In this document: in pieces, positions 1 to 64,000 of the stretch
Layout: every line of letters starts with the position of its first letter
Position numbering within the stretch: position 1 is the first letter of the stretch
NCBI GenBank assembly: GCA_043228905.1
Contig: JBHGNT010000016.1
Location: 7,006,001-7,070,000 of the forward strand
Length of the DNA: 64,000 bases
Direction: 5' to 3'
Source of the DNA: Azolla caroliniana
Lineage: Eukaryota > Plantae > Polypodiophyta
Notes under the pieces: model-generated
The model's input: only the letters and a program-made list of their open reading frames with translations
Told to the model about the DNA's origin: nothing
Database searches by the model: none
Translations under genes and position numbers: made by a program

Positions 1-334
1 GGAAGACAACAGTCCTCATTTAAATTACATCAAAATCTCAAGCAGCATGGCCATATTATATGAGCTTAAAATCCAGGGCACTAAACAAAGAAAGGAGACA
101 TATATCACGAAAAAACAAGCTACAGTGGGATTGGTAGATCAGATCACATGATCTAACTTAACATATAGAGCTAAACAAGAAGAAGAAAGACAATTTAAGA
201 TAATTGCATTATAGAGAGTAGAACCGCTTTGTAACATAAATAGCTAAAACAAAACAAAGAAGAAAACAGAAAATTAAGAGAAGTAGAAAACAAATACATT
301 ATATAGTAGACGACTAGTGATAAAAGAATTTTAC

Positions 335-833
335 CACAGAGCAAAACCGGTATAGAAGCGACCCGAGCAAGTGTAAGAAGAGTTGGAAGGGTAAGAATCT
401 TATTAGCATTAGGGTTTAGCGGATGTTTTTCTTCTGGCTTATTATGCATTTCTCCATAGCCACTGCCATCACCACCATCATCCTCGTTAACAATAAGCTC
501 ACCATTCAGAAGCATGATTTCTTCTGTGAATGACGGAGCTCTTTCCCCTTCTAATGCTTGGATAGGTGTAAGGGTTTTATTCTTGTGAACGATGTTCTTT
601 TCTGCAGGTATTAGGGATTTCCTTGCGCGAATTAGCGTTTTTGCAGAGAAGAAGCAGGGGGGTGAGGGTGCAGAGGAGCCATGGAAAGCTTGATTTGATC
701 TGTATTGGAGATGTTTTGCAACAATTGAGGAAGAAGGAGGAGGAGAAGGAGAAGGACAGAGGAGGAAGAAATGGGTCTTTCTTCTCCCTCTTCTGAAGAG
801 AGATGGTGCTGCTGAAAGCTGGAGCAACACCAT
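335..833 (-). CDS. PGP1: CDP-diacylglycerol--glycerol-3-phosphate 3-phosphatidyltransferase (PGP synthase), exon 1; the gene continues off the left edge of the window
   Basis: ATG at 833 opens a Ser/Pro/Arg-rich transit-peptide-like segment. It is followed by KILTLPTLLTLARVASIPVLL, typical of the N-terminus of plant PGP synthases (CDP-alcohol phosphatidyltransferases). Donor G|GTAA at 334. Confidence 0.8.
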
Positions 834-959
834 GGCTTCTTCTTCTTCTTCTTCTTCTTCTTCCTTCCTCTTCTTCCTTCTTCCTTCTTCTTCTCTTTCT
901 GATCTTCTTGTTTCCATTATTTGCAAATATGTCCCCTTCCCATTTTTACTATCGCCCAT

Positions 960-1370
960 GTGTGATTAAGCCTCCTTTGTCTCCACTCCAGTTTTAACTG
1001 CGTAATTAACCTACTTAATCTCCCATTAGCCGAGTCATTAATCTTGTTAATATCCTGATTATTGTGTGATCAGACTCTTTAATCTCCCAATAACTATGTG
1101 ATTAAACCTCCTTAATCCCCCCCCCCCCCCAATCGAGTAAGTGACTAGCTTCTTTAATCTCCCATATTACGTGGGTGATTAGTCTACTTAATTTGTAGTT
1201 AAATTAATTTGTTGATTGATGTGCTTACTATCTAGTTAAGAGAATTGGTGATTAGCCTCCTCATATCTAGTTAAATTAATTAGGTGGTTAGCCTCCACTT
1301 GATTAAGCAAGCAACCTCCTTAACCCTTTCCCCCCATTAATTATGTGATTAACCTCTCTAATCTCCCATC
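960..1370. repeat. Degenerate tandem array of a GTGATTA(G/A)CCTC(C/T)TTAATCTCCC-like unit
   Basis: Roughly ten imperfect copies visible by eye upstream of the PGP synthase ATG. Confidence 0.55.
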
Positions 1371-2013
1371 CACATTGATTCATTCGCACATCCATCTAAT
1401 TTCTAAGAGTCACTTACATGAGTGCAGAAATCCCGATTAATTGCTTACCGATGATGTATCTAAAATGTTGGGCATTTGGGGTACTTTGCATAAGAATGAA
1501 GTGGAGCATGTCCTAGGCCCTAGTACTTTGGAAGAAAGCCGAGCAATGTTGTGGTAATATAGGGGTGCATGGTTCCTCGTAACTTCCTCAATGTGGGTAG
1601 GCGTCTCCTTTACTTTATTGCCCTATATAACCGCATCGAATTCCATTTGTGTTAAAGCGGCATGGAGTCACTATGAAGCCGAAGAACCCTACCCACTACA
1701 AAGGGGGACCATTCGCATTACATGTGCACTACTCGTTTATCAAAGAACATACGGGAACTTTATCAAAGAACTTTATCCGACAATCTACTTTGATGTTCAA
1801 GGGGAACAAAAATACAATGTTCATTGGTTCTTCGGCCCTAGAACTACGGTGTGCACCCAACCGACGATAGAGAGACCAATGCCAAAGTTTTTTTTTTTTT
1901 TTCTCGCACACCCGGATCAGGAAGTTGCGAGGAGCAAATACAGATATATTAAGCAATCATCGAGCTGCCAGATCAGATCATTCCTTTTACATCCCCTTAG
2001 GGATGGATCAAGC

Positions 2014-2373
2014 CGGGGGGGCATTATAATGAAGTGGCCTGGGGTTTTCAGGGGGCCATATCATAGTACGTAAAATTCGTGTTCGTCTAGCATAACATTC
2101 GTTTTCCTATGTTAAAAAACGAATGCGAATGTTATTCAAACATTCTTGTGTTTTTTCCCATTTTTTTAATGTTTTTTTTTCATTTTTTAGGCTAATTTAC
2201 CTCATAATAAATAGATAATCCAAAAGTATGGTATTTATCATTCTTTGAGGGTGTTTTTCTCGCGCGAATGGTTCAATCATTCGTGAATGCGAATGCACGT
2301 ATGGTTCATACTATGGGCCATATATTGGCCCCCTGAAAACCCCAGGCCACTTCATTATAATGCCCCCCCCCCC
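2014..2373. mobile_element. Foldback/palindromic MITE-like element with ~45 bp arms, interrupted at its centre by a hAT MITE
   Basis: Left arm GGGGGGGCATTATAATGAAGTGGCCTGGGGTTTTCAGGGGGCCA; its exact reverse complement lies at ~2326-2373. Confidence 0.75.
2062..2315. mobile_element. hAT-type MITE (254 bp)
   Basis: Termini CATAGTA...TACTATG, a perfect 8-bp TSD GGCCATAT (2054-2061 and 2316-2323), and subterminal CGAAT/ATTCG motifs. Confidence 0.85.
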
Positions 2374-2408
2374 AATAGCTAGACGTGAAGGAATTGTCAC
2401 GTGATCGA

Positions 2409-2512
2409 AAGAAGCTCTGGGAAGAACAAAAGTTAAGTAAACAGAGTCCGGCAACTGGGAAAGAAGCTCTGGGAAGAAGAAAAGTTAAGTAAATAGAGTC
2501 CAGCAACTGGGA
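2409..2512. repeat. 52-bp direct tandem duplication upstream of mannosidase II
   Basis: AAGAAGCTCTGGGAAGAA(C/G)AAAAGTTAAGTAAA(C/T)AGAGTCC(G/A)GCAACTGGGA occurs twice. Confidence 0.85.
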
Positions 2513-2665
2513 AAACACGAGTGTTCCGCGATCGATATGCAGCAAAACCAGCGGTTTTCGGACCGCCCGCTTTGACAGGTGGTTTTTGTTTTTCGGTCAA
2601 AAAAATAACCCGCCTTTCCCATGACCTCAAAACCGCCATATACATCTACTCTTCTACTCTACTCC

Positions 2666-2698
<33 letters not shown>

Positions 2699-2890
2699 AG
2701 TTTAGTTTTAGTTTTAGTTTTTAGTAAATTCATGGAAACAAAAAATTTTAAAGAAAAAAATCGTCTCGAGATCTACACTCCTCGGGCTACTCTGTTTTAC
2801 CCAGACGCTCTCTGCTCAATTTCTTCCATGGATTCTTCTCAAACTGCTGGCATCAGAGATAATCTTTAAACAATTCACTTTTGGGTGGCC

Positions 2891-4075
2891 ATGGCAGCTT
2901 CCTCTAGGCGCAATTCTTCGAAGCTTCCATCGCCCGCATCAAGCTATGACACCAAACATAAGAATCGGCGGCGAGGAAGAGTCTTACAGGAGATCTCAGT
3001 CAAGCAAAGCAGGGCTTTGATGCTCATCTTTGCATGTGCTCTTCTCATCCTCATGTGGGTTTTCCATGTGTTCACACCGATTGACCCCCTCGAGGTGATC
3101 ACACCATCGATCGGGTTCAATTTGTCCGAAGCTCTAGCAGACATAAAGATGAGTGATCTTTATGATTCAATTGAATTTGATGATGTTGATGGGGGTGCTT
3201 GGAAACAAGGGTGGGATGTTAAGTATGTAGGAAATGAATGGAACAAGAAGAAGCTTCGTGTTTTTGTCGTCCCACACTCTCACAACGACCCTGGTTGGCT
3301 TCAGACCTTTGAAGAGTATTACCAAGAGAGATCTCGCAAGATTCTATCGACTATTGTTCAGGCACTTCGAAAGGTAAACCATTTTTCATTCTGCATTGTC
3401 TCCATGATATCTGTCTCATCTCGTCTGATTTCCATGTCAATACTAAATAGATTTCCTCTCCATATAAAATACACTATTCGGTTGTTTGAAATTTACAGTT
3501 TTTCATTTACATTTTGTGTCCATGCTCATTGTTTGATATTTACGATCGATGAATACGATGGGTTTACCTCCCCAGGGTTTCAGGGCTGATCTCTGTGTCT
3601 TAAAATACTATTACACTTCATAGCCCAAGAAAGAAATCATAATTAATTATGAGACCAAGCAATGGCATGCTATAAAATAAATGGTGGGAATGTGAATCTC
3701 ATCTACTTCTCCAATGATCTATCAAATATTCAACATTGTGTCCATTTGGATTTTGTCAAAATGCTTATCGTGTCATATTTTTAGTGGTATATACTGTAGA
3801 TTGCTAAGATGGGTTTTCTGGCCTATGGGTCATGGGTGATCTTTGTGGTCTGAACACCACCCTAGAAAATCAAGAGCTACTCTAAAGTTGGCATTGGGCA
3901 TTACATAAAAGGCAATGGGTGGGAAGCGAATTGCATCTACATTCCAAGTGACTTAGCGATATTGATTCATTTCTATCTCACTGTGTTTGGTTATCAAACC
4001 AAATAATTTCTGCTATATCTAGTCTAGATGTAGTTTTTATGCTTTTTTTGAGTGAGTGAGTGAGTGAGAGAGAGC

Positions 4076-4108
<33 letters not shown>

Positions 4109-7100
4109 CATAATGTTCCTGTTGTGATCAATCAAGTTCTCTTGGAACTATTTAGACCCATAATCCATTGTTAATATAGGACAAGCGACGCAAATTTATA
4201 TGGGAAGAAATGTCTTACCTGGAGCGGTGGTGGAGAGATGCAACTGATGCTGAGAAGAGGGATTTTATCGGACTAGTTGAAAATGGTCAGCTTGAAATTG
4301 TTGGAGGTGGCTGGGTCATGAATGATGAGGTATTTTATGCAAATAAGTATGTCGTTTATATCATTTTAATTGTAAGCATACTATTCAAAGCTAGCAGTAT
4401 ATCTATTTTAGGTCAAAAGTGTTAACATACGCGAACTGCACGCACACAGACTTGAGGATAGACAATCATTTTATTTCTATTGATCTGATTCGTATCCTGT
4501 GTTTGTTGTACCATATTTCCTCTAGTTTATCATTATTCTTAGCATGCTTATGGAATGGTTTGTTGTATGTTGTTTCTCATTCAATTGAATCTGAATTTGT
4601 CTTTGGACGCATAAGTTTTTGATTAGATGTTCCAATGGAAATCATGGGAGCCATTTATATGAAATATATCAAAGGAGATGCAAGATTTTTTTCTGATTGA
4701 AACTGAAAAAAATGATAAATTGGATCATGTTTCAACAACGGGCTTATGCGACATTTTTCTTCTAGCTGGCATACAACCAAAACATCTTTATCTATCTTTA
4801 AATGGATATGGAAGTCTATTGATGTACAGTATCTTTTCTGGAAGACTTTTGCTTATAAATGGCATTCATTTGTGTTAATTAAGGGTTTGATAAAGTAAAG
4901 TTGTTGTTCAAAATCCAATTGCTGGAAGAGATTTAACTAACATGTATTCATGGATGTGACAGGCTAATTCTCATTATTATGCCATCATTGAACAAGTATG
5001 TTGTTTTCATTAGCTCATTTTATTGAACTTGTAATGATTATGATTCTTTCCCTAATAGAGTAATTTAATGATTTGTTTTATTCTGCAGATCACTGAGGGA
5101 AACCGTTGGCTTCATGAAACAGTTGGTGCTGTTCCAAAAAACTCTTGGGCTATAGATCCCTTTGGGCACTCTCCAACTATGGCATACCTTTTAAAAAAAA
5201 TGGGCTTCGAAAATATGCTCATTCAAAGGACACATTATGAAGTGAAAAAGGTTCTTGCACAAGAAACAAATCTGGAATTCTTCTGGAGACAAAGCTGGGA
5301 TAAATACAATAAAACTGACATATTCTGCCATATGATGCCATTCTACTCTTATGATATACCACATACTTGTGGTCCAGAGCCAGCTATATGTTGTCAGTTT
5401 GATTATTGGCGTCTTCCTGGGTTTGGCTTGGCAGCACATTGTCCATGGGGCCAGGACCCCCAAAGGATAACTTTGGATAATATCAAAGAGAGAGCTGAAA
5501 AATTATTGGATCAATATAGAAAGAAATCTACCCTATACAAGACAAATACGCTTCTTGTACCGCTTGGAGATGATTTTCGGTATATTACAATTGCAGAAGC
5601 AGATATTCAGTTTGAGAATTATCAGAAGATCTTTGATTATATTAATACACATTCAAAGTTCAAGGCCGAATTGTCCTTTGGGACTCTTGAAGATTACTTC
5701 ATGGCAGCTAAGGTAGAGATGGCAGCCCAGAGAGGGAAGGTGAAATTTCCTTCTCTTTCCGGCGATTTTTTCACATATGCTGATCGACAACATGATTATT
5801 GGAGTGGGTATTATGTCTCACGCCCATTCTATAAGTCAATAGATCGTGTTTTGGAAGAAACCTTACGGGCAACAGATATTTTATATTCTCTATCATTGGG
5901 TTATTGTCAACCATCAAATCAAAGTAGTTTTCCTTTTCCATCAAGTGAGAAGCTAGTAACCGCTCGTCGGACACTTGCATTATTTCAACATCATGATGGC
6001 ATAACTGGCACTGCAAAAAACCATGTGGTTATTGATTATGCAAGAAAGATGCAATCAGCACTTCTGGATTTGCAAAGGTTTATGGCACAAGCTATGGCTA
6101 TCATGCTTGGTAAAGGCTCTTTGGAAGGCATGTGTAGCGATATGGATTTGGATGTATTCACCCCAGAGAAAGATCACAACTCACATGATATGCCACCAGT
6201 TAAGAAGGTCATCAATTTAACAAATGATGAAGTACAGAGAGTGGTGGTTTACAATCCCCTTGAAGAGCCAGTAAATCAGGTCATTATGATCCTTGTGGGG
6301 AGGGCAGATATATGTGTAATGAGTGCTGAATGGGAACCTATTGAAAGTCAATTAAGTCCTGAATGGATGATTGATAAGAGTGGCAAAATCATGACTAGTG
6401 GCAAACACCGTTTGCATTGGCTAGCACGAGTTCCACCAATGGGTATACAAACATTCTTCATTTCAGTTTCAAAGGATTCAATGTCATGCAATGCTGCAAA
6501 GCATGCACAGGTGAAGTTTTCTAACACTCCTGGTACAATATTCTCGTGTCCTTCTCCCTATGAATGCATTCAAATAGAGGAAGATGTAGTTGAAATATGT
6601 AACCAACATCAAGCAATGACCTTCTCAGTTCAAGATGGGCTCTTGAAACGCTTGAAAATTCGTAAGGATGGTCATGGAATTTCATTGGAAGAAGACATTG
6701 CGTTCTACTCTAGTGTTGGGAGTGGAGCTTATCTCTTCAAACCAGTTGGAGAAGCTAAATCTATTGTCAATCCAGGTGGTTCAATGGTGGTTACTCTTGG
6801 GCATCTAATGCAAGAGGTATTTACACATCCTAAAACCTCATGGAACCCTTCTCCAGTTTATCGGAGAGCACGGCTTTACACAGCAATTGATTCTGTTCAA
6901 GCTTTCATGGCTGAAATAGAGTACCATGTGGAGCTGCTTGGTTATGACTATAATGACAAAGAGCTAATTGTCAAATTCGAAACAGATCTCGATACTGAAA
7001 ATACCTTCTTTTCTGACCTTAATGGGTACCAAACCATAGCAAGAAAGAATCGAGAGAAGATCCCTCTCCAAGGAAACTACTACCCGATGCCATCTCTTGC

Positions 7101-7839
7101 ATTCTTGCAAGGATCACAGGGGCAAAGATTTTCACTGCACACTCGTCAAGCACTTGGCGTAACAAGCCTGAAAAGTGGCACTCTTGAGGTAATGCTTGAT
7201 AGGAGGTTAACAAGAGATGATGACAGAGGTATGGGCCAAGGTGTGCTTGATAATCATCCGATGGACATTACTTTTCATATTCTTCTAGAGAGAAATATAA
7301 CATCAGTGCCAGACATTGTTGCATCAACTCCGCGTGTGCCCTCTTTGCTTTCACATAGAATCTCAGCTCAGCTGAACTATCCTATGCATTCTTTTTTCAG
7401 CCGAATTGAGAGCACATCAGCTGCTCAAACAGCCCTTCTTCAGAAGAAGTTTGCACCATTGGCAGTGAACTTCCCGTGTGATTTGCATGTAGTAAGCTTC
7501 AAGGCAGTGAGGTGTGTTGAAAAGATTGAATATGCTCTGACTTTGCATCGCCGAGGATGGGATAATTCGTATTGCCGGAAAGGGCAGACCCAATGCATCC
7601 GAATGTCGGATGAAAATATCAGTGCATTTGATATCTTTGACCATCTGACTGTGTCTTCGGCAAAAGTGTCTTCATTGAACTTGCTACATGATAATGCTAA
7701 AGATTCAAGACACAGTATCGTGAGTAGGAAACAAGGAGGAGGTTTTGCTGATGAGAAAGTTTTCCTTAGTTTGGCTCCTATGGAGATACAATCATTGAAG
7801 CTTAAATTTTCAATGAACCAACAAGTAGGCTTGGTTTAG
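2891..7839 (+). CDS. GMII: Golgi alpha-mannosidase II (GH38); exons 2891-3373, 4180-4329, 4963-4995, 5089-7839; ~1138 aa
   Basis: Type II TM anchor. GH38 motifs VVPHSHNDPGW, FIWEEMSYLERWW, GGGWVMNDEANSHY, WAIDPFGHS, PLGDDFRY and FQHHDGITGT. All introns are GT-AG and preserve the frame. Confidence 0.96.
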
Positions 7840-8345
7840 TTCTTGTTGAGATGTTTTCGAAGATTTTTCATTCTATCGAATTCATTCTTGCTCACATTTC
7901 TTGGGAAATTGGAAAACAAAGAGTGCCCCCAAGCAAATACCATGAAAAGAATAGGCAATGCTTCAATTTTCTAACTGTTTATCATAACATGATATCGTTA
8001 TAATGGCATAATGCAAACCTTAAAACTTTCTCATGGTAATACATCATTTACGTCCAATTATAGTCGTATTATTTGGTTATTCAGTGTAGTTGTTCCATGC
8101 TTCTAGCATGTCTAATTAATGTGACCGAGTTTTTCACAAAAAAGCCTGTCTATTTGTTCAATAATATCCATTGGTTTTTAGCTGTAAAGCATAATTTGAC
8201 ATACGTTCACAATCACCAAGGGACAATACATCATACTGTGTTAATAAGACCTAAAGTGACTAATTGTTATAGTAGATTCTAAGAAACTAGCATTAATGTA
8301 TAAGCATACAAATTCAGCATACTCAGCCATAAGCTTGGCCCCTAC

Positions 8346-9382
8346 TCATTGAATTTGTTCTCTACATTCAAACACCTGAGAGGGCAGTCTTCTCGCCTCC
8401 CAAGCCTTAAAACAACCATCATACAAAACATCACTTATGCACCACCGACAGTGATCGAATGGACAGCATTTCTCCCTATTGGTTATATCAGCACAATCTC
8501 GTACCTCTTTCAATTTCCTTTGCTGAGACCCATTACAATTGGCACCTAACTTTTCCACCATCTCTTTGTGATAACATTCCTGAGGCAATTCACACCACTC
8601 ACAATCACTTCCATGAGCACTCTTGCAAGAGAATCTATCCCCAAACATGCACCTACTGTGGTTAGCGCTCCGAGCTTTTAGTTCCATAGCCTCACCCACT
8701 GATAGTGACAACAAAGCAAACAGAGATGTTGACAACTGTAGTAACCTGCACTCGACGAATCATTCACCGAATCACTTCATGATCCAAGCCATCTAGCATA
8801 TTATAATATTGATTGTCGAATATTATCATTATTCGTAGAGCAAAGATTATAATTTTGCGCATTGATGTTAGACAGGTTTTTCAACCAATTCCTAGATAGG
8901 AATCTGTCATCGTAGCCATTTTAGGATTTGCTTCCTATAGGTCGAAATTCTGGTGCATCAATGTAAAAGTTTCATTTTCTCGCCATTGAGACCAGAGTAG
9001 ATAGCATTAGAGGATGAAAGAGACTGTTATCATATAGAATCCAACCTTAGAGATCATTAATCCATGTTAGGAATATAGTTAATCAACCCAACCAAAATAA
9101 CCATTGAAAACAAAAGAGCAAAACAAAGACAGTAAAGAAACCAAGAAAAATGGCTATTTACTACTGCAAAGGAGAATGTTGTCACACGAAGAATCAATCC
9201 TAAAAGCAGTTACCGTTACTAACTAATTCAAATTTCTCAAAAGGAAAAAGAAACAAGACGAAAAATAAAAAGAATAGAAGAAAATGGCAGAAAAACAATG
9301 AGAACGAGGGAAAGGAAATCGATTAACAATTAAAAAATAGAAGGAAAATGGCAGTTAGGTCTGTATACCTGCAAGCATTCAT
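8346..9382 (-). CDS. Small secreted Cys-rich protein (~137 aa) with two PSI-like CxWC repeats; exons 9369-9382 and 8346-8745
   Basis: A 14-nt first exon ATGAATGCTTGCAG|GT splices in phase to TGCAG|G at 8745, giving signal-peptide-like MNACRLLQLSTSLFALLSLSVGEA. The C-terminal CRWC...CFKAWEARRLPSQVFEC resembles a conserved uncharacterised plant family. Confidence 0.72.
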
Positions 9383-9761
9383 TCTTTTTCTTTTTTCTTT
9401 TTTATTTCTTCAATGGAATTTTCTCAGAAACCTTGAAAATGAAACCACAAGATGCATATTGGACAAGAAGAAAAAAGACCCATCTTCAGAAAAGTGCTCT
9501 CCTTTGTTCTATCGCTTATCTTGCGATGATTTTATCTGTCATGTCATGGAAAAAACATCTGTTTTGCTTTCTCTATCCCCCTTTGGACGAATAGGAAAGA
9601 ATGTTCTTTACATTAGAGCATCAGGAAATAACATCAGAAAATGGAGCCTTTTGGCAAAAAGGAAGAAAGAATAAAAACTAGTTATATTTTATGCAGGTAT
9701 TATTAGAGAGGCCCTCTTCCTCCTCCATAGCTCATTAGCCATTGGCCTGAGCCGGGTCTCC

Positions 9762-9970
9762 GTCTGTAATTGTATGCGTATTTGGACGGTCATCGTATCG
9801 GTATACGCATTCAGATGGTCATCGTATCCGTATCCGTTTTCGGACGGTCATAGTATCCCTATCCGATCGTGTCTGGATGGTTATAGTATATGTATTGGCT
9901 ATTGTAGTCGTAGCCGTATATGGACAATAATCGTATCTCTATCGGTTATTGTATCATACCAAATACATCT
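9762..9970. repeat. CGTATC/GGACGG-rich subrepeat array, probably the end of a DNA transposon
   Basis: Repeated GTATCCGTAT, TGGACGGTCAT and ATCGTATC motifs. Confidence 0.5.
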
Positions 9971-9994
9971 ATGCACACACTCTCTCTCTCTCTG

Positions 9995-10607
9995 GTTTGG
10001 TAGCTGGTATGCGAGACACTTGCTTCATGATGCATCACTAGATTCCTTTGTAAATGAGGCCTTTTTGCAACGCCAATGTATCATGACATGGGACAAATGT
10101 GGAGTCTCACGCTTCACACATTATACTACACATGTTGCACCTAACTACAAAACCATATTCTTCGCGGAACGGGGAAACCGTACACATCGATACATGTTAG
10201 AGCCCATACCGTTATGTGCCATTCGAACCATTGCTTCCATCCGACTTAGCTCACGTGCATTGCGATGTGAGACATGGCCTTGGGGCACAAGTGATGAGAG
10301 TGGTCGGCTATGCACACTTTGCCCTAAACAAGTTCGCGAATATGAGTATCACACTTTGATACAATGCTCTGCCTTGGATCATATTCGACCATGCTTTCCA
10401 CATCTCTTCGACCGAGCCCAATCCTTGCATGAATTCCTCTCACAACCACAATGTGCACTCTCGATTGCAACATTCATTGGTAAAGTTCTTGAACATCGAG
10501 AGTCATTACTCACTTTCACACGTATCACATGAAATGTAATATTTTTTGTCTCATAGGTCATATTTGACCTCCGAAGACGATAATATAATCTATCTATCTA
10601 TCTATCT
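9995..10607 (+). mobile_element. 5'-truncated non-LTR retrotransposon (RTE-X/L2-like 3' end) with (TCTA)n tail
   Basis: ORF2 C-terminal motif IRLSSRALRCET...RLCTLC...EYEYHTLIQC, stop at 10532, then a TCTA microsatellite tail at ~10589-10607. Confidence 0.75.
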
Positions 10608-10609
10608 CT

Positions 10610-12726
10610 TTTGTGAAAACACACAATTATATATTAATGAATGTGTGTAAAAAACACTACTTACAATGGGTGTGACAATGGAGTATGGTTACCCAATAAC
10701 TACATCACATGGGGTAGTGGAACATGTTGAATTGCCAATAGGCAAGACGAACACTCCACTGAGGAAAGAATTTCCACTTGCTCCAATAAAGAAAATTGCC
10801 ACATTAGTTCTCCCTTCAACTTTCGTAGATATGCTTTCACTCCATGTCTACCATCAAATACTAAAGTGTTGCGCATGTTCCAATTATGACGCAATCCCTA
10901 ATATCTCAGAAATAGAAAAACGATCTCCATCTCGGATTTTAGACCAACCTGTGTAAATTGTGTAAACACCCACTGTCTAGGTGTTAAATAACATCGTGAT
11001 AAATCTTGCCAAATTAAAGAAATGTAACTCCAAATCTGACAAGCAGTTGGACATTGTATAAATCAATGAGTACTATCTTCCATTTGAACAACGCAAAAGA
11101 AGCAATTACCCATTCCTAGTCCACAACGCTTTAGAGCTAATCCCAAAGGCAACTCTCCAATCAAAACTCTCCAAATGAAGACCTTTGCTACACAAGTGAT
11201 AATTTAGAATGCCAACTATGATGTAAGATCGGCCACAACGACGTTTGACCCTGTAAACACCAATCAATCCACGATTGTTCTCTTGTTTGTAGAGGTAAGG
11301 GACCTTGCATCAATGCAATATTTTGTAGTTGTTGCCAAATAAATCCATAATTAGGCAAGATGCGTAATAATTGTCGCGTTTCAACAAACTCCAAAATTCT
11401 TTGAGATGGAGCCTCAACTATATCTCCCACCTCTTTGACCCCCAAACGAAATAAACGATTACATTGAGAGCACAATATCTCCTTTCTTGGCCAACATAAT
11501 AACCGAGAAGACAATGCTCTCTACTAGATGATGGTTTCCATACACATAACAAGAGTGCTTCTTGCCATGAGGTAACCAAGTGTTGAACACATGAAGAGCC
11601 CGGAATCCTAAGTGAAATACATCCATTCAGTAATTGCCACCATGTAGCCTTTATCGTTGACCTCCCATGTGTTAAACCCTTGTTGTCAATGAAATATTGA
11701 ACAATAGATATCCATGGTTGTGCATTTGAAAACATGTCTTCTAATAATGAAAATCTACGAGCCATCATATGCATAAATAAGTTCAATATTCTAGCTCCCC
11801 CCCAAGCGCTTAGGGCTTGCTAGATGATTCCAGGCAACCCAAGTGATTCCCATCTTATCCATCTTCTTCCACAACAAATATTGAAGAGGTTGCAAAACAT
11901 AATGCAAAACCTTCTTTGTCCATGGCAACAATGACAAGTAATATAATATCACAGGTTCCATAATACATTGTACAACCTTCAAGCGTACATGAAACAACCA
12001 AGATTCTGACTTCCAATACATGAACTTATCCCTCAATTTACTAGATATCCATTCAATCAATTGACCATTTGTAACATTCATTCCTAATGGATAGCCCAAG
12101 TGTCGCAATAGAGCCTTTCTTCTCCATGGATCCTTACCATCCTAAACATTCCAAATCCCTTTCAGTACATGATATGAGATTAGACTTCCTCCAATTAATA
12201 TGTAATCCGAAAGCCAATGCAAATTGGTTCCATACAAGCATCCCCTTCTCAAGATGATCTCATGATGCTTGTCAAAACATGAAAGAATAATCAACCAAAT
12301 CTTGTGCTACTAGTTGCCCTCTAGACGAAAGGTGTAGACCCACAATGTCACCATTTGTTGCAAGCCTTGATAGCATCACTAACAAGGGATGTGTAACAAT
12401 AGCAATCAACAATGGGCTAAGAGGACATCCTTGACAAACGGATCTTGTGAGGGAAATATCTGATGTAACTCCCCCATTAAGCATTACTTGAGACATCACA
12501 TCTTGTCCTAATAAAAATATGAGGCGAGACATACGAGGTCCAAAGCCCATTGTATGCATTAATCCAGAAACAAAGGACCAATTAACATGGTCATAAGCTT
12601 CCTCCAAATCTAATTGCACCATAATCAATTCTTGATGAGTGTTTCGAGCATAATCTATGGCCATTTGAACATTCAACACATTATGCCATTTGAATATTCA
12701 ACACATTATGACCATTTGACCATTCA
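10610..12726 (-). mobile_element. L1-clade LINE, 3' segment (RT core to C-terminus), degenerate
   Basis: QLDLEEAYDHVNW, RSVCQGCPLSPLL, RHLGYPLG and WVAWNHLASPKRLGG motifs in broken ORFs. Confidence 0.88.
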
Positions 12727-15700
12727 ACACTCTAGAATATTCTAGGTCATCCTAGAATGTAGAGTAATCTAGAAGGTTTCTAGAGTATTTTAGAAGGTTC
12801 TAGTGTATAGAACACTCTAGAACATTCGAAGTTATTCTAGAATGTAGAGTAATATAGAATATTCCTATGATATTAGATTATATATTCTAAAAACTATACA
12901 TATAAGAATGTTAATACAATGGTTAAGGATTTGACATGTATACAACAAGATCGTAGGTTCAAATCCTTTCAAGGCATGATGTGAGTGTCATCATGACACT
13001 ATCTCCCTTCTTCGACGACACGTCTCACGGGTTGTAGGGTTTGTATTAGGACCTGGTTTATGAGAATATTGGTGATGAAATGCAGTGACCATATCCACAA
13101 CATTGGAAAGATTTGCGGCAGGTTCCCATGTTCGATCATTGGGGGTATAGCCTAGCCAATCGACCCAATAATACAGCTTGTTGCACACGATTTTAGAATT
13201 GAGAATGGCAGCGACCTCAAATTTGGGTCCATCCAAGAACTCAACTGATGGGGGGGGTGTCGTAAGACGACCCGGAATTGAACTTGCAGTATAAGGTTCC
13301 AAAAGGGATACATGAAACACCGGATGAAGACGCATGTGTAGAGGGAGGCCAAGACGAAATGCAACATCACTTATCTTACCAGTGATCATGTAAGGGCCAA
13401 AATGTTGGTAATCCAATTTATGACAAGGCCGAGTGGTCTTGATGTTGTGTTGGAGAAGCCATACACGATCCCCAACGCAGAACTTTTTTTAGGAGTCTAG
13501 GCGATGACGATCCGCAAGCCTCTTGTGTGTAGCTTGAGCATCATGCAAATTGTGGAGAATGGTAGCATGAATTTCTTGGAGGCAACTAAGACAATCCTCA
13601 ACAACAGGGTTGGTAGGAACGTGTGGATGCACATTCATCGTCCACTGAGGATGACAACCCGTATTTGCGAAAAATGGGGAATATCTTGTAGAAGAATGGG
13701 CTAAGCTGTTGTAAGAGAATTCAACCAAGTGCAAACAATCAACCCAATCACCTTGTTGATATTTAATGAAACAATGAAGATATTGCTCCAAAGTATGTTT
13801 GGTACGCTTAGTTTGGCCATTAGTCTCGGGATGATAGCCCGAAGAAAGCTTAACCTAAATGTGGAGAAGTTTGAGCATGTGCTTCCAAAACTTTGAGATG
13901 AATTGTGGACCATGATCACTAATAATATCATCCGGCAGACCATGATGCCTAAATACCTCCTGCTTAACGAGATCGACCACCTCTTGACTAGTAATAGACT
14001 TCGTACATGGCAAGAAGTGTGCCATTTTGGTAAGTTGATCCACAATGGTGAGAATTGCATCAAAACCTTTTGAAACTGGGAGATCAGTAATGAAATCCAA
14101 GGATATAGACTTCCAAGGATTTTCCGGAATGGGAAGTGGTTGTAGTAAGCCATAGGATCGGTGTTGAGGATTCTTTGATCGACAACATATATCACAGCTG
14201 CGAACATACTCCTCAACAAAATGATGAAGGCGGGGCCATCAATAGTGTCGAGAAATTAATTCTAGAGTTTTGCGAACTCCAAAATGACCAACCATTGGTG
14301 AGTCATGGCAATGTTGTAAAACTTGTAGTCGTGGGGGACCATCAGGAACATACAATAGGTTTTGCCGAAACAAAAAACCACCATGCCAATAGAACTGATG
14401 ATAGTCATTACGAGAGTTTTTCGACTGTGAGCAAGAAGCACGATCTGGGACGATATGATCCAAAACATCCTTGGTGAATTCATCAGTGGCCTTATGATCT
14501 CGAATGGAATCAAGAAGAGTGGAATCTTCAAGCATTGGTATGGCATTAACTACCATTAATCGTAGGTGATTAGGACCTTGGAAAAGGATTTGTTTTTTAT
14601 GCTTGAATGCAGCTTCCTCGGGACGAAGTTCCATATAAGAGCACCGGGAAAGAGCATCTGCTTTGCCTTGTTGCATCCCAGGGCGATATATGATGACAAA
14701 GTCGAAGTGAGTAAAAAATTGCGCCCACTGGGCTTGTCGCCGACTCAAGACTCGAGCAATTTGAAAATATGCTAGGTTCTTATGATCGTTGTAAACAATG
14801 ATCCGTTGAGAAGAACCTTCTAGAAAATGTCGCCATTGTTGAAAAGAATCGGTTTGCCATATTCTCATCAATATATTCCCACAAAGTCTTTAGCTCTATA
14901 GGTGAGAGAGATTATAAATTGGGCCATGTGGAGGTTCTTTCCCTGGTTGTAAGTCAATAGGGCAGTCGTATGGCCGATGCTCCGGCAATGTATTGGACTT
15001 CACCTTGTCAAAGACATCTGAGAATTCCTTGTATTTCTATGGTAGTTTAATGTCCGCTTCATGTAAAGTGGATGATGGAGTTGCTACTATTGCGAAGACC
15101 AACATGGCCTCGTTCCCCCCTTCCTCACATAACTGTCGTAGAGAGATGGTCAATAACTCAAGGGATCTAGTATCACATGTCGGAGAGAGGGATGCGAGGT
15201 TTGTGCTTTTTTCCTAGGTCTCCTCAATCATCCAATCAATCTTCGGGTTATGGATTTTAAACCAATGGAGACCACATACTATTGGGTGTTCCGGACTGCG
15301 AATAATCATGTTGAAAGAGATTATGTTTGCCAAATTGCCAAGAACTATCCGAATTGGCTCAGACCCCTTGACTATATCTCCTGATGCTATGGGACAACCA
15401 TCAATGACTCCTACGGCTACAAGGCTTGGGAGCTTATTCAAGAGGATGTTTTGTGACAAGGCATATTCACGATCCATGAAACAAGAGTTGGCTCCAGAAC
15501 CTAGGAGGGCAGAGGCTAGGACTCGATGACATGTAAATGTGGTAAGCTCGACTTGTGCAGAAAAAACTCGACTCACGTCATTTGATGAAGTGGAACCACG
15601 ACTAGGAACTAACTCTACATAGCTGGGATGGTCCAACCAAATGGCTCCTAGTTTGGCCGGACTTACTCGTTTAACACATCCTCTAATTGGCTCAAGACAT

Positions 15701-17264
15701 CGATTCTATGTTCATGGCATGGACTATGAGGCTTACTTATGTTATTAGAAGTAACAATGGAACTCGAATTAGGGTTGTCATGGGCACTTACTTGGTATAC
15801 TTGACATCTAGGTTTATGTGGACAATTTACAACTATATGTCCTAGACCGCCACAATACATGCATAGGCAATGCGCTCGACGACGTTGCTTCTCAGCATCT
15901 GATAAAGGCCCACGACGTTGTGTTGACTCTATTTCCATCAGAGTTGGGCCATTCCTTGTAATGGGTCTGGAAACTTGTGGAGGTGTTGCGACTACGGAAG
16001 CGTAACATTTGTTGGCGCTCAGAACGACGCTCAAATAGGCGATTATCACATCGCACAGCTCGACTAATGGCCTCTGTAAGTGACTTCGGATCTTCAAGGA
16101 AAGGAAGAAGAAGATCTTTGACATCATTTCACAAACCTTGACGGAATTGATCCATTAAGGCTGCCTCATCCCAAGGGATATCGCATGCCAAGAGACGAAA
16201 ATCAGCTGCGTAAGCCGATGCGGGATGATCTCCTTGTCAAAGCCTTCGGATCTTGTTTATTGTTGTCCTAGTGCTGTCGGTGTTTCCGAAACTAGCTTGA
16301 AACTCCTTAACACATGCCTCGAAATCCTCTGACAATGGCGATTTCTTCTCGAGAAGTGGTGTGAACCATGCTAACGTCATACCGCATAGCAAAGTTCCCA
16401 CTAATCCCACACGAGTAGCGTCAATTGGATATCGATTGGGATGTAGCTGAATAACCAGACAAACTTGATTCAAAAAGCCTCGAAATAAAGACCTTGTACC
16501 ATCAAACTTGGGGGAGGCTAATCTTGGGTTCTTTAGGGGATTTCTGAGCCCATGGCGCTTGTTCTCATAATGATAATATAGTTGCCTCGAGTTGGTGAAC
16601 CCTTTTGATAATTCTTCATACTGTTGAGCTTTTTCGGCGCTCATATGTTTTAGGTCTCCAAGTAGCCTTTTATTTTCATTCTCTAATGCCACACATTTAT
16701 TCGTGAGCATGTCGAGCTCAGAAAGAACACGCATATACTCTTGTTTGCTCACAGACTCCATAGTTTATGAGGGGAGAGGAGAAGGAAGAAGAGAACTTGT
16801 TAGGGTTTGTAGAAGAGGAAGAAATGAAAAAAAAAAGGTTCAAACTGTCAAGAGAGAGAGAGAGAAAGAGAAACATTGTATTGTAGAGTAAAATGGATTG
16901 TAAGGAGTAGGCAATATAGTGCTACAAAATGGCGTTGAACCAATTTAGGTTTGGGATGATTGATAGATCCCTATTTATAAGTAATAGAGAACACTCTAGA
17001 GTATTCTAGGTCATCCTAGAATGTAGAGTAATCTAAAAGGTTTCTAGAACTTATTCTAGAAGGTTTTAGTGTATAGAACACTCTAGAAAATTCTAGGTTA
17101 TTCTAGAATGTAGAGTAATATAGAATTTTCCTATGATATTAGATTATATATTCTAAAAATTATACATATAAGAATATTAATACAATGGTTAAGGATTTGA
17201 CATGTGTACAACAAGGTCGTGGGTTCAAATTTTTTTGAGGCATGATGTGACTGTCATCATGACA
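12727..17264 (-). mobile_element. Ty3/Gypsy chromovirus 'A' (Tcn1-like): gag-PR-[RT deleted]-RNaseH end-INT-chromodomain
   Basis: 5' LTR 16846-17264 (TGTCA...TGACA). Truncated 3' LTR 12727-12998 preceded by PPT GAAGGGAGATAG. Gag CCHC CMYCGGLGHIVVNC, protease LLGSGANSCF, integrase MDFITDLP and chromodomain YYWVDWLGY...TWEP. Confidence 0.93.
12905..12975 (+). promoter_or_regulatory. tRNA-like Pol III A/B-box cassette in the Gypsy A 3' LTR (second copy at ~17171-17240)
   Basis: A-box-like TAATACAATGG at 12912-12922 and B-box GGTTCAAATCC at 12956-12966, 44 nt start to start. Confidence 0.6.
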
Positions 17265-18394
17265 AAACCATATTGGTTGGGATGTATCAACTTTTGTAAT
17301 CTATTTGCCAAGACCTTTGTAAATATCTTATAGAACTCCCCTATCAAAGAAATAGGTCTTCATTGATGAAATAACTCAGGAGATGCCACGTTTGGAACTA
17401 ATTTAATTAGACCAACCTTCCAAGCTTGAGGCATATGAACCGAATCCCAAGAATATTGGAACATCAAAGTTAAGGGCCCCTCAAAAATGTTCGAATATCG
17501 CTTAAAAACTTCATTTGTTAAGCCATCCCAACCAGGGCTCTCACCACTAAGAAGATGCCTTAAAACCATGTCCACCTCATCCTTAATGAAATCTGCATCC
17601 AATTCATGGCTAATGAGGTCATGCACAATACATCCAACCACATCATAAAACTCATGATGTGCTCTACTCGCCTCATTTGTGAAATCAGCATTCAATTCAT
17701 GACTAATGAGGTCATGCACAATACATCCAACCACATCATATAGCTCATGACGTGCTCTACTCATCTTATTTGTCATTAACAATTGTGGGCCAATCAACTC
17801 CTTAAAGTAATGAACGCATATGTCAATTATTATAGTAGGATCCACGATCAATTCATCCCCTTGTTTCATATTTACCACATTAGATCGAGCATAAGTAGGA
17901 TGTAATGCTTGCAAAAACAAATGATATTGACATTGATTATCTATGAGCCCATCCCTAAGTTGTCGCATTTTAGCATACCGATAACTTTGACATTGCAACT
18001 GAGAAATAATAGCTTGCAATTGACTCTAGATATCCAAAAACTCCTCATCTAATAGTGCTTGTATCAATAATACATTACACTTGGAGAGAACTTGTGCGAA
18101 TTGTTGAAGAATACCTCTTCTTCGTTGAGCATTCGTTACTCCATACATACGATGAATGATCTTAATGTTTGGTAATGTGATATCCCATGCTTTAACTCCT
18201 TTAAGATTCACTTGTTGTGAAAAAATTCCCAAATTTTGCTCCATGAGAGAATCAAAGTGAGGTTGAAGCAAAAGAGAAGAGTTAAAGGGTAATGGAGGCT
18301 TTCCAAGTAAGGATCTATACATGTCAATTGGATGATTACAAACCTCCAAAGAAATAGGAAAGTGATGTACAGTTCCACATCTTGTAAAACTTTC
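17265..18394 (-). mobile_element. L1-clade LINE, middle segment (endonuclease end to RT start)
   Basis: HHFPISLE, SPGWDGLTNEVF, GLIKLVP and HPNQYGF motifs. Contains an in-frame 93-bp duplication at ~17570-17762. Confidence 0.88.
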
Positions 18395-18640
18395 TATCAC
18401 GAACAAGTATAATAAAGCAAAGCAAAGACAAGACTAGAACGCAAGAGAGAGGAAAAGAGCAAAAACTCAACTTATGGAATCCGTAACTGTTGTTGTTCAC
18501 CTTGATTAGAATCAAGGTGCACTTGAGTATTTATACAAGAAGGTAGGGCTATGTAAGCCAGCTAGAAATAGAGTATGCATGAGGATGCAAACTTCCAATG
18601 TTCAATCTACATTACATGAAGTTGGATCTTATATAAGGAT

Positions 18641-18712
18641 GTATATGTAGCTCAATTGGTAGGGTTGCCCAATAGAGACCATGAGGTCTTGGGTTCAATC
18701 CTTACCTTCTTC
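18641..18712 (+). promoter_or_regulatory. tRNA-like Pol III A/B-box cassette in the Gypsy B LTR
   Basis: A-box TAGCTCAATTGG at 18648-18659, variable-loop-like GAGGTC, and B-box GGTTCAATCC at 18692-18701. Confidence 0.75.
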
Positions 18713-21700
18713 TGTGGCATATGTCTATGACATTATCCTCCTTCTAAGGCCGCCTCTTAACACCCGAACGGGTTATGAGGGTATCGTTGATGAAAAGCGT
18801 GAATTGCCTCTAGCACATTTTGTAAATGTGTAACTGGTTCCCATGTGGTGTCCGAAAGAGGGTAACCTTTCCATGAGACCAAGTATTGAAGTCTTCGGCG
18901 ACGCAAGCATGAGTCGAGGATCCGAAAACCTCGTACTCCTCACCTATCGATAATTCCACGAGCGACGATGGAGGAGGTTGTCGTCCCGGCATGCGAGAAG
19001 GATGGTAGGGTTCAAGGAGAGAGACGTGGAAAACATTGTGAAGCCGAAATGTGGGGGGAAGCGCTAACCGAAAGGCAACTGGGTTAACGCGCTCGAGGAT
19101 ACGGAAGGGGCCTAGCTTTTTGTAGTCAAGCTTCGCGCAAGGACGGGTGGTTGCGATGTGGCGACGTAGCAACCAAACCATGTCACTAACTGCGAAGGTC
19201 GGCACTACCAAACGATATCGGTCAGCGTGAGCTTTATATTGTTTGCCGGCGGCACGAAGCTCAAGGGAGAGGTCACGATGGACATCTTGTAAGGTGTGAG
19301 GATGCCTCTCGGTCGACGGATTGACGGAAGTCTCCGGAATGGAAATGCTGAAACGAGGGTGGAAACCGTAGTTTGCAAAGAATGGGGAAACCTTAGTGGA
19401 GGCATGGATACTATTATTGTAGGCAAATTTCGCCACGGTAAGGAAGTCCACCCAATCATCTTGTTGGTAGCTGACTGTACACCGAAAATATTGTTCAAGG
19501 ATTTGGTTGACTCTTTCGGTTTGGCCATCAGTTTGAGGGTGATGCGCATTAGAAAAGTTCATGGAAGTCCCGAATGTCTATAGAAGTCGGCGCCAGAAGT
19601 GGGAGATAAATTGACGACCTTGATTAGAAGTGACATCCTCAGGGAAGCCCTGTAATCAGAAGACATTTTTCAGAAAAAGGTCAGTTGTCTCCTCCCCCGA
19701 AATGGTTTTCGAACATGGGACAAAGTGAGACATCTTCGAAAATTGATCGACGACCACTAGCACCGTGTCATGGTAACCGACCCGAGGAAGGTCGGTGAAA
19801 AAGTTCATGGAGAGAGATGCCCAAGGTCGACTGGGAATTGGAAGTGGGTGGAGAAGGCCGTATGGACAGTGGTGAGCCGCTTTGGAGCGAGCACAAACGT
19901 CACAAGTTTTGATAAATTCTTTGACCAATTTCCAAGATTGGGGACGCCAAAACCCCCGAGACAGTAACGTTAGCGTTTTCGTGACCCCAAAGTGTCTGAT
20001 AAGAGGATCATCATCGCAAGTTTGTACTACTCGGATGCGATGTGTGTCAGTTGGTACGTAAAGGAACTGATTACGATAGAGTAGCCCATCCTGAGTTGTA
20101 AAGTGACTAAGATCCGAGCTTTGCATTTCCTGGGATGGGTTGTTGAGGTGCGCCATGATGTCAGTAGCGAAAGGGTCTGACGTGGCTGATTGGGCGATCT
20201 TGTTGAGAAAGGAATCATCATGCACCATATAGGTTGCGAACATGTGGAGTTCATAGGGCCGCAAAAAACAATGTGATAGCTGAGAATATGCGTTGTCACC
20301 TGGGCGTAGTGCAAAGTCGAGTTGCCGAGAGAGAGCATCTGCTTTCCCATGTTAAACATCGGGTCAAAACAAGATTTCGAAGTCGTAGTCGGCGAGAAAA
20401 GATGACTAGCGAGTCTGCCTCCGATTCAACATACGAGTGGTGGTGAAATAGATGAGATTCTTGTGGTCGGTCAACACCTGAATACGATGTTGGGCCCCAG
20501 TCAGATAGGTTCACCATTCGACAAAGGCCGAGATGATAATTGCAAGCTCCTTGTCATAGACCGGATATTTGATTTCTGGGCTTATAAATTTCCGAGAGGA
20601 GACGGCGACCAAATGCAGGGTGCCATCGTCGTCGGGCTGAGACAAGACTGCACCTATGGCAAAGTCGGAGGCGTCAATTTCAACCTAGAAAGGGCAGGCG
20701 GGGGCGGAGAGAAAAGCTGCTTTGAGGGCATTAAAAGCATTGAGTGTCGCGAGGGTCCAAAGAAATGGAGTATCTTTCTAGGTAAGTTGGATGAGATGTT
20801 GGACTAGGGATGAAAACCCGTCTATAAATCGTCTGTAAAAATTTGCAAGACCAAGAAACGATTGTACCTCTTTCAACCAAGTCGGGAGAGGCCAATCAAT
20901 GATTGCCGCTACCTTGCCTTCATCCATTGTGATCCCGGTAGGTGAGATCATGTACCCCAAGAATTCGACAGAGGTTCTATCGAATTTGCATTTCTCACTT
21001 TTGGGGAAGAGCCCATATTCCTAGAGTTTGGTGAGAACCAGCCGGACATGTTGTGTGTGCTCCTCCCAGTTGGTAGAAAAAACTAGGATGTCGTCAAGGT
21101 AGATGCCCACGAAATGATCGAGATAGTCTCCAAAAAGATCGTTCATCTTGTGTTGGAAGACAGCTGGAGCATTGGTAAGGCCGAATGACATCACTTTGTA
21201 CTCGAAATGTCCATAGCGTGTCCAAAAAGGCAGTTTTCCACTCGTCCCCAGGCTTGATGTGCACCAAATTGTAGGTGCCCTGAAGGTCGATTTTGGAGAA
21301 GATGTGCCCAGTTTTGAGTCAATCAAGGAGCGTTGGAATTAAGGGCGATTACGAATCGTAACTTTGTTGAGACCCCGATAATCGACACATAAGCGTAAGG
21401 AGCCGTCCTTCTTTTTGACAATTAAGATTGGTGCCCTAGCCGTTCATTTGGAGGGTTGAATAAAGCCCTTCGCGAGATTCTCAGCCAGATATGTGCGGAG
21501 ACCTTCAAGTTCGGGTTCAAATAACCCATATATAGGATTGAATGGGGGATGCGCGCCATCTTGGAGTTCGATTAGGTAATCGTAGGGGCGATGAGCCGGG
21601 AACCGATCGACATTCCGCTTTTCGAAGATCTCAGAAAAATCGCTATATCAAACGAGTAAATTGCTGACAGGAATGGTGATGTCCCCCGACACAACGGCCA

Positions 21701-22123
21701 ATCTAGAGACCAAACCGGACTCGACCGTAACGGAATCAAGAGAGTGTCGTGACCTAGTAGGAATTGGCCTTAATGGAAAAGTGATGGAGTGGTTACACCA
21801 ATCCACCGTCGGATTGTGTATCTCCAACAAAGATAGCCCCAACACAATTGAATGTCGAGGGGTTGCGATGAGGTAGAACGTGAGTTCCTCTTGACGCACC
21901 CCGACTTGAAATACCAATGGGAGAGTAGCTGCCCCCAAAGAAAGATCCCGACCGCCGATTGCGTTCATCCATTGTGATCTTGGTAGGTGAGATCATGTAC
22001 CCCAAGAATTTGACAGAGGTCCTATCGAATTTGCATTTCTCACTTTTGGCAAAGAGCCCATATATCCCAGAGTTTGGTGAGAACTAGCCGGATATGGTGT
22101 GTGTACTCCTCCCAGTTTGAAGC

Positions 22124-22529
22124 ATAGTTGTTAAAAACACGTATTCTACGTTTAGAGTACGTTTTAGTATACTCTGAAGTATTCTACACGTATTCTACGT
22201 TTCAGAACTGCCGTTCTTTAAATTTTGACGTATTCTACGTATTTAACAAGTATTTATCATTTCAAAAAATATTTTCTTTTTTTTGAAAAAAAAAATCTTT
22301 AAATTTTAAGAAGTGTTTAAGGTATTTTACAAGTATTCTACATGTATTCTAAGTATTCTACACGTACTCTAAGTATTCTAAACGTATTCTACACGTACTC
22401 TAAGTATTTAACGCACTTTATCTATAAAATACATATTCTAAGTATTTAAAAAAAAGAAGTTAGAATACTTGTAGAATATTTAGAATATGCATTGTACGCG
22501 TATTTTATGCTAAGTATTTTACAACAATG
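22124..22529. mobile_element. hAT-type MITE inserted in Gypsy B RT
   Basis: TIRs CATAGTTGTTAAAA / TTTTACAACAATG, degenerate 8-bp TSD GTTTGAAG / GTTGGAAA, and internal (A/C)GTATTCTA repeats. RT sequence resumes on both sides. Confidence 0.82.
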
Positions 22530-23796
22530 GTTGGAAAAATAACTAGGATGTCGTCAAGGTAGATGAACACGAAATGATTGAGATACTCTCGAAAAATATC
22601 GCTCATCATGTGGTTGAAGACGGTCGAAGTGTTGGTAAGGCCGAATGGCATCACTTTGTACTCGAAATGTCCATAACGCGTCCGAAAGCCCGTTTTCCAC
22701 TCGTCCCCAGTCTTGATGTGCACCAAATTGTAGGCGCCCCGAAGGACGATTTTGGAGAAGATATGCCTAGTTCGGAGTCGATCGAGGAGTGTTGGAATTA
22801 AGGGCAAGGGATAACGATTACACATTGTAACATTGTTGAGACCCCGATAATCACCACATAAGCGTAAAGAGCCATCCTTCTTTTTGACAAATAAGATTGG
22901 TGCCCTGACCGGTGATTTGGAGGGTTGACGGCTTCCCTGAAGATGTCACTTCTGATCGAGGTCCTCAATTTATCTCCCCTTGTTGGCGCCAACTTCTATG
23001 AACTTGTCAACCGAGCACCACCCTCAAACTGAACGCCAAACTGAAAGAGTCAACCAAATCCTCGAACAATACGTCGGGTGTATAGTCAGTTACCAACAAG
23101 ATGATTGGGTGGACTTCCTTGCCATGGCGAAAATTGCCTACAATAATAGTATCCAATGTCCATGCTTCAACTAAGGTTTCCCCATTCTTTGCAAACTATG
23201 GTTTCCGCCCTTGTTTCAGCATTTCCATTCCGGAGATTTCCGTTAATCCGTCGGCTGAGAGGCGTGCCCACACCTTACAAGATGTCCATCATGACCTCTC
23301 CCTCGAGCTCTATGTCGTTGACAAACAATATAAAGCTCACGTAGACCGTTATCACTTGGTCGTGTCGACCTTTGCAGTCGGTGACATGGTTTGGCTGCTA
23401 AATCACCACAGTAACCACCCATGCTTGCGCGAAGCTTGACTACAGAAAGCTAGGCCCCTTCTGTATCCCCGAGCGCGTTAACCCAATCACCTTCTGGTTA
23501 GCACTTCCCCCCACATTTTGGCTTCACAATGTTTTCTACGTCTCTCTCCTCTAACCCTACCATCCTTCTCACATTCCGGGGCGACAACCTCCACCGCCGC
23601 CACCCGTGGAATTATTGACAGGTGAGGAGTACAAGATTGACCGGATCCTCGACTCCTGTTTACGTCGCCGAAGACTTCAATGCTTGGTCTTATGGAAAGG
23701 TTACCCTCTTTCAGACGCCACATGGGAACCAGTTACACACCTTGCGTGTTAAGAGGCGGCCTTAGAGGGGGGATAATATCATAGACATATGCCACA

Positions 23797-23868
23797 AAGG
23801 GAGATAGGGATTGAACCCAAGACCTCATGGTCTCTATAAGGCAACCCTTCCAATTGAGCTACATATGC
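23797..23868 (-). promoter_or_regulatory. tRNA-like Pol III A/B-box cassette in the second Gypsy B LTR
   Basis: Minus strand reads TAGCTCAATTGG (23861-23850) ... GAGGTCTTGGGTTCAATCCC (B-box 23817-23807). Confidence 0.75.
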
Positions 23869-26800
23869 ATTCTTGTACAAATCCAACATCATGTAGTGTA
23901 GATTGAACATTGGAAGTTCCTAGCTTGCATGCATCCTCATTGAACTAGCTTGCACACATTCTCCTACATTCTCTATTGCATGCATCCTCATGCATACTCT
24001 ATTTCTAGTTGGCTTACATAGCCCTACCTTCTTGTATAAATACTCAGGTGCACCTTGATTCTAATCAAGGTGAACAAGACCAGTTACAGATTCTATAAGT
24101 TAAGTTCTTGTTCTTTTCCTCTCTTTTGTTTTCTAGTCTTGTCTTCGCTCTGCTCTATTATACTTGTCCGTGATAATTTGTTCACCATGCCCTCTTCTTG
24201 CTACCATGTCGGGCTCCGTCAACAACCTAAACCAAGTCATGGCAGCCTTGCAACAACTTTAGCTAGAGAATGAAATCCTTCGGGAATCATTACGAGAGTT
24301 GTAATGCGGCACTTCAAGAAAACCACCACCCGCCCAGTCACAACCACCATTGGCACCTAGCATGACCACGTCCTCTTCCCATCCATATGTCCTTGAACCA
24401 ACCATTAGCCTACCAGACAAATTCAATGACACGAGGGTGTATCTTCACGGCTTCATCAACCAAATTCGGCTTATCATCTGGTTACAGCCCTAACAGTATA
24501 CTAAAGACTTTTTTCGGGTTCGGCTTGTTGGCATGGTTCTCTCCAGGCCAGCGCAAGCGTGGTTTGCACCCTTGATCGAGACCTCATCCCTCTCTTAGAA
24601 AACTTCATCGCTTTCATTGAGGAGGTCGAAGCGACATTTGGCGAGACAGACCGGCGACGAACAACACTCACAAAGCTTTATTCTTTTCAATAAGGCTCAC
24701 GTCCAGCCTCGGTCTATGCCTCAGAGTTCCGTCAGATTGCTTGCAATGTCAGTTGGGATGACCAAGCCCTATGCGCCCATTTCCTTCATGGTCTCTAAAA
24801 TGATGTCAAGACTCTTCGCTCAAACTTCCCGGAACCCACATCATCGTTTCAAGTAATCTCCCAAGTTGTCCAGTGTGACAATCGTCTCTTCGAATTTCAT
24901 CAAGAAGAACGAGGTACTCATGGGTCTCAGGCTTCTTCCGAAAACGCATCAATCGCCAGGCCCTACTTGTCTCCCATGCAAACCTTACCATCACCCAATG
25001 ATACCCATACCACGATAGAGGTTGATTTCCATACCCCGATGGAGATCGACCACACTCAATTCCAACTACTAACTGAAGCCCAACGCCAACATCGTTTGGA
25101 CAATGGACTCTGTCTCTATTGTGGCAACCCCAGCTATGTCATCTGTGGCACCAATTCCATCGTGCACGTCTTGTGGAAGTTCGTCAACAACAGGAAAACG
25201 ACCAAGTTCGACTGCAGTAGGAGCCATGTTGCTGGTCACTTCCGTTACTCACCTTCTCCATGCTCCTACAAGTCCATTCAGCCATTAGGAGGGTTCTCTT
25301 TGCAAGTACATCTTTGTTTGGTTCGACTTCAATACATTCTCATGCCTTGCTCGACTCTGGAGCATCAACTTGCTTTATCGATAAATCGTTTGTCCACGCA
25401 CATAATATCCACACCGTCCGCACATCACAACCCATATCCATTGACGCAATCGGCGGTCGGGATCTCTCTTCGGGGGCGGTTATCAAAGCTACTCTCCCAT
25501 TGGTATTTCAAGTCGGGGTGCATCAAGAGGAACTCATGTTCTACCTCATCGCAACCCCTCGACATTCAATTGTGTTGGGGCTATCTTCGTTGGAGATACA
25601 CAATCCGACGGTGGATTGGTGTAACCACTCCATCACTTTTCCATTAAGGCCAATTCCTACTAGGTCACGACACTCTCTTGATTCCGTTGCGGTCGAGTCC
25701 GGTTTGGTCTCTAGATTGGCCGTTGTGTCGGGGGACATCACCATTCCTGTCAACAATTTACTCGTTTGATATAGCGATTTTTCTGACATCTTCAAAAAGC
25801 GGAATGCCAATCAGTTCCCGGCTCATCGCCCCTACGATTACCTAATCGAACTCCAAGATGGCGAGCATCCCCCATTCGGTCCTATCTATGGGTTATTTGA
25901 ACCCGAACTTGAAGGTCTCCGCACATATCTGGCTGAGAATCTCGCAAAGGGCTTCATTCAACCCTCCAAATGAACGGCTAGGGCACCAATCTTATTTGTC
26001 AAAAAGAAAGACGGCTCCTTACGCTTATGTGTCGATTATCGGGGTCTCAACAAAGTTACGATGCGTAATCGTTACCCCCTACCCTTCATTCCAACGCTCC
26101 TCGATCAACTCAAAACTGAGCATATCTTCTCCAAAATCGACCTTCAGGGCACCTACAATTTGGTGCACATCAAGCCTAGGGACGAGTGGAAAACGGCCTT
26201 TTCGGACACGCTATGGACATTTCAAGTACAAAGTGATGTCATTCGGCCTTACCAACGCTCCGGCTGTCTTCCAACACAAGATGAACGATCTTTTTGGAGA
26301 CTATCTCGATCATTTCGTGGGCATCTACCTTGACGACATCCTAGTTTCTTCTTCCAACTGTGAGGAGCACACACAACACGTCCGGCTGGTTCTCACCATA
26401 CTCTGGGAATATGGGCTCTTCCCCAAAAGTGAGAAATGTGAATTCAATAGGACCTCTGTCGAATTCCTGGGTTACCTGATCTCACCTTCCGGGATCACAA
26501 TGGATGAACGCAAGGTAGCGGCAATCACTGATTGGCCTCTCTCGATTCGACTGAAAGAGGTACAATCGTTTCTTGGTTTTGCAAATTTTTATAGACGATT
26601 ATAGACGAGTTCTCTTCCCTAGTCCAACCTCTCATCCAGCTTACCCGGAAGGTTACTCCATTTCTTTGGACCCCCGTAGGACACAATGCTTTTAATGCCC
26701 TCAAAACATCTTTTCTCTCTGCCCTCGTGTTAGTCCACCCCGACCCCACCCGCCCTTTTTAGGTTGAAACCGACGCCTCCGACTTTATATAGGTGCGGTC

Positions 26801-27012
26801 TTGTCTCAACCCAACGAAGATGGCACCCTACATCCGGTCGCCTTCTACTCTCAGAAATTTATAGCCCCGGAAATCAATTATCCAGTCTACGACAAGGAGC
26901 TTGCAACTATCATCTCGGCCTTCGCCGAATGGCAACCCATTCTGGTTGGGGCCCAACATCGTATTCAAGTGCTGACCGACCACGAGAATCTCATCTACTT
27001 CACCGCCACTCA

Positions 27013-29300
27013 TAACAAAGTGATGTCAGTAAAAAAGAATCATCGTGCATACATTCTATCTAACCGACTCCATGTTTGTCTACGTTGAGTAGATTGGAAG
27101 ATAAAACTTGGATCATTCCCACGCAACCATGTCCAAACATTGAACTTCAAAACATCCCAAGCAAGTTGCTTAGGATCATCCATGATTGAATGTTTAGACG
27201 TAGATTGAGATGCATCAACACACCTGTTAAAATCACCCATAAGTAATCCTGGACGACCCACACACAGGGTTTAAAGGAGTGAACCCCATAATGCAATACA
27301 TTGAGTGGCTTGGTTAGGGGCATAAATCCCAACCACCCACACAACCTCGCCAAAAAAAGTGATTTCAAGAACAAAAAACTGACCATAAGGATCATTATGC
27401 ACCACTTGAGGATAATATTTATCCCGCACGATTAATACCACACCAGAATAGTGATTATTAAGAAATCCTGCATAAAATGATGAAAATATCCATGCAAATG
27501 AACTGTGGATCCTTATAACTCATGACACTTGTGCTCAACTGCAGATAATATATCCCATTCTCGACTTAACAAAGTTTCCTATAATATATAGAACATGTCA
27601 CTCTCACATTCCATGTTACCACTTTCATTCAATCAACAATGTTATGGGTGCACTTGGTCCTTTAGAGCAACTGATGTCATGAAACTATTCAAAGCATGTT
27701 CCAATGTTACATATGGATTTTCATGCACCACATCCTTAAGGTTGTCTATCGAAATCTTTAGCTTCGGTCCTCCTATTTGACAGAAACCTTGAGAATTCGA
27801 TGAATTTACAACTCGTCCCAATTAATCAAATTATTGGGCAAAGTATTACATTGCATATTTATTGATTTCCTCTTTGACTTGCCCTTAACCTGATGCCAAT
27901 CTTTGTCAACAACAACATGAGTAGTAGTTCTATCCAACGGTTTTTTCCCCTTATCTATAACCACTAATCTTTGTTTTTCCATATCCATTGATTGAGTTCC
28001 CTTATTCTTAGGGCCCAAACCTTGAAGTGAGACCTCTTTATAACCTACTCTAGATGATGTTCCTTCATCCATAACAACCATAGTATCTGACACACCAACA
28101 TCTCTCGCAACTCCTTCCTTACCATTCCCTTCATTAGGAACCTCTATAATTGAAGGACAATGACGGTGGCATTCTGCCATAAAGTGATCCCATTCACCAC
28201 ATCCAAAACAATTACCTGCAAATGTCTCGCACTTCAATTGAAAACAAAGTCTTTTCATACCATATGTGTTCATACACACCCATCCTGGCGTCTTACGACT
28301 TGTATCCCATAACACACAAAATCTACACTTATTTGTAGCATTTGAATGTGGAGATACCAACACTTTACCCATTTGACTCATCAACTCTGGTAAAAGTGGC
28401 CATAAAAAAGCATGCTTACAATCCACTATTACCCAAACAGGGCATTCTTGTTTTAACAAAGCATGATAGTCCACTACAGGGAACCATTGCATTACATGCA
28501 CCAATCGTTACATAGGAACTTTAGCCAACGATGCACTTTGATGTTCCGGTGAACGAAATACTACATCATAAAACCCTCGTGGTCCTAAATATATCTTTTC
28601 AACACAATTTGGTGATACGATTGTGTTCAACAATTTTTTAATCCAATTAATGTATTGGAGTTTCCTTGTAAAAAATAATATTGTTGCACGATCATAGAAT
28701 ACATCAAAAGATTGCAACATTGCCTTAGCATCAACTTGCACATCATGCACATCCTCATTAATGCATTATTTCGTTGCATTTTCATTTTCTTCCACAATAT
28801 CAGACAACAAGGTATTGGCAATTCCCCATAAATTATCCCAATTACAATGATCCTTGTCAACCTTATCTACATGTATTATTTCGGCATATGTCATTTTTTT
28901 CTCATTTTTTTCCTCAATACCCTTAAACCTATTAGAGCTTCCAATGTCTTCCCTTTCAAGATTACATTCAACCATCACATTACTCTTTTTTTTATCAATT
29001 GTTTCCATATCGATATCCCAACAATTTGTGAGGAATTCATGTTCATATCCATTATTCTTGATGTGATATCGATCCGGGATAAAAACAAGTTTCCATGAAC
29101 AAGAGAGACAACCGGAACTCACCCGATTGAAGAGATCGAAGATGATGAAAACAATAGAAGACCCACAATGTGCGTTGAGTATGTGGATGCCGACAACTCA
29201 AGATTCCTTATTTCTATCAGTGCTTCTCGTACAGACCATCAAATTTAACTTGTTATATCTCGTTACGAAGCTCTAATCGATGGCTTTCTAACGCTTGTCT
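27013..29300 (-). mobile_element. L1-clade LINE, 5' segment (ORF1 and AP endonuclease)
   Basis: ORF1 DUF4283-like region (LGPRGFYDVVF) and zinc knuckle CFGCGEWDHFMAEC. Endonuclease LMGDFN and SRLDRMY. The 5' boundary is approximate. Confidence 0.85.
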
Positions 29301-30186
29301 TTATGCTCAATTCCGTTGACAGTAGAGAGCGCAGCAATAAAAACAAATTCGCTTCTTCTTCTTCCTCTCTCCACTCTTGCTTTTCTCTCTCTCTCACCCA
29401 CACTCAAGACCTCTGGTTGTTTTTGCCCGTGAGTCACTATGCATATATGTAAGTCGAGTGTATCGAGGGCGTGTACAAACTCAAATCCTTGCTATAAATT
29501 AGACAATATTATATCTAGTGTTGTGACGAGTACACGATAAGAGCTCGAGAAACGAGATGGGTAACATTATACTAAAATTACCTTGTTAAGCACTCGCATG
29601 TAGTCGTGTTGTTTTGCTCATTAATACACATGCATATGTATCCGTATCAATACGATTTAGGGTGGACGATATAGTACACAAAGTTTGGGAGCAAAGTTTG
29701 GGAAGTGTTTCTTGTTTAATCTATCGAGTCTCATTTCATGTCTAAAATATTGAGAAATGATGCAACATTACCACTATAAGCTTAAATGAATTTAGTAGAA
29801 GCTTCAACTATTCTGATTACCGCGTTCAATACTTCAACTTGGTGTTTTATTGAATGGGGCAAATGGATGAGACATTCATAAGTGCAGTAAGTTTAGAAAG
29901 GTTGGATGATGGATTGAGATTTATATAAATGCATGGGTTCATGGTGAACTCAATAGATGGATGGTGAGTGTAGTGTTGCATCATACACAATGCAAATCAA
30001 CTTGATCTACTACGGGTTGGGCATGTTAAGTCATTTTTCATGCTTTGTCTGCTAAATATTATCTTCTGTTAGGAAACATAGTTGATTTGAACCATCAGCC
30101 TTGAATTTGGTTCATTTTGAAAAGATGTTTCTTCTAAAGCCCGACTAACCAACATGATCTCAAAGCAGTTGTTTTTAACCCTTGAA

Positions 30187-30772
30187 TGTGATCCACATGG
30201 AGTCAAGATCAACAAGATGGGCAACAAGGAAATCATGGCAAATGCAAATAGATCACACAAGATTTTTACGTGGAAAACCCCAAATTGCAGAAAAACCACA
30301 AGACCTTAGGATACCAAAACTTCCACTATAACTCAATGTACAAGTGGGTACAACCTCTCTAGATATATCTTTGAGAATACCCGAGCATCAAGGCACCAAC
30401 CTTGATAACAATCTTCACCCAACAAGATGGATGGAACAACAAAGATAAGAAACACAAAACAATAGAGAACCTGATTTGGAGAACATGAAATGATGATCCA
30501 ACCATTGGATGTGTGTCCTCAAAATCGCAAAGAGATTCTCCACTACCTCTCTCCCTTTTATTCTCTTCTATCTCTTCTATCTTCTCTACCACGTCTACCC
30601 TAACTTTACTTCATATATCTATATACAATTATATATATATATATATATATATACCTTCAATTTTCATCCTTTCAGCCCCCATTCGGCCCTTCGGCCCTTT
30701 TAACCCCTACAAGTAGCACTAGTCAACGTCCAAATATCATTTGGACTTCTTCTCCCATGCGGAGGGACAACA
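30187..30772 (-). mobile_element. Possible solo LTR (Copia-like)
   Basis: GGTTTTT...GGGGTTTTCCACGTAAAAATCTTGTGT on the minus strand is a U5-type motif common in plant Copia LTRs. A (TA)n TATA region and an AACA end are present, but no TSD was found and the boundaries are uncertain. Confidence 0.4.
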
Positions 30773-31422
30773 CAAGCTTTAACCAAACTTGGAAGAGATG
30801 AAGAGAGTATTTCAAGGGCCAACTGCAGCTAACATCCATGTTCTTGTGCATTCTCATTACATCATATATTTGAATTTGATATGAATATGATGTGCACCAG
30901 AATTCTGGATGACTAATTTATCTTAACATGAAGGGCTGCTTTCTTCAATACAAGGGTCAATTATCGAAGTTAGTACACATATACACGTGCCAATGATATT
31001 GTTGGGAATGATTTGATGTGTAAGCATGTGAATTAGAGCATCTCTTTTGGCAAAGGCCTTACAAACAGGCAATACAAACAATACATGAAAATGCATTGAG
31101 ACAGTGCCACGCACTTACCACAAGCCATGATAAAAAAAACCAAAGAAATCATCGTGGGTATGACATCGGTATTCACCGGGACAAAACCAGAAAACGATAT
31201 TTTGATTGTTAAATTTATCCATTGACCAAATATAGATACAGATATATACATACAAATTGGGTTTCCATTATGAAGACAGGTATATACTATCCATATATAC
31301 ATTCAAAAATGTTTGAACTATGAGATATGCAATATAGAGTTAGTTATCTGTATCATTTTACAAAATAATAAGTACCACTGGGAGAAGAACAGAACAGAGA
31401 GCATTCCTTTGTTCTGCTTTGC

Positions 31423-34400
31423 TCAAAGTGGCCCCATATCCATCACAAGTTCATCAATCAAATCACTAAGAATGTGGGTCTCAACTTCCATGGAAACATC
31501 ACAAGCCTCCTGGGCGAAATCCACCCACTTCCCACTACCGGTGTTCATGGAGTTCTCTACCATATCATCAACATTCATGCCACATGACATGCCTTTCCAA
31601 TCATCAAGTTTTCTATGTACACCCATTGCCATGTATGATGTGGATGATAATGAATGATGCTCTGCTAGCCATGATTTGCTCTTCATATCAAGGTCTAATG
31701 CCTCCTTCACACAATCAAATACTAGCTTTCTATACCCTCGTGTGCCTTCATCATAGCTACACCACATGTCATCATTGTTTGACAATTTATCAGGCTCATT
31801 TAAGCCACATTTCCACATGTGCTTAATATCCTTTTCTAGCTTGAAGAATAAGGAAGATTCAATTAGGGTCCCAGCGAACCCTAATTTAGGAGAGAAAGAG
31901 ACATATGGAGATAAGCATGCGCTGCTCAGGATATGATTTATATATGCTCTTTCACTTTGTATTGTGTTATTTGCCTTTGACGGTACGAATGAATAGGCAT
32001 CACCTTTCAAATGTTTCTCTGCAACGAGAAAACAAGAAAATATTTACTATTACTAATAAAGATGAAAGGGGGAAATAAAAATAACTAAAAATGGAAGGAT
32101 TAATACCAGTAGCTTTTGTTAATACAGGAATTTGTAAGTAATTTGAATCATTATCCTGATAGGAATCTTGATCCCAGCATTTGTCATTGCATTCTCGAAG
32201 GGTGTGCTTTCCTGTAGGGGCCAACTTTTGAAGAACCTGCATAAGTTAAAAACATTGAATGGATGTGAATCTCTTTTCTCCCTCACTATCTCGCAGTATC
32301 GATAATAAATTTATATTCATCTAAGATTTAAACCAAAGTGAATTTACAAACATTTAAGATTTAAACAGACATTGTTTGTCCAATCAGAAGACGCTGAGAA
32401 AAGTGGCATACTTTGGTGAGGCTAAAGTTGAAGATGACACATTAAAATTGCTGAACTATGATGGAGTTGAACTGATAAAAAAAGAGAGAAACAAATCTAT
32501 CTATTTAAGGCTATCATAACTTTCATATTTGAAGGCAAACCCAAAATATTTCGTGTTAAGTATTAATCAATGTTCATCACACGATGATCTTATTTAGATT
32601 TTGTGGGATGTAACTTAGGACATATCAAAGTTTAGTATTCATTGCTCTACAAGAAGTAGCAAAAGGTAATGCAAGACTTCAAATACTGCGCAAGAGAAAG
32701 ACTTATAATGAGTCGATCAATATCCCAATGCTTCACTTTGTTGCTAATCTTCACTTAAGTCATTGCCTCAGTTTAGTTAGTTAATTTCAAATCTGCCAGA
32801 TTCTAACACAATGCTTAAATTTCAACTATTTCTCCTGATTTTAAAAGAAATATGCATTGTTCATTATCTTTACAGGCACATTCTCATACGAAAAAATATA
32901 ACCATTCTCATACCTCTGTTGTGTCATCTGAGAGTTTGTTGAATATACATGTAGAACCGGTAGAATCACCAGAGTAACACCTACTGTGGTTGTCACCAGT
33001 ATTTTGTCCAAGAGTTCCTAGATTGTCCCCATTAGCATCAAAAGAAGCATTCTCTTTTATAGTTCTTAGATTGCTGGATATATCAAATCCTGGAGTGGGT
33101 GCATGTCTTGATGATTTTTCCCCACTGATATCTTCTTCTTTGAATGTAGACTGATCCATAGATAAATTTAATGACAGAAGCAATTCCTGAAGAATGGTGG
33201 CAGTTGATTTCCCAGAATATGAAACTGCATGTATCTTTCGGGTCCTACTAGTAGAGGCTGTGTCTTCAGTTTCTTCTGTAGAAGACTTACAGATGCTTTG
33301 ACATCTACTTTCAGTGATCTCATCATGACAAAGCTTGGATACCTCCTCTCCCTCAACTGTTTCATCATAGCCAATGCTACTTTCATCATCCTCAGAATGT
33401 CCTGATGTGAAATAATTATATTGCTCATTCTGGCATTCTTCTCGTGTTTGAGTATCAGAATTCAAATCAGCATAATAAGTGCTGGAGATGTCTTCAGCTC
33501 TATGGTTATCCTCTGTGATGCAAGAGGCAGAGGATTCATTCTCAATATCATCATCAAATGACTCCAAGCCAGGAAGATTAGTTCCTCTGTTTTGCTTCCA
33601 AAGTATAGCATTTTTGTCTATAGAACTGATACTTCTTTCCTCTATTGAAGTGATACCTCTTTCCTCTATTGATGTGATGCCACTTTCCTCTATCGAAGTG
33701 ATGCCACTTTCTTCTATTGAATTGGCGCTATCTTGTTGTGTTAAAATCTCCAATTCATCTGTGCCTCCTCTCACCGCTGCCCTCTTTATAAGCAAAGACT
33801 TCAAAAGTGGGGAAGAATTCCTTGTTTCTTTTCCAGACAGGCAGGGTATCCTATCATTCTTAATGCTGATATTGTTGTTGATACAACTGTCTTTGGATTT
33901 CTCTGTACTCTCTTGAAGACTGTCACTTTGGTTTAGATGCAACTTCCGTGTGAGTGGGATTTCGTCTTTTGCCTTATTTCTCTGATGTGACCCCTTTGCC
34001 AGTTTTGACTTCACCCCTATTGGAACACAGGGCTCATTATGGTTGCATTTCCCATAATCTTTGCCTTGTGTACTTTTACCTTGCATTAATCTTTGTACAA
34101 TCTCATCTTGACGGTTCGTATTGTTTCCCAAAGATGTATGCCCTCTTTTTCTGTTGCCTGTTTGAATCATTGATGTGGATGTCTTTTCATTTCGAGCTTT
34201 TCTATCTTGCTTAACCCCAGTTTGAGCTAATGTATGATTGTGGCGAGCACGATTTGTTGATACACGCTGACGTTTAGAGCAAGTAGGTGTAGAGAGAGTC
34301 TCCTCTTCCTTTGATGCACTTCTCTCTTTCTCAGATAAAGATAGGACTGAAGTCAGATTATCATGAAGCAAAGAAGGGATGCACCTACGTTTCGAGCTAG

Positions 34401-35996
34401 TATCTAATGATGAATTCAAGTGTGCAGCCTTCTTAATTTCCGCCTTCGCTTTTCTATTCTTTTCTTCATCACATCCTGCCATTGTTGAGCTTGTGACTAG
34501 GGACCTAACAATACGAGGCTTTCTAGACAACATGCTAGATTCAGGGAGACTATTATTCCTACTTCCATGAAAGCAAACTGTATTCTTTGATGTTAATGTT
34601 CTTTTGATAGGTGAGACGATTGGCTTGTAGATTTTTGATGGTGATGGCACTGATCCTGAGACACGATCCTGCTGGGTAGATGGAGATAACATGGTCGAAG
34701 CCAACGGATTTGCAGCTTCATATCTAGTAGTAGAGACTCGAACACCGACCAGCCCATTACTGTTACCATTACCATGATTATGATGCTTGGAAGAGCATCT
34801 TTGATCTTCATTAACCCCGACCATTCTTTTCTCAAGCTTTACAGGTCTTCCTCGAAATGATGAATCATGACAACAATAGCTAACCTTTGAATCAGGGATC
34901 GCATTCAAGTTCCATGGATTCAAAGGCTGCCTTTTACTAAGGACCTCTGGAGATGGCATAGTTTCCAGCCCCATCAGCTTGGCAACGACATTCGGAGCCC
35001 TCTTCTTCTTTTTCTTCTTTTCCGGAGTATATAAACCATCTTCATCTATACTTCCTGCTCGAGTTCGAGGATGCAACGAATTGCTATTCTCACCAGCCTG
35101 AATAAAACAACAGAAGAAAAGATAATTATTTTTCTTGAATATTATCAAATTGTCTAGCTCTGATGGGAACTCACAAGAGGGCTATCTTCAGAGGGTGAAT
35201 GCTCAGCTCTGCAAGTTTTATCGACCACGGGAGTGCTGCGTCGTTCTGAGAACAAAAAGAAAATCACCTATTAGTCCAATCAATCAACCAAGCATATAAA
35301 TAATCAAAACAAGAACTACATAAACACAACCTTCTGCTTTAAGTTCTATACATGGATATACGACATATCTCTAAAAAATAGCTGATTTGAGCTATGGCCT
35401 ATGAATTTCTGTACATGGATATACAATATATCTCTAAAACATAGCTGATTTGAGCTATGGCCTATTTATCTTTCGGAAAGAATGAAATACCCATACAATG
35501 TGCATGTATTTCTGCAAGAATCGTGAATTATGAAATGGCCAACCTCTCTTTGTGAAAATATGGAAAACATTGGAAACAGGACTTGCAAGAAATCACATAT
35601 GATCAAGCTTCTGCTTGAATCTCTATATGTATTTCTGCATGTAAGCAAAATGTTAATTTGTCCAATTGCTTATCTATCTTCGAATTGAATGAATAAGCCC
35701 TGTACGTATAAAGGTATGCATGTATATGTATATCTATGCTATATATATGTAATTCTGTGTATTTGTGTATAGACGTGTTTCTCCTCTTTGTGATGGAAAA
35801 ATGAAAATTACAGAACAGAAATACCTGCAGGTAAGGATTTGCGGCGGAAGACCCGCCGTCTGTGGTGCCGGCAATTCCAATCAAAGAGCTGAAGGAAGAT
35901 GGCAGCACAAGAATTCCTGCCAAGACTCTGTTCGGATGCAGATGAGGACGCCGAAGAGAAGGTTGGGAAAAGCTTATGATGAGGTGGAAAAGCCAT
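31423..35996 (-). CDS. TON1-recruiting motif (TRM)/LONGIFOLIA-family protein with VARLMGL motif and DUF4378; exons 35825-35996, 35175-35245, 32914-35097, 32107-32236, 31423-32018; ~1050 aa
   Basis: N-terminal FLQLFDWN, PNVVAKLMGLETMP, and C-terminal RKLVFDCVKEAL...GKWVDF...EVETHILSDLIDELV. GT-AG introns have consistent phases (1,0,0,1). Confidence 0.88.
35344..35465. repeat. 63-bp tandem duplication in TRM intron 1
   Basis: TTCT(A/G)TACATGGATATAC...GATTTGAGCTATGGCCTAT occurs twice. Confidence 0.85.
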
Positions 35997-36003
35997 TCCT
36001 TTC

Positions 36004-36050
<47 letters not shown>

Positions 36051-36596
36051 AGATCAAGATAGCTGATTTAAGGGTTTTGAGTTAGATTTAGGGTTAGGGT
36101 TTAGGATTGACAGTTTCGAGTTTAAAGTAGGGACGTTAGGGTTCAGCTTTTGGTGTGCTTCGAGGACATTTCAAGTTGTGGGCGTTTATACTTTTGGGAT
36201 ATTGGCGTTTTAGGGTTTCATAGAACTGACAGAAGTGCAAAGAACCCATGGTTGGTTGCTCAAAGATGCTTCTCTGTGACTGAGGAGGTGCTGAATTAGG
36301 GCAAGGTCGATGCTGATGGGGAGGAGGAGGAGGAGGAAGAAGGCAAACATTCTGGTTCTTCTTCTTCTCTTATGCTGAATTAGGGCAAAAAAAAGGGGGC
36401 TTTTGTGGCGAGAGGGTTAAGGTTCAGGATTCCTCGGAGAAGTGAGAAGAAGAAGAAAAGTACATACATGCTAGATTTGTCAGAGGGGATTGGAGAGGCT
36501 TCTTCTTCTCTGTGGGTGCTTTGAGAGAGAGAGCAGAGCTCAGAGATTTGCAGAAACGCTCCTCCACAGAGACGTTGAAAGCTCAAATTTGAAAAT

Positions 36597-36630
<34 letters not shown>

Positions 36631-36761
36631 AAGAGGAAGAGTTTTCACACAGATCTCCATAAAAGCTTCCGACCACCATATCTCACTCCATATCAGACAC
36701 ACAAAGAGAGAGAGAGAGAGAGAGAGAGAGGCAATCAAATTTGAATGAATACAGTTCAATA

Positions 36762-36764
36762 CAC

Positions 36765-36795
<31 letters not shown>

Positions 36796-36920
36796 TTTGG
36801 AATGAATGAATGTGTGTATGTGTATGTATGTATGTATGTATGTATGTATGTATGTGTGTATATGTATGTATATGTATATATCATGTATGTATGTATGTAT
36901 GTATGTATGTATGTATGTAT
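36762..36920. repeat. (TATG)n microsatellite, with adjacent (GA)n tracts
   Basis: Direct reading of the sequence. Confidence 0.9.
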
Positions 36921-37226
36921 CTACACGCTCACTCCTTTCTTGGGTCTTGCCCACTTGTGATATCTGAGAGACAGACGGAGATACCACCCGCCCACCCATC
37001 TGCTCGGACAAAACCCTCACTCTCATAATAATACCCCGCTTAATTGTCCACTCACCATGCTTACCTTCGTCTCCGCTCTCCTGATATACATACCTCTATC
37101 CTCTCTCGTTCCCCCGCCCGAATCCTCACATCTTTCCCATCCCTAATGCTTCTCGAGAGCAATGACAAGTGCCGATATACATAATATATATGTGGGCCAT
37201 ATACTATATATATATAGTATATGGCC

Positions 37227-37267
<41 letters not shown>

Positions 37268-37329
37268 CGGATAGAGAAACAGAGAGCGAGAGAAACAAAT
37301 TTGAGACAGCGAGAAGAAGAAAAACAGGT

Positions 37330-40300
37330 AGCGAATATTGAAAAGAGAGGTAAGTCGTCTTCATTCCTACTCAATAGTGTGTAGGGTTATAGGTTTAAGG
37401 CCGAATAGAGGAGATTTGAGAGATCTCCTCCAGGCGGCTTTCCAGCATAGAATCGGAAAAATCATCGATGTGCAATTTCTTGGACATGCCTTCTATCATC
37501 TAGAATTGGATACAGCAGAATCCATTGCGGTAATGTTGAATGCAAATATGATCAATATTCGGAATGCAATTGCTTGTTTTGTGTCGTCGAAATCGGGCTT
37601 TGATCCCATTGCCCGCAAATTCAATGGATACCATCAAGTTGCCCAGTTCGGTACCTAGGGTGCACGATAGGTATTGATCTTTCAATGGAAAATCAAGTGG
37701 CACCCCTCTTATTGTCATTGCGGAAAACATTGTTATTATGGAGCTTAGCCAAACTGTCTTTTGTTGGTCAAATTGTAGTTGCTAATTAGGTTTTATTGGC
37801 TTCAACATGGTATGTTCTGTCATGTTGGATATTCTCCAAGTCATGTATTCTGAAAATACGTAGACTGATTCGTAATTTCTTGTGGTTTGGTAAAATGGAA
37901 GGCAATGCTCGGTCTAAAGTGAAATGGGATGTTATGACCTTACCTCGTTCTAAAGGAGGATTAGATATTATTGATCCAGTAGACCAATCAAGAGCATTGT
38001 TAAGTAAGTTGATCGTTAGAGGATTTACGCCAGGGTAAGAGGTATGGAAAGTATTATTGCTTAACCGCAATTCAGAGTGCTCTCCTCGCTTAGGTGGCCC
38101 TTGGTCAAAGGATGTAAATTGGATATTTAGGGAAAATTTATGAGTACCTTCAACCAATAGATGGGAAGACAAATTTATTACAACATTATTTTCAGCATGG
38201 AAACAAGTATTACCTGGTTTGCTTCGCAGTAAACCTAACCCCAAACATTATCTTCAATATCCCAGACAAAAGATAGTCTGGAACCTGTTGTTTACAACAT
38301 CAGATGGTTTAGTGTTGGGTTTTGGACAATGGCTATCAAGGGGAAAAATGACAGGAGGTCTTGTGAAAACAGTTTAAACTTGGAAAGAATTTTTATCGCG
38401 GTCATTGGAAGAGCAAAAAGAAATCCTACGTAATATGCATGGCGGCCAAATAATGTATCAACAAATTCAGGAAATTATGAGTAGATTTCCCATACCACCC
38501 AATAACTCTAACCATAGATGGGTTGGGGTTTTTTCAAGATTGGAAGTACTCTTGGCTGTTAAAGGGTATTTAGATGATAAGACATACCGGTTTTTTGAGG
38601 TCGATGAAACAAACCGATTGTCTCAATCGGGGGGAATGGTGGGGGAAATGGTGATAGATTACCCCTATGTTATTGAACACAAGATAAGGATCATCGGATG
38701 TGCCGACCGTAAATGGTATATTGATCCAATGATACAGGAAATAAGACCACATTGGAAGTTGTGGGTGCTAGCTAGAAAACCGTTATTCAAATCAAATTGG
38801 GACCCAATTGATTTTTCAATGGACAAATCCTTACACGGGTAACAAGTTCAATTTCTTCCAATATTCTCTACAGTTGGGAAGACATGTACTTTCATATACA
38901 CATGACGTGTTGCCAACTACATATCAATATTGGAATCAACAAGGTATTACTCCCCAGTTTCTTGCAATTTTTTGGGATATTTTATGGGCAAGAAAACAGC
39001 CACACAAAATATTGCATGTACATTGGTTAGTTGTACACCGGGCATTGCCGGTTGGCACATGGTTGCATAGGATGGGAGTATCTTCTGGTTGTACTCGATG
39101 TCATTTACAAATGGAAACTCAAAAACATTGTTTATGGGAATGCATTGAGTCTCAACTGATATGGCAATGTCTCCTTAGAATTTTTGCTAATTATTTTCCC
39201 CCATTAGTTTTCACTTAGGGCATGGCGGTTTGGACATCACTTGTCCATGATGCGTGCCATTATGACACTGAATCTATGGACCATGGGTTCTACACTAAAT
39301 ATGGAAGTGTTCATACATTACCATTGTTGTCATTACAATTTTCAAGAGTATGGAAGGAAATTCAGCTAGTATGGGAGATATTGAGTAGTACCATTGTATA
39401 TCACCTCTAGAAGACTCAATGCTTTCTCGTTTTCCATCAACTTAAAACACCACCACCTGAATTAGTTTCAAATATTTGGTTAGACATAGTTCATACTTTG
39501 CAGGGTCAATGGGATGGTATAGCTGGAAATTCTGAGGCTAAAATTGGTCAACGACGGGAGTTTCTTTCTTATTACCTGGACAACTACTCCATTCATGACT
39601 TGCAATTACGGCACGCCTTATTGGCAGTTTCAGCTTAGTCATGAGAGATTATTACAAAAAGACTATACACAATGGCTTATACATAATTTGGGGAATCACC
39701 CTCCGACCGCGTTCAAGAATATGAGACTACGTACATATCCTCTCTTACTTTCTACTTAGCAATAAACTAGTGCCCTTCATCACCATCCAGTACAAACCGG
39801 ATCATGTGGCCTGCAACGAAGGGAGGGTGGGAGGTGAGTAGGAAACAACCAACGTGGGGGCTAGTAGTTCCACCTCGGCCCGTTTTCTCCTTGCATCACC
39901 ATCAACGTGTTCCGCCATTTTTGCTAGAAGTGCAAACAGGCAATGACCATGTTGTTGGACTGGCCGCAAACCTCATCCAAAAGTATCAATAGTTATTTTG
40001 ATAGATGTACTACCAAGCCCATCGTGTTGATGATATGGTGTCAATATCATCACTTTGCACCAAATGATGGATCCCTCAATCTCGTAAGTTCCATTAAAAA
40101 TGAATGGCCAACCAATACACATCGAGTATAAAACAATGAGAACAAATGGTCAACTTATACGAGCATATCAGTGCCATCAATTTCTTACTCTATGGAAAGC
40201 TACTCCACTTTTGTCCTCGAAGAATGGCACTCCTTTTTGCCACTTTCAGCTACCAGAATGGTTGTTTCCTCCGTTGATCACAAAGGAATCAGAACTTTGT

Positions 40301-40348
40301 AATTTGTTTACACCAATGAATGGATATCTTTTTATAAATAAATAAAAA
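37330..40348 (+). mobile_element. Degenerate, internally deleted L1-clade LINE (ORF1 fragment plus ORF2 C-terminus with zf-RVT)
   Basis: VQFLGHAFYHLE (ORF1); IRNFLWFG...VKWDVMTLPRSKGGLDIID; WLVVHRALPVG...CTRC...ETQKHCLWEC; A-rich end near 40345. Confidence 0.85.
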
Positions 40349-42488
40349 CTTATACGAGCATATAAGAAAAAACAAATATAGATGGTCTGAATAAATAGGG
40401 AAGGTTGAAGTAATTAGATTTTGATTTGTTTGATTAGAATGTTCCCATGGCCATTGATGTTCCAAAATGTTAGAGAGTTATCTATGTACATACTAAAGCT
40501 GACCCTATGGAATTGGAGTTATTGTCGTTTCTATGAGATTATGGCTCTCCTAATTCATCATCGATGATCAAGTTGTATGCTACAGTAGCAAGTTTTCGGT
40601 AGAATTGCTCCTTTGTTTTCATTATTTCCCCAAATACCCTTAGTCAAACCCCCAAATTTTCCTACATGTTTATTATCCAACATTATAGTCATTGGTTAAT
40701 CATTGTTTTCACTTGGAGTTACCCTTATTTGATATTATGTAGATTCATAGAATCTCCTAGGGGGATCCTTTTTTCATTCTACCATTGCCTTATTTTTCTC
40801 CCCATTTACATTATGCTTAGCATTGTACTCCAATCCAACACATTTGTTGGAATTTCCTTGATTGACTTCATTCTAACACTGCCTCATTTTACTCCCCTAT
40901 TTAAACCACAATTATCACCTTGCTCATATCTAGCACCAAAACCTACTTCCACGCTTAGTGAATAACACTTTAAAGTCATTTCCTCCATGTGACATTCATA
41001 AGGATGTATTAGAATTCAAATAAGCATGTGTGTTTGAGTATAAAGTTGATGCAAAAGGAATGCATAGTTAGTTCTGGAGTAGGAGGAATAACAAATGTTT
41101 TACAACATTTCTATCATCATGATTGGGCAAGAAACAAAAGTTTATGGATGATTTATCTTCTATTGTTGAATATGTATCTCCATCCATGCTTCTATACGAT
41201 ATATTATGTTTGGGTGTGTTTTTTTATGCTAGGATATGCGTTATCGATATTTCTAGCAATTCAATTCAATAATGCACAAGAAAAAATTATAATCTACATT
41301 TCAAAATATGTAATCCCTCATTCGTAAAATAGTTGTTTTCTTATATCGTGGCTAATGTTTGGGCAACTTGGGATATCTTTACATGTTATTATGTAAAAAA
41401 TTTCATAGTACAATAATAAAATCTATAGCTCTACTATGGTGCACATTCAGATGTACATATTGGCATTCCACTATTTTCTTCGGTAAAACAATGTATCATT
41501 TCAAAGCAAATAGGTTGTAATGCCAAAAATAAGGTGTTTTTTTCTTTAAAATACCCAAAATTGACTTCTTTTAATGTCACTCAATGAGATCAATAAATGG
41601 CAAGAAATATGACTTTAATGAGATAGATTAATGGCAATAAGTGACGAACCATGCATTCTATAATAGGAGATGAAAAATGTATTCATTGTAGGGAGTCGGA
41701 CCTGTATATTTAGAGTGTAGGTAACCAACAAAAAGGCTAAAAATTTACCTCGTCATAGGTGCCTCGATTGTCACGATGGTATATGTTAAGGCAACTATTC
41801 TTTTCAAGCAAGGCTCGGCATGACACGTGTCATTTTTTCACATTTTCCAGCAACTCGTGTTAATTACGTTTAAAACGTCGTCAAAATATTTTAAGAGTTT
41901 TTAAAGTTTCGGAAAGTGACAGGAAATATGCATACATGTACTAGAAACACCAAATTTGGGTGGGCTTGTTTTGAAAATGGCCTACACATACTTTTTTAAA
42001 GTATACAATGAAATCTAACATTATGTCAGTTGTTTGATTGCAAAAGCCCATAAGTATAAGGTTATGATTATTAGTTCACAATAATTTCATTAAATTAATT
42101 GCTAATTAGCGAGTGAACAAGCCTTAATTGAGATCATTACAAGCTCAAACAACCGAACTTGCTTCTAACTTGTTAAGTTTGGTTCATGTGTGTCAAATGT
42201 TTAAGCTTGAAAGCGTAGTGGTACTCTCTTTGATGTGGAAATAATATTATACTCAAATCATTTCGAAACACTTCCATATGAAAATGTGCATTTAGATTAA
42301 AATGAAGTGAAATGAGTTTTTTTCAATGTGTGAGACTTGATGACAAGATGTAGCTACCCGGACCCCAAGACATCTTTCAAAATTTGTGTTCTATTTCGAT
42401 AAAAAGCGATTTCTCACGGATTCAAGTGTGCATGGAGACAGTATGCTTGGATAAAATATAAAAAAGAACATTTATTCCGATGATTTGT

Positions 42489-42893
42489 ATTGTTTGGGGA
42501 TTACAAATGTTGTTAAGATCGTAAGCATGGTTAGGAGACATGCCTCGAATTAAAAAAAAACGTTAAGTATTGTGTTTGCAAATATCAAGTATTCGTCTTG
42601 AAATGTTTGAATTCAATGTGATTGTAATCAAGGTCTATTGTTGTCATTCGTTTTTTATTTTTTGCTATTAACCATATATGTATAATATAACATTGTTTGG
42701 GGATTACAAATGTTGTTAAGATCGTAAGCCTGGTTAGGAGACATGCCTCGAATTAAAAAAAACGTTAAGTATTGTGTTTGCAAATATCAAGTATTCGTCT
42801 TGAAATGTTTGAATTCAATGTGATTGTAATCAAGGTCTATTGTTGTCATTCGTTCTTTATTTTTTGCTATTACCCATATATGTATAATATAAC
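42489..42893. repeat. ~203-bp near-perfect tandem duplication
   Basis: ATTGTTTGGGGATTACAAATG...TATAATATAAC starts at both 42489 and 42692. Confidence 0.92.
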
Positions 42894-44249
42894 ACAAAGA
42901 ATAAGTTGTAAGAGGATTTCTAGTATCTACATGAGATAACATGCATTTGCCATATATGTATTTGAATATGATAGTTCTCCTTTTCTATGGAATACACTTA
43001 AGAGGCAAGTTACACACATCCACATTGGGTGGACGAGTGCCAACACTAATATATTATCCCATATTAGCTTCATAGCTTTGGTCAAGCATGTTCTATATAT
43101 AACCACGTGGGTAGATATCAGATTGGTTGGGGAAGGTAGATTGATCCCACTATTGTTGAATGTAGGTCTCTCGTTAAAAACTTGTGGTGGCATCGTTGTG
43201 AGGAAAGTTGCGATTTCTGACCAATTTTGGTGGCTGACACATCACACTTCTCCAAACATGGATTCGCTACCATTAAAAAACAAAAGACAAATAGAGCCAC
43301 TGGACTTTTCTCTCTCGTGACAATTTTGGGTGAGGTTCTTGTTTGTAGTAACGATTGAGCAAACCTTTTAATAGTTCATGAAACTTATTTTCTTCGCTTC
43401 TAGCTTTAGAATTTTTATTTATTTATGATGGATGATTTCATGATACCACAATTGTTGAGATATTGCAATGTATATTTGTGTTGACCATGTTCCTGTCTCG
43501 TGTAATTTCCTATCATGTTGAATCAACATCAGTGCATAAACCCCTAATGCAAGAAAACAGGCTCCAAGGGATGCAAGAAACAACCCGTAGGTGTAGTATA
43601 GAGATGCACTATGTTTTTAGCCAACAAGTAAAAGAGCTAGGTCGTGGACTCCAAGATGTTGGCATGATTGAGGGCCCGAGTTAATCTTGAAGCCTTATTG
43701 TAAGATTACTCAAAACTAATATCTTCTTATTAGATCCACCACCTATGGAGTTCTACCTTATTATTTGGTTCTTCCAATTGTTTGTTGGCCGGAATGCCAA
43801 AACAGGGCTACGAGCTTGAAGACTCCATCTCGGCCCACTTTAACATTGATCAAAAGTACAAAGCTTCTTTCTTTGTGCCAATTGTTGCCATGTACTCTAG
43901 CTTATTAGTGGAGAGAGACTTGTAGATTGCAAGACAATTTTACATCAAATCAACCCTCTTTTAAATTAGAAAACACATCGATCACAAATATTATATTACA
44001 ATTATCCATATCACTTGCATAATTAGAATTAACATAGTTAGCTACATTCTTGGAAGCTGAAATTTTGTCATACAACAATGTATAAATGAAATTGATCAAC
44101 AAGTTATGTAAAAATCCATGTCAATGCATCCCAATGTTGCTTTCCAAGATTTTCCATGTATATGGTAACCAAACTAATTGCATCTGAAATATATGCTATT
44201 GCGTACATCGAGCATCATATGATATCCCGATGTTGCTTTTTGGTATACA

Positions 44250-45450
44250 CCATTGAGTACATCGAACATCATATGACATTTGCAAATGACACCCAAGCCA
44301 TGTACTCCTCCCCTTCATATTCTCATTGCCTAGGTGATTATTTCACATTGTACATATTAGTCCATTTTGGGCTCTGCTACATATAGATACCTCTAGTTCT
44401 CCACATACAAAGTTTTTTTCACATCTAGTTACTCCAACGCCAAATTGTACATTGCTATAATTGATAACATTACTTGCATAGAGGTATATTTGATTATTGG
44501 AGGAAGAATTTCTTTGGAGCCTATTTGTAATGATTGATTTTCTTTTTCGGTAGACCCATTTACATCCAATAATCTTCTTTTGTTTGGGAATTCCCACCAA
44601 TTCCCAAGTTTTATTCGTCCATGAGGATTCCATCTTGTTTGTGATCATGGTGACTCATCGTTGTAATTGGTTAACTCGATAACTTATAAAATACTTGATG
44701 AAATTTCATTATCTGTGAGTGAGTATAATGAACTATACCACTTTCTCTATAATATTATTTCTTTCTCTATGCGTGGCAATAGAGTAAGGCTCTTCTTAGT
44801 TTTTTGCTTAATTTTGAGTTTTACCTATTGTTGGAGCATGCATCTCATTGAACTCCACACAAATGGTCTTTGTTCTTGGCCTTCCTCTTTGATTTTGAAT
44901 CCCGAGACATATACCTTTAAGACCTTTGTGATTAGCCAAGGAAAACATATTGTTTTGACTTGGCACATAACATTGTCCATTGATCATGTGATATATGTAT
45001 GTATGTTGAATACTCAAAACTCTTTTTCTTTGTACTACAAGTACGTCCCATTGTCACTAATGATGTACTTCAACTTTCTATACGTTTGGCTTTAAGCTTT
45101 GGCCTCCTCTTGTTTGAAACCTTTGAACACCTCTAATTTGTGCTTTATAAAGTACATCTAGACCTCTCTAGAGTTGGTCATAAATAAAACTGATGAAATA
45201 GATAGAACCTATATGTGATTTAATTTGATTGTCCCCACTCATCAATATGAGCATAATCAAGATTTACATTTCTTATGTGGTATGAGGTGTTGAAGTTTGC
45301 CTTTTTTACGCTCCCGTAAAACAAGATTTGTGAGACTCAAGATAAACATTCGTTTATGCATTTTGGTAGGTTCTTATGCAACAACTCATTCAAGTTGATG
45401 GTGAACTCACTAAGTTGGCTTATTTGAATGTGCCATAATATGATATTGTT
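44250..45450 (-). mobile_element. Highly decayed Ty1/Copia pol remnant (integrase and RT start)
   Basis: NKTWELVGIPKQKKIIGCKWVY (Copia RT N-terminus) and KGICLG-type post-integrase remnants upstream. Confidence 0.6.
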
Positions 45451-48400
45451 ATTAGATTCTAAATGAGTGTGTCATGATCTTAGGATATGTCATATATCAC
45501 TTGGGGGACTTGAATCATGTCCAACTTTATGCATCCCCTATATTTTTAACAAACAAGAATTTGGTGTACACATGCAAAGCCAAGTGATGAACATGCAATA
45601 AGGATAGGTGACAACCAAGCACAAAAGCATATTATTTATAGAGAAGTTCTAGCATTGCAAAACCACTCCATTCTACAACTAACATTTGAAATTGCTCTTT
45701 CGCTTCTTGTGTATTATTTAAAGATCCCAAGGTAAGAACCTTGACGAACTTAGATTGGAGTAGAAACAATGGGCTTGATGAGTTATACATCCTAAGCTTG
45801 GGTTTCAAATATTCTTATATGCAAAACAATTGGGGATTGTGATTTACAATTTTGTAGTTCCCTAATAGGAGATCTTGTTCAAGCATCTAACCATGAAAAA
45901 CTTGACATATTTGAATGTATGTGTGAAAAAGGTAGATACCTCTTCAAGTGCATTGACATCTCAAAACAAAAAAAATTGATCCCTCAATAATGAATTCATG
46001 GGAAGTGGAAGCCATCCGAGATGCTTGGGTCACCATTGAGGTTTATGATGACAAGCTTGAGGTTGCCATGTTGGGTGAGCCTATTTATCTCCTTGTTTAG
46101 CAAACATGACCAATATTCAAGTTTGGTCCTTGCAATGGGCTTGACACCATCCCATCGATTGCAACAAGCATATTGTGGACATTAAAAATATATATATATC
46201 CACCTAAGGGTGTGTTCATACACATGTCATAATCATTTGGAAACATTGTTAATAAGGCGCATTCTTTTGAATTTTATTTCCATATTATGAACAAGTTCTT
46301 TTGCATTCCAACATATATAAGCATGCAATAGAGAATTTTAACTGTGTAAGGGAACCGTAAGATGCTCCAACATGTTTTAGTGATATATAAGTTCAATAGG
46401 TTGGATGAAAGTAAGCCAATCAAATCCCACATTCTACTTTTAATCGTGAAATAAATTTGCAGTAGCCTATCATAATAAACAACTATTCTTTTTCTTTTCT
46501 TTTTTCCAAAGTAACAACTATGCTATTGTATAATGTTGGGATCATGAGTCTCGCAGATATCATATCGTTATATCGAGGAATTCTATAACATATCCATCCA
46601 ACTTTCACAAACACATGCTTATAGCAATCTAATACAATGTGACATTTTGTGGAAGATTGAGAACAATAATATGATATGTTCGAAATATCATCATTATTAG
46701 CATTGGCTCGTTAGCTCATTAGATCGTTTTGATTTCTATTAAAACAAAGATTGAATTTGTTTGGGGAAGCATATTATCTCACAGAGAAACAAGTCAACAT
46801 TATTTTGCGAGGATATCGATAGTCCACATGAACATGATGAGTGATAAACATCAAATGTGAATTAACCAAATATGTAAGCACACAAATGGATGGAAGAAAA
46901 TCATAACATGCATATATAGGACATGGTAATAAGCACACAAATGTGACCAAAGGCAAAAGTTTCCTAGCACTAAGAGGATTCCCTGACCTAAGGTTATGTT
47001 GAAAGAGCTTTCCAATATTATACTATATTTGCCATCCCAAGACATTACACTGCAAATAAGGATGTTAATTTCTTCGTGGGTTATTTACGATGCCAACCCA
47101 GAATAATTTCATTACAGAGAACATTGTTCATTTATTGTCGACATAATATTTAGTCTTGTGGGATTGAATGTCGTGGTGCAAGAGCTTTTAAATACTAAGG
47201 AATGAATGTTATGTTGTAAGAGCTCTTAAATGTTGTGGTCCCATGGACTTGTTAACCTTATTACCCTAGCCTAATGTTTTTTTTTTTACCAAATAAGAAT
47301 ATACTCCATTAGTTAAAATGCCATTCAGTACCCAACTTTAGTCCCTTCATCAGGTAGTCATTACCTACTTCCATATGGGCGACATCACTTATTTGTCTTA
47401 CACTCAATAGCCCACATGTTTGTTCTCTATGTGTCTCATGTCATTCACACCCCTCTTTCATCTAATGGGAGGGGGGAACAACCATTTGGGTATTACGTAC
47501 TGCCAACGTATATTCATTCCAGTTTCTGCAGCCAACGTACCCTAGCCTAATGTTGGGACAAAAGAGCTCTTAAATATTATACCGGATTTTCTATCCCAAG
47601 TAATACATTGCAAAGAAGATTATTTTTTCCTTTTCTCAGGTTCACAACATCAACATTCACACCATGGCGATTTTGTAATATGCATCCATAGCCCTTTCAT
47701 GAGTGAGTTAAAAATGTCTACACTTGCCATGAATAAAAAAAACAATGTCTTCAAGATTTCTTGGGATCCTCTCAAGTATTCTTCTTCTTCTTCTTGTGTT
47801 GTTGCTTCTCAATGGCACATAAAGTCACATGCAACCTTCCAAGTGGGGTTGCTTTTCTTCGTTAAAGTAGCCAGAATCATATCTTATTCCAGAGTTTGAC
47901 CTTAGGCTAGTTTAGAGCTACTAAAAAAACCTTTAAGAAGTACAATGGGAACAAAAATGTCCAATCGTTGACTACTTCACAACCAGTTCTATTCCCCTAT
48001 ATATTTGAGATGTCAAATCATCGAGTGAATCACTCAAAAGCACATAAACTTACGCTGAAAGCATGACCATGCTATTATTACTAGTTGCATACATGTGTGT
48101 AGTTGAGCTTAAACCTTGCATCACACGATAAAAACGATGTTCTAAAATTGCACATAACCATAGAATGTGCACCACTATAATAAATAGCTTTATAGACTAT
48201 AGCAATGAGATTAGATCAACTATGCCAATGGAACCATGGCAAACACAATATTTTATTAGTTGTAGGGGCTAGACAAAAAGAACAAGTCGATAGTTTTAGT
48301 TTCCATCCCATACTCAAAGTCTTTTGTTGTTAACATCCTCATTCCTCGTTTGACCTAGCATTTAGTTTAGTCACATTCCTTAAATATGGTTGTTTGAGCT

Positions 48401-49261
48401 AACATTTAGTTTACCCACATTTTTACCTCAATACGGTCCAAGTGATTGATGGTGCAATGCGATCATTTAGAGAGCCAGAGTGTTGGCTACATTTTACACA
48501 TGCAAATGTACAAACCCACACACACACTATGTACAATGTACATATGTTCACATAAATAGACAAAAACATGGCCACTTTTCAACAACATTAAAAAATATAC
48601 ATATCGAAGTAGCCCAAACAACCTGGATTTTGGAGTACTAACACAAGGCGTTTTTACTCCAAAGATTTTATTAATGTATTAGAAAATCATGGTATTTGAA
48701 CACAAGTACATTCGTAGCCGATCCAACATGTCACACGACTCTTCTAAAGAACCATATGAGACACACTTTTATTCCTTTGGAGAAGAACGTTCACACTACG
48801 TGTGAGACCTACCGTGAATGTCCAACATCCATCTTGACTTGTTTGGATATTGGAAGGCCTTCAACAGTGGTGTATACTAGTAAGGAATTTACAAACTTTT
48901 TTTAGCTCAAAGAAGCAAAAATCACACTAGGTATGCCCTCTTCCATGAGGCAAGACCTTGTGATGATCCATCTCACCATGTGTCTTCATTGATGTACAAC
49001 TAAGTTTGTTTTTCCTATGAGGAGACCTCCATCCTCACCAAAGCACATACATTCCTTCATGTTTTGCTTGTTTACACTGAGGAATGAGTTTCACCCGCGT
49101 AATATATATAGAAAGATAAGATTTTCTTATCAACCCTAAGAAGCTCTAGTGCATTGAGACCATAATAGCTAAGCCAAATTGTTAGTGATCTCAAGAACCA
49201 CACATCCATTCCTCTAACAACACTTATTGTTTGGCATATGATGGCATATCTATCCCCCATA

Positions 49262-51796
49262 CTATGAAACAACTTTGCCGATCGACATTCCTTTAACACC
49301 GTCCACGAGTGGGGATGAATCTTTCGAGTTTGCCAAGCTTATATCAGCTGGAGGGATAAAGAACTCGTCCGATAATCCCGGCACATTGAATGCCACTTCT
49401 TCGATACTCCACGTTTCCTCCATCCTAGTTCTCGCGTGGTTTGTCGCTTCTCCGAATCGGTAGAGTGTAACGATAGATTGCCCTCCATGAGCCAATGCCA
49501 CACCATCCACATCCCGATAGTCTTTGAGTGTCGATTCGATCATCGTCTCCCAGTACACTACTTCCGACCCAGTGGCTTGAATCCTTGTAAGATTCGAGTC
49601 TTTCAAGCACACTAGGTAGCCCGTTCTTTGGCTAAAGCATCCGATGAGGACGTGCCGGATGATTTCGGCAGCTCCGTCACTTCTATCATTAAGTGTGGTT
49701 TGGTCGGCCGAGACCTTCAAGAGAAAGCAATCGTCATCTCCGATTCTCTTCTCGCCGATGCATCGGGCATTCGCAAAGATGCTCGCAGTTGCTATAGGAT
49801 CAAGGCCCTAGTCACATGCAAAAGACAAGGAAAAGGGATCAACAAATTGTCAATATTCAGACTGTATATGCATTAGAGTAATTTCTTCTCACTCAAATTT
49901 GGTGTCTCAAAACAATAGAATTCCTGTTTAAAGTGGCACAAATTGCAGCTAATAGGACTACAAAAGAACCTTGCAGTGCTCTAATAGAGTCTAGAACTAT
50001 AGATCTTCAATTACATAAGTGTAGTGACTTCTTTTTGCTCAAATTCAGCTTCTCAGGGCAATCGACTTCCGGTTTAGAGTAGCGCGAATCGCAGCTACTA
50101 GAGAGAGAGCCTTGACATTGCTCTAGTAGAAGTGCAGATGTGCAAAAATGAATTTCCTGGTTAGGGTATTCTCCAACATACATGTGGGTAAGCCTTGGCA
50201 CTAGGGATCACTCCACTTTTAGATGTGGAGAACTACACTTTTAGATGTGGAGAACATTACGTGTTAAAAATAAAAGGAGTCTTTCGATGGGGGCCGAAAT
50301 GGGTTCGTTTGGCCGCAAGTAGTCATAGCCTGAGAGGAGTATTAATCTTCAAAAAAACTAACAAAAAAATTGTAGTGACACTGGCATTGCTCCACTAGAG
50401 TAGTGTAGGTATACAAAATATAGCCTTCCTCCATACAATAGAACTCCATCTTTAGTGTATATATCCAACAACATGTGGGCTACTCCATATTCATAATTAA
50501 AAGAATGTAGATGGAGGCCAATTAGTTACCTGAAGGGCTCTTCTGAGGGGGCGAACCGGTCCTTTGGCCGCATGTGCTCCTAGCCATGGAGTATGTCTCC
50601 ACACGAGCTTCCCGTTGCTTCCCGCTTTAATAGTGGTGCCCCCTAGGGCCAATTCCATGTACCACTTCTCGGGCCTCATGTGCCATAACACAAACCACCC
50701 ATCCTCGGCCGATTTGGGCGGGATCTTCGCCACCCGCATGCCGGTTTCACACTCGGATGTCACCATCCTCACCTTGCCTGCGACATAGGAGCTGTGGAAA
50801 GATGAATGGAGCTTCTTCGCAGCAGCTCCCGTAGTAGCCGCAATGTATTGGTGCACTATGTATTGGGCCGACGACGCCTCCTACAAGAAATAAAAATCCA
50901 AATTGAAACATCATATGGATTCTGGTCTTTTATTTTCTGGTTTTAAATGCTCATTTTAACATGTGATTAAGGTTATAGAACATTAAACATTAAGCTCATT
51001 TCTGATTAAGGACATGGATTTGAGCAAAGAGATTTCCCAAAGAAATATATGTAGCACTACATTGTCTATGTTAAATCCCACTCTAGCATGTGATTAAGGT
51101 TAAACCCTAAACCATGGAAAACTATACCTTAAATACTAAGCATTTACCTCTGAATACTAACCACTATACCAAAACTATACCCTAAATACTAAGCATTAAC
51201 CTCTAAATACTGAACACTAAACACAACAAAGAACCTAAACCTAAACCTAACAAACACAAAACACTAGCACTAACACTGAAGCCTAAAAGATCTTGAATAA
51301 GGCCTAAATTCCAAACACCAAACCCTAATCCTAAACCCTAGATCTTATTAGCAAACAAGAAGGTGTTTTCAAAGAGATGGAGAGGAGGAGGGAGGCATAC
51401 AATGCACATGTCTTTGAAGGACAGATGAGGAAGAGGAAGAGGATTTGGGGAAGAGTAAGCGGGTAGTGGAGCCAGAGGGCACCCGAGAACTCCGAGAAGG
51501 AGAACCCTAGAATTCAATGTTTTCTGCTTCTTCTTCATCATCCTTTTCTTCATAGCCATATTCGACTGTAATCCCGACGATCTCTTCATCCATGATTTGA
51601 TGGAAACCCAAGAGCTTAATTTCCCGCGTGAAGAATAGATCCCCACTCCATCATCACCATCATCATCGTCGTCTTCTTCTTCTTCTTCTTCTTCTTCTTT
51701 TTCACACTCAGGGACAGGTCCTTCGATCAATGGAGACAGGGATTCTCCCATCTGAAGGGATACGGAGGGGCAGGATTTCTTCTTGGAGAGCCTCAT
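49262..51796 (-). CDS. DUF620 family protein (BDR-like); exons 51401-51796, 50530-50880, 49262-49807; ~430 aa
   Basis: LSPLIEGP, LLLGVLGCPLAP, EASSAQYIVHQY, VWRHTPWLGAHAAKGPVRPLRRALQ|GLDP and TRMEETWSIEEVAFNVPGLSDEFFIPP. Introns are phase-0 GT-AG. Confidence 0.93.
51100..51340. repeat. Degenerate telomere-like (AAACCCT/AACACTA) array in DUF620 intron 1
   Basis: Repeated AAACCCTAA, AACCTAAA and AATACTAA units. Confidence 0.55.
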
Positions 51797-52151
51797 GGGC
51801 AATGCAGGTTATGTAGAGTCGGCCCTAAAAAATCACTCCCGTCTGAGAGAGAGACAGAGAGACAGAGACAGAGAAAATGAAGGAATGATTAAAAGAGAGG
51901 CTGAATGGAAGGAAGGAAGATCACGGGGAGAGGCAGGGTGCTGTCTGCAGAGATTTGGCAATGGCTACTGCTGACAAGAAAGGGCCCAATTTCATGATGA
52001 TGATGGGTCATTTCCTGGCTCTATGGGAAAACTCAGAGAAAGCAAAAAAGCACACAAAATTTCTTCGTGTGAACCCCCCCCTTCTGAAAAGCACAACTCT
52101 TCATCTTCACCTTCACCTTCATCTTCATCTTCATCTTCATCTCCTCCTCAT

Positions 52152-52626
52152 TCATACACACATACATTACTCATACATACATACATACATACATACATAC
52201 ATCACATACATAACATAACTTACATACATTGTACATACATCGCATATATACATACATCGCATACATTCATACATACATACATCATGTTCATCACATGCAG
52301 CACATACATAACATAACATACATTCATACATACACACATCATGTTCATCACATGCAGCACATACATAACATAACATAACATACATTCATACACACATCAT
52401 GTTCATCACATGCAGCACATACATAACATAACATAACATACATTCATACATACACACATCATGTTCATCACATGCAGCACAGACATAACATAACATACAT
52501 TCATACATACATACATCATGTTCATCACATGCAACACATACATAACATAACATACATTCATACATACATCATGTTCATCACATGCAGCACAGACATAAGA
52601 TAACATAACATAACATAACATAACAA
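52152..52626. repeat. Minisatellite of ~52-60 bp (about 6 copies) embedded in (CATA)n/(CATAA)n
   Basis: The core CATCATGTTCATCACATGCAGCACA recurs, separated by variable microsatellite tracts. Confidence 0.9.
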
Positions 52627-52629
52627 TAG

Positions 52630-53235
52630 GGATTGCATTGAGTCTCAACCGATATGGCGATGTATCCTTAGAATTTTCATTAATTATTTTCCCCCCTGCC
52701 GGTTTTCACTTGGGGCATTGGTGGTTTGGACATCACTTTGTCCGTGATGCGTTCTATTATGACACCGACTCTATGGACCATGGGTTTTACACCAGATATG
52801 GAAGCGTTCATACATTACCATTGCTGTCATTACAATTTTCAGGAGTACGGAAGGAAGTCCAGCCAGTATGGGGGAGATACTGAGTAAGTAGTACCATTGT
52901 ATATCACATCTGGAAGACTCGGTGCTCTCTCGTTTTCCATCGACTTAAAACACCACCAACTGAAGTGGTTTCAAATATTTGGTTAGGCATAGTTCATACT
53001 TTGAAGGGTCAATGGGATGGTATAGTTGGAGATTCTGAGGCTAAAATTGTTTAACGGCATGAGTTCCTGATTATCTGGTCAGCTACTCCATTCGTGACAA
53101 CCAATTACGACACTCCTTATTGGCATTTTCAACTGCCGAAATGGTTATTTCCCCTGCCGATCACATAGAGGTTTAAAATCTTGTAAAATGTTTATACTAA
53201 TGACATGATATCTTTTTATAATAATAATAAAAGAA
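52630..53235 (+). mobile_element. 5'-truncated L1 3' end of the same family as 37330-40348
   Basis: Close similarity to ~39140-39635 (TATGACAC...TCTATGGACCATGGGTT...GGTCAATGGGATGGTATAG) and an A-rich tail. Confidence 0.85.
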
Positions 53236-54774
53236 AAACATAACATAACAATAGCATAGCATACATATTGATATATATTATACACAAAACATGCATAACA
53301 TAGCATAGCATACATACACACACACACACACATAACATGCATAACATAACATAACATACATACATACAAACAAACATACATACACTTGTCCTTCTCTTTC
53401 AATCACACTTTCTTTTTTTATCCCATCCTTGCCCCTCCTCCCCTACCGGAACGAAACCGACGAACATCAGAACCTTGTTCGAATTGTAGCTTCGGTGTGG
53501 CGTGACCCAACGAAACCCAGATCTTGTGCATTTTTTTTAAAATGAGAGTTTGACACGTTTTGAGGCTACAGTTTGTATGTTTCTATTTTTTTTTATCATC
53601 GATGTCTTTGTGTGATGATGACCATTGTGCGAGAAAGCATTGCAAACAAATTCTTGCGAATTGGAAGTAATGTTTTTTTTTCTCTTACTCGAGTGAACTT
53701 CCCGTCGACTACTTCACATTTGTGTTCTTTTGTAGATGCCCTTCCAAAACCCACACACTTCGTTTGTGTGTATATTGCCCACTTCCAATGTTTCCATTGT
53801 GTGTGTTTGCTTGTGTTATCTTATTGGAACACTTTTTCATCCTCAAAACATGCCAACACTCCATTCCAAACACATCACCTCTATTAAACATTTTGGGCCA
53901 AGGAAATAAAATAAAAGCAATAAATCACAAGAGGAGAGGATTATCACTCAATAAATTACCCGTCAATTGTTGCCAATCAACCAACATGAAGAGAGGGAGA
54001 GAGATTAAGAGTGCATCAAAAACACACTTTTTTCACATGAGCACCCCCTTCCAAACTACACTTTATTCATGTAAATACCCTTCCAAAGCGTGCTTATTTT
54101 GTTCGTGTGAATGCTTTTCTCTCTAAGATAATCTCCTCCATTTCAGCGGATCACGTTTTCTATGTGTTAATGTCCATTACCAAAGCACATTTGCTTCATG
54201 TTAATGTGCCCATCTCGAACATACTTTCTTCATGTGACCGCATGTCAAGGCTGGAGACCCTTGGCTAAGAAATTAATTAATACATGATTGATTAAAAAAG
54301 TGGCAGGCAAAAGACACTCACACTCGTCACAATTACCCACTCATGAGTGAGTCATTTGTTGTCATGAGATGATCATAATACCTTTATCATCATCATGAGA
54401 TAAAAAACATGACCTATGGAGTTGTACCAAAAAGAAAAATTGCATCACAAGCGAGCAAGATTGTGTGCGTGCGTGCGTGTTTGTGTGCTTGCACATGTGC
54501 ACAATGCAAGAGAGGATAAAGCTATCCTTTGGTATGTACTTCCAACATTGTCTTTTGTTGAACACTCCCTCCTCCTCCATTTTTGAGGAGAGCCTTTCCA
54601 CGATAGCTTTCTAAATATCCCTCTATGTTTTTGGCATGGCGCATTGGTTTTTTCTTTGAGGGTCTAGAACGGATCACCTTCCCAAAGTTGCCCCTCATCC
54701 TTCACAAATTGTGTTTTCTTACAAATGGACCTTTTGGGAATTATGTGAATGCTCTTTCTCGATACTTTTTTTTA

Positions 54775-55087
54775 GGGAAAAGTACTAGGATACCCTTGGA
54801 AGTTCGTCTATTTACCAGAATGCCCTTGGAAGTTCCAAATTTACTAAACTACCCCTATGGCCAAAAAATTACATGTTATAAAGTAATTATACACTCAAAT
54901 ATTTGGTAAATAGGGCTAGTTCAGGTCCATTTCTTCCATCTTTGGTAAATAGGGCTTGTAGATTTGAGTCTATAATTACTTTATAAAGTGTATTTTTTTG
55001 GACATAGGGGTAGTTTGGTAATTTTGGAACTTCCAGGGGCATTCTGGTAAATAGACGAACTTCTAGGGGTATCCTGGTACTTTTCCC
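54775..55087. mobile_element. Mutator-like (MULE) MITE, 313 bp
   Basis: Long TIRs of >100 bp (GGGAAAAGTAC...GTACTTTTCCC) and a 9-bp TSD TTTTTTTTA (54766-54774 and 55088-55096). Confidence 0.88.
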
Positions 55088-55149
55088 TTTTTTTTATAGT
55101 TTATTAAGAGTTTTTGAAATATTGGCCACTTTTTTTATCGTACTTCCTC

Positions 55150-55392
55150 CAAAATTAGGCCACATTAAATTTTTTATGAAGTTTAAGTACAATTGCTATC
55201 AACCTTCTTTAAGGAGGTAGAGAGAGGGAAGGGGCAGGGAGAGAGAAACATTGTTGTTTTGAGATCATTAGAATGCGAGTTTGACAGAGCAATGTGGCAT
55301 GTAAAATTGGAAAGGCGATTTCTTCACAGTTAGGCCACATGGCAATTTTGATGAAGATTATGTACAATTACTATCAACCTTCTTTAAGGAAG

Positions 55393-55437
<45 letters not shown>

Positions 55438-55625
55438 GTCAGTTTGTTTGGAGATCGTGAGATTGTGAGTTCGATACACCGATGTGGCATGTAATTTAGG
55501 AAACGCGATCTCCTTCAGAATTATGCCACATGATAACTTTGACACCGGTTCTTTAAGTAGAAGAGGGAGTGGAAAGATTTGTCGGTTGTGAGTTTGACAT
55601 AACTGATGTGGCACGTAGTGTTGGA
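55150..55625. repeat. Degenerate ~180-bp tandem repeat, about 2.5 copies
   Basis: Recurring TTAGGCCACAT, TACAATT..TATCAACCTTCTTTAAGG, GTGAGTTTGACA and ATGTGGCA blocks. Confidence 0.65.
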
Positions 55626-58289
55626 AAAGTACAAATGGGTTGTAAAGGTGGAGATCCGAATGCAATATATTTTATTGATAGCTTGAATAGTAAATTGATT
55701 AGTCCATAACCTAGGTAAGTAGCATGTCATGTAGTTCAAGAAAAGTTATATATGGTTTGACGTACAATGATATGTTGTGTAGTTTAGGAAAGTGATAAAC
55801 GTGTGAAAGTCAAGATTTAAACCCAAAGCCTATGTATTGGTGTTTAAGTAGCTTACCACTAGGGCAAATAAACAAAATAACCTCTTATTTTGCTGCAAAC
55901 AAGAGAAGAGATGCACCATATATACGTTTGAAAGATGCAACCAAGTGGAAAATATTCGATAATGGACAAAAAGTTGCCAACAAGAAGCATGAATTCAAAG
56001 ATGTACATACCAACAAAAATAAGGTAGACATTAATTAGTTAGGAACCATTGACGAGCAAAACAATCGCTAAGCTCTTCAATTGTTCACTTATAAAATTAG
56101 AAATTCCTAAGTACCGAGAGTGGTCATGAATATGGTTAATACAATAAACCTAATTAAAGCATAATCAACTTATGGTCAAGGTCCCTCTTCACGTGGTTCT
56201 CTGCAAAAAGCACTTTCAAGGTACTCCATCATCATTGCTTCCACTTATATTTGTGAAATCTTGATTAGGTAGGGGTTTACATGATATCCGAAAGTCGACA
56301 TAACAACAATATGTATTGATCTTCCCAAGAGATTTCTAATCCTCTTTAGATTGTAAAATGTGCATGTCATGGAGTATCAACAAGTTTACAAGTTCTCAAT
56401 GTCAAGGCCAATTTTATTCAATCATTTTCTCATCTATGACTAATGACCACCATGTACTTCCTCTTTCTTATACTACCATAGTTTCCTTTGATTTTATGAA
56501 TGCCTTACATATGAAGGTTTTTGCGGATTAGATGGAATAAGTTGAATCATTACTCTAAGCCCCCTTTTGTTTAGGTCCAATTGATGATGCACATTGTCTA
56601 TAATAGTGTTTCTAGTTCACATTATTGTCTCTCATTTAGGACTAAGCATGAATAGAATATTGGTTTTGGACATATGCAACTACCTCTTTGCATACGCAAC
56701 ATTATGTGACCTAGGTCTGATAAGCATTTGAGCCAAAAATAATTTGTTGATGGATAGAGTTGAACATACCTTTCGTCTATCTAGGTTGCATTAGTAGTGT
56801 TGCCCTTGCCAATGGGGTTTTGTTTAAGTTGTTCCATTAGTGTCTTTCCAACATTTTGATACCGAACTTTATTTCTTTTGAATTGCGCGTTGTGAAATAA
56901 TCTGTACACATAATGTTTTTAGCATCAACGAGATGGTATAGCAAATCATGTCTAAAAAGGGCATTTGGTCTCAAAACTTGTGATGTAGTTGGTTGGCCTC
57001 TACTCAATTGCCATTTGAACAAACAATTTAGGACTCTACAACAACAATGTGATTCCAGGGTTCCAATGTGGTGTTAGTATCCAATGGCCAAGTACCTTTT
57101 GTAACTTTATATTGTAATTTAATACAATATCAGTTAAGATAGAGAAAAGTATTTCTTTATGTAAACATCACATTACAAGAACAAAGTGGCTTCCAAATGT
57201 TGTTGGCCTTTGCTAAAAATGGCACTGGAAGAACTTGGGGATTTTAGGACCCCAAGTTGATGTTAGTATTTAGTGATCATGTGCCCTTGTTATGTTTTAA
57301 TACAATATCCTTTATGGGGGATAATAGTTTCTTTGAGTAAACATCCCTTACAAAATTACACTTTAGTCATGCAACCAAAGCACGCTTCATTCATGTGGAA
57401 ATCCATTATGAATTGTCTTCTTCGTGTCAACATCCCTTGTAGAGAACATTTTCGACACCCCCTTACCAAGCAAAGGATTTCTGTGTGGGCACATTGTTAA
57501 GTAAAGACCGTTAAGTCTAAGAAAGTAATAATCTATATGTGGGAGAGGCAACAACTATCTAGTTGGTGTCTGGTAACATGGATGTTCATGAGCTTTGGGT
57601 CAACCTACTTGTTGTTGTCTTCCTTAGGCTATTTGTATCTTCTTGTTTGTTATCTAATCATCTGGTTGCCTACAATTTAAAGAAACTAAAAATGTTCAAC
57701 TTATAATATACATTATATATAATGTTATTAGCATAATGACACCTTTTAACCCATTCTATTATGTAAAAGACGCTAAAAAACATTGCACTTTCTATACCAA
57801 CTTCTTGTATATTAAATAGTAAGTACAAATTGGTGTAGTGTGTTCTTTTTTCTTCCTTCCATGGGGCACATCGAATAAACTCACTTTCAAGTACATACAA
57901 TGGGAGAGAAGATCATCATGTTGTCCTTTGAATATCTCTATTACTTTGTACTCTTTAATATGGGAGTTATCTCTTTGTCCATTTCCAGATCTAGAGTGAG
58001 TGAGTTCATATGTACAAAATATTGTCCTCTCTGGCAAATGCAAATTTCCCATCAATGCATTTAATTTGACTCTAATATTACATATTCCCTTCGTTTTACA
58101 AAACAACATGGTTTTTGTTTGTTATTCATGAACAAATAATTTGTTCATCAATGGATATGTATACCGTATAACTTTTTCATTAAAGTGTGGAACTATCTAT
58201 TATTCATGCAACCTGATTATTGAATATTGTGGTGACCTTCAATATTGAAACATTTAATGCACTACTTATGCATGATTTTAACTTTGAAA

Positions 58290-58840
58290 TATGCCAACAA
58301 TACCATAAGGCGAAGCTTATGATGCCATAAAATGCTTCAAAAAGATGAAAGACAATGGCATTTCCCCAAATGTTGTCACTTTCACATGCATCTTAAAAGC
58401 ATATGGTATTGTTGGCTCACTCTCATGTGGAAAACACATTCATGATGAGATTATGAATGGAGGATATTGGGGTAAAGATGTGATTCTTGGAAATGCTTTG
58501 ATTAATATGTATGGTAAATGTGATAATCTTTCGAAAGCAAGAGAAGTACTTCATGAGCGTCTAATTCGAAATGTCGTCTCTTGGAATGGTATGATGGGAA
58601 GATAGGTTCAACAAGGAAAGGATATAGAAGAATTAAGCTGGATTGAGAATGAAAACCAAAGGATTCTCTCTAGATCCGATAACATTTTCTTGTTCATTGG
58701 CAACTTGTGCTAACTTAAAAGAACTTAGAAAGGAAAAAGAAATTCATGATGACATTGTTAATACGGGTTTGCTAGAGAAAAACGTTATCCTTGGCATTGT
58801 TTTGATGTATATATATGCCAAATGTGGCATGTTGAAAACT
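58290..58840 (+). pseudogene. PLS-type pentatricopeptide repeat (PPR) pseudogene fragment
   Basis: GISPNVVTFTCILKA, GNALINMYGKC, RNVVSWN and IYAKCGML motifs, with an in-frame stop at 58603-58605 and a frameshift. Confidence 0.85.
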
Positions 58841-58847
58841 TTGGGAT

Positions 58848-58940
58848 TGTTAAGAATTAGGTAAGTAATTAAGCAAGGATTAAGTAGTACCTAATTATGT
58901 GACTAGTTAAGCGCGGAAGATTATGTGATATGTGTGTGTA

Positions 58941-59035
<95 letters not shown>

Positions 59036-62000
59036 CACTTATGAACAACACAAGATGGGGGATGAGTAACTATATCAAATTAGCATTATCATCATCAAAT
59101 CCAAAAATACCCACAATGAGGTATATATACATCTCATGTGCAAAGGTGCACATGTGTGAGTAAAATATAGGTACTAATGTGTAAGTCCTATATTAAATGT
59201 ACTTAGGAGTGGAGGATCTAGAATATCCCACTTAAGTACAAGGTCCTATTTAAAGTGTTATAGTCAACACTTCTAACTAGATTCTATCTAGGTAACTACG
59301 AAGTTACATTGTTGACTAACTAACTAAACTAAGTTGAGCTCGATCTCTCAACACGCCCCCTCAAGCTCAAGTGTGAGGCGTCCAACATCCGCCTTCGTCG
59401 GCTTTGTGTGCTTCCGTCCGGCCTTCGGCTTTCTTCGCCATGGCAATCTCGGTTCCTCCCCCTCAAGTCGGTGACGAAGGCTTTTAGTGTGTGGCCGAAG
59501 GTCGACTACTTCCACCCATCGTGGGTTACGAGCCGCTTCGGTGGAGCTCTTGGGTTCTTGTTCGGCCGTTACCTTCATCGCGAAGGCGTAATGATGGGCC
59601 AGATACTTGTTGTAGCCGTGTCAAGTGACGGGGTTCTTAGCTCTAGATGAGCGTCAAAGTTTTTCGCTCGCCGATGTGAGTGCCTTCTTTACTCTGGGTG
59701 TACGCATGATGGGTACACCAAACTCATTGTCTAGTGAGGGAGCCGATTAATTCGAATCATTGTCGTTTGGGTGGTTGACTTCGTATTCAGGCATCTTACC
59801 TTTGCCTTTGTCCAAGTTCGTTCTTGGCCGCGATGTGCTTGGGTCACGTGGGGGCTCTTGTGGCCCACTAAGCTTTGCCATAATCCGACTTTCTTCGAAC
59901 ATGTGTTCGAAGCGATCTCCATCTTCTACCTCTTGTTCGACGTAATCTGCATCGAGCGTAGTCAGAGTCGAAGAGGTCTCTGGTGCGTACCAAGATGCGT
60001 ACTCGTCGAAGACTACGTCTCGACTTACGCGAACTTCTCGCGTCGACGGGTTGTAGCACTTGTACGCCTTCTTCTCGGACGAGTATCCTACGAGGATACA
60101 TCTCTCCGACTTCGCGTCGGGCTTCTGTCATTGTTTGTTCGGGATGCGTACATTCACAATGCTTTTGAACACTTTGAGATGCGACAGGATTGGCTTCCTT
60201 CCAACAATGAGCTCATATGGAGTTAGCTCATGCACTCCATTCGTGGGGCATCGATTCATGAGATAGATGACCGTAGATGCCGCTTCGGCCTAATAGAAGT
60301 TCAACATGTTTTTCTCATGTAACATGGCTCGTACTACCTCAAGTATTTGCCGATTCTTCCTTTCGGCTACTCCATTTTGTTGGGGTGTGTGTTGGCATGA
60401 GAATGCTCTACGAATGCCTTCACTTTGGAGGTAGGAGGTGAATTCATCGGAGAAGTACTCCTTGCCTCCATCCGATCGTAGGCATTGAATGTGCCGACCG
60501 GTTTCTTTTTCGACTTGCCCCTTGAGCTTTTGGAAGTGAGAGAACACTTCACTCTTCTTCTTCATTGGGTAGATCTAAGCGTAGCACGAGTAGTCATCGA
60601 TGAAGGTTATGTAGTATCGGCATCCGCCGATCGTCGGCGTTTGAGCCGGTCCCCATACATCCGAGTGTATGACGTCGAGGAGGCCTTTGCTTGCGTAGCT
60701 CTCCTTCGGGAATGGGAGTCGATGTTGTTTGCCGAGTTGACACGCTTCGCATAGTCGGTCGACTCGTTTCGACTCGAATGTCAGAAGTCCGATGACGACT
60801 CCCTTGGTTTGCATCGCTCGTAGCCGTTGGAGGTTTATGTGGCCGATTCTCTTGTGCCACAACTCGATGCTTGTCTCGGTTTTGAGACCTTTGGCGTACA
60901 TTGCCGATTTCACCTCGTTCAAATCGAGGAGGAGCATTTAGCCTTCTCTCCGCCCCTTAGCTACAACTCGACCATCTTTCTCGATGAAGCATCCTTCTTT
61001 GTTGAAGTGGACTTGCATGCCTTGCTCCACGATTTGGCCGACCGAGACCAAATTCTTTGTTATTGTGGGCACATGCAAGACATTCTTGATGCAAGTTTGC
61101 TCGCCTTCTTTCCCGAATGGGACATTGCTGATGTGCCGAATGGGGTGCGTTGTGTCGTCTCTCATCTCTATGAAGCCGGGTCGATCCGGGTACGCAAGTC
61201 ACGAAACCACTCTTCGTGAGATGTCATGTGATGTGAGGCGCCAGAGTCGACGAACCACACGTCTTCCGAGTTGGAGGTGCTTGCGGAGTTAAAGGCCGTC
61301 ATAGAGTTCGCTCTATGCCTCGTTACGAACATTCCTCCACGGTTGCTGTAGTCAAAATTTGGGGCGTAATTTGTAAACATTTCACTACGATCGTCGTAGT
61401 CGGAGTTCGACGCGTGATTCATGAACATTCCGCTATGGTTGTCGTGGTCGGAGTTCGATGCATGGTTTGTGAGGTGTCGACTTGTTGAAGCCGACTCACT
61501 TCTCTTTTTCCGACACTTTGCCTCGTAGTGGCCGATTTTGCCACAATAATTGCAAGTTGCGGGCCTCGTTTTCCGACCATGTTCGGCGTGGAAGCTCCCC
61601 ATTCTTCCGAAGGTTCCTCGATGGCTTCCGTGAAGGTTTGATTTCCCTTCGTGTGATGGGTCAAATTGACCTCTTTTACCGCCGTGATCTTCTCCTTGGC
61701 CACCGTCCGAATTCGAGAAGAACATTTGTCCTTCTGACGTCTTGCTTTTGGTTCGGACAGACACGGTTCTCTTTGACCAATAACATTGATTGGAGGTCAA
61801 AGAACGAAGGAGGGTTTTCTCTCGCCAATATTGCTGTCCGTAATGGATCGAATCGTTGTGCGAGGCCGCCGAAGCATACTTGGAACCATCTCGTCTTCGT
61901 CGACGTTTATTTTGATGGAGCCGAGCGAGTCGCAAATGCTCTTGATCTTGGCGGTGTAGTCCGACACGGACATGTCTTTTTGCCGAATGTTGTTCAAATC

Positions 62001-62941
62001 TTGTCGGAGTTGAAGCTTTCGGGTGGTAGTGTTGGCGGCGAACATTTTCTTTAAGTTCGCCCATGCTTCTTTAGGCGTCTCGGTGTCTCGAATGTGGCTA
62101 AGCATGTGGTCGTGGACCCATGTTGCCAAGCAATACATGACTCGACTCGTCACTTGCTCCCATGTTGTGTAGTCGGCGTTCTTTGAGTCGGGTCGATTTT
62201 CTTGAGCGTCGTTGATGTAGCTCCAATACCCTTGGTCGACAAGGTATTGGGTCATCTTGTACTCCCAAGATGAATAATTGCTCCGGTCTAGCTTTTCACT
62301 AGGGAGCGAGCTACCTATTTGTGTGTTCATGTTGATTGTGTCTTCTCTTCTTTTGTTTTTCTTCCTTTGATCACGTACACGTGCTACGTAGTGGCACTAC
62401 GGTAGCCGATAGCTGGATTTTATCGTCGGCGTCTCGAACACACAATCACGGAGTCAGATGGGCTTAGTGGAATTTCTAAACCACATGCTCTGATACCATG
62501 TTAAGAATTAGGTAAGTAATTAAGCAAGGATTAATTAGTACCTAATTATGTGACTAGTTAAGCGCGGAAGATTATGTGATATGTGTGTGTATGTGTGTGA
62601 GAGGAAGAGAGAGAGAGATATATATACTTATGAATAACACAAGATGGGGGATGAGTAACTATATCAAATTAGCATTATCATCGTCAAATCCAAAAATACC
62701 CACAATGAGGTATATATACATCTCATGTGCAAAGGTGCACATTGTGAGTAAAATATAGGTACTAATGTGTAAGTCCTATATTAAATGTACTTAGGAGTGG
62801 AGGATCTAGAATATCCCACTTAAGTACAAGGTCCTATTTAAGGCGTTATAGTCAACACTTCTAACTAGATTCTATCTAGGTAACTACGAAGTTACATTAT
62901 TGACTAACTAACTAAACTAAGTTGAGCTTGATCTCTCAACA
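58848..62941 (-). mobile_element. Ty1/Copia LTR retrotransposon, RT/RNaseH-deleted derivative (4.1 kb)
   Basis: LTRs at 62499-62941 and 58848-59353 (TG...CA), TSD GGGAT/AGGAT, Met-tRNA PBS TGGTATCAGAGC (62498-62487) and PPT TGAGGGGGCG. Encodes gag with CNYCGKIGHYEAKC, protease FVDSGASHHM, WHKRIGH and integrase LRSDGGKEY...QNGVAERKNR. Confidence 0.95.
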
Positions 62942-63559
62942 AGGATCATGCAATTGCAAGGCAGTGTCATGACTTGAGAGCAGGAGGGAGAAAAGAAACA
63001 AAGAAATCTTAACGATTTCTAAGGCCAAAATTGGCCCATGAGACAACTGGTGTACAACAAAATGGGGTATTTATCCAATAATCAAAACTAAAAAAATAAA
63101 ATAAAAATAGAACTTAAGCTAAAAGAGTTCTAGTATTGTACAAACGTGGTATGATGTAACACATTCGATAAAGGAAATGACTTTGCACTAAGCCTAATTT
63201 AATTTCCACCCAAGCCTCTTGAAAAGAAGTGGGAGGTCAAAGGGTTTCGGTGTGGGCGTGACTCGTGGTCCCAGTGTAGAGAGTGCCCAAGCCATGGCTT
63301 CTATGCGACATAGCTCACTTTCCATTATTTTCTTAATTGCTAATACACCCCGTCGAGTTACTTTGAAACCCGACATCCGAGGTTGTTTGGTTCTTCTTTG
63401 GTTTTCTGCTTCATCAAGGAAGAGGCTGAGTGGTGCAGGTGTGTCAACATTTGTTGTCTCCCCATGTCCCTGAAAAACTTCATTTGTTACATGTTGGTGA
63501 ATATTAGAAACATTATTGTCATTATTTTGTAGCTTATTCTCTCTGTGTTGTTTTAGCTC

Positions 63560-64000
63560 TAGGATATATCTGCCTAATTTCTTTATATCTAGAGTATCTA
63601 ATATTTTGGGGAGGGTGGGAGAGGAATCAAGTATGTCTCAATATTTTGCCCTAATCTCAACATAAGTTTGACACTTGCATGTAAAGTGATACTCATCCTC
63701 TATCTCTATGTGACATAGTATACATATCCTTTCCTCTCTAGGAACTCCATTGGTACGACCATTCTCAATCTCAAGTTGGTGAGATGATATTCTAAGTTGT
63801 CCAATGGCAACCATTAGTGTATTTGGTAAGAATGCATCTAGATATTTTGGCCATGTAATAAAACCTAACTTAGAGAAGTGCATGAAGTGTTCCTTAGATC
63901 CATTTATACCGAGTGTAAATTTGCCATATTTCTTGGCGTATTACTTTATTACGATCCTCGTGAGATATTAAAGTGTTATCAATCACGCGGTTGTACCTAA
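63560..64000 (-). mobile_element. Non-LTR retrotransposon ORF2 C-terminus (RTE-X/L2-like), running off the window edge
   Basis: QLRISSHQLEIENGR...ERICILC...EDEYHFTCKC. Confidence 0.75.

Follow-up and report, generated by a model that had tools for sequence, protein, structure and literature searches.

Pol III promoters in LTRs have so far been described for non-coding TRIMs, in which they drive the element's own RNA. In Helenus/TRIMp3, tRNA-derived A and B boxes are kept in the LTRs while the cloverleaf is mostly nonfunctional, according to the available sections of Kojima 2024 (PMC10886601). Sequences of two families in the accessible part of its supplement also keep the variable-loop letters before the B box, and in them the cassette lies in the sense orientation near the 3' end of the LTR, before a T run. 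The same sections describe Helenus as non-coding, 311 to 1263 bp long, and tRNA-primed. Cassandra and Ajax TRIMs have likewise maintained a small-RNA-gene promoter in their LTRs for a long time, but theirs is a 5S-derived type 1 promoter that lies in sense in non-autonomous elements and drives their own RNA (shown for Cassandra), as stated in the available text of PMC10886601. That text also remarks on partial tRNA likeness in "not a few" Repbase LTRs, its analysis covering TRIMs only, and argues that autonomous partners must use Pol II.

Among autonomous elements, Tcn1 chromoviruses of the Tf1/Sushi group carry an aromatic-cage chromodomain at the integrase end and are predicted to be self-primed, as described in the accessible portions of PMC6317226 and PMC2864245; Tf1-type self-priming is predicted for most Tcn1 elements in the former. 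In those portions, neither Neumann 2019 (PMC6317226) nor Novikova 2010 (PMC2864245) mentions a module of tRNA-like or Pol III type in the clade. In Ty3, part of the bipartite PBS lies in U3 and complements the T and D arms of the tRNA that serves as primer (PMC5371799, available part). A/B-box DNA, in mobile form too, serves as an actual or proposed chromatin boundary in tDNA/ETC insulators (PMC12409998) and B2 SINE boundaries (PMC8136502); in the sections at hand, these are host genes or SINEs of yeast and mammals.

We analyzed a window of 64,000 nucleotides from Azolla caroliniana (the whole stretch of DNA studied), which contains one copy of an LTR retrotransposon, element A, and a rearranged second family, family B. 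Unlike Helenus, these fern elements have gag-pol with a chromodomain, self-priming complementarity, and a sense TATA box, and their tRNA-like cassette is antisense, lies at the 5' tip of the LTR, and has no shared terminator. They resemble the Tcn1 clade, as it appears in the available text, in the chromodomain, the predicted self-priming, a non-seed plant host, and an LTR of ~400 bp, a likeness by features, our trees being built from window elements and fetched loci. They differ from Ty3 in having no tRNA-type PBS, and from the yeast and mammalian boundaries in that the module sits inside the LTR of an autonomous element, where a boundary role is proposed. In openly accessible papers, to which our search was confined, we found no description of autonomous LTR elements of plants with an antisense A/B module.

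The window also holds host genes: a Golgi alpha-mannosidase II-like gene (GH38; 2870-3589 and 5059-7839), a LONGIFOLIA/TRM-like gene (VARLMGL, DUF4378; 31423-35181), and a DUF620 gene (49262-49807). The best named matches of the alpha-mannosidase II frame at 5059-7839 are from Adiantum and Ceratopteris (65-68%), with seed plants, lycophytes, and liverworts at 52-55%; the closest matches being in ferns, the host is therefore itself a fern. The elements comprise the following features:

16846..17264, minus strand: complete 5' LTR of element A, 419 bp, TGTCA...TGACA
12726..12998, minus strand: 3' LTR of element A, U3 part alone (without TATA, R, and U5), 92% to 16990-17264 over 275 nt
12999..13013, minus strand: polypurine tract (PPT) of element A
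12991..13488, minus strand: integrase C terminus with SH3_Tf2-1 and a chromodomain with aromatic-cage residues (Pfam, alignment, and PDB matches)
16237..16764, minus strand: 5' part of gag (DUF4939 above cut-off; Retrotrans_gag and Ty3_capsid below)
16973..16979, minus strand: TATA box of the sense promoter of element A
16934..16941, minus strand: predicted Pol II start and self-primer of element A, complementary to the PBS, 38 nt past the TATA start
16837..16845, minus strand: self-priming-type PBS of element A, which lacks TGG and complements the predicted 5' end of the RNA
18395..18732, minus strand: family B LTR B1
23777..24175, plus strand: family B LTR B2, with TATA at 24035, predicted start at 24069, and a self-priming PBS behind it at 24178-24186

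On the minus strand, element A thus reads 5' LTR, gag, pol remnants, integrase end, PPT, and 3' LTR, with an internal region of ~3.8 kb that retains gag and pol domains; open frames of 1044 to 1235 aa are present in the relatives L001 to L005 and L008. The best PDB matches of the chromodomain are LHP1, MPP8, and HP1, and judged by these matches the domain is HP1/LHP1-like. A decayed high-copy LINE-like repeat occupies 11500-12725 and 17265-18390, into which element A was seemingly inserted; at its left junction, the LTR end and the target duplication are lost. Family B is rearranged over 18395-27011: opposite a 3' half on the minus strand stands a plus-strand copy in the order integrase end, LTR, gag, protease, RT, and RNase H, an arrangement such as a one-LTR circle, auto-integration, or a tandem copy would leave. 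The integrases of A and B are 51% identical over 108 residues. The U3 of element A contains TTCTAGAA arrays (12730-12850 and 16990-17125) made of nGAAn inverted units, which recur in L005, L006, L007, and L053 and are absent from L003, L004, and family B; we take these units to resemble heat-shock elements.

Complete LTRs have a sense TATA box, followed 30 to 40 nt on by a stretch complementary to the PBS. At 5/5 readable LTR-internal junctions, none with TGG, the PBS is complementary to the predicted start of the RNA, and the match is 12 nt long in L004 and L008, 9 nt in L018 and B2, and ~8 nt in A. The self-priming stretches of L004 and L008 have different letters, both sides having changed together, and matching changes in the RNA start and the PBS are found in L008 and family B. 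Such paired changes (16837-16845/16934-16941, 24069-24077/24178-24186, L004, L008, and L018) speak directly, by comparison between families, for Tf1-type priming in chromoviruses of ferns, and from these pairings the elements look self-primed. Because of the sense TATA box and the self-priming complementarity, the tRNA-like cassette is neither the element's promoter nor its primer.

The boxes themselves lie at the U3 tips of all four LTRs of element A and family B in the window:

12912..12922, plus strand: A box of the 3' LTR of element A (tRNA positions 8-19), 8/9 scored letters
12948..12952, plus strand: variable-loop-like letters (tRNA positions 44-48), one letter changed in this 3' LTR copy
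12956..12966, plus strand: B box of the 3' LTR of element A, 10/10 scored letters
17178..17188, plus strand: A box of the 5' LTR of element A
17222..17232, plus strand: B box of the 5' LTR of element A, final two letters changed
18648..18659, plus strand: A box of B1, 12-nt type, 9/9 letters
18692..18702, plus strand: B box of B1, ending 30 nt from the LTR tip
23807..23861, minus strand: A box (23861-23850) and B box (23817-23807) of B2, 19/19

In element A, the A box reads TAATACAATGG (12912 and 17178) and the B box GGTTCAAAT(CC/TT) (12956 and 17222), both on the plus strand and hence antisense to the minus-strand element, with 44 nt from start to start; the 11-nt B box ends 32 nt before the LTR tips at 12998 and 17264. 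The pairs of family B, 18648/18692 on the plus strand and 23861/23817 on the minus strand, are also 44 nt apart, antisense, and at the U3 tip. These positions bear out the original prediction that both families carry the same cassette in the same orientation and spacing; of the tip distances that it gave, 32 nt holds for A, and the 31 nt given for family B becomes 30 nt when both are measured in one register. It had also named absence of an A box from family A as a point against a conserved, selected architecture. The family A box lacks G10 (a G there stays below the 8% listing level in every DNA run) and has T8, A14, R15, Y16, G18, and G19, so that an A box is present; the box type differs between families, with 11 letters in A and 12 in B.

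We scored A-plus-B pairs against textbook letters (maximum 19, spacings of 38 to 55 allowed) and took the chance level from 100 block-wise dinucleotide shuffles of the window. Three window sites reached at least 18, all within the LTRs of element A and family B, against 0.04 per window expected from shuffles. The fourth copy (17222) scores only 16, a level that chance gives 6.2 times per window, because of its CC>TT change in the B box; this change is rare within the family, C making up 88-99% of depth in 4/4 DNA runs. The module was not found in the two copia-type LTRs of the window or in the 39136/52629 repeat. A further A/B-like pair at 55813-55866 (minus strand; spacing 43, score 16, within chance), with TGTCATG ~90 nt beyond it, is not matched by the cassette profile described below and is possibly a worn solo LTR or SINE.

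To see how far the module extends, we fetched relatives by integrase protein only, blind to the LTR, using 53 aligned integrase-end proteins as the query. The 79 metagenome loci, from the best 80 of 574 confirmed matches, included 55 with a PPT-TG start, which by rule was absent in 24; five loci were too short to score (L001, L009, L016, L025, and L078), leaving 50 LTRs, 10 in the clade of family A (by tree; L053 by LTR likeness) and 40 outside. Among these best 80 of 574 matches, an antisense score of at least 16 was reached by 8/10 LTRs in the A clade and 0/40 outside (Fisher p 8e-8; 2e-6 after near-duplicates were dropped). The remaining two clade members, L003 and L018, score 15 and 14, and the sense strand never exceeds 14 among A-clade LTRs, so that the predicted enrichment by strand is borne out. 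The optimal A-to-B spacing is 43 to 44 nt in 10/10 A-clade LTRs, though 38 to 55 was allowed. The A box has 6-9/9 letters across copies; the B box has 8-10/10 in the four window LTRs and 7-10/10 in the ten related ones. All 15 copies (4 in the window and 11 in loci) are antisense. The cassette-bearing loci all come from one record-name series and may therefore represent a few related hosts.

The distance from the B box to the LTR tip varies from 15 to 48 nt across 11 families (10 of the A clade plus family B), so the expectation of an identical position did not survive, although fixed strand and near-constant spacing did. A TAAG(A/G)ATG-like motif, which had been proposed just upstream of the cassette, occurs in 0/10 related LTRs. 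The closeness of the B box to the U3 end, 15 to 48 bp, would suit a role on unintegrated cDNA, to whose U3 end the boxes might bring Pol III factors, or a role as landing pads for elements that target Pol III genes. We consider such roles very improbable: no insertion was seen upstream of the cassette in the 4 window LTRs or in 10 scorable loci, and no tRNA gene lies in the window or in 20 scanned loci.

Across 111 loci (510,246 bases), all four sites scoring 18 are antisense LTR tips, and score 17 is reached at three LTR tips and nine scattered sites. A profile built from the 11 families recovers 15 LTR tips at E <1e-4 and nothing else below E 0.5 in 574 kb, with no match away from LTR tips. 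A held-out profile, made without family A and its two closest relatives, recovers family A at E 4e-7 and 2e-5; a profile of the A clade alone reaches family B only at E 0.07 and 0.24. The 40 related chromodomain elements without the module include the nearest plant-like neighbors L014, L015, L039, L054, and L055, and the module was likewise absent from 2 distant loci from viral contigs and 30 from prokaryote assemblies. The latter (L082 to L111) are contigs bearing eukaryotic chromovirus integrase ends, most likely through binning contamination. At their LTR start, L014, L015, and L039 have a 27- to 28-nt tandem unit containing antisense A-box-like and B-box-like pieces; from this repeat, L014 scores 14 in antisense (spacing 43, distance 30, p ~0.29) and was counted negative, and the match may be a worn copy. 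The LTR tips of A, B, L002, L004, L005, L007, L014, and L039 form a short palindrome or hairpin from the terminal TGTCA; we rejected this hairpin as part of the module, since it also occurs in the cassette-negative L014 and L039.

We then compared the cassettes of the 11 families, numbered as a tRNA. T8, A14, A44, T47, G53, and T54 are kept in 11/11 families, and T16, G18, G19, T20, A22, G46, T50, T55, A58, and C61 in 10/11. G10 of the A box is kept in 4/11 and lost in 7/11; other key letters are broken in single families (L006, L009, L012, and L018). The letters with the greatest weight in TFIIIC affinity, C56 and R57 (PMC11811891, available part), are kept in 9/11 and 11/11, respectively. 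On average, two families are 0.88 identical at the ten invariant tRNA positions, a figure inflated by the alignment of box positions on their own score, and 0.70 at positions 44-51, which are unscored and are the fair check; within them, positions 44-48 are conserved between families although they lie outside the scoring letters. The anticodon arm (0.39), acceptor arms (0.31), and upstream DNA (0.41) compare with 0.26 to 0.36 from composition alone, and four-fold sites of pol with 0.29 to 0.50 within the clade and 0.19 to 0.32 to family B. A and B have 10/10 invariant positions in common, yet 2/14 acceptor positions.

These comparisons bear on whether the cassette lacks any current function and is a relic left by an ancient tRNA or SINE insertion or by repeated chance capture. 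The cassettes do fail tRNA models, and single copies accumulate C>T and G>A changes as the rest of the LTR DNA does; within family A, variation at 8% or more is confined to 24/205 positions, too sparse to reveal selection on the boxes. Between families, however, box letters remain 0.70 to 0.88 identical where four-fold sites of pol are near saturation and flanks are at the composition level, and length differs by one base at most. The relic explanation is thereby largely refuted between families, and we regard it as the least probable of those considered. Being lineage-wide, fixed in strand and spacing, and conserved far beyond neutral sites, the cassettes are not two chance SINE insertions in decay; the original claim of a conserved, selected LTR architecture stands in that form, without the identical position and the upstream motif.

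What is kept is not a tRNA. Neither ARAGORN nor the Rfam tRNA model called any cassette copy a tRNA, and neither found a tRNA gene in the window or in up to 20 scanned loci. Paired cells number 30/77 in the acceptor arm, 20/55 in the anticodon arm, 28/44 in the D arm, and 38/55 in the T arm, and pairing was not above arm-swapped controls in any arm (p 0.18 to 0.68). With the acceptor and anticodon stems of the cloverleaf not kept and the tRNA finders negative, a functional tRNA was rejected. The pattern points to selection on a DNA promoter module kept as letters rather than on a tRNA, and it agrees with the one described for Helenus in Kojima 2024.

The letters might alternatively act in the mRNA, where the cassette could pair with the D and T arms of a cellular tRNA and aid folding, packaging, or strand transfer. 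The position in U3 just after the PPT and the polarity match those of Ty3 (PMC5371799, accessible part), and positions 44-61 are a fairly continuous conserved stretch. Conservation of the A box is nonetheless patchy (8, 14-16, and 18-20), like that of a protein site; the 7 departures at the ten invariant positions include 0 of the G>A or T>C changes that wobble would tolerate; and self-priming complementarity at every readable junction, without TGG, means that no tRNA primer is needed. On balance, tRNA pairing appears quite unlikely.

Another alternative is a working Pol III promoter whose RNA is itself selected. From the 5' LTR, it would make a short outward transcript, and from the 3' LTR an antisense transcript across the PPT and chromodomain that could tune expression or silencing. 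The A box, the B box, their spacing, and the AT-rich upstream DNA are all retained, and the same letters, including 44-48, are kept in Helenus LTRs, which the available sections of the Helenus study treat as Pol III promoters. DNA upstream of the A box has an AT content of 0.80 to 0.90 in the 10 A-clade families and 0.68 in B, and AT-rich upstream DNA is typical of plant tRNA genes (PMC13437025, available part). Against a selected RNA, the 11 families have no shared terminator, product, or conserved fold. The first run of four T after the B box comes at 0 to 40 nt in 6/11 families and at 224 to 530 nt in 3, with none within 600 nt in 2/11; the run is inside the LTR in 3/11 families only; and in family A no four-T run precedes the LTR tip, save in the mutated 5' copy. 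A search for a shared T-run terminator among the 11 families was negative. Of the sequencing runs guessed to be RNA, X21 gave 4 contigs, 3 on the family B LTR and 0 on A, which carry no strand or start information and speak neither for nor against transcription; X22 gave no contigs on the elements, and X18 looks like DNA. We judge this RNA-based explanation unlikely.

A tRNA-derived A/B pair, conserved in autonomous fern chromoviruses, thus likely still docks the Pol III machinery, to judge from the letters that have been kept. The reading that we favor, tentatively and at a shade under even chances, is that the cassette binds TFIIIC and TFIIIB on integrated DNA as a boundary that would keep the Pol II promoter open once the chromodomain integrase has placed the element. 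The integrase would likely direct insertion into repressive chromatin; TFIIIC and TFIIIB would dock at the U3 tip of the integrated LTR; and the docked factors could then form a boundary between the flanking chromatin and the Pol II promoter 200 to 250 bp further in. Because reverse transcription copies U3 to both ends, each new copy would bring its own boundary. What the sequences show is the boxes, their strand and spacing, the AT-rich upstream DNA, the conservation, the loss of cloverleaf pairing, the lack of a shared terminator, the intact sense TATA box, and the self-priming complementarity; factor binding, barrier activity, and insertion into repressive chromatin are inferred. The HP1/LHP1-like chromodomain counts in favor. 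In yeast, heterochromatin barriers that depend on TFIIIC include tRNA genes and ETC sites (PMC12409998, accessible sections), and the barrier reading leans on evidence from yeast and mammals rather than from plants. Counting against it, 40 related chromodomain elements do without the module. Moreover, since a B box alone suffices for a barrier, the kept A box and the tight spacing would fit a real transcript equally well.

Trees of window elements and fetched loci (RT-RH-INT quick trees and FastTree on integrase) bear on how both families came to carry the cassette. The RT-RH-INT trees hold the A clade together (SH-aLRT 99 to 100) and leave it in an unresolved fork with family B, a deep separate branch, and an L013/L039/L054 group whose members are cassette-negative or unscored. 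In the FastTree of integrase sequences by themselves, A and B group together at 0.82, and the AU test of an A+B clade (p 0.134) neither rejects nor shows that clade. The cassette may have been gained once, perhaps with subsequent loss, or twice.

A selected antisense module needs a job other than those known from TRIMs, because its carriers are coding and Pol II-driven. It is conceivable, though doubtful, that an autonomous heterochromatin-seeking lineage has equipped its LTR with a tDNA-type insulator, such that its copies insulate themselves and seed thousands of outward TFIIIC/Pol III sites. These sites may also swell the high tRNA-like counts of at least one fern: for Azolla filiculoides, >7500 tRNA genes and >10,000 tRNA-like sequences are reported (two reviews and a database preprint). 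Whichever role applies, the cassettes give rise to false tRNA-like calls in the annotation of ferns. If they are transcribed, they would yield an element-encoded antisense RNA. If they are barriers, they would offer a natural system, present in high copy, for testing tDNA insulation in plants and would explain how chromodomain elements remain active once inserted into silent chromatin.

Follow-up and report, generated by a model that had tools for sequence, protein, structure and literature searches.

What is a tRNA-type promoter signal doing in the LTRs of a fern retrotransposon, antisense to the element and at its outer edge? The question is raised by a chromovirus of Azolla caroliniana found in the window, by which is meant the whole stretch of 64,000 nucleotides that was analysed. 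The consensus of the B box is RGTTCRANNC. The core of this box is given as GGTTC (PMC10886601). TFIIIC is described as binding A and B boxes that lie 30–60 bp apart, most strongly via the B box, and as loading TFIIIB upstream (PMC11346459, PMC6101501). The locus bears on how a promoter stays usable in an element that aims for silent chromatin; heterochromatin can be a target of elements with a chromodomain, as is described for Skipper-1 (PMC6101501).

The element and its cassette

The window element codes for gag, protease, RT and integrase and is a protein-coding, self-priming chromovirus (Table 1). The chromodomain (PF00385) that the W1 copy has lost is found on its close relatives P0001–P0004. 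The LTR copies W1 and W2 are in inverted orientation, with 306 of 337 aligned letters identical, and thus come from two different copies of the element, within a nest that has been rearranged, and not from a single one. W2 is in tandem position, with a polypurine tract (PPT) on one side and the gag start on the other. The preliminary description had found boxes in both LTRs, which stands. Between 18395 and 27014 the nest contains two or more copies of a single family, in opposite orientations; RT pieces are duplicated, an AT-rich insert lies at about 22125–22530, and the LTR at 23777–24175 is shared in tandem.

Table 1. Positions of the cassettes in the window and of the parts of the elements that carry them
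Feature	Positions	Strand	Remarks
A box TAGCTCAATTGG, W1	18648..18659	+	antisense to element
tRNA variable-loop relic AGGTC, W1	18684..18688	+	
B box GGTTCAATCC, W1	18692..18701	+	antisense to element, 31 nt from LTR tip
A box TAGCTCAATTGG, W2	23850..23861	-	antisense to element
B box GGTTCAATCC, W2	23808..23817	-	antisense to element
Cassette of a second, distant chromovirus family (W3)	12912..12965	+	A-like motif 12912-12922, exact B box 12956-12965, antisense; in 3' LTR remnant 12726-12998
Cassette of the W3 family in 5' LTR	17178..17231	+	LTR 16846-17264, minus; B box with one mismatch
3' LTR of minus-strand chromovirus copy (W1)	18395..18732	-	PPT junction
Second LTR copy (W2)	23777..24175	+	between PPT and gag
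Polypurine tract of W1 copy	18736..18745	-	
Pol II TATA box of W1	18528..18535	-	sense to element, LTR position 198
Pol II TATA box of W2	24035..24042	+	
Self-primer sequence in R of W2	24069..24077	+	complementary to PBS
Self-priming PBS (W2)	24178..24186	+	directly before gag start
C-terminal part of integrase, W1	18810..19577	-	Tf2-like SH3 domain; decayed copy, chromodomain lost

The arrangement first given for the antisense boxes was confirmed in both copies: A box and B box start 44 nt apart, and the B box ends 31 nt from the LTR tip. The D stem pairs at 4/4 positions, two of them G-U, and the acceptor and anticodon arms do not fold (4/7 and 2/7, 2/5 and 2/5, versus a background of 3.7 and 2.8 by the same sliding procedure), both as originally reported. 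When the first 100 nt of an LTR are shuffled, an exact B box comes up by chance at a rate of about 0.4%. A profile of the window LTR family also matches real tRNA genes in L001–L006 (E 1e-6 to 8e-4). A lone B-box match at window position 30093 has no A-like motif with it.

The W3 family (12726–17264, minus), whose 3' LTR is cut short, is far from the window family in the integrase tree. Its putative self-primer target at 16941 (minus) itself fits the B-box pattern, in sense.

A tRNA gene or tRNA mimic, the latter among the roles first suggested, was ruled out by ARAGORN, Rfam and folding. ARAGORN finds 0 genes in the window and Rfam gives no tRNA match at E<=10; neither a cloverleaf nor a shared fold is kept, and there is no covariation. 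Also set aside was a hairpin of rod-like shape seen in the window's cluster; it is 92% paired, with z from -2 to -4.5 for some members, but displays no two-sided change. Such a hairpin also folds on both strands in L007, L028 and L072, and is not claimed.

The element has a Pol II promoter of its own. A TATA box in sense is found at LTR position 198–272 in 10/10 LTRs examined, and the antisense cassette is therefore not the promoter of the element. The PBS that follows the LTR is complementary to a stretch of R about 30 nt past the TATA box. Such a self-priming PBS, with a match of 9–12 nt to R, is found in 20/24 fern-type loci with a gag match, and it occurs in three versions, each covarying with its target in R. 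Variants that change together with the R target are seen in L026, L027, L036, L017 and L019. Accordingly, no tRNA primer is needed. Self-priming is described as a mark of the Tcn1/Tf1-Sushi group (PMC6317226).

Distribution among related elements

Relatives were fetched by integrase alone and not by the box. Of 444 confirmed stretches the best 80 were taken, which gave 79 loci. An LTR start could be located in 64 of the 79; the 15 others were dropped, as were rows L063, L032, L038 and L029, which had no junction, were broken or were too short. With the two window copies, 62 LTRs were counted in all. Fern-type and outgroup LTRs were separated by the PPT junction, again not by the box, and were clustered at 70% identity. 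A single contig series is the source of all fern-type relatives except L043.

An exact antisense B box is present in the first 100 nt of 31/40 fern-type LTRs, representing 8/14 clusters, and in 0/22 outgroup LTRs (9 clusters). There are 0 matches to the B box deeper inside the antisense LTRs (9079 nt) and 0 on their sense strand (13060 nt). The LTR clusters are 41–68% alike, versus 47% for shuffles. Some of the clusters are related (L011 with L026, L014 with L018); thus the 14 are not independent and stand for 5–7 lineages. The cassette is also found in the 5' LTRs of L008, L012, L020, L023 and L025, which bears out the proposal that it belongs to U3 as a built-in module and is propagated together with the element.

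A quick integrase tree, built without Tcn1 reference sequences, has two box-bearing subclades in which 31/34 rows are exact and the other three have one mismatch. A third subclade of five rows (L017, L019, L039, L074, L029) has decayed box relics only. L043 and L045 are also without a box. Contig coverage of the box-less subclade reaches 160–297, and the box is therefore not essential for amplification. LTR type is discordant with the integrase tree, which points to U3 exchange between lineages.

Two further collections were searched. The viral contig collection has no relative and no match to an LTR stretch, and the B-box flank matched only real tRNA-Thr genes there. One search of the genome contig collection gave no match and another gave 11 distant loci, four of them with a candidate LTR start, and the box is in 0/4 of these.

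Conservation of the boxes

Seven non-overlapping LTR pairs, 28–47% diverged outside the boxes, were compared. Only 1/56 defined B-box letters differs, versus 20.3 expected (binomial p 4e-10). The free positions N59–N60 within the same box differ at 5/14 letters, and the adjacent stem letters at 22/49. Over the 15 distinct rows of the window's cluster, conservation is 0.969 for the 15 box letters versus 0.82–0.84 elsewhere (permutation p<=0.0003). The boxes are also unchanged between LTRs that are homologous outside them, i.e. L011/L027, L014/L018, L020/L023 and L016/L030. The prediction that the boxes are more conserved than neighbouring U3 is thus borne out both in the window's cluster and in the seven pairs. 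Among the variants listed from two contig mappings, one of which mixes SINE and LTR contigs, no change falls on a defined box letter except A to G at R15; these variants serve as subsidiary evidence.

The A box is a full match in the window's cluster and is degenerate elsewhere, where only T8-R9, GG and A21 are kept. By motifs that were defined after the data had been seen (T8-R9, GG, A21), a D-loop GG lies 33–46 nt before the B box in 8/8 representatives, with T-R 9–10 nt ahead of the GG and an A behind it. A-to-B spacing is 43–55 nt, which is inside the 30–60 bp optimum described in PMC11346459.

Other parts of the tRNA likeness are not kept. The T stem pairs at 0–3 of 4 positions versus a background of 1.5. 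In L020 the B box is exact although it lies only 6 nt from the LTR tip and the tRNA 3' end is gone. The boxes remain fixed while spacer, stems, flanks and 3' end drift, a patchy pattern that fits a DNA motif bound by protein and does not fit a folded RNA or a duplex with one tRNA. The variable-loop motif RTY is kept in 9/9 representatives versus 6% in controls. It sits outside the usual B box, and a plain TFIIIC site leaves its retention unexplained.

The retained RTY motif is among the points that favour an annealing site, at which sense genomic RNA would anneal to a host tRNA along its T and D arms. Ty3, likewise a Ty3/gypsy element, has anti-tRNA T-arm and D-arm sequence in U3 as part of a bipartite PBS (PMC5371799), and the orientation of the fern cassette fits. 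The Ty3 site serves tRNA priming, however (PMC5371799), whereas the fern clade self-primes. In addition, positions 59–60 and 49–51, which would be inside any such duplex, are free to vary, with three states at 59 within one cluster, and variation tracks the box consensus and not any one tRNA. Pairing with a tRNA is therefore a most improbable explanation. Overall, the cassette appears to be kept clade-wide under selection, in several diverged families of fern self-priming chromoviruses.

Origin of the cassette

Many of the public DNA contigs that align to L028 match the cassette and then depart from the LTR. In runs X1, X2 and X5, 27–50 contigs per break point (6–24 in X14, a run flagged as probably DNA) depart just 5' of the tRNA-like part; the departing 5' ends share a few letters and then run into mixed CT-rich flanks (agreement 0.44–0.68). 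A further 18–30 contigs depart near the 3' side of the cassette, and depth is about fourfold higher over the cassette. These contigs outline a free repeat, with a tRNA-like head and unrelated flanks in many copies; the loose ends span 30 letters, and within them neither a tail nor a target-site duplication was seen. A decayed free copy of the cassette also lies inside the integrase gene of L041 (796–853), with a near-direct repeat on both sides.

The repeat is an observation in its own right: L028:3832–3895 together with X1, X2, X5 and X14 represents an abundant, short SINE-like repeat with CT/GA-rich flanks that shares the cassette, and no description of it was found.

Since this free repeat shares the cassette of the window family, an origin by SINE exchange is likely; the cassette likely came from a tRNA-derived SINE head, or by exchange with one. 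SINE head and LTR would then be linked by recent sequence exchange. As the window cassette is common to the free repeat, part of its tRNA likeness may be recent inheritance. A template switch onto tRNA or SINE RNA just after plus-strand priming would place the piece antisense beside the PPT. A simple SINE insertion had been named as the finding that would speak against an integral cassette. Its sign, a TSD or tail of the cassette's own, is absent from the LTR alignment; part of the scenario, a SINE source, holds for the origin, through the free SINE-like repeat, and does not hold for the later retention.

In a rival explanation the cassette is a passenger: the start of U3 would in each family be a head acquired from a SINE or a tRNA, and selection would have acted in the SINE and not in the LTR. 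The likely route would be the template switch just after plus-strand priming at the PPT, from which the observed location and orientation would follow exactly. The contigs that leave the LTR at the cassette edges with fourfold depth, the decayed copy in L041, the discordance of LTR type with the integrase tree and the success of the box-less subclade are all consistent with capture. However, the boxes stayed fixed after any capture in LTR pairs that are homologous outside them, and stems and 3' end erode where the B box does not. Passenger status is thus judged unlikely.

Possible roles of the boxes

The reading preferred here is that several diverged fern families keep antisense A and B boxes of tRNA type at the outer U3 end as binding sites for TFIIIC, the head of a tRNA-derived SINE having probably supplied them. 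The boxes are probably bound by TFIIIC, and since the A box retains T8-R9 and G18-G19, TFIIIB may be loaded as well. Bound TFIIIC would stand between the flanking heterochromatin and the Pol II promoter of the element 100–200 nt further in, and the complex could act as a DNA-level barrier or open-chromatin site that shields this promoter from silencing. If antisense Pol III RNA is made at all, it would vary in length and be a by-product. tRNA genes with insulator activity, binding of TFIIIC to ETC sites and extra TFIIIC sites that shape chromatin have been described (PMC11346459, PMC6101501). A barrier or open-chromatin role for the site is given about an even chance.

A different role would be that of an active antisense Pol III promoter whose RNA matters, reading from the 3' LTR over the PPT into integrase and limiting or tuning the element; such transcription may also have founded the free SINE. 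Both boxes are at working distance and a nearly identical head is found in an abundant free repeat. Sequence upstream of the A box is AT-rich, and several members have CAA at -7 to -3, as described for plant tRNA genes (PMC3082873): this motif is found in 2/9 representatives and also in W2, L044, L050, L080 and L015. Foamy viruses provide a precedent, since A and B boxes in their LTRs give rise to Pol III RNAs, in an autonomous retroelement and apart from the Pol II unit (PMC3993851). The foamy virus genes have terminators, hairpins and defined miRNAs (PMC3993851), but none of these is conserved in the fern LTRs. The first T4 lies anywhere from 18 to 340 nt past the B box in 13/16 LTRs and is absent within about 400 nt in the other three; there is no shared fold, and two-sided changes are seen in 0/11 and 0/7 pairs. 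CAA is missing in 7/9 representatives. The case for a discrete antisense Pol III RNA, a product raised in the preliminary description, is weak, as no terminator is conserved, and a function that resides in such an RNA is distinctly improbable.

The boxes might instead serve as a landing pad, where recruited Pol III machinery would direct insertion by Ty3-like integrases to a site just upstream. Ty3 and DGLT-A are described as inserting at about 15 bp from tRNA genes, on the upstream side (PMC6101501). Upstream of the cassette, however, the loose ends consist of mixed CT-rich flanks and not of element termini; no insertion is seen there in the LTR alignment, and any insertion would cut the element's own U3. 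A landing-pad function is very improbable.

The barrier reading can be extended, more doubtfully. Fern chromoviruses might carry at both LTR edges a barrier of the tRNA-gene type, renewed through exchange with SINEs, and so use the Pol III machinery to stay expressible in the heterochromatin that they target; each solo LTR would add a TFIIIC site to the large fern genomes, and a SINE family may have sprung from these elements. This scenario as a whole is speculative. Already under the barrier reading itself, fern genomes would have very many extra TFIIIC sites.

Comparison with known elements

The closest published likeness is to Helenus/TRIMp3 elements, whose LTRs have tRNA-derived sequence with conservation on boxes A and B and no working tRNA; an origin by SINE2 insertion has been proposed, and one of the families is from a plant, Selaginella (PMC10886601). 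Helenus elements differ in being non-coding, about 0.3–1.3 kb long and tRNA-primed, with a cassette that is in sense and is the proposed promoter (PMC10886601). The cassette of Helenus-1_SMo is in sense, whereas the fern cassette is antisense and sits at the tip of the LTR, in elements that code for proteins, prime themselves and have a separate TATA box. According to Kojima (2024), tRNA-like sequence occurs in 'not a few' Repbase LTRs, but that study retained short TRIMs only (PMC10886601).

Cassandra TRIMs also have an internal Pol III promoter in plant LTRs, ferns included, but it is of the 5S type, has a conserved terminator and drives the RNA of a non-autonomous element (as cited in PMC10886601). 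Tcn1 and the Tf1/Sushi group resemble the window element in their chromodomain integrase, self-priming and non-seed plant host; Tcn1 is placed in mosses and lycophytes, not in ferns, and the term 'polymerase III' does not occur in the accessible text of either paper (PMC6317226, PMC2864245).

No description of conserved antisense boxes in LTRs of autonomous plant elements or of chromoviruses was found in the literature listings and abstracts searched. The initial statement that none was known for chromoviruses accords with this, and is qualified by the tRNA-type LTR boxes published for the non-autonomous Helenus (PMC10886601). A conserved TFIIIC site at the LTR edge would extend Pol III cassettes in LTRs from parasitic mini-elements, where they have a promoter role, to autonomous elements with the cassette pointing away and some other task.

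Other features of the window and its relatives

Short perfect inverted repeats are found at the very LTR tip in L007, L016, L020 and at window 12960–12998; the tip hairpin of L020 encloses the B box. Several LTRs have TTCTAGAA-type runs in U3, at 3–6 per LTR (window 16990–17135, L007, L011, L016 and L030). These runs, which resemble heat-shock elements, are absent from the W1, W2 and L014 LTRs.

A Copia-type element is located at window 58848–62941, with an LTR pair at about 58848–59353 and 62499–62941. The window also has an alpha-mannosidase II gene, largely in one open frame of 926 codons (5059–7839). The host genes have their best matches in ferns: the alpha-mannosidase is 66–68% identical to proteins of Adiantum and Ceratopteris, versus 52–55% to those of other plants.
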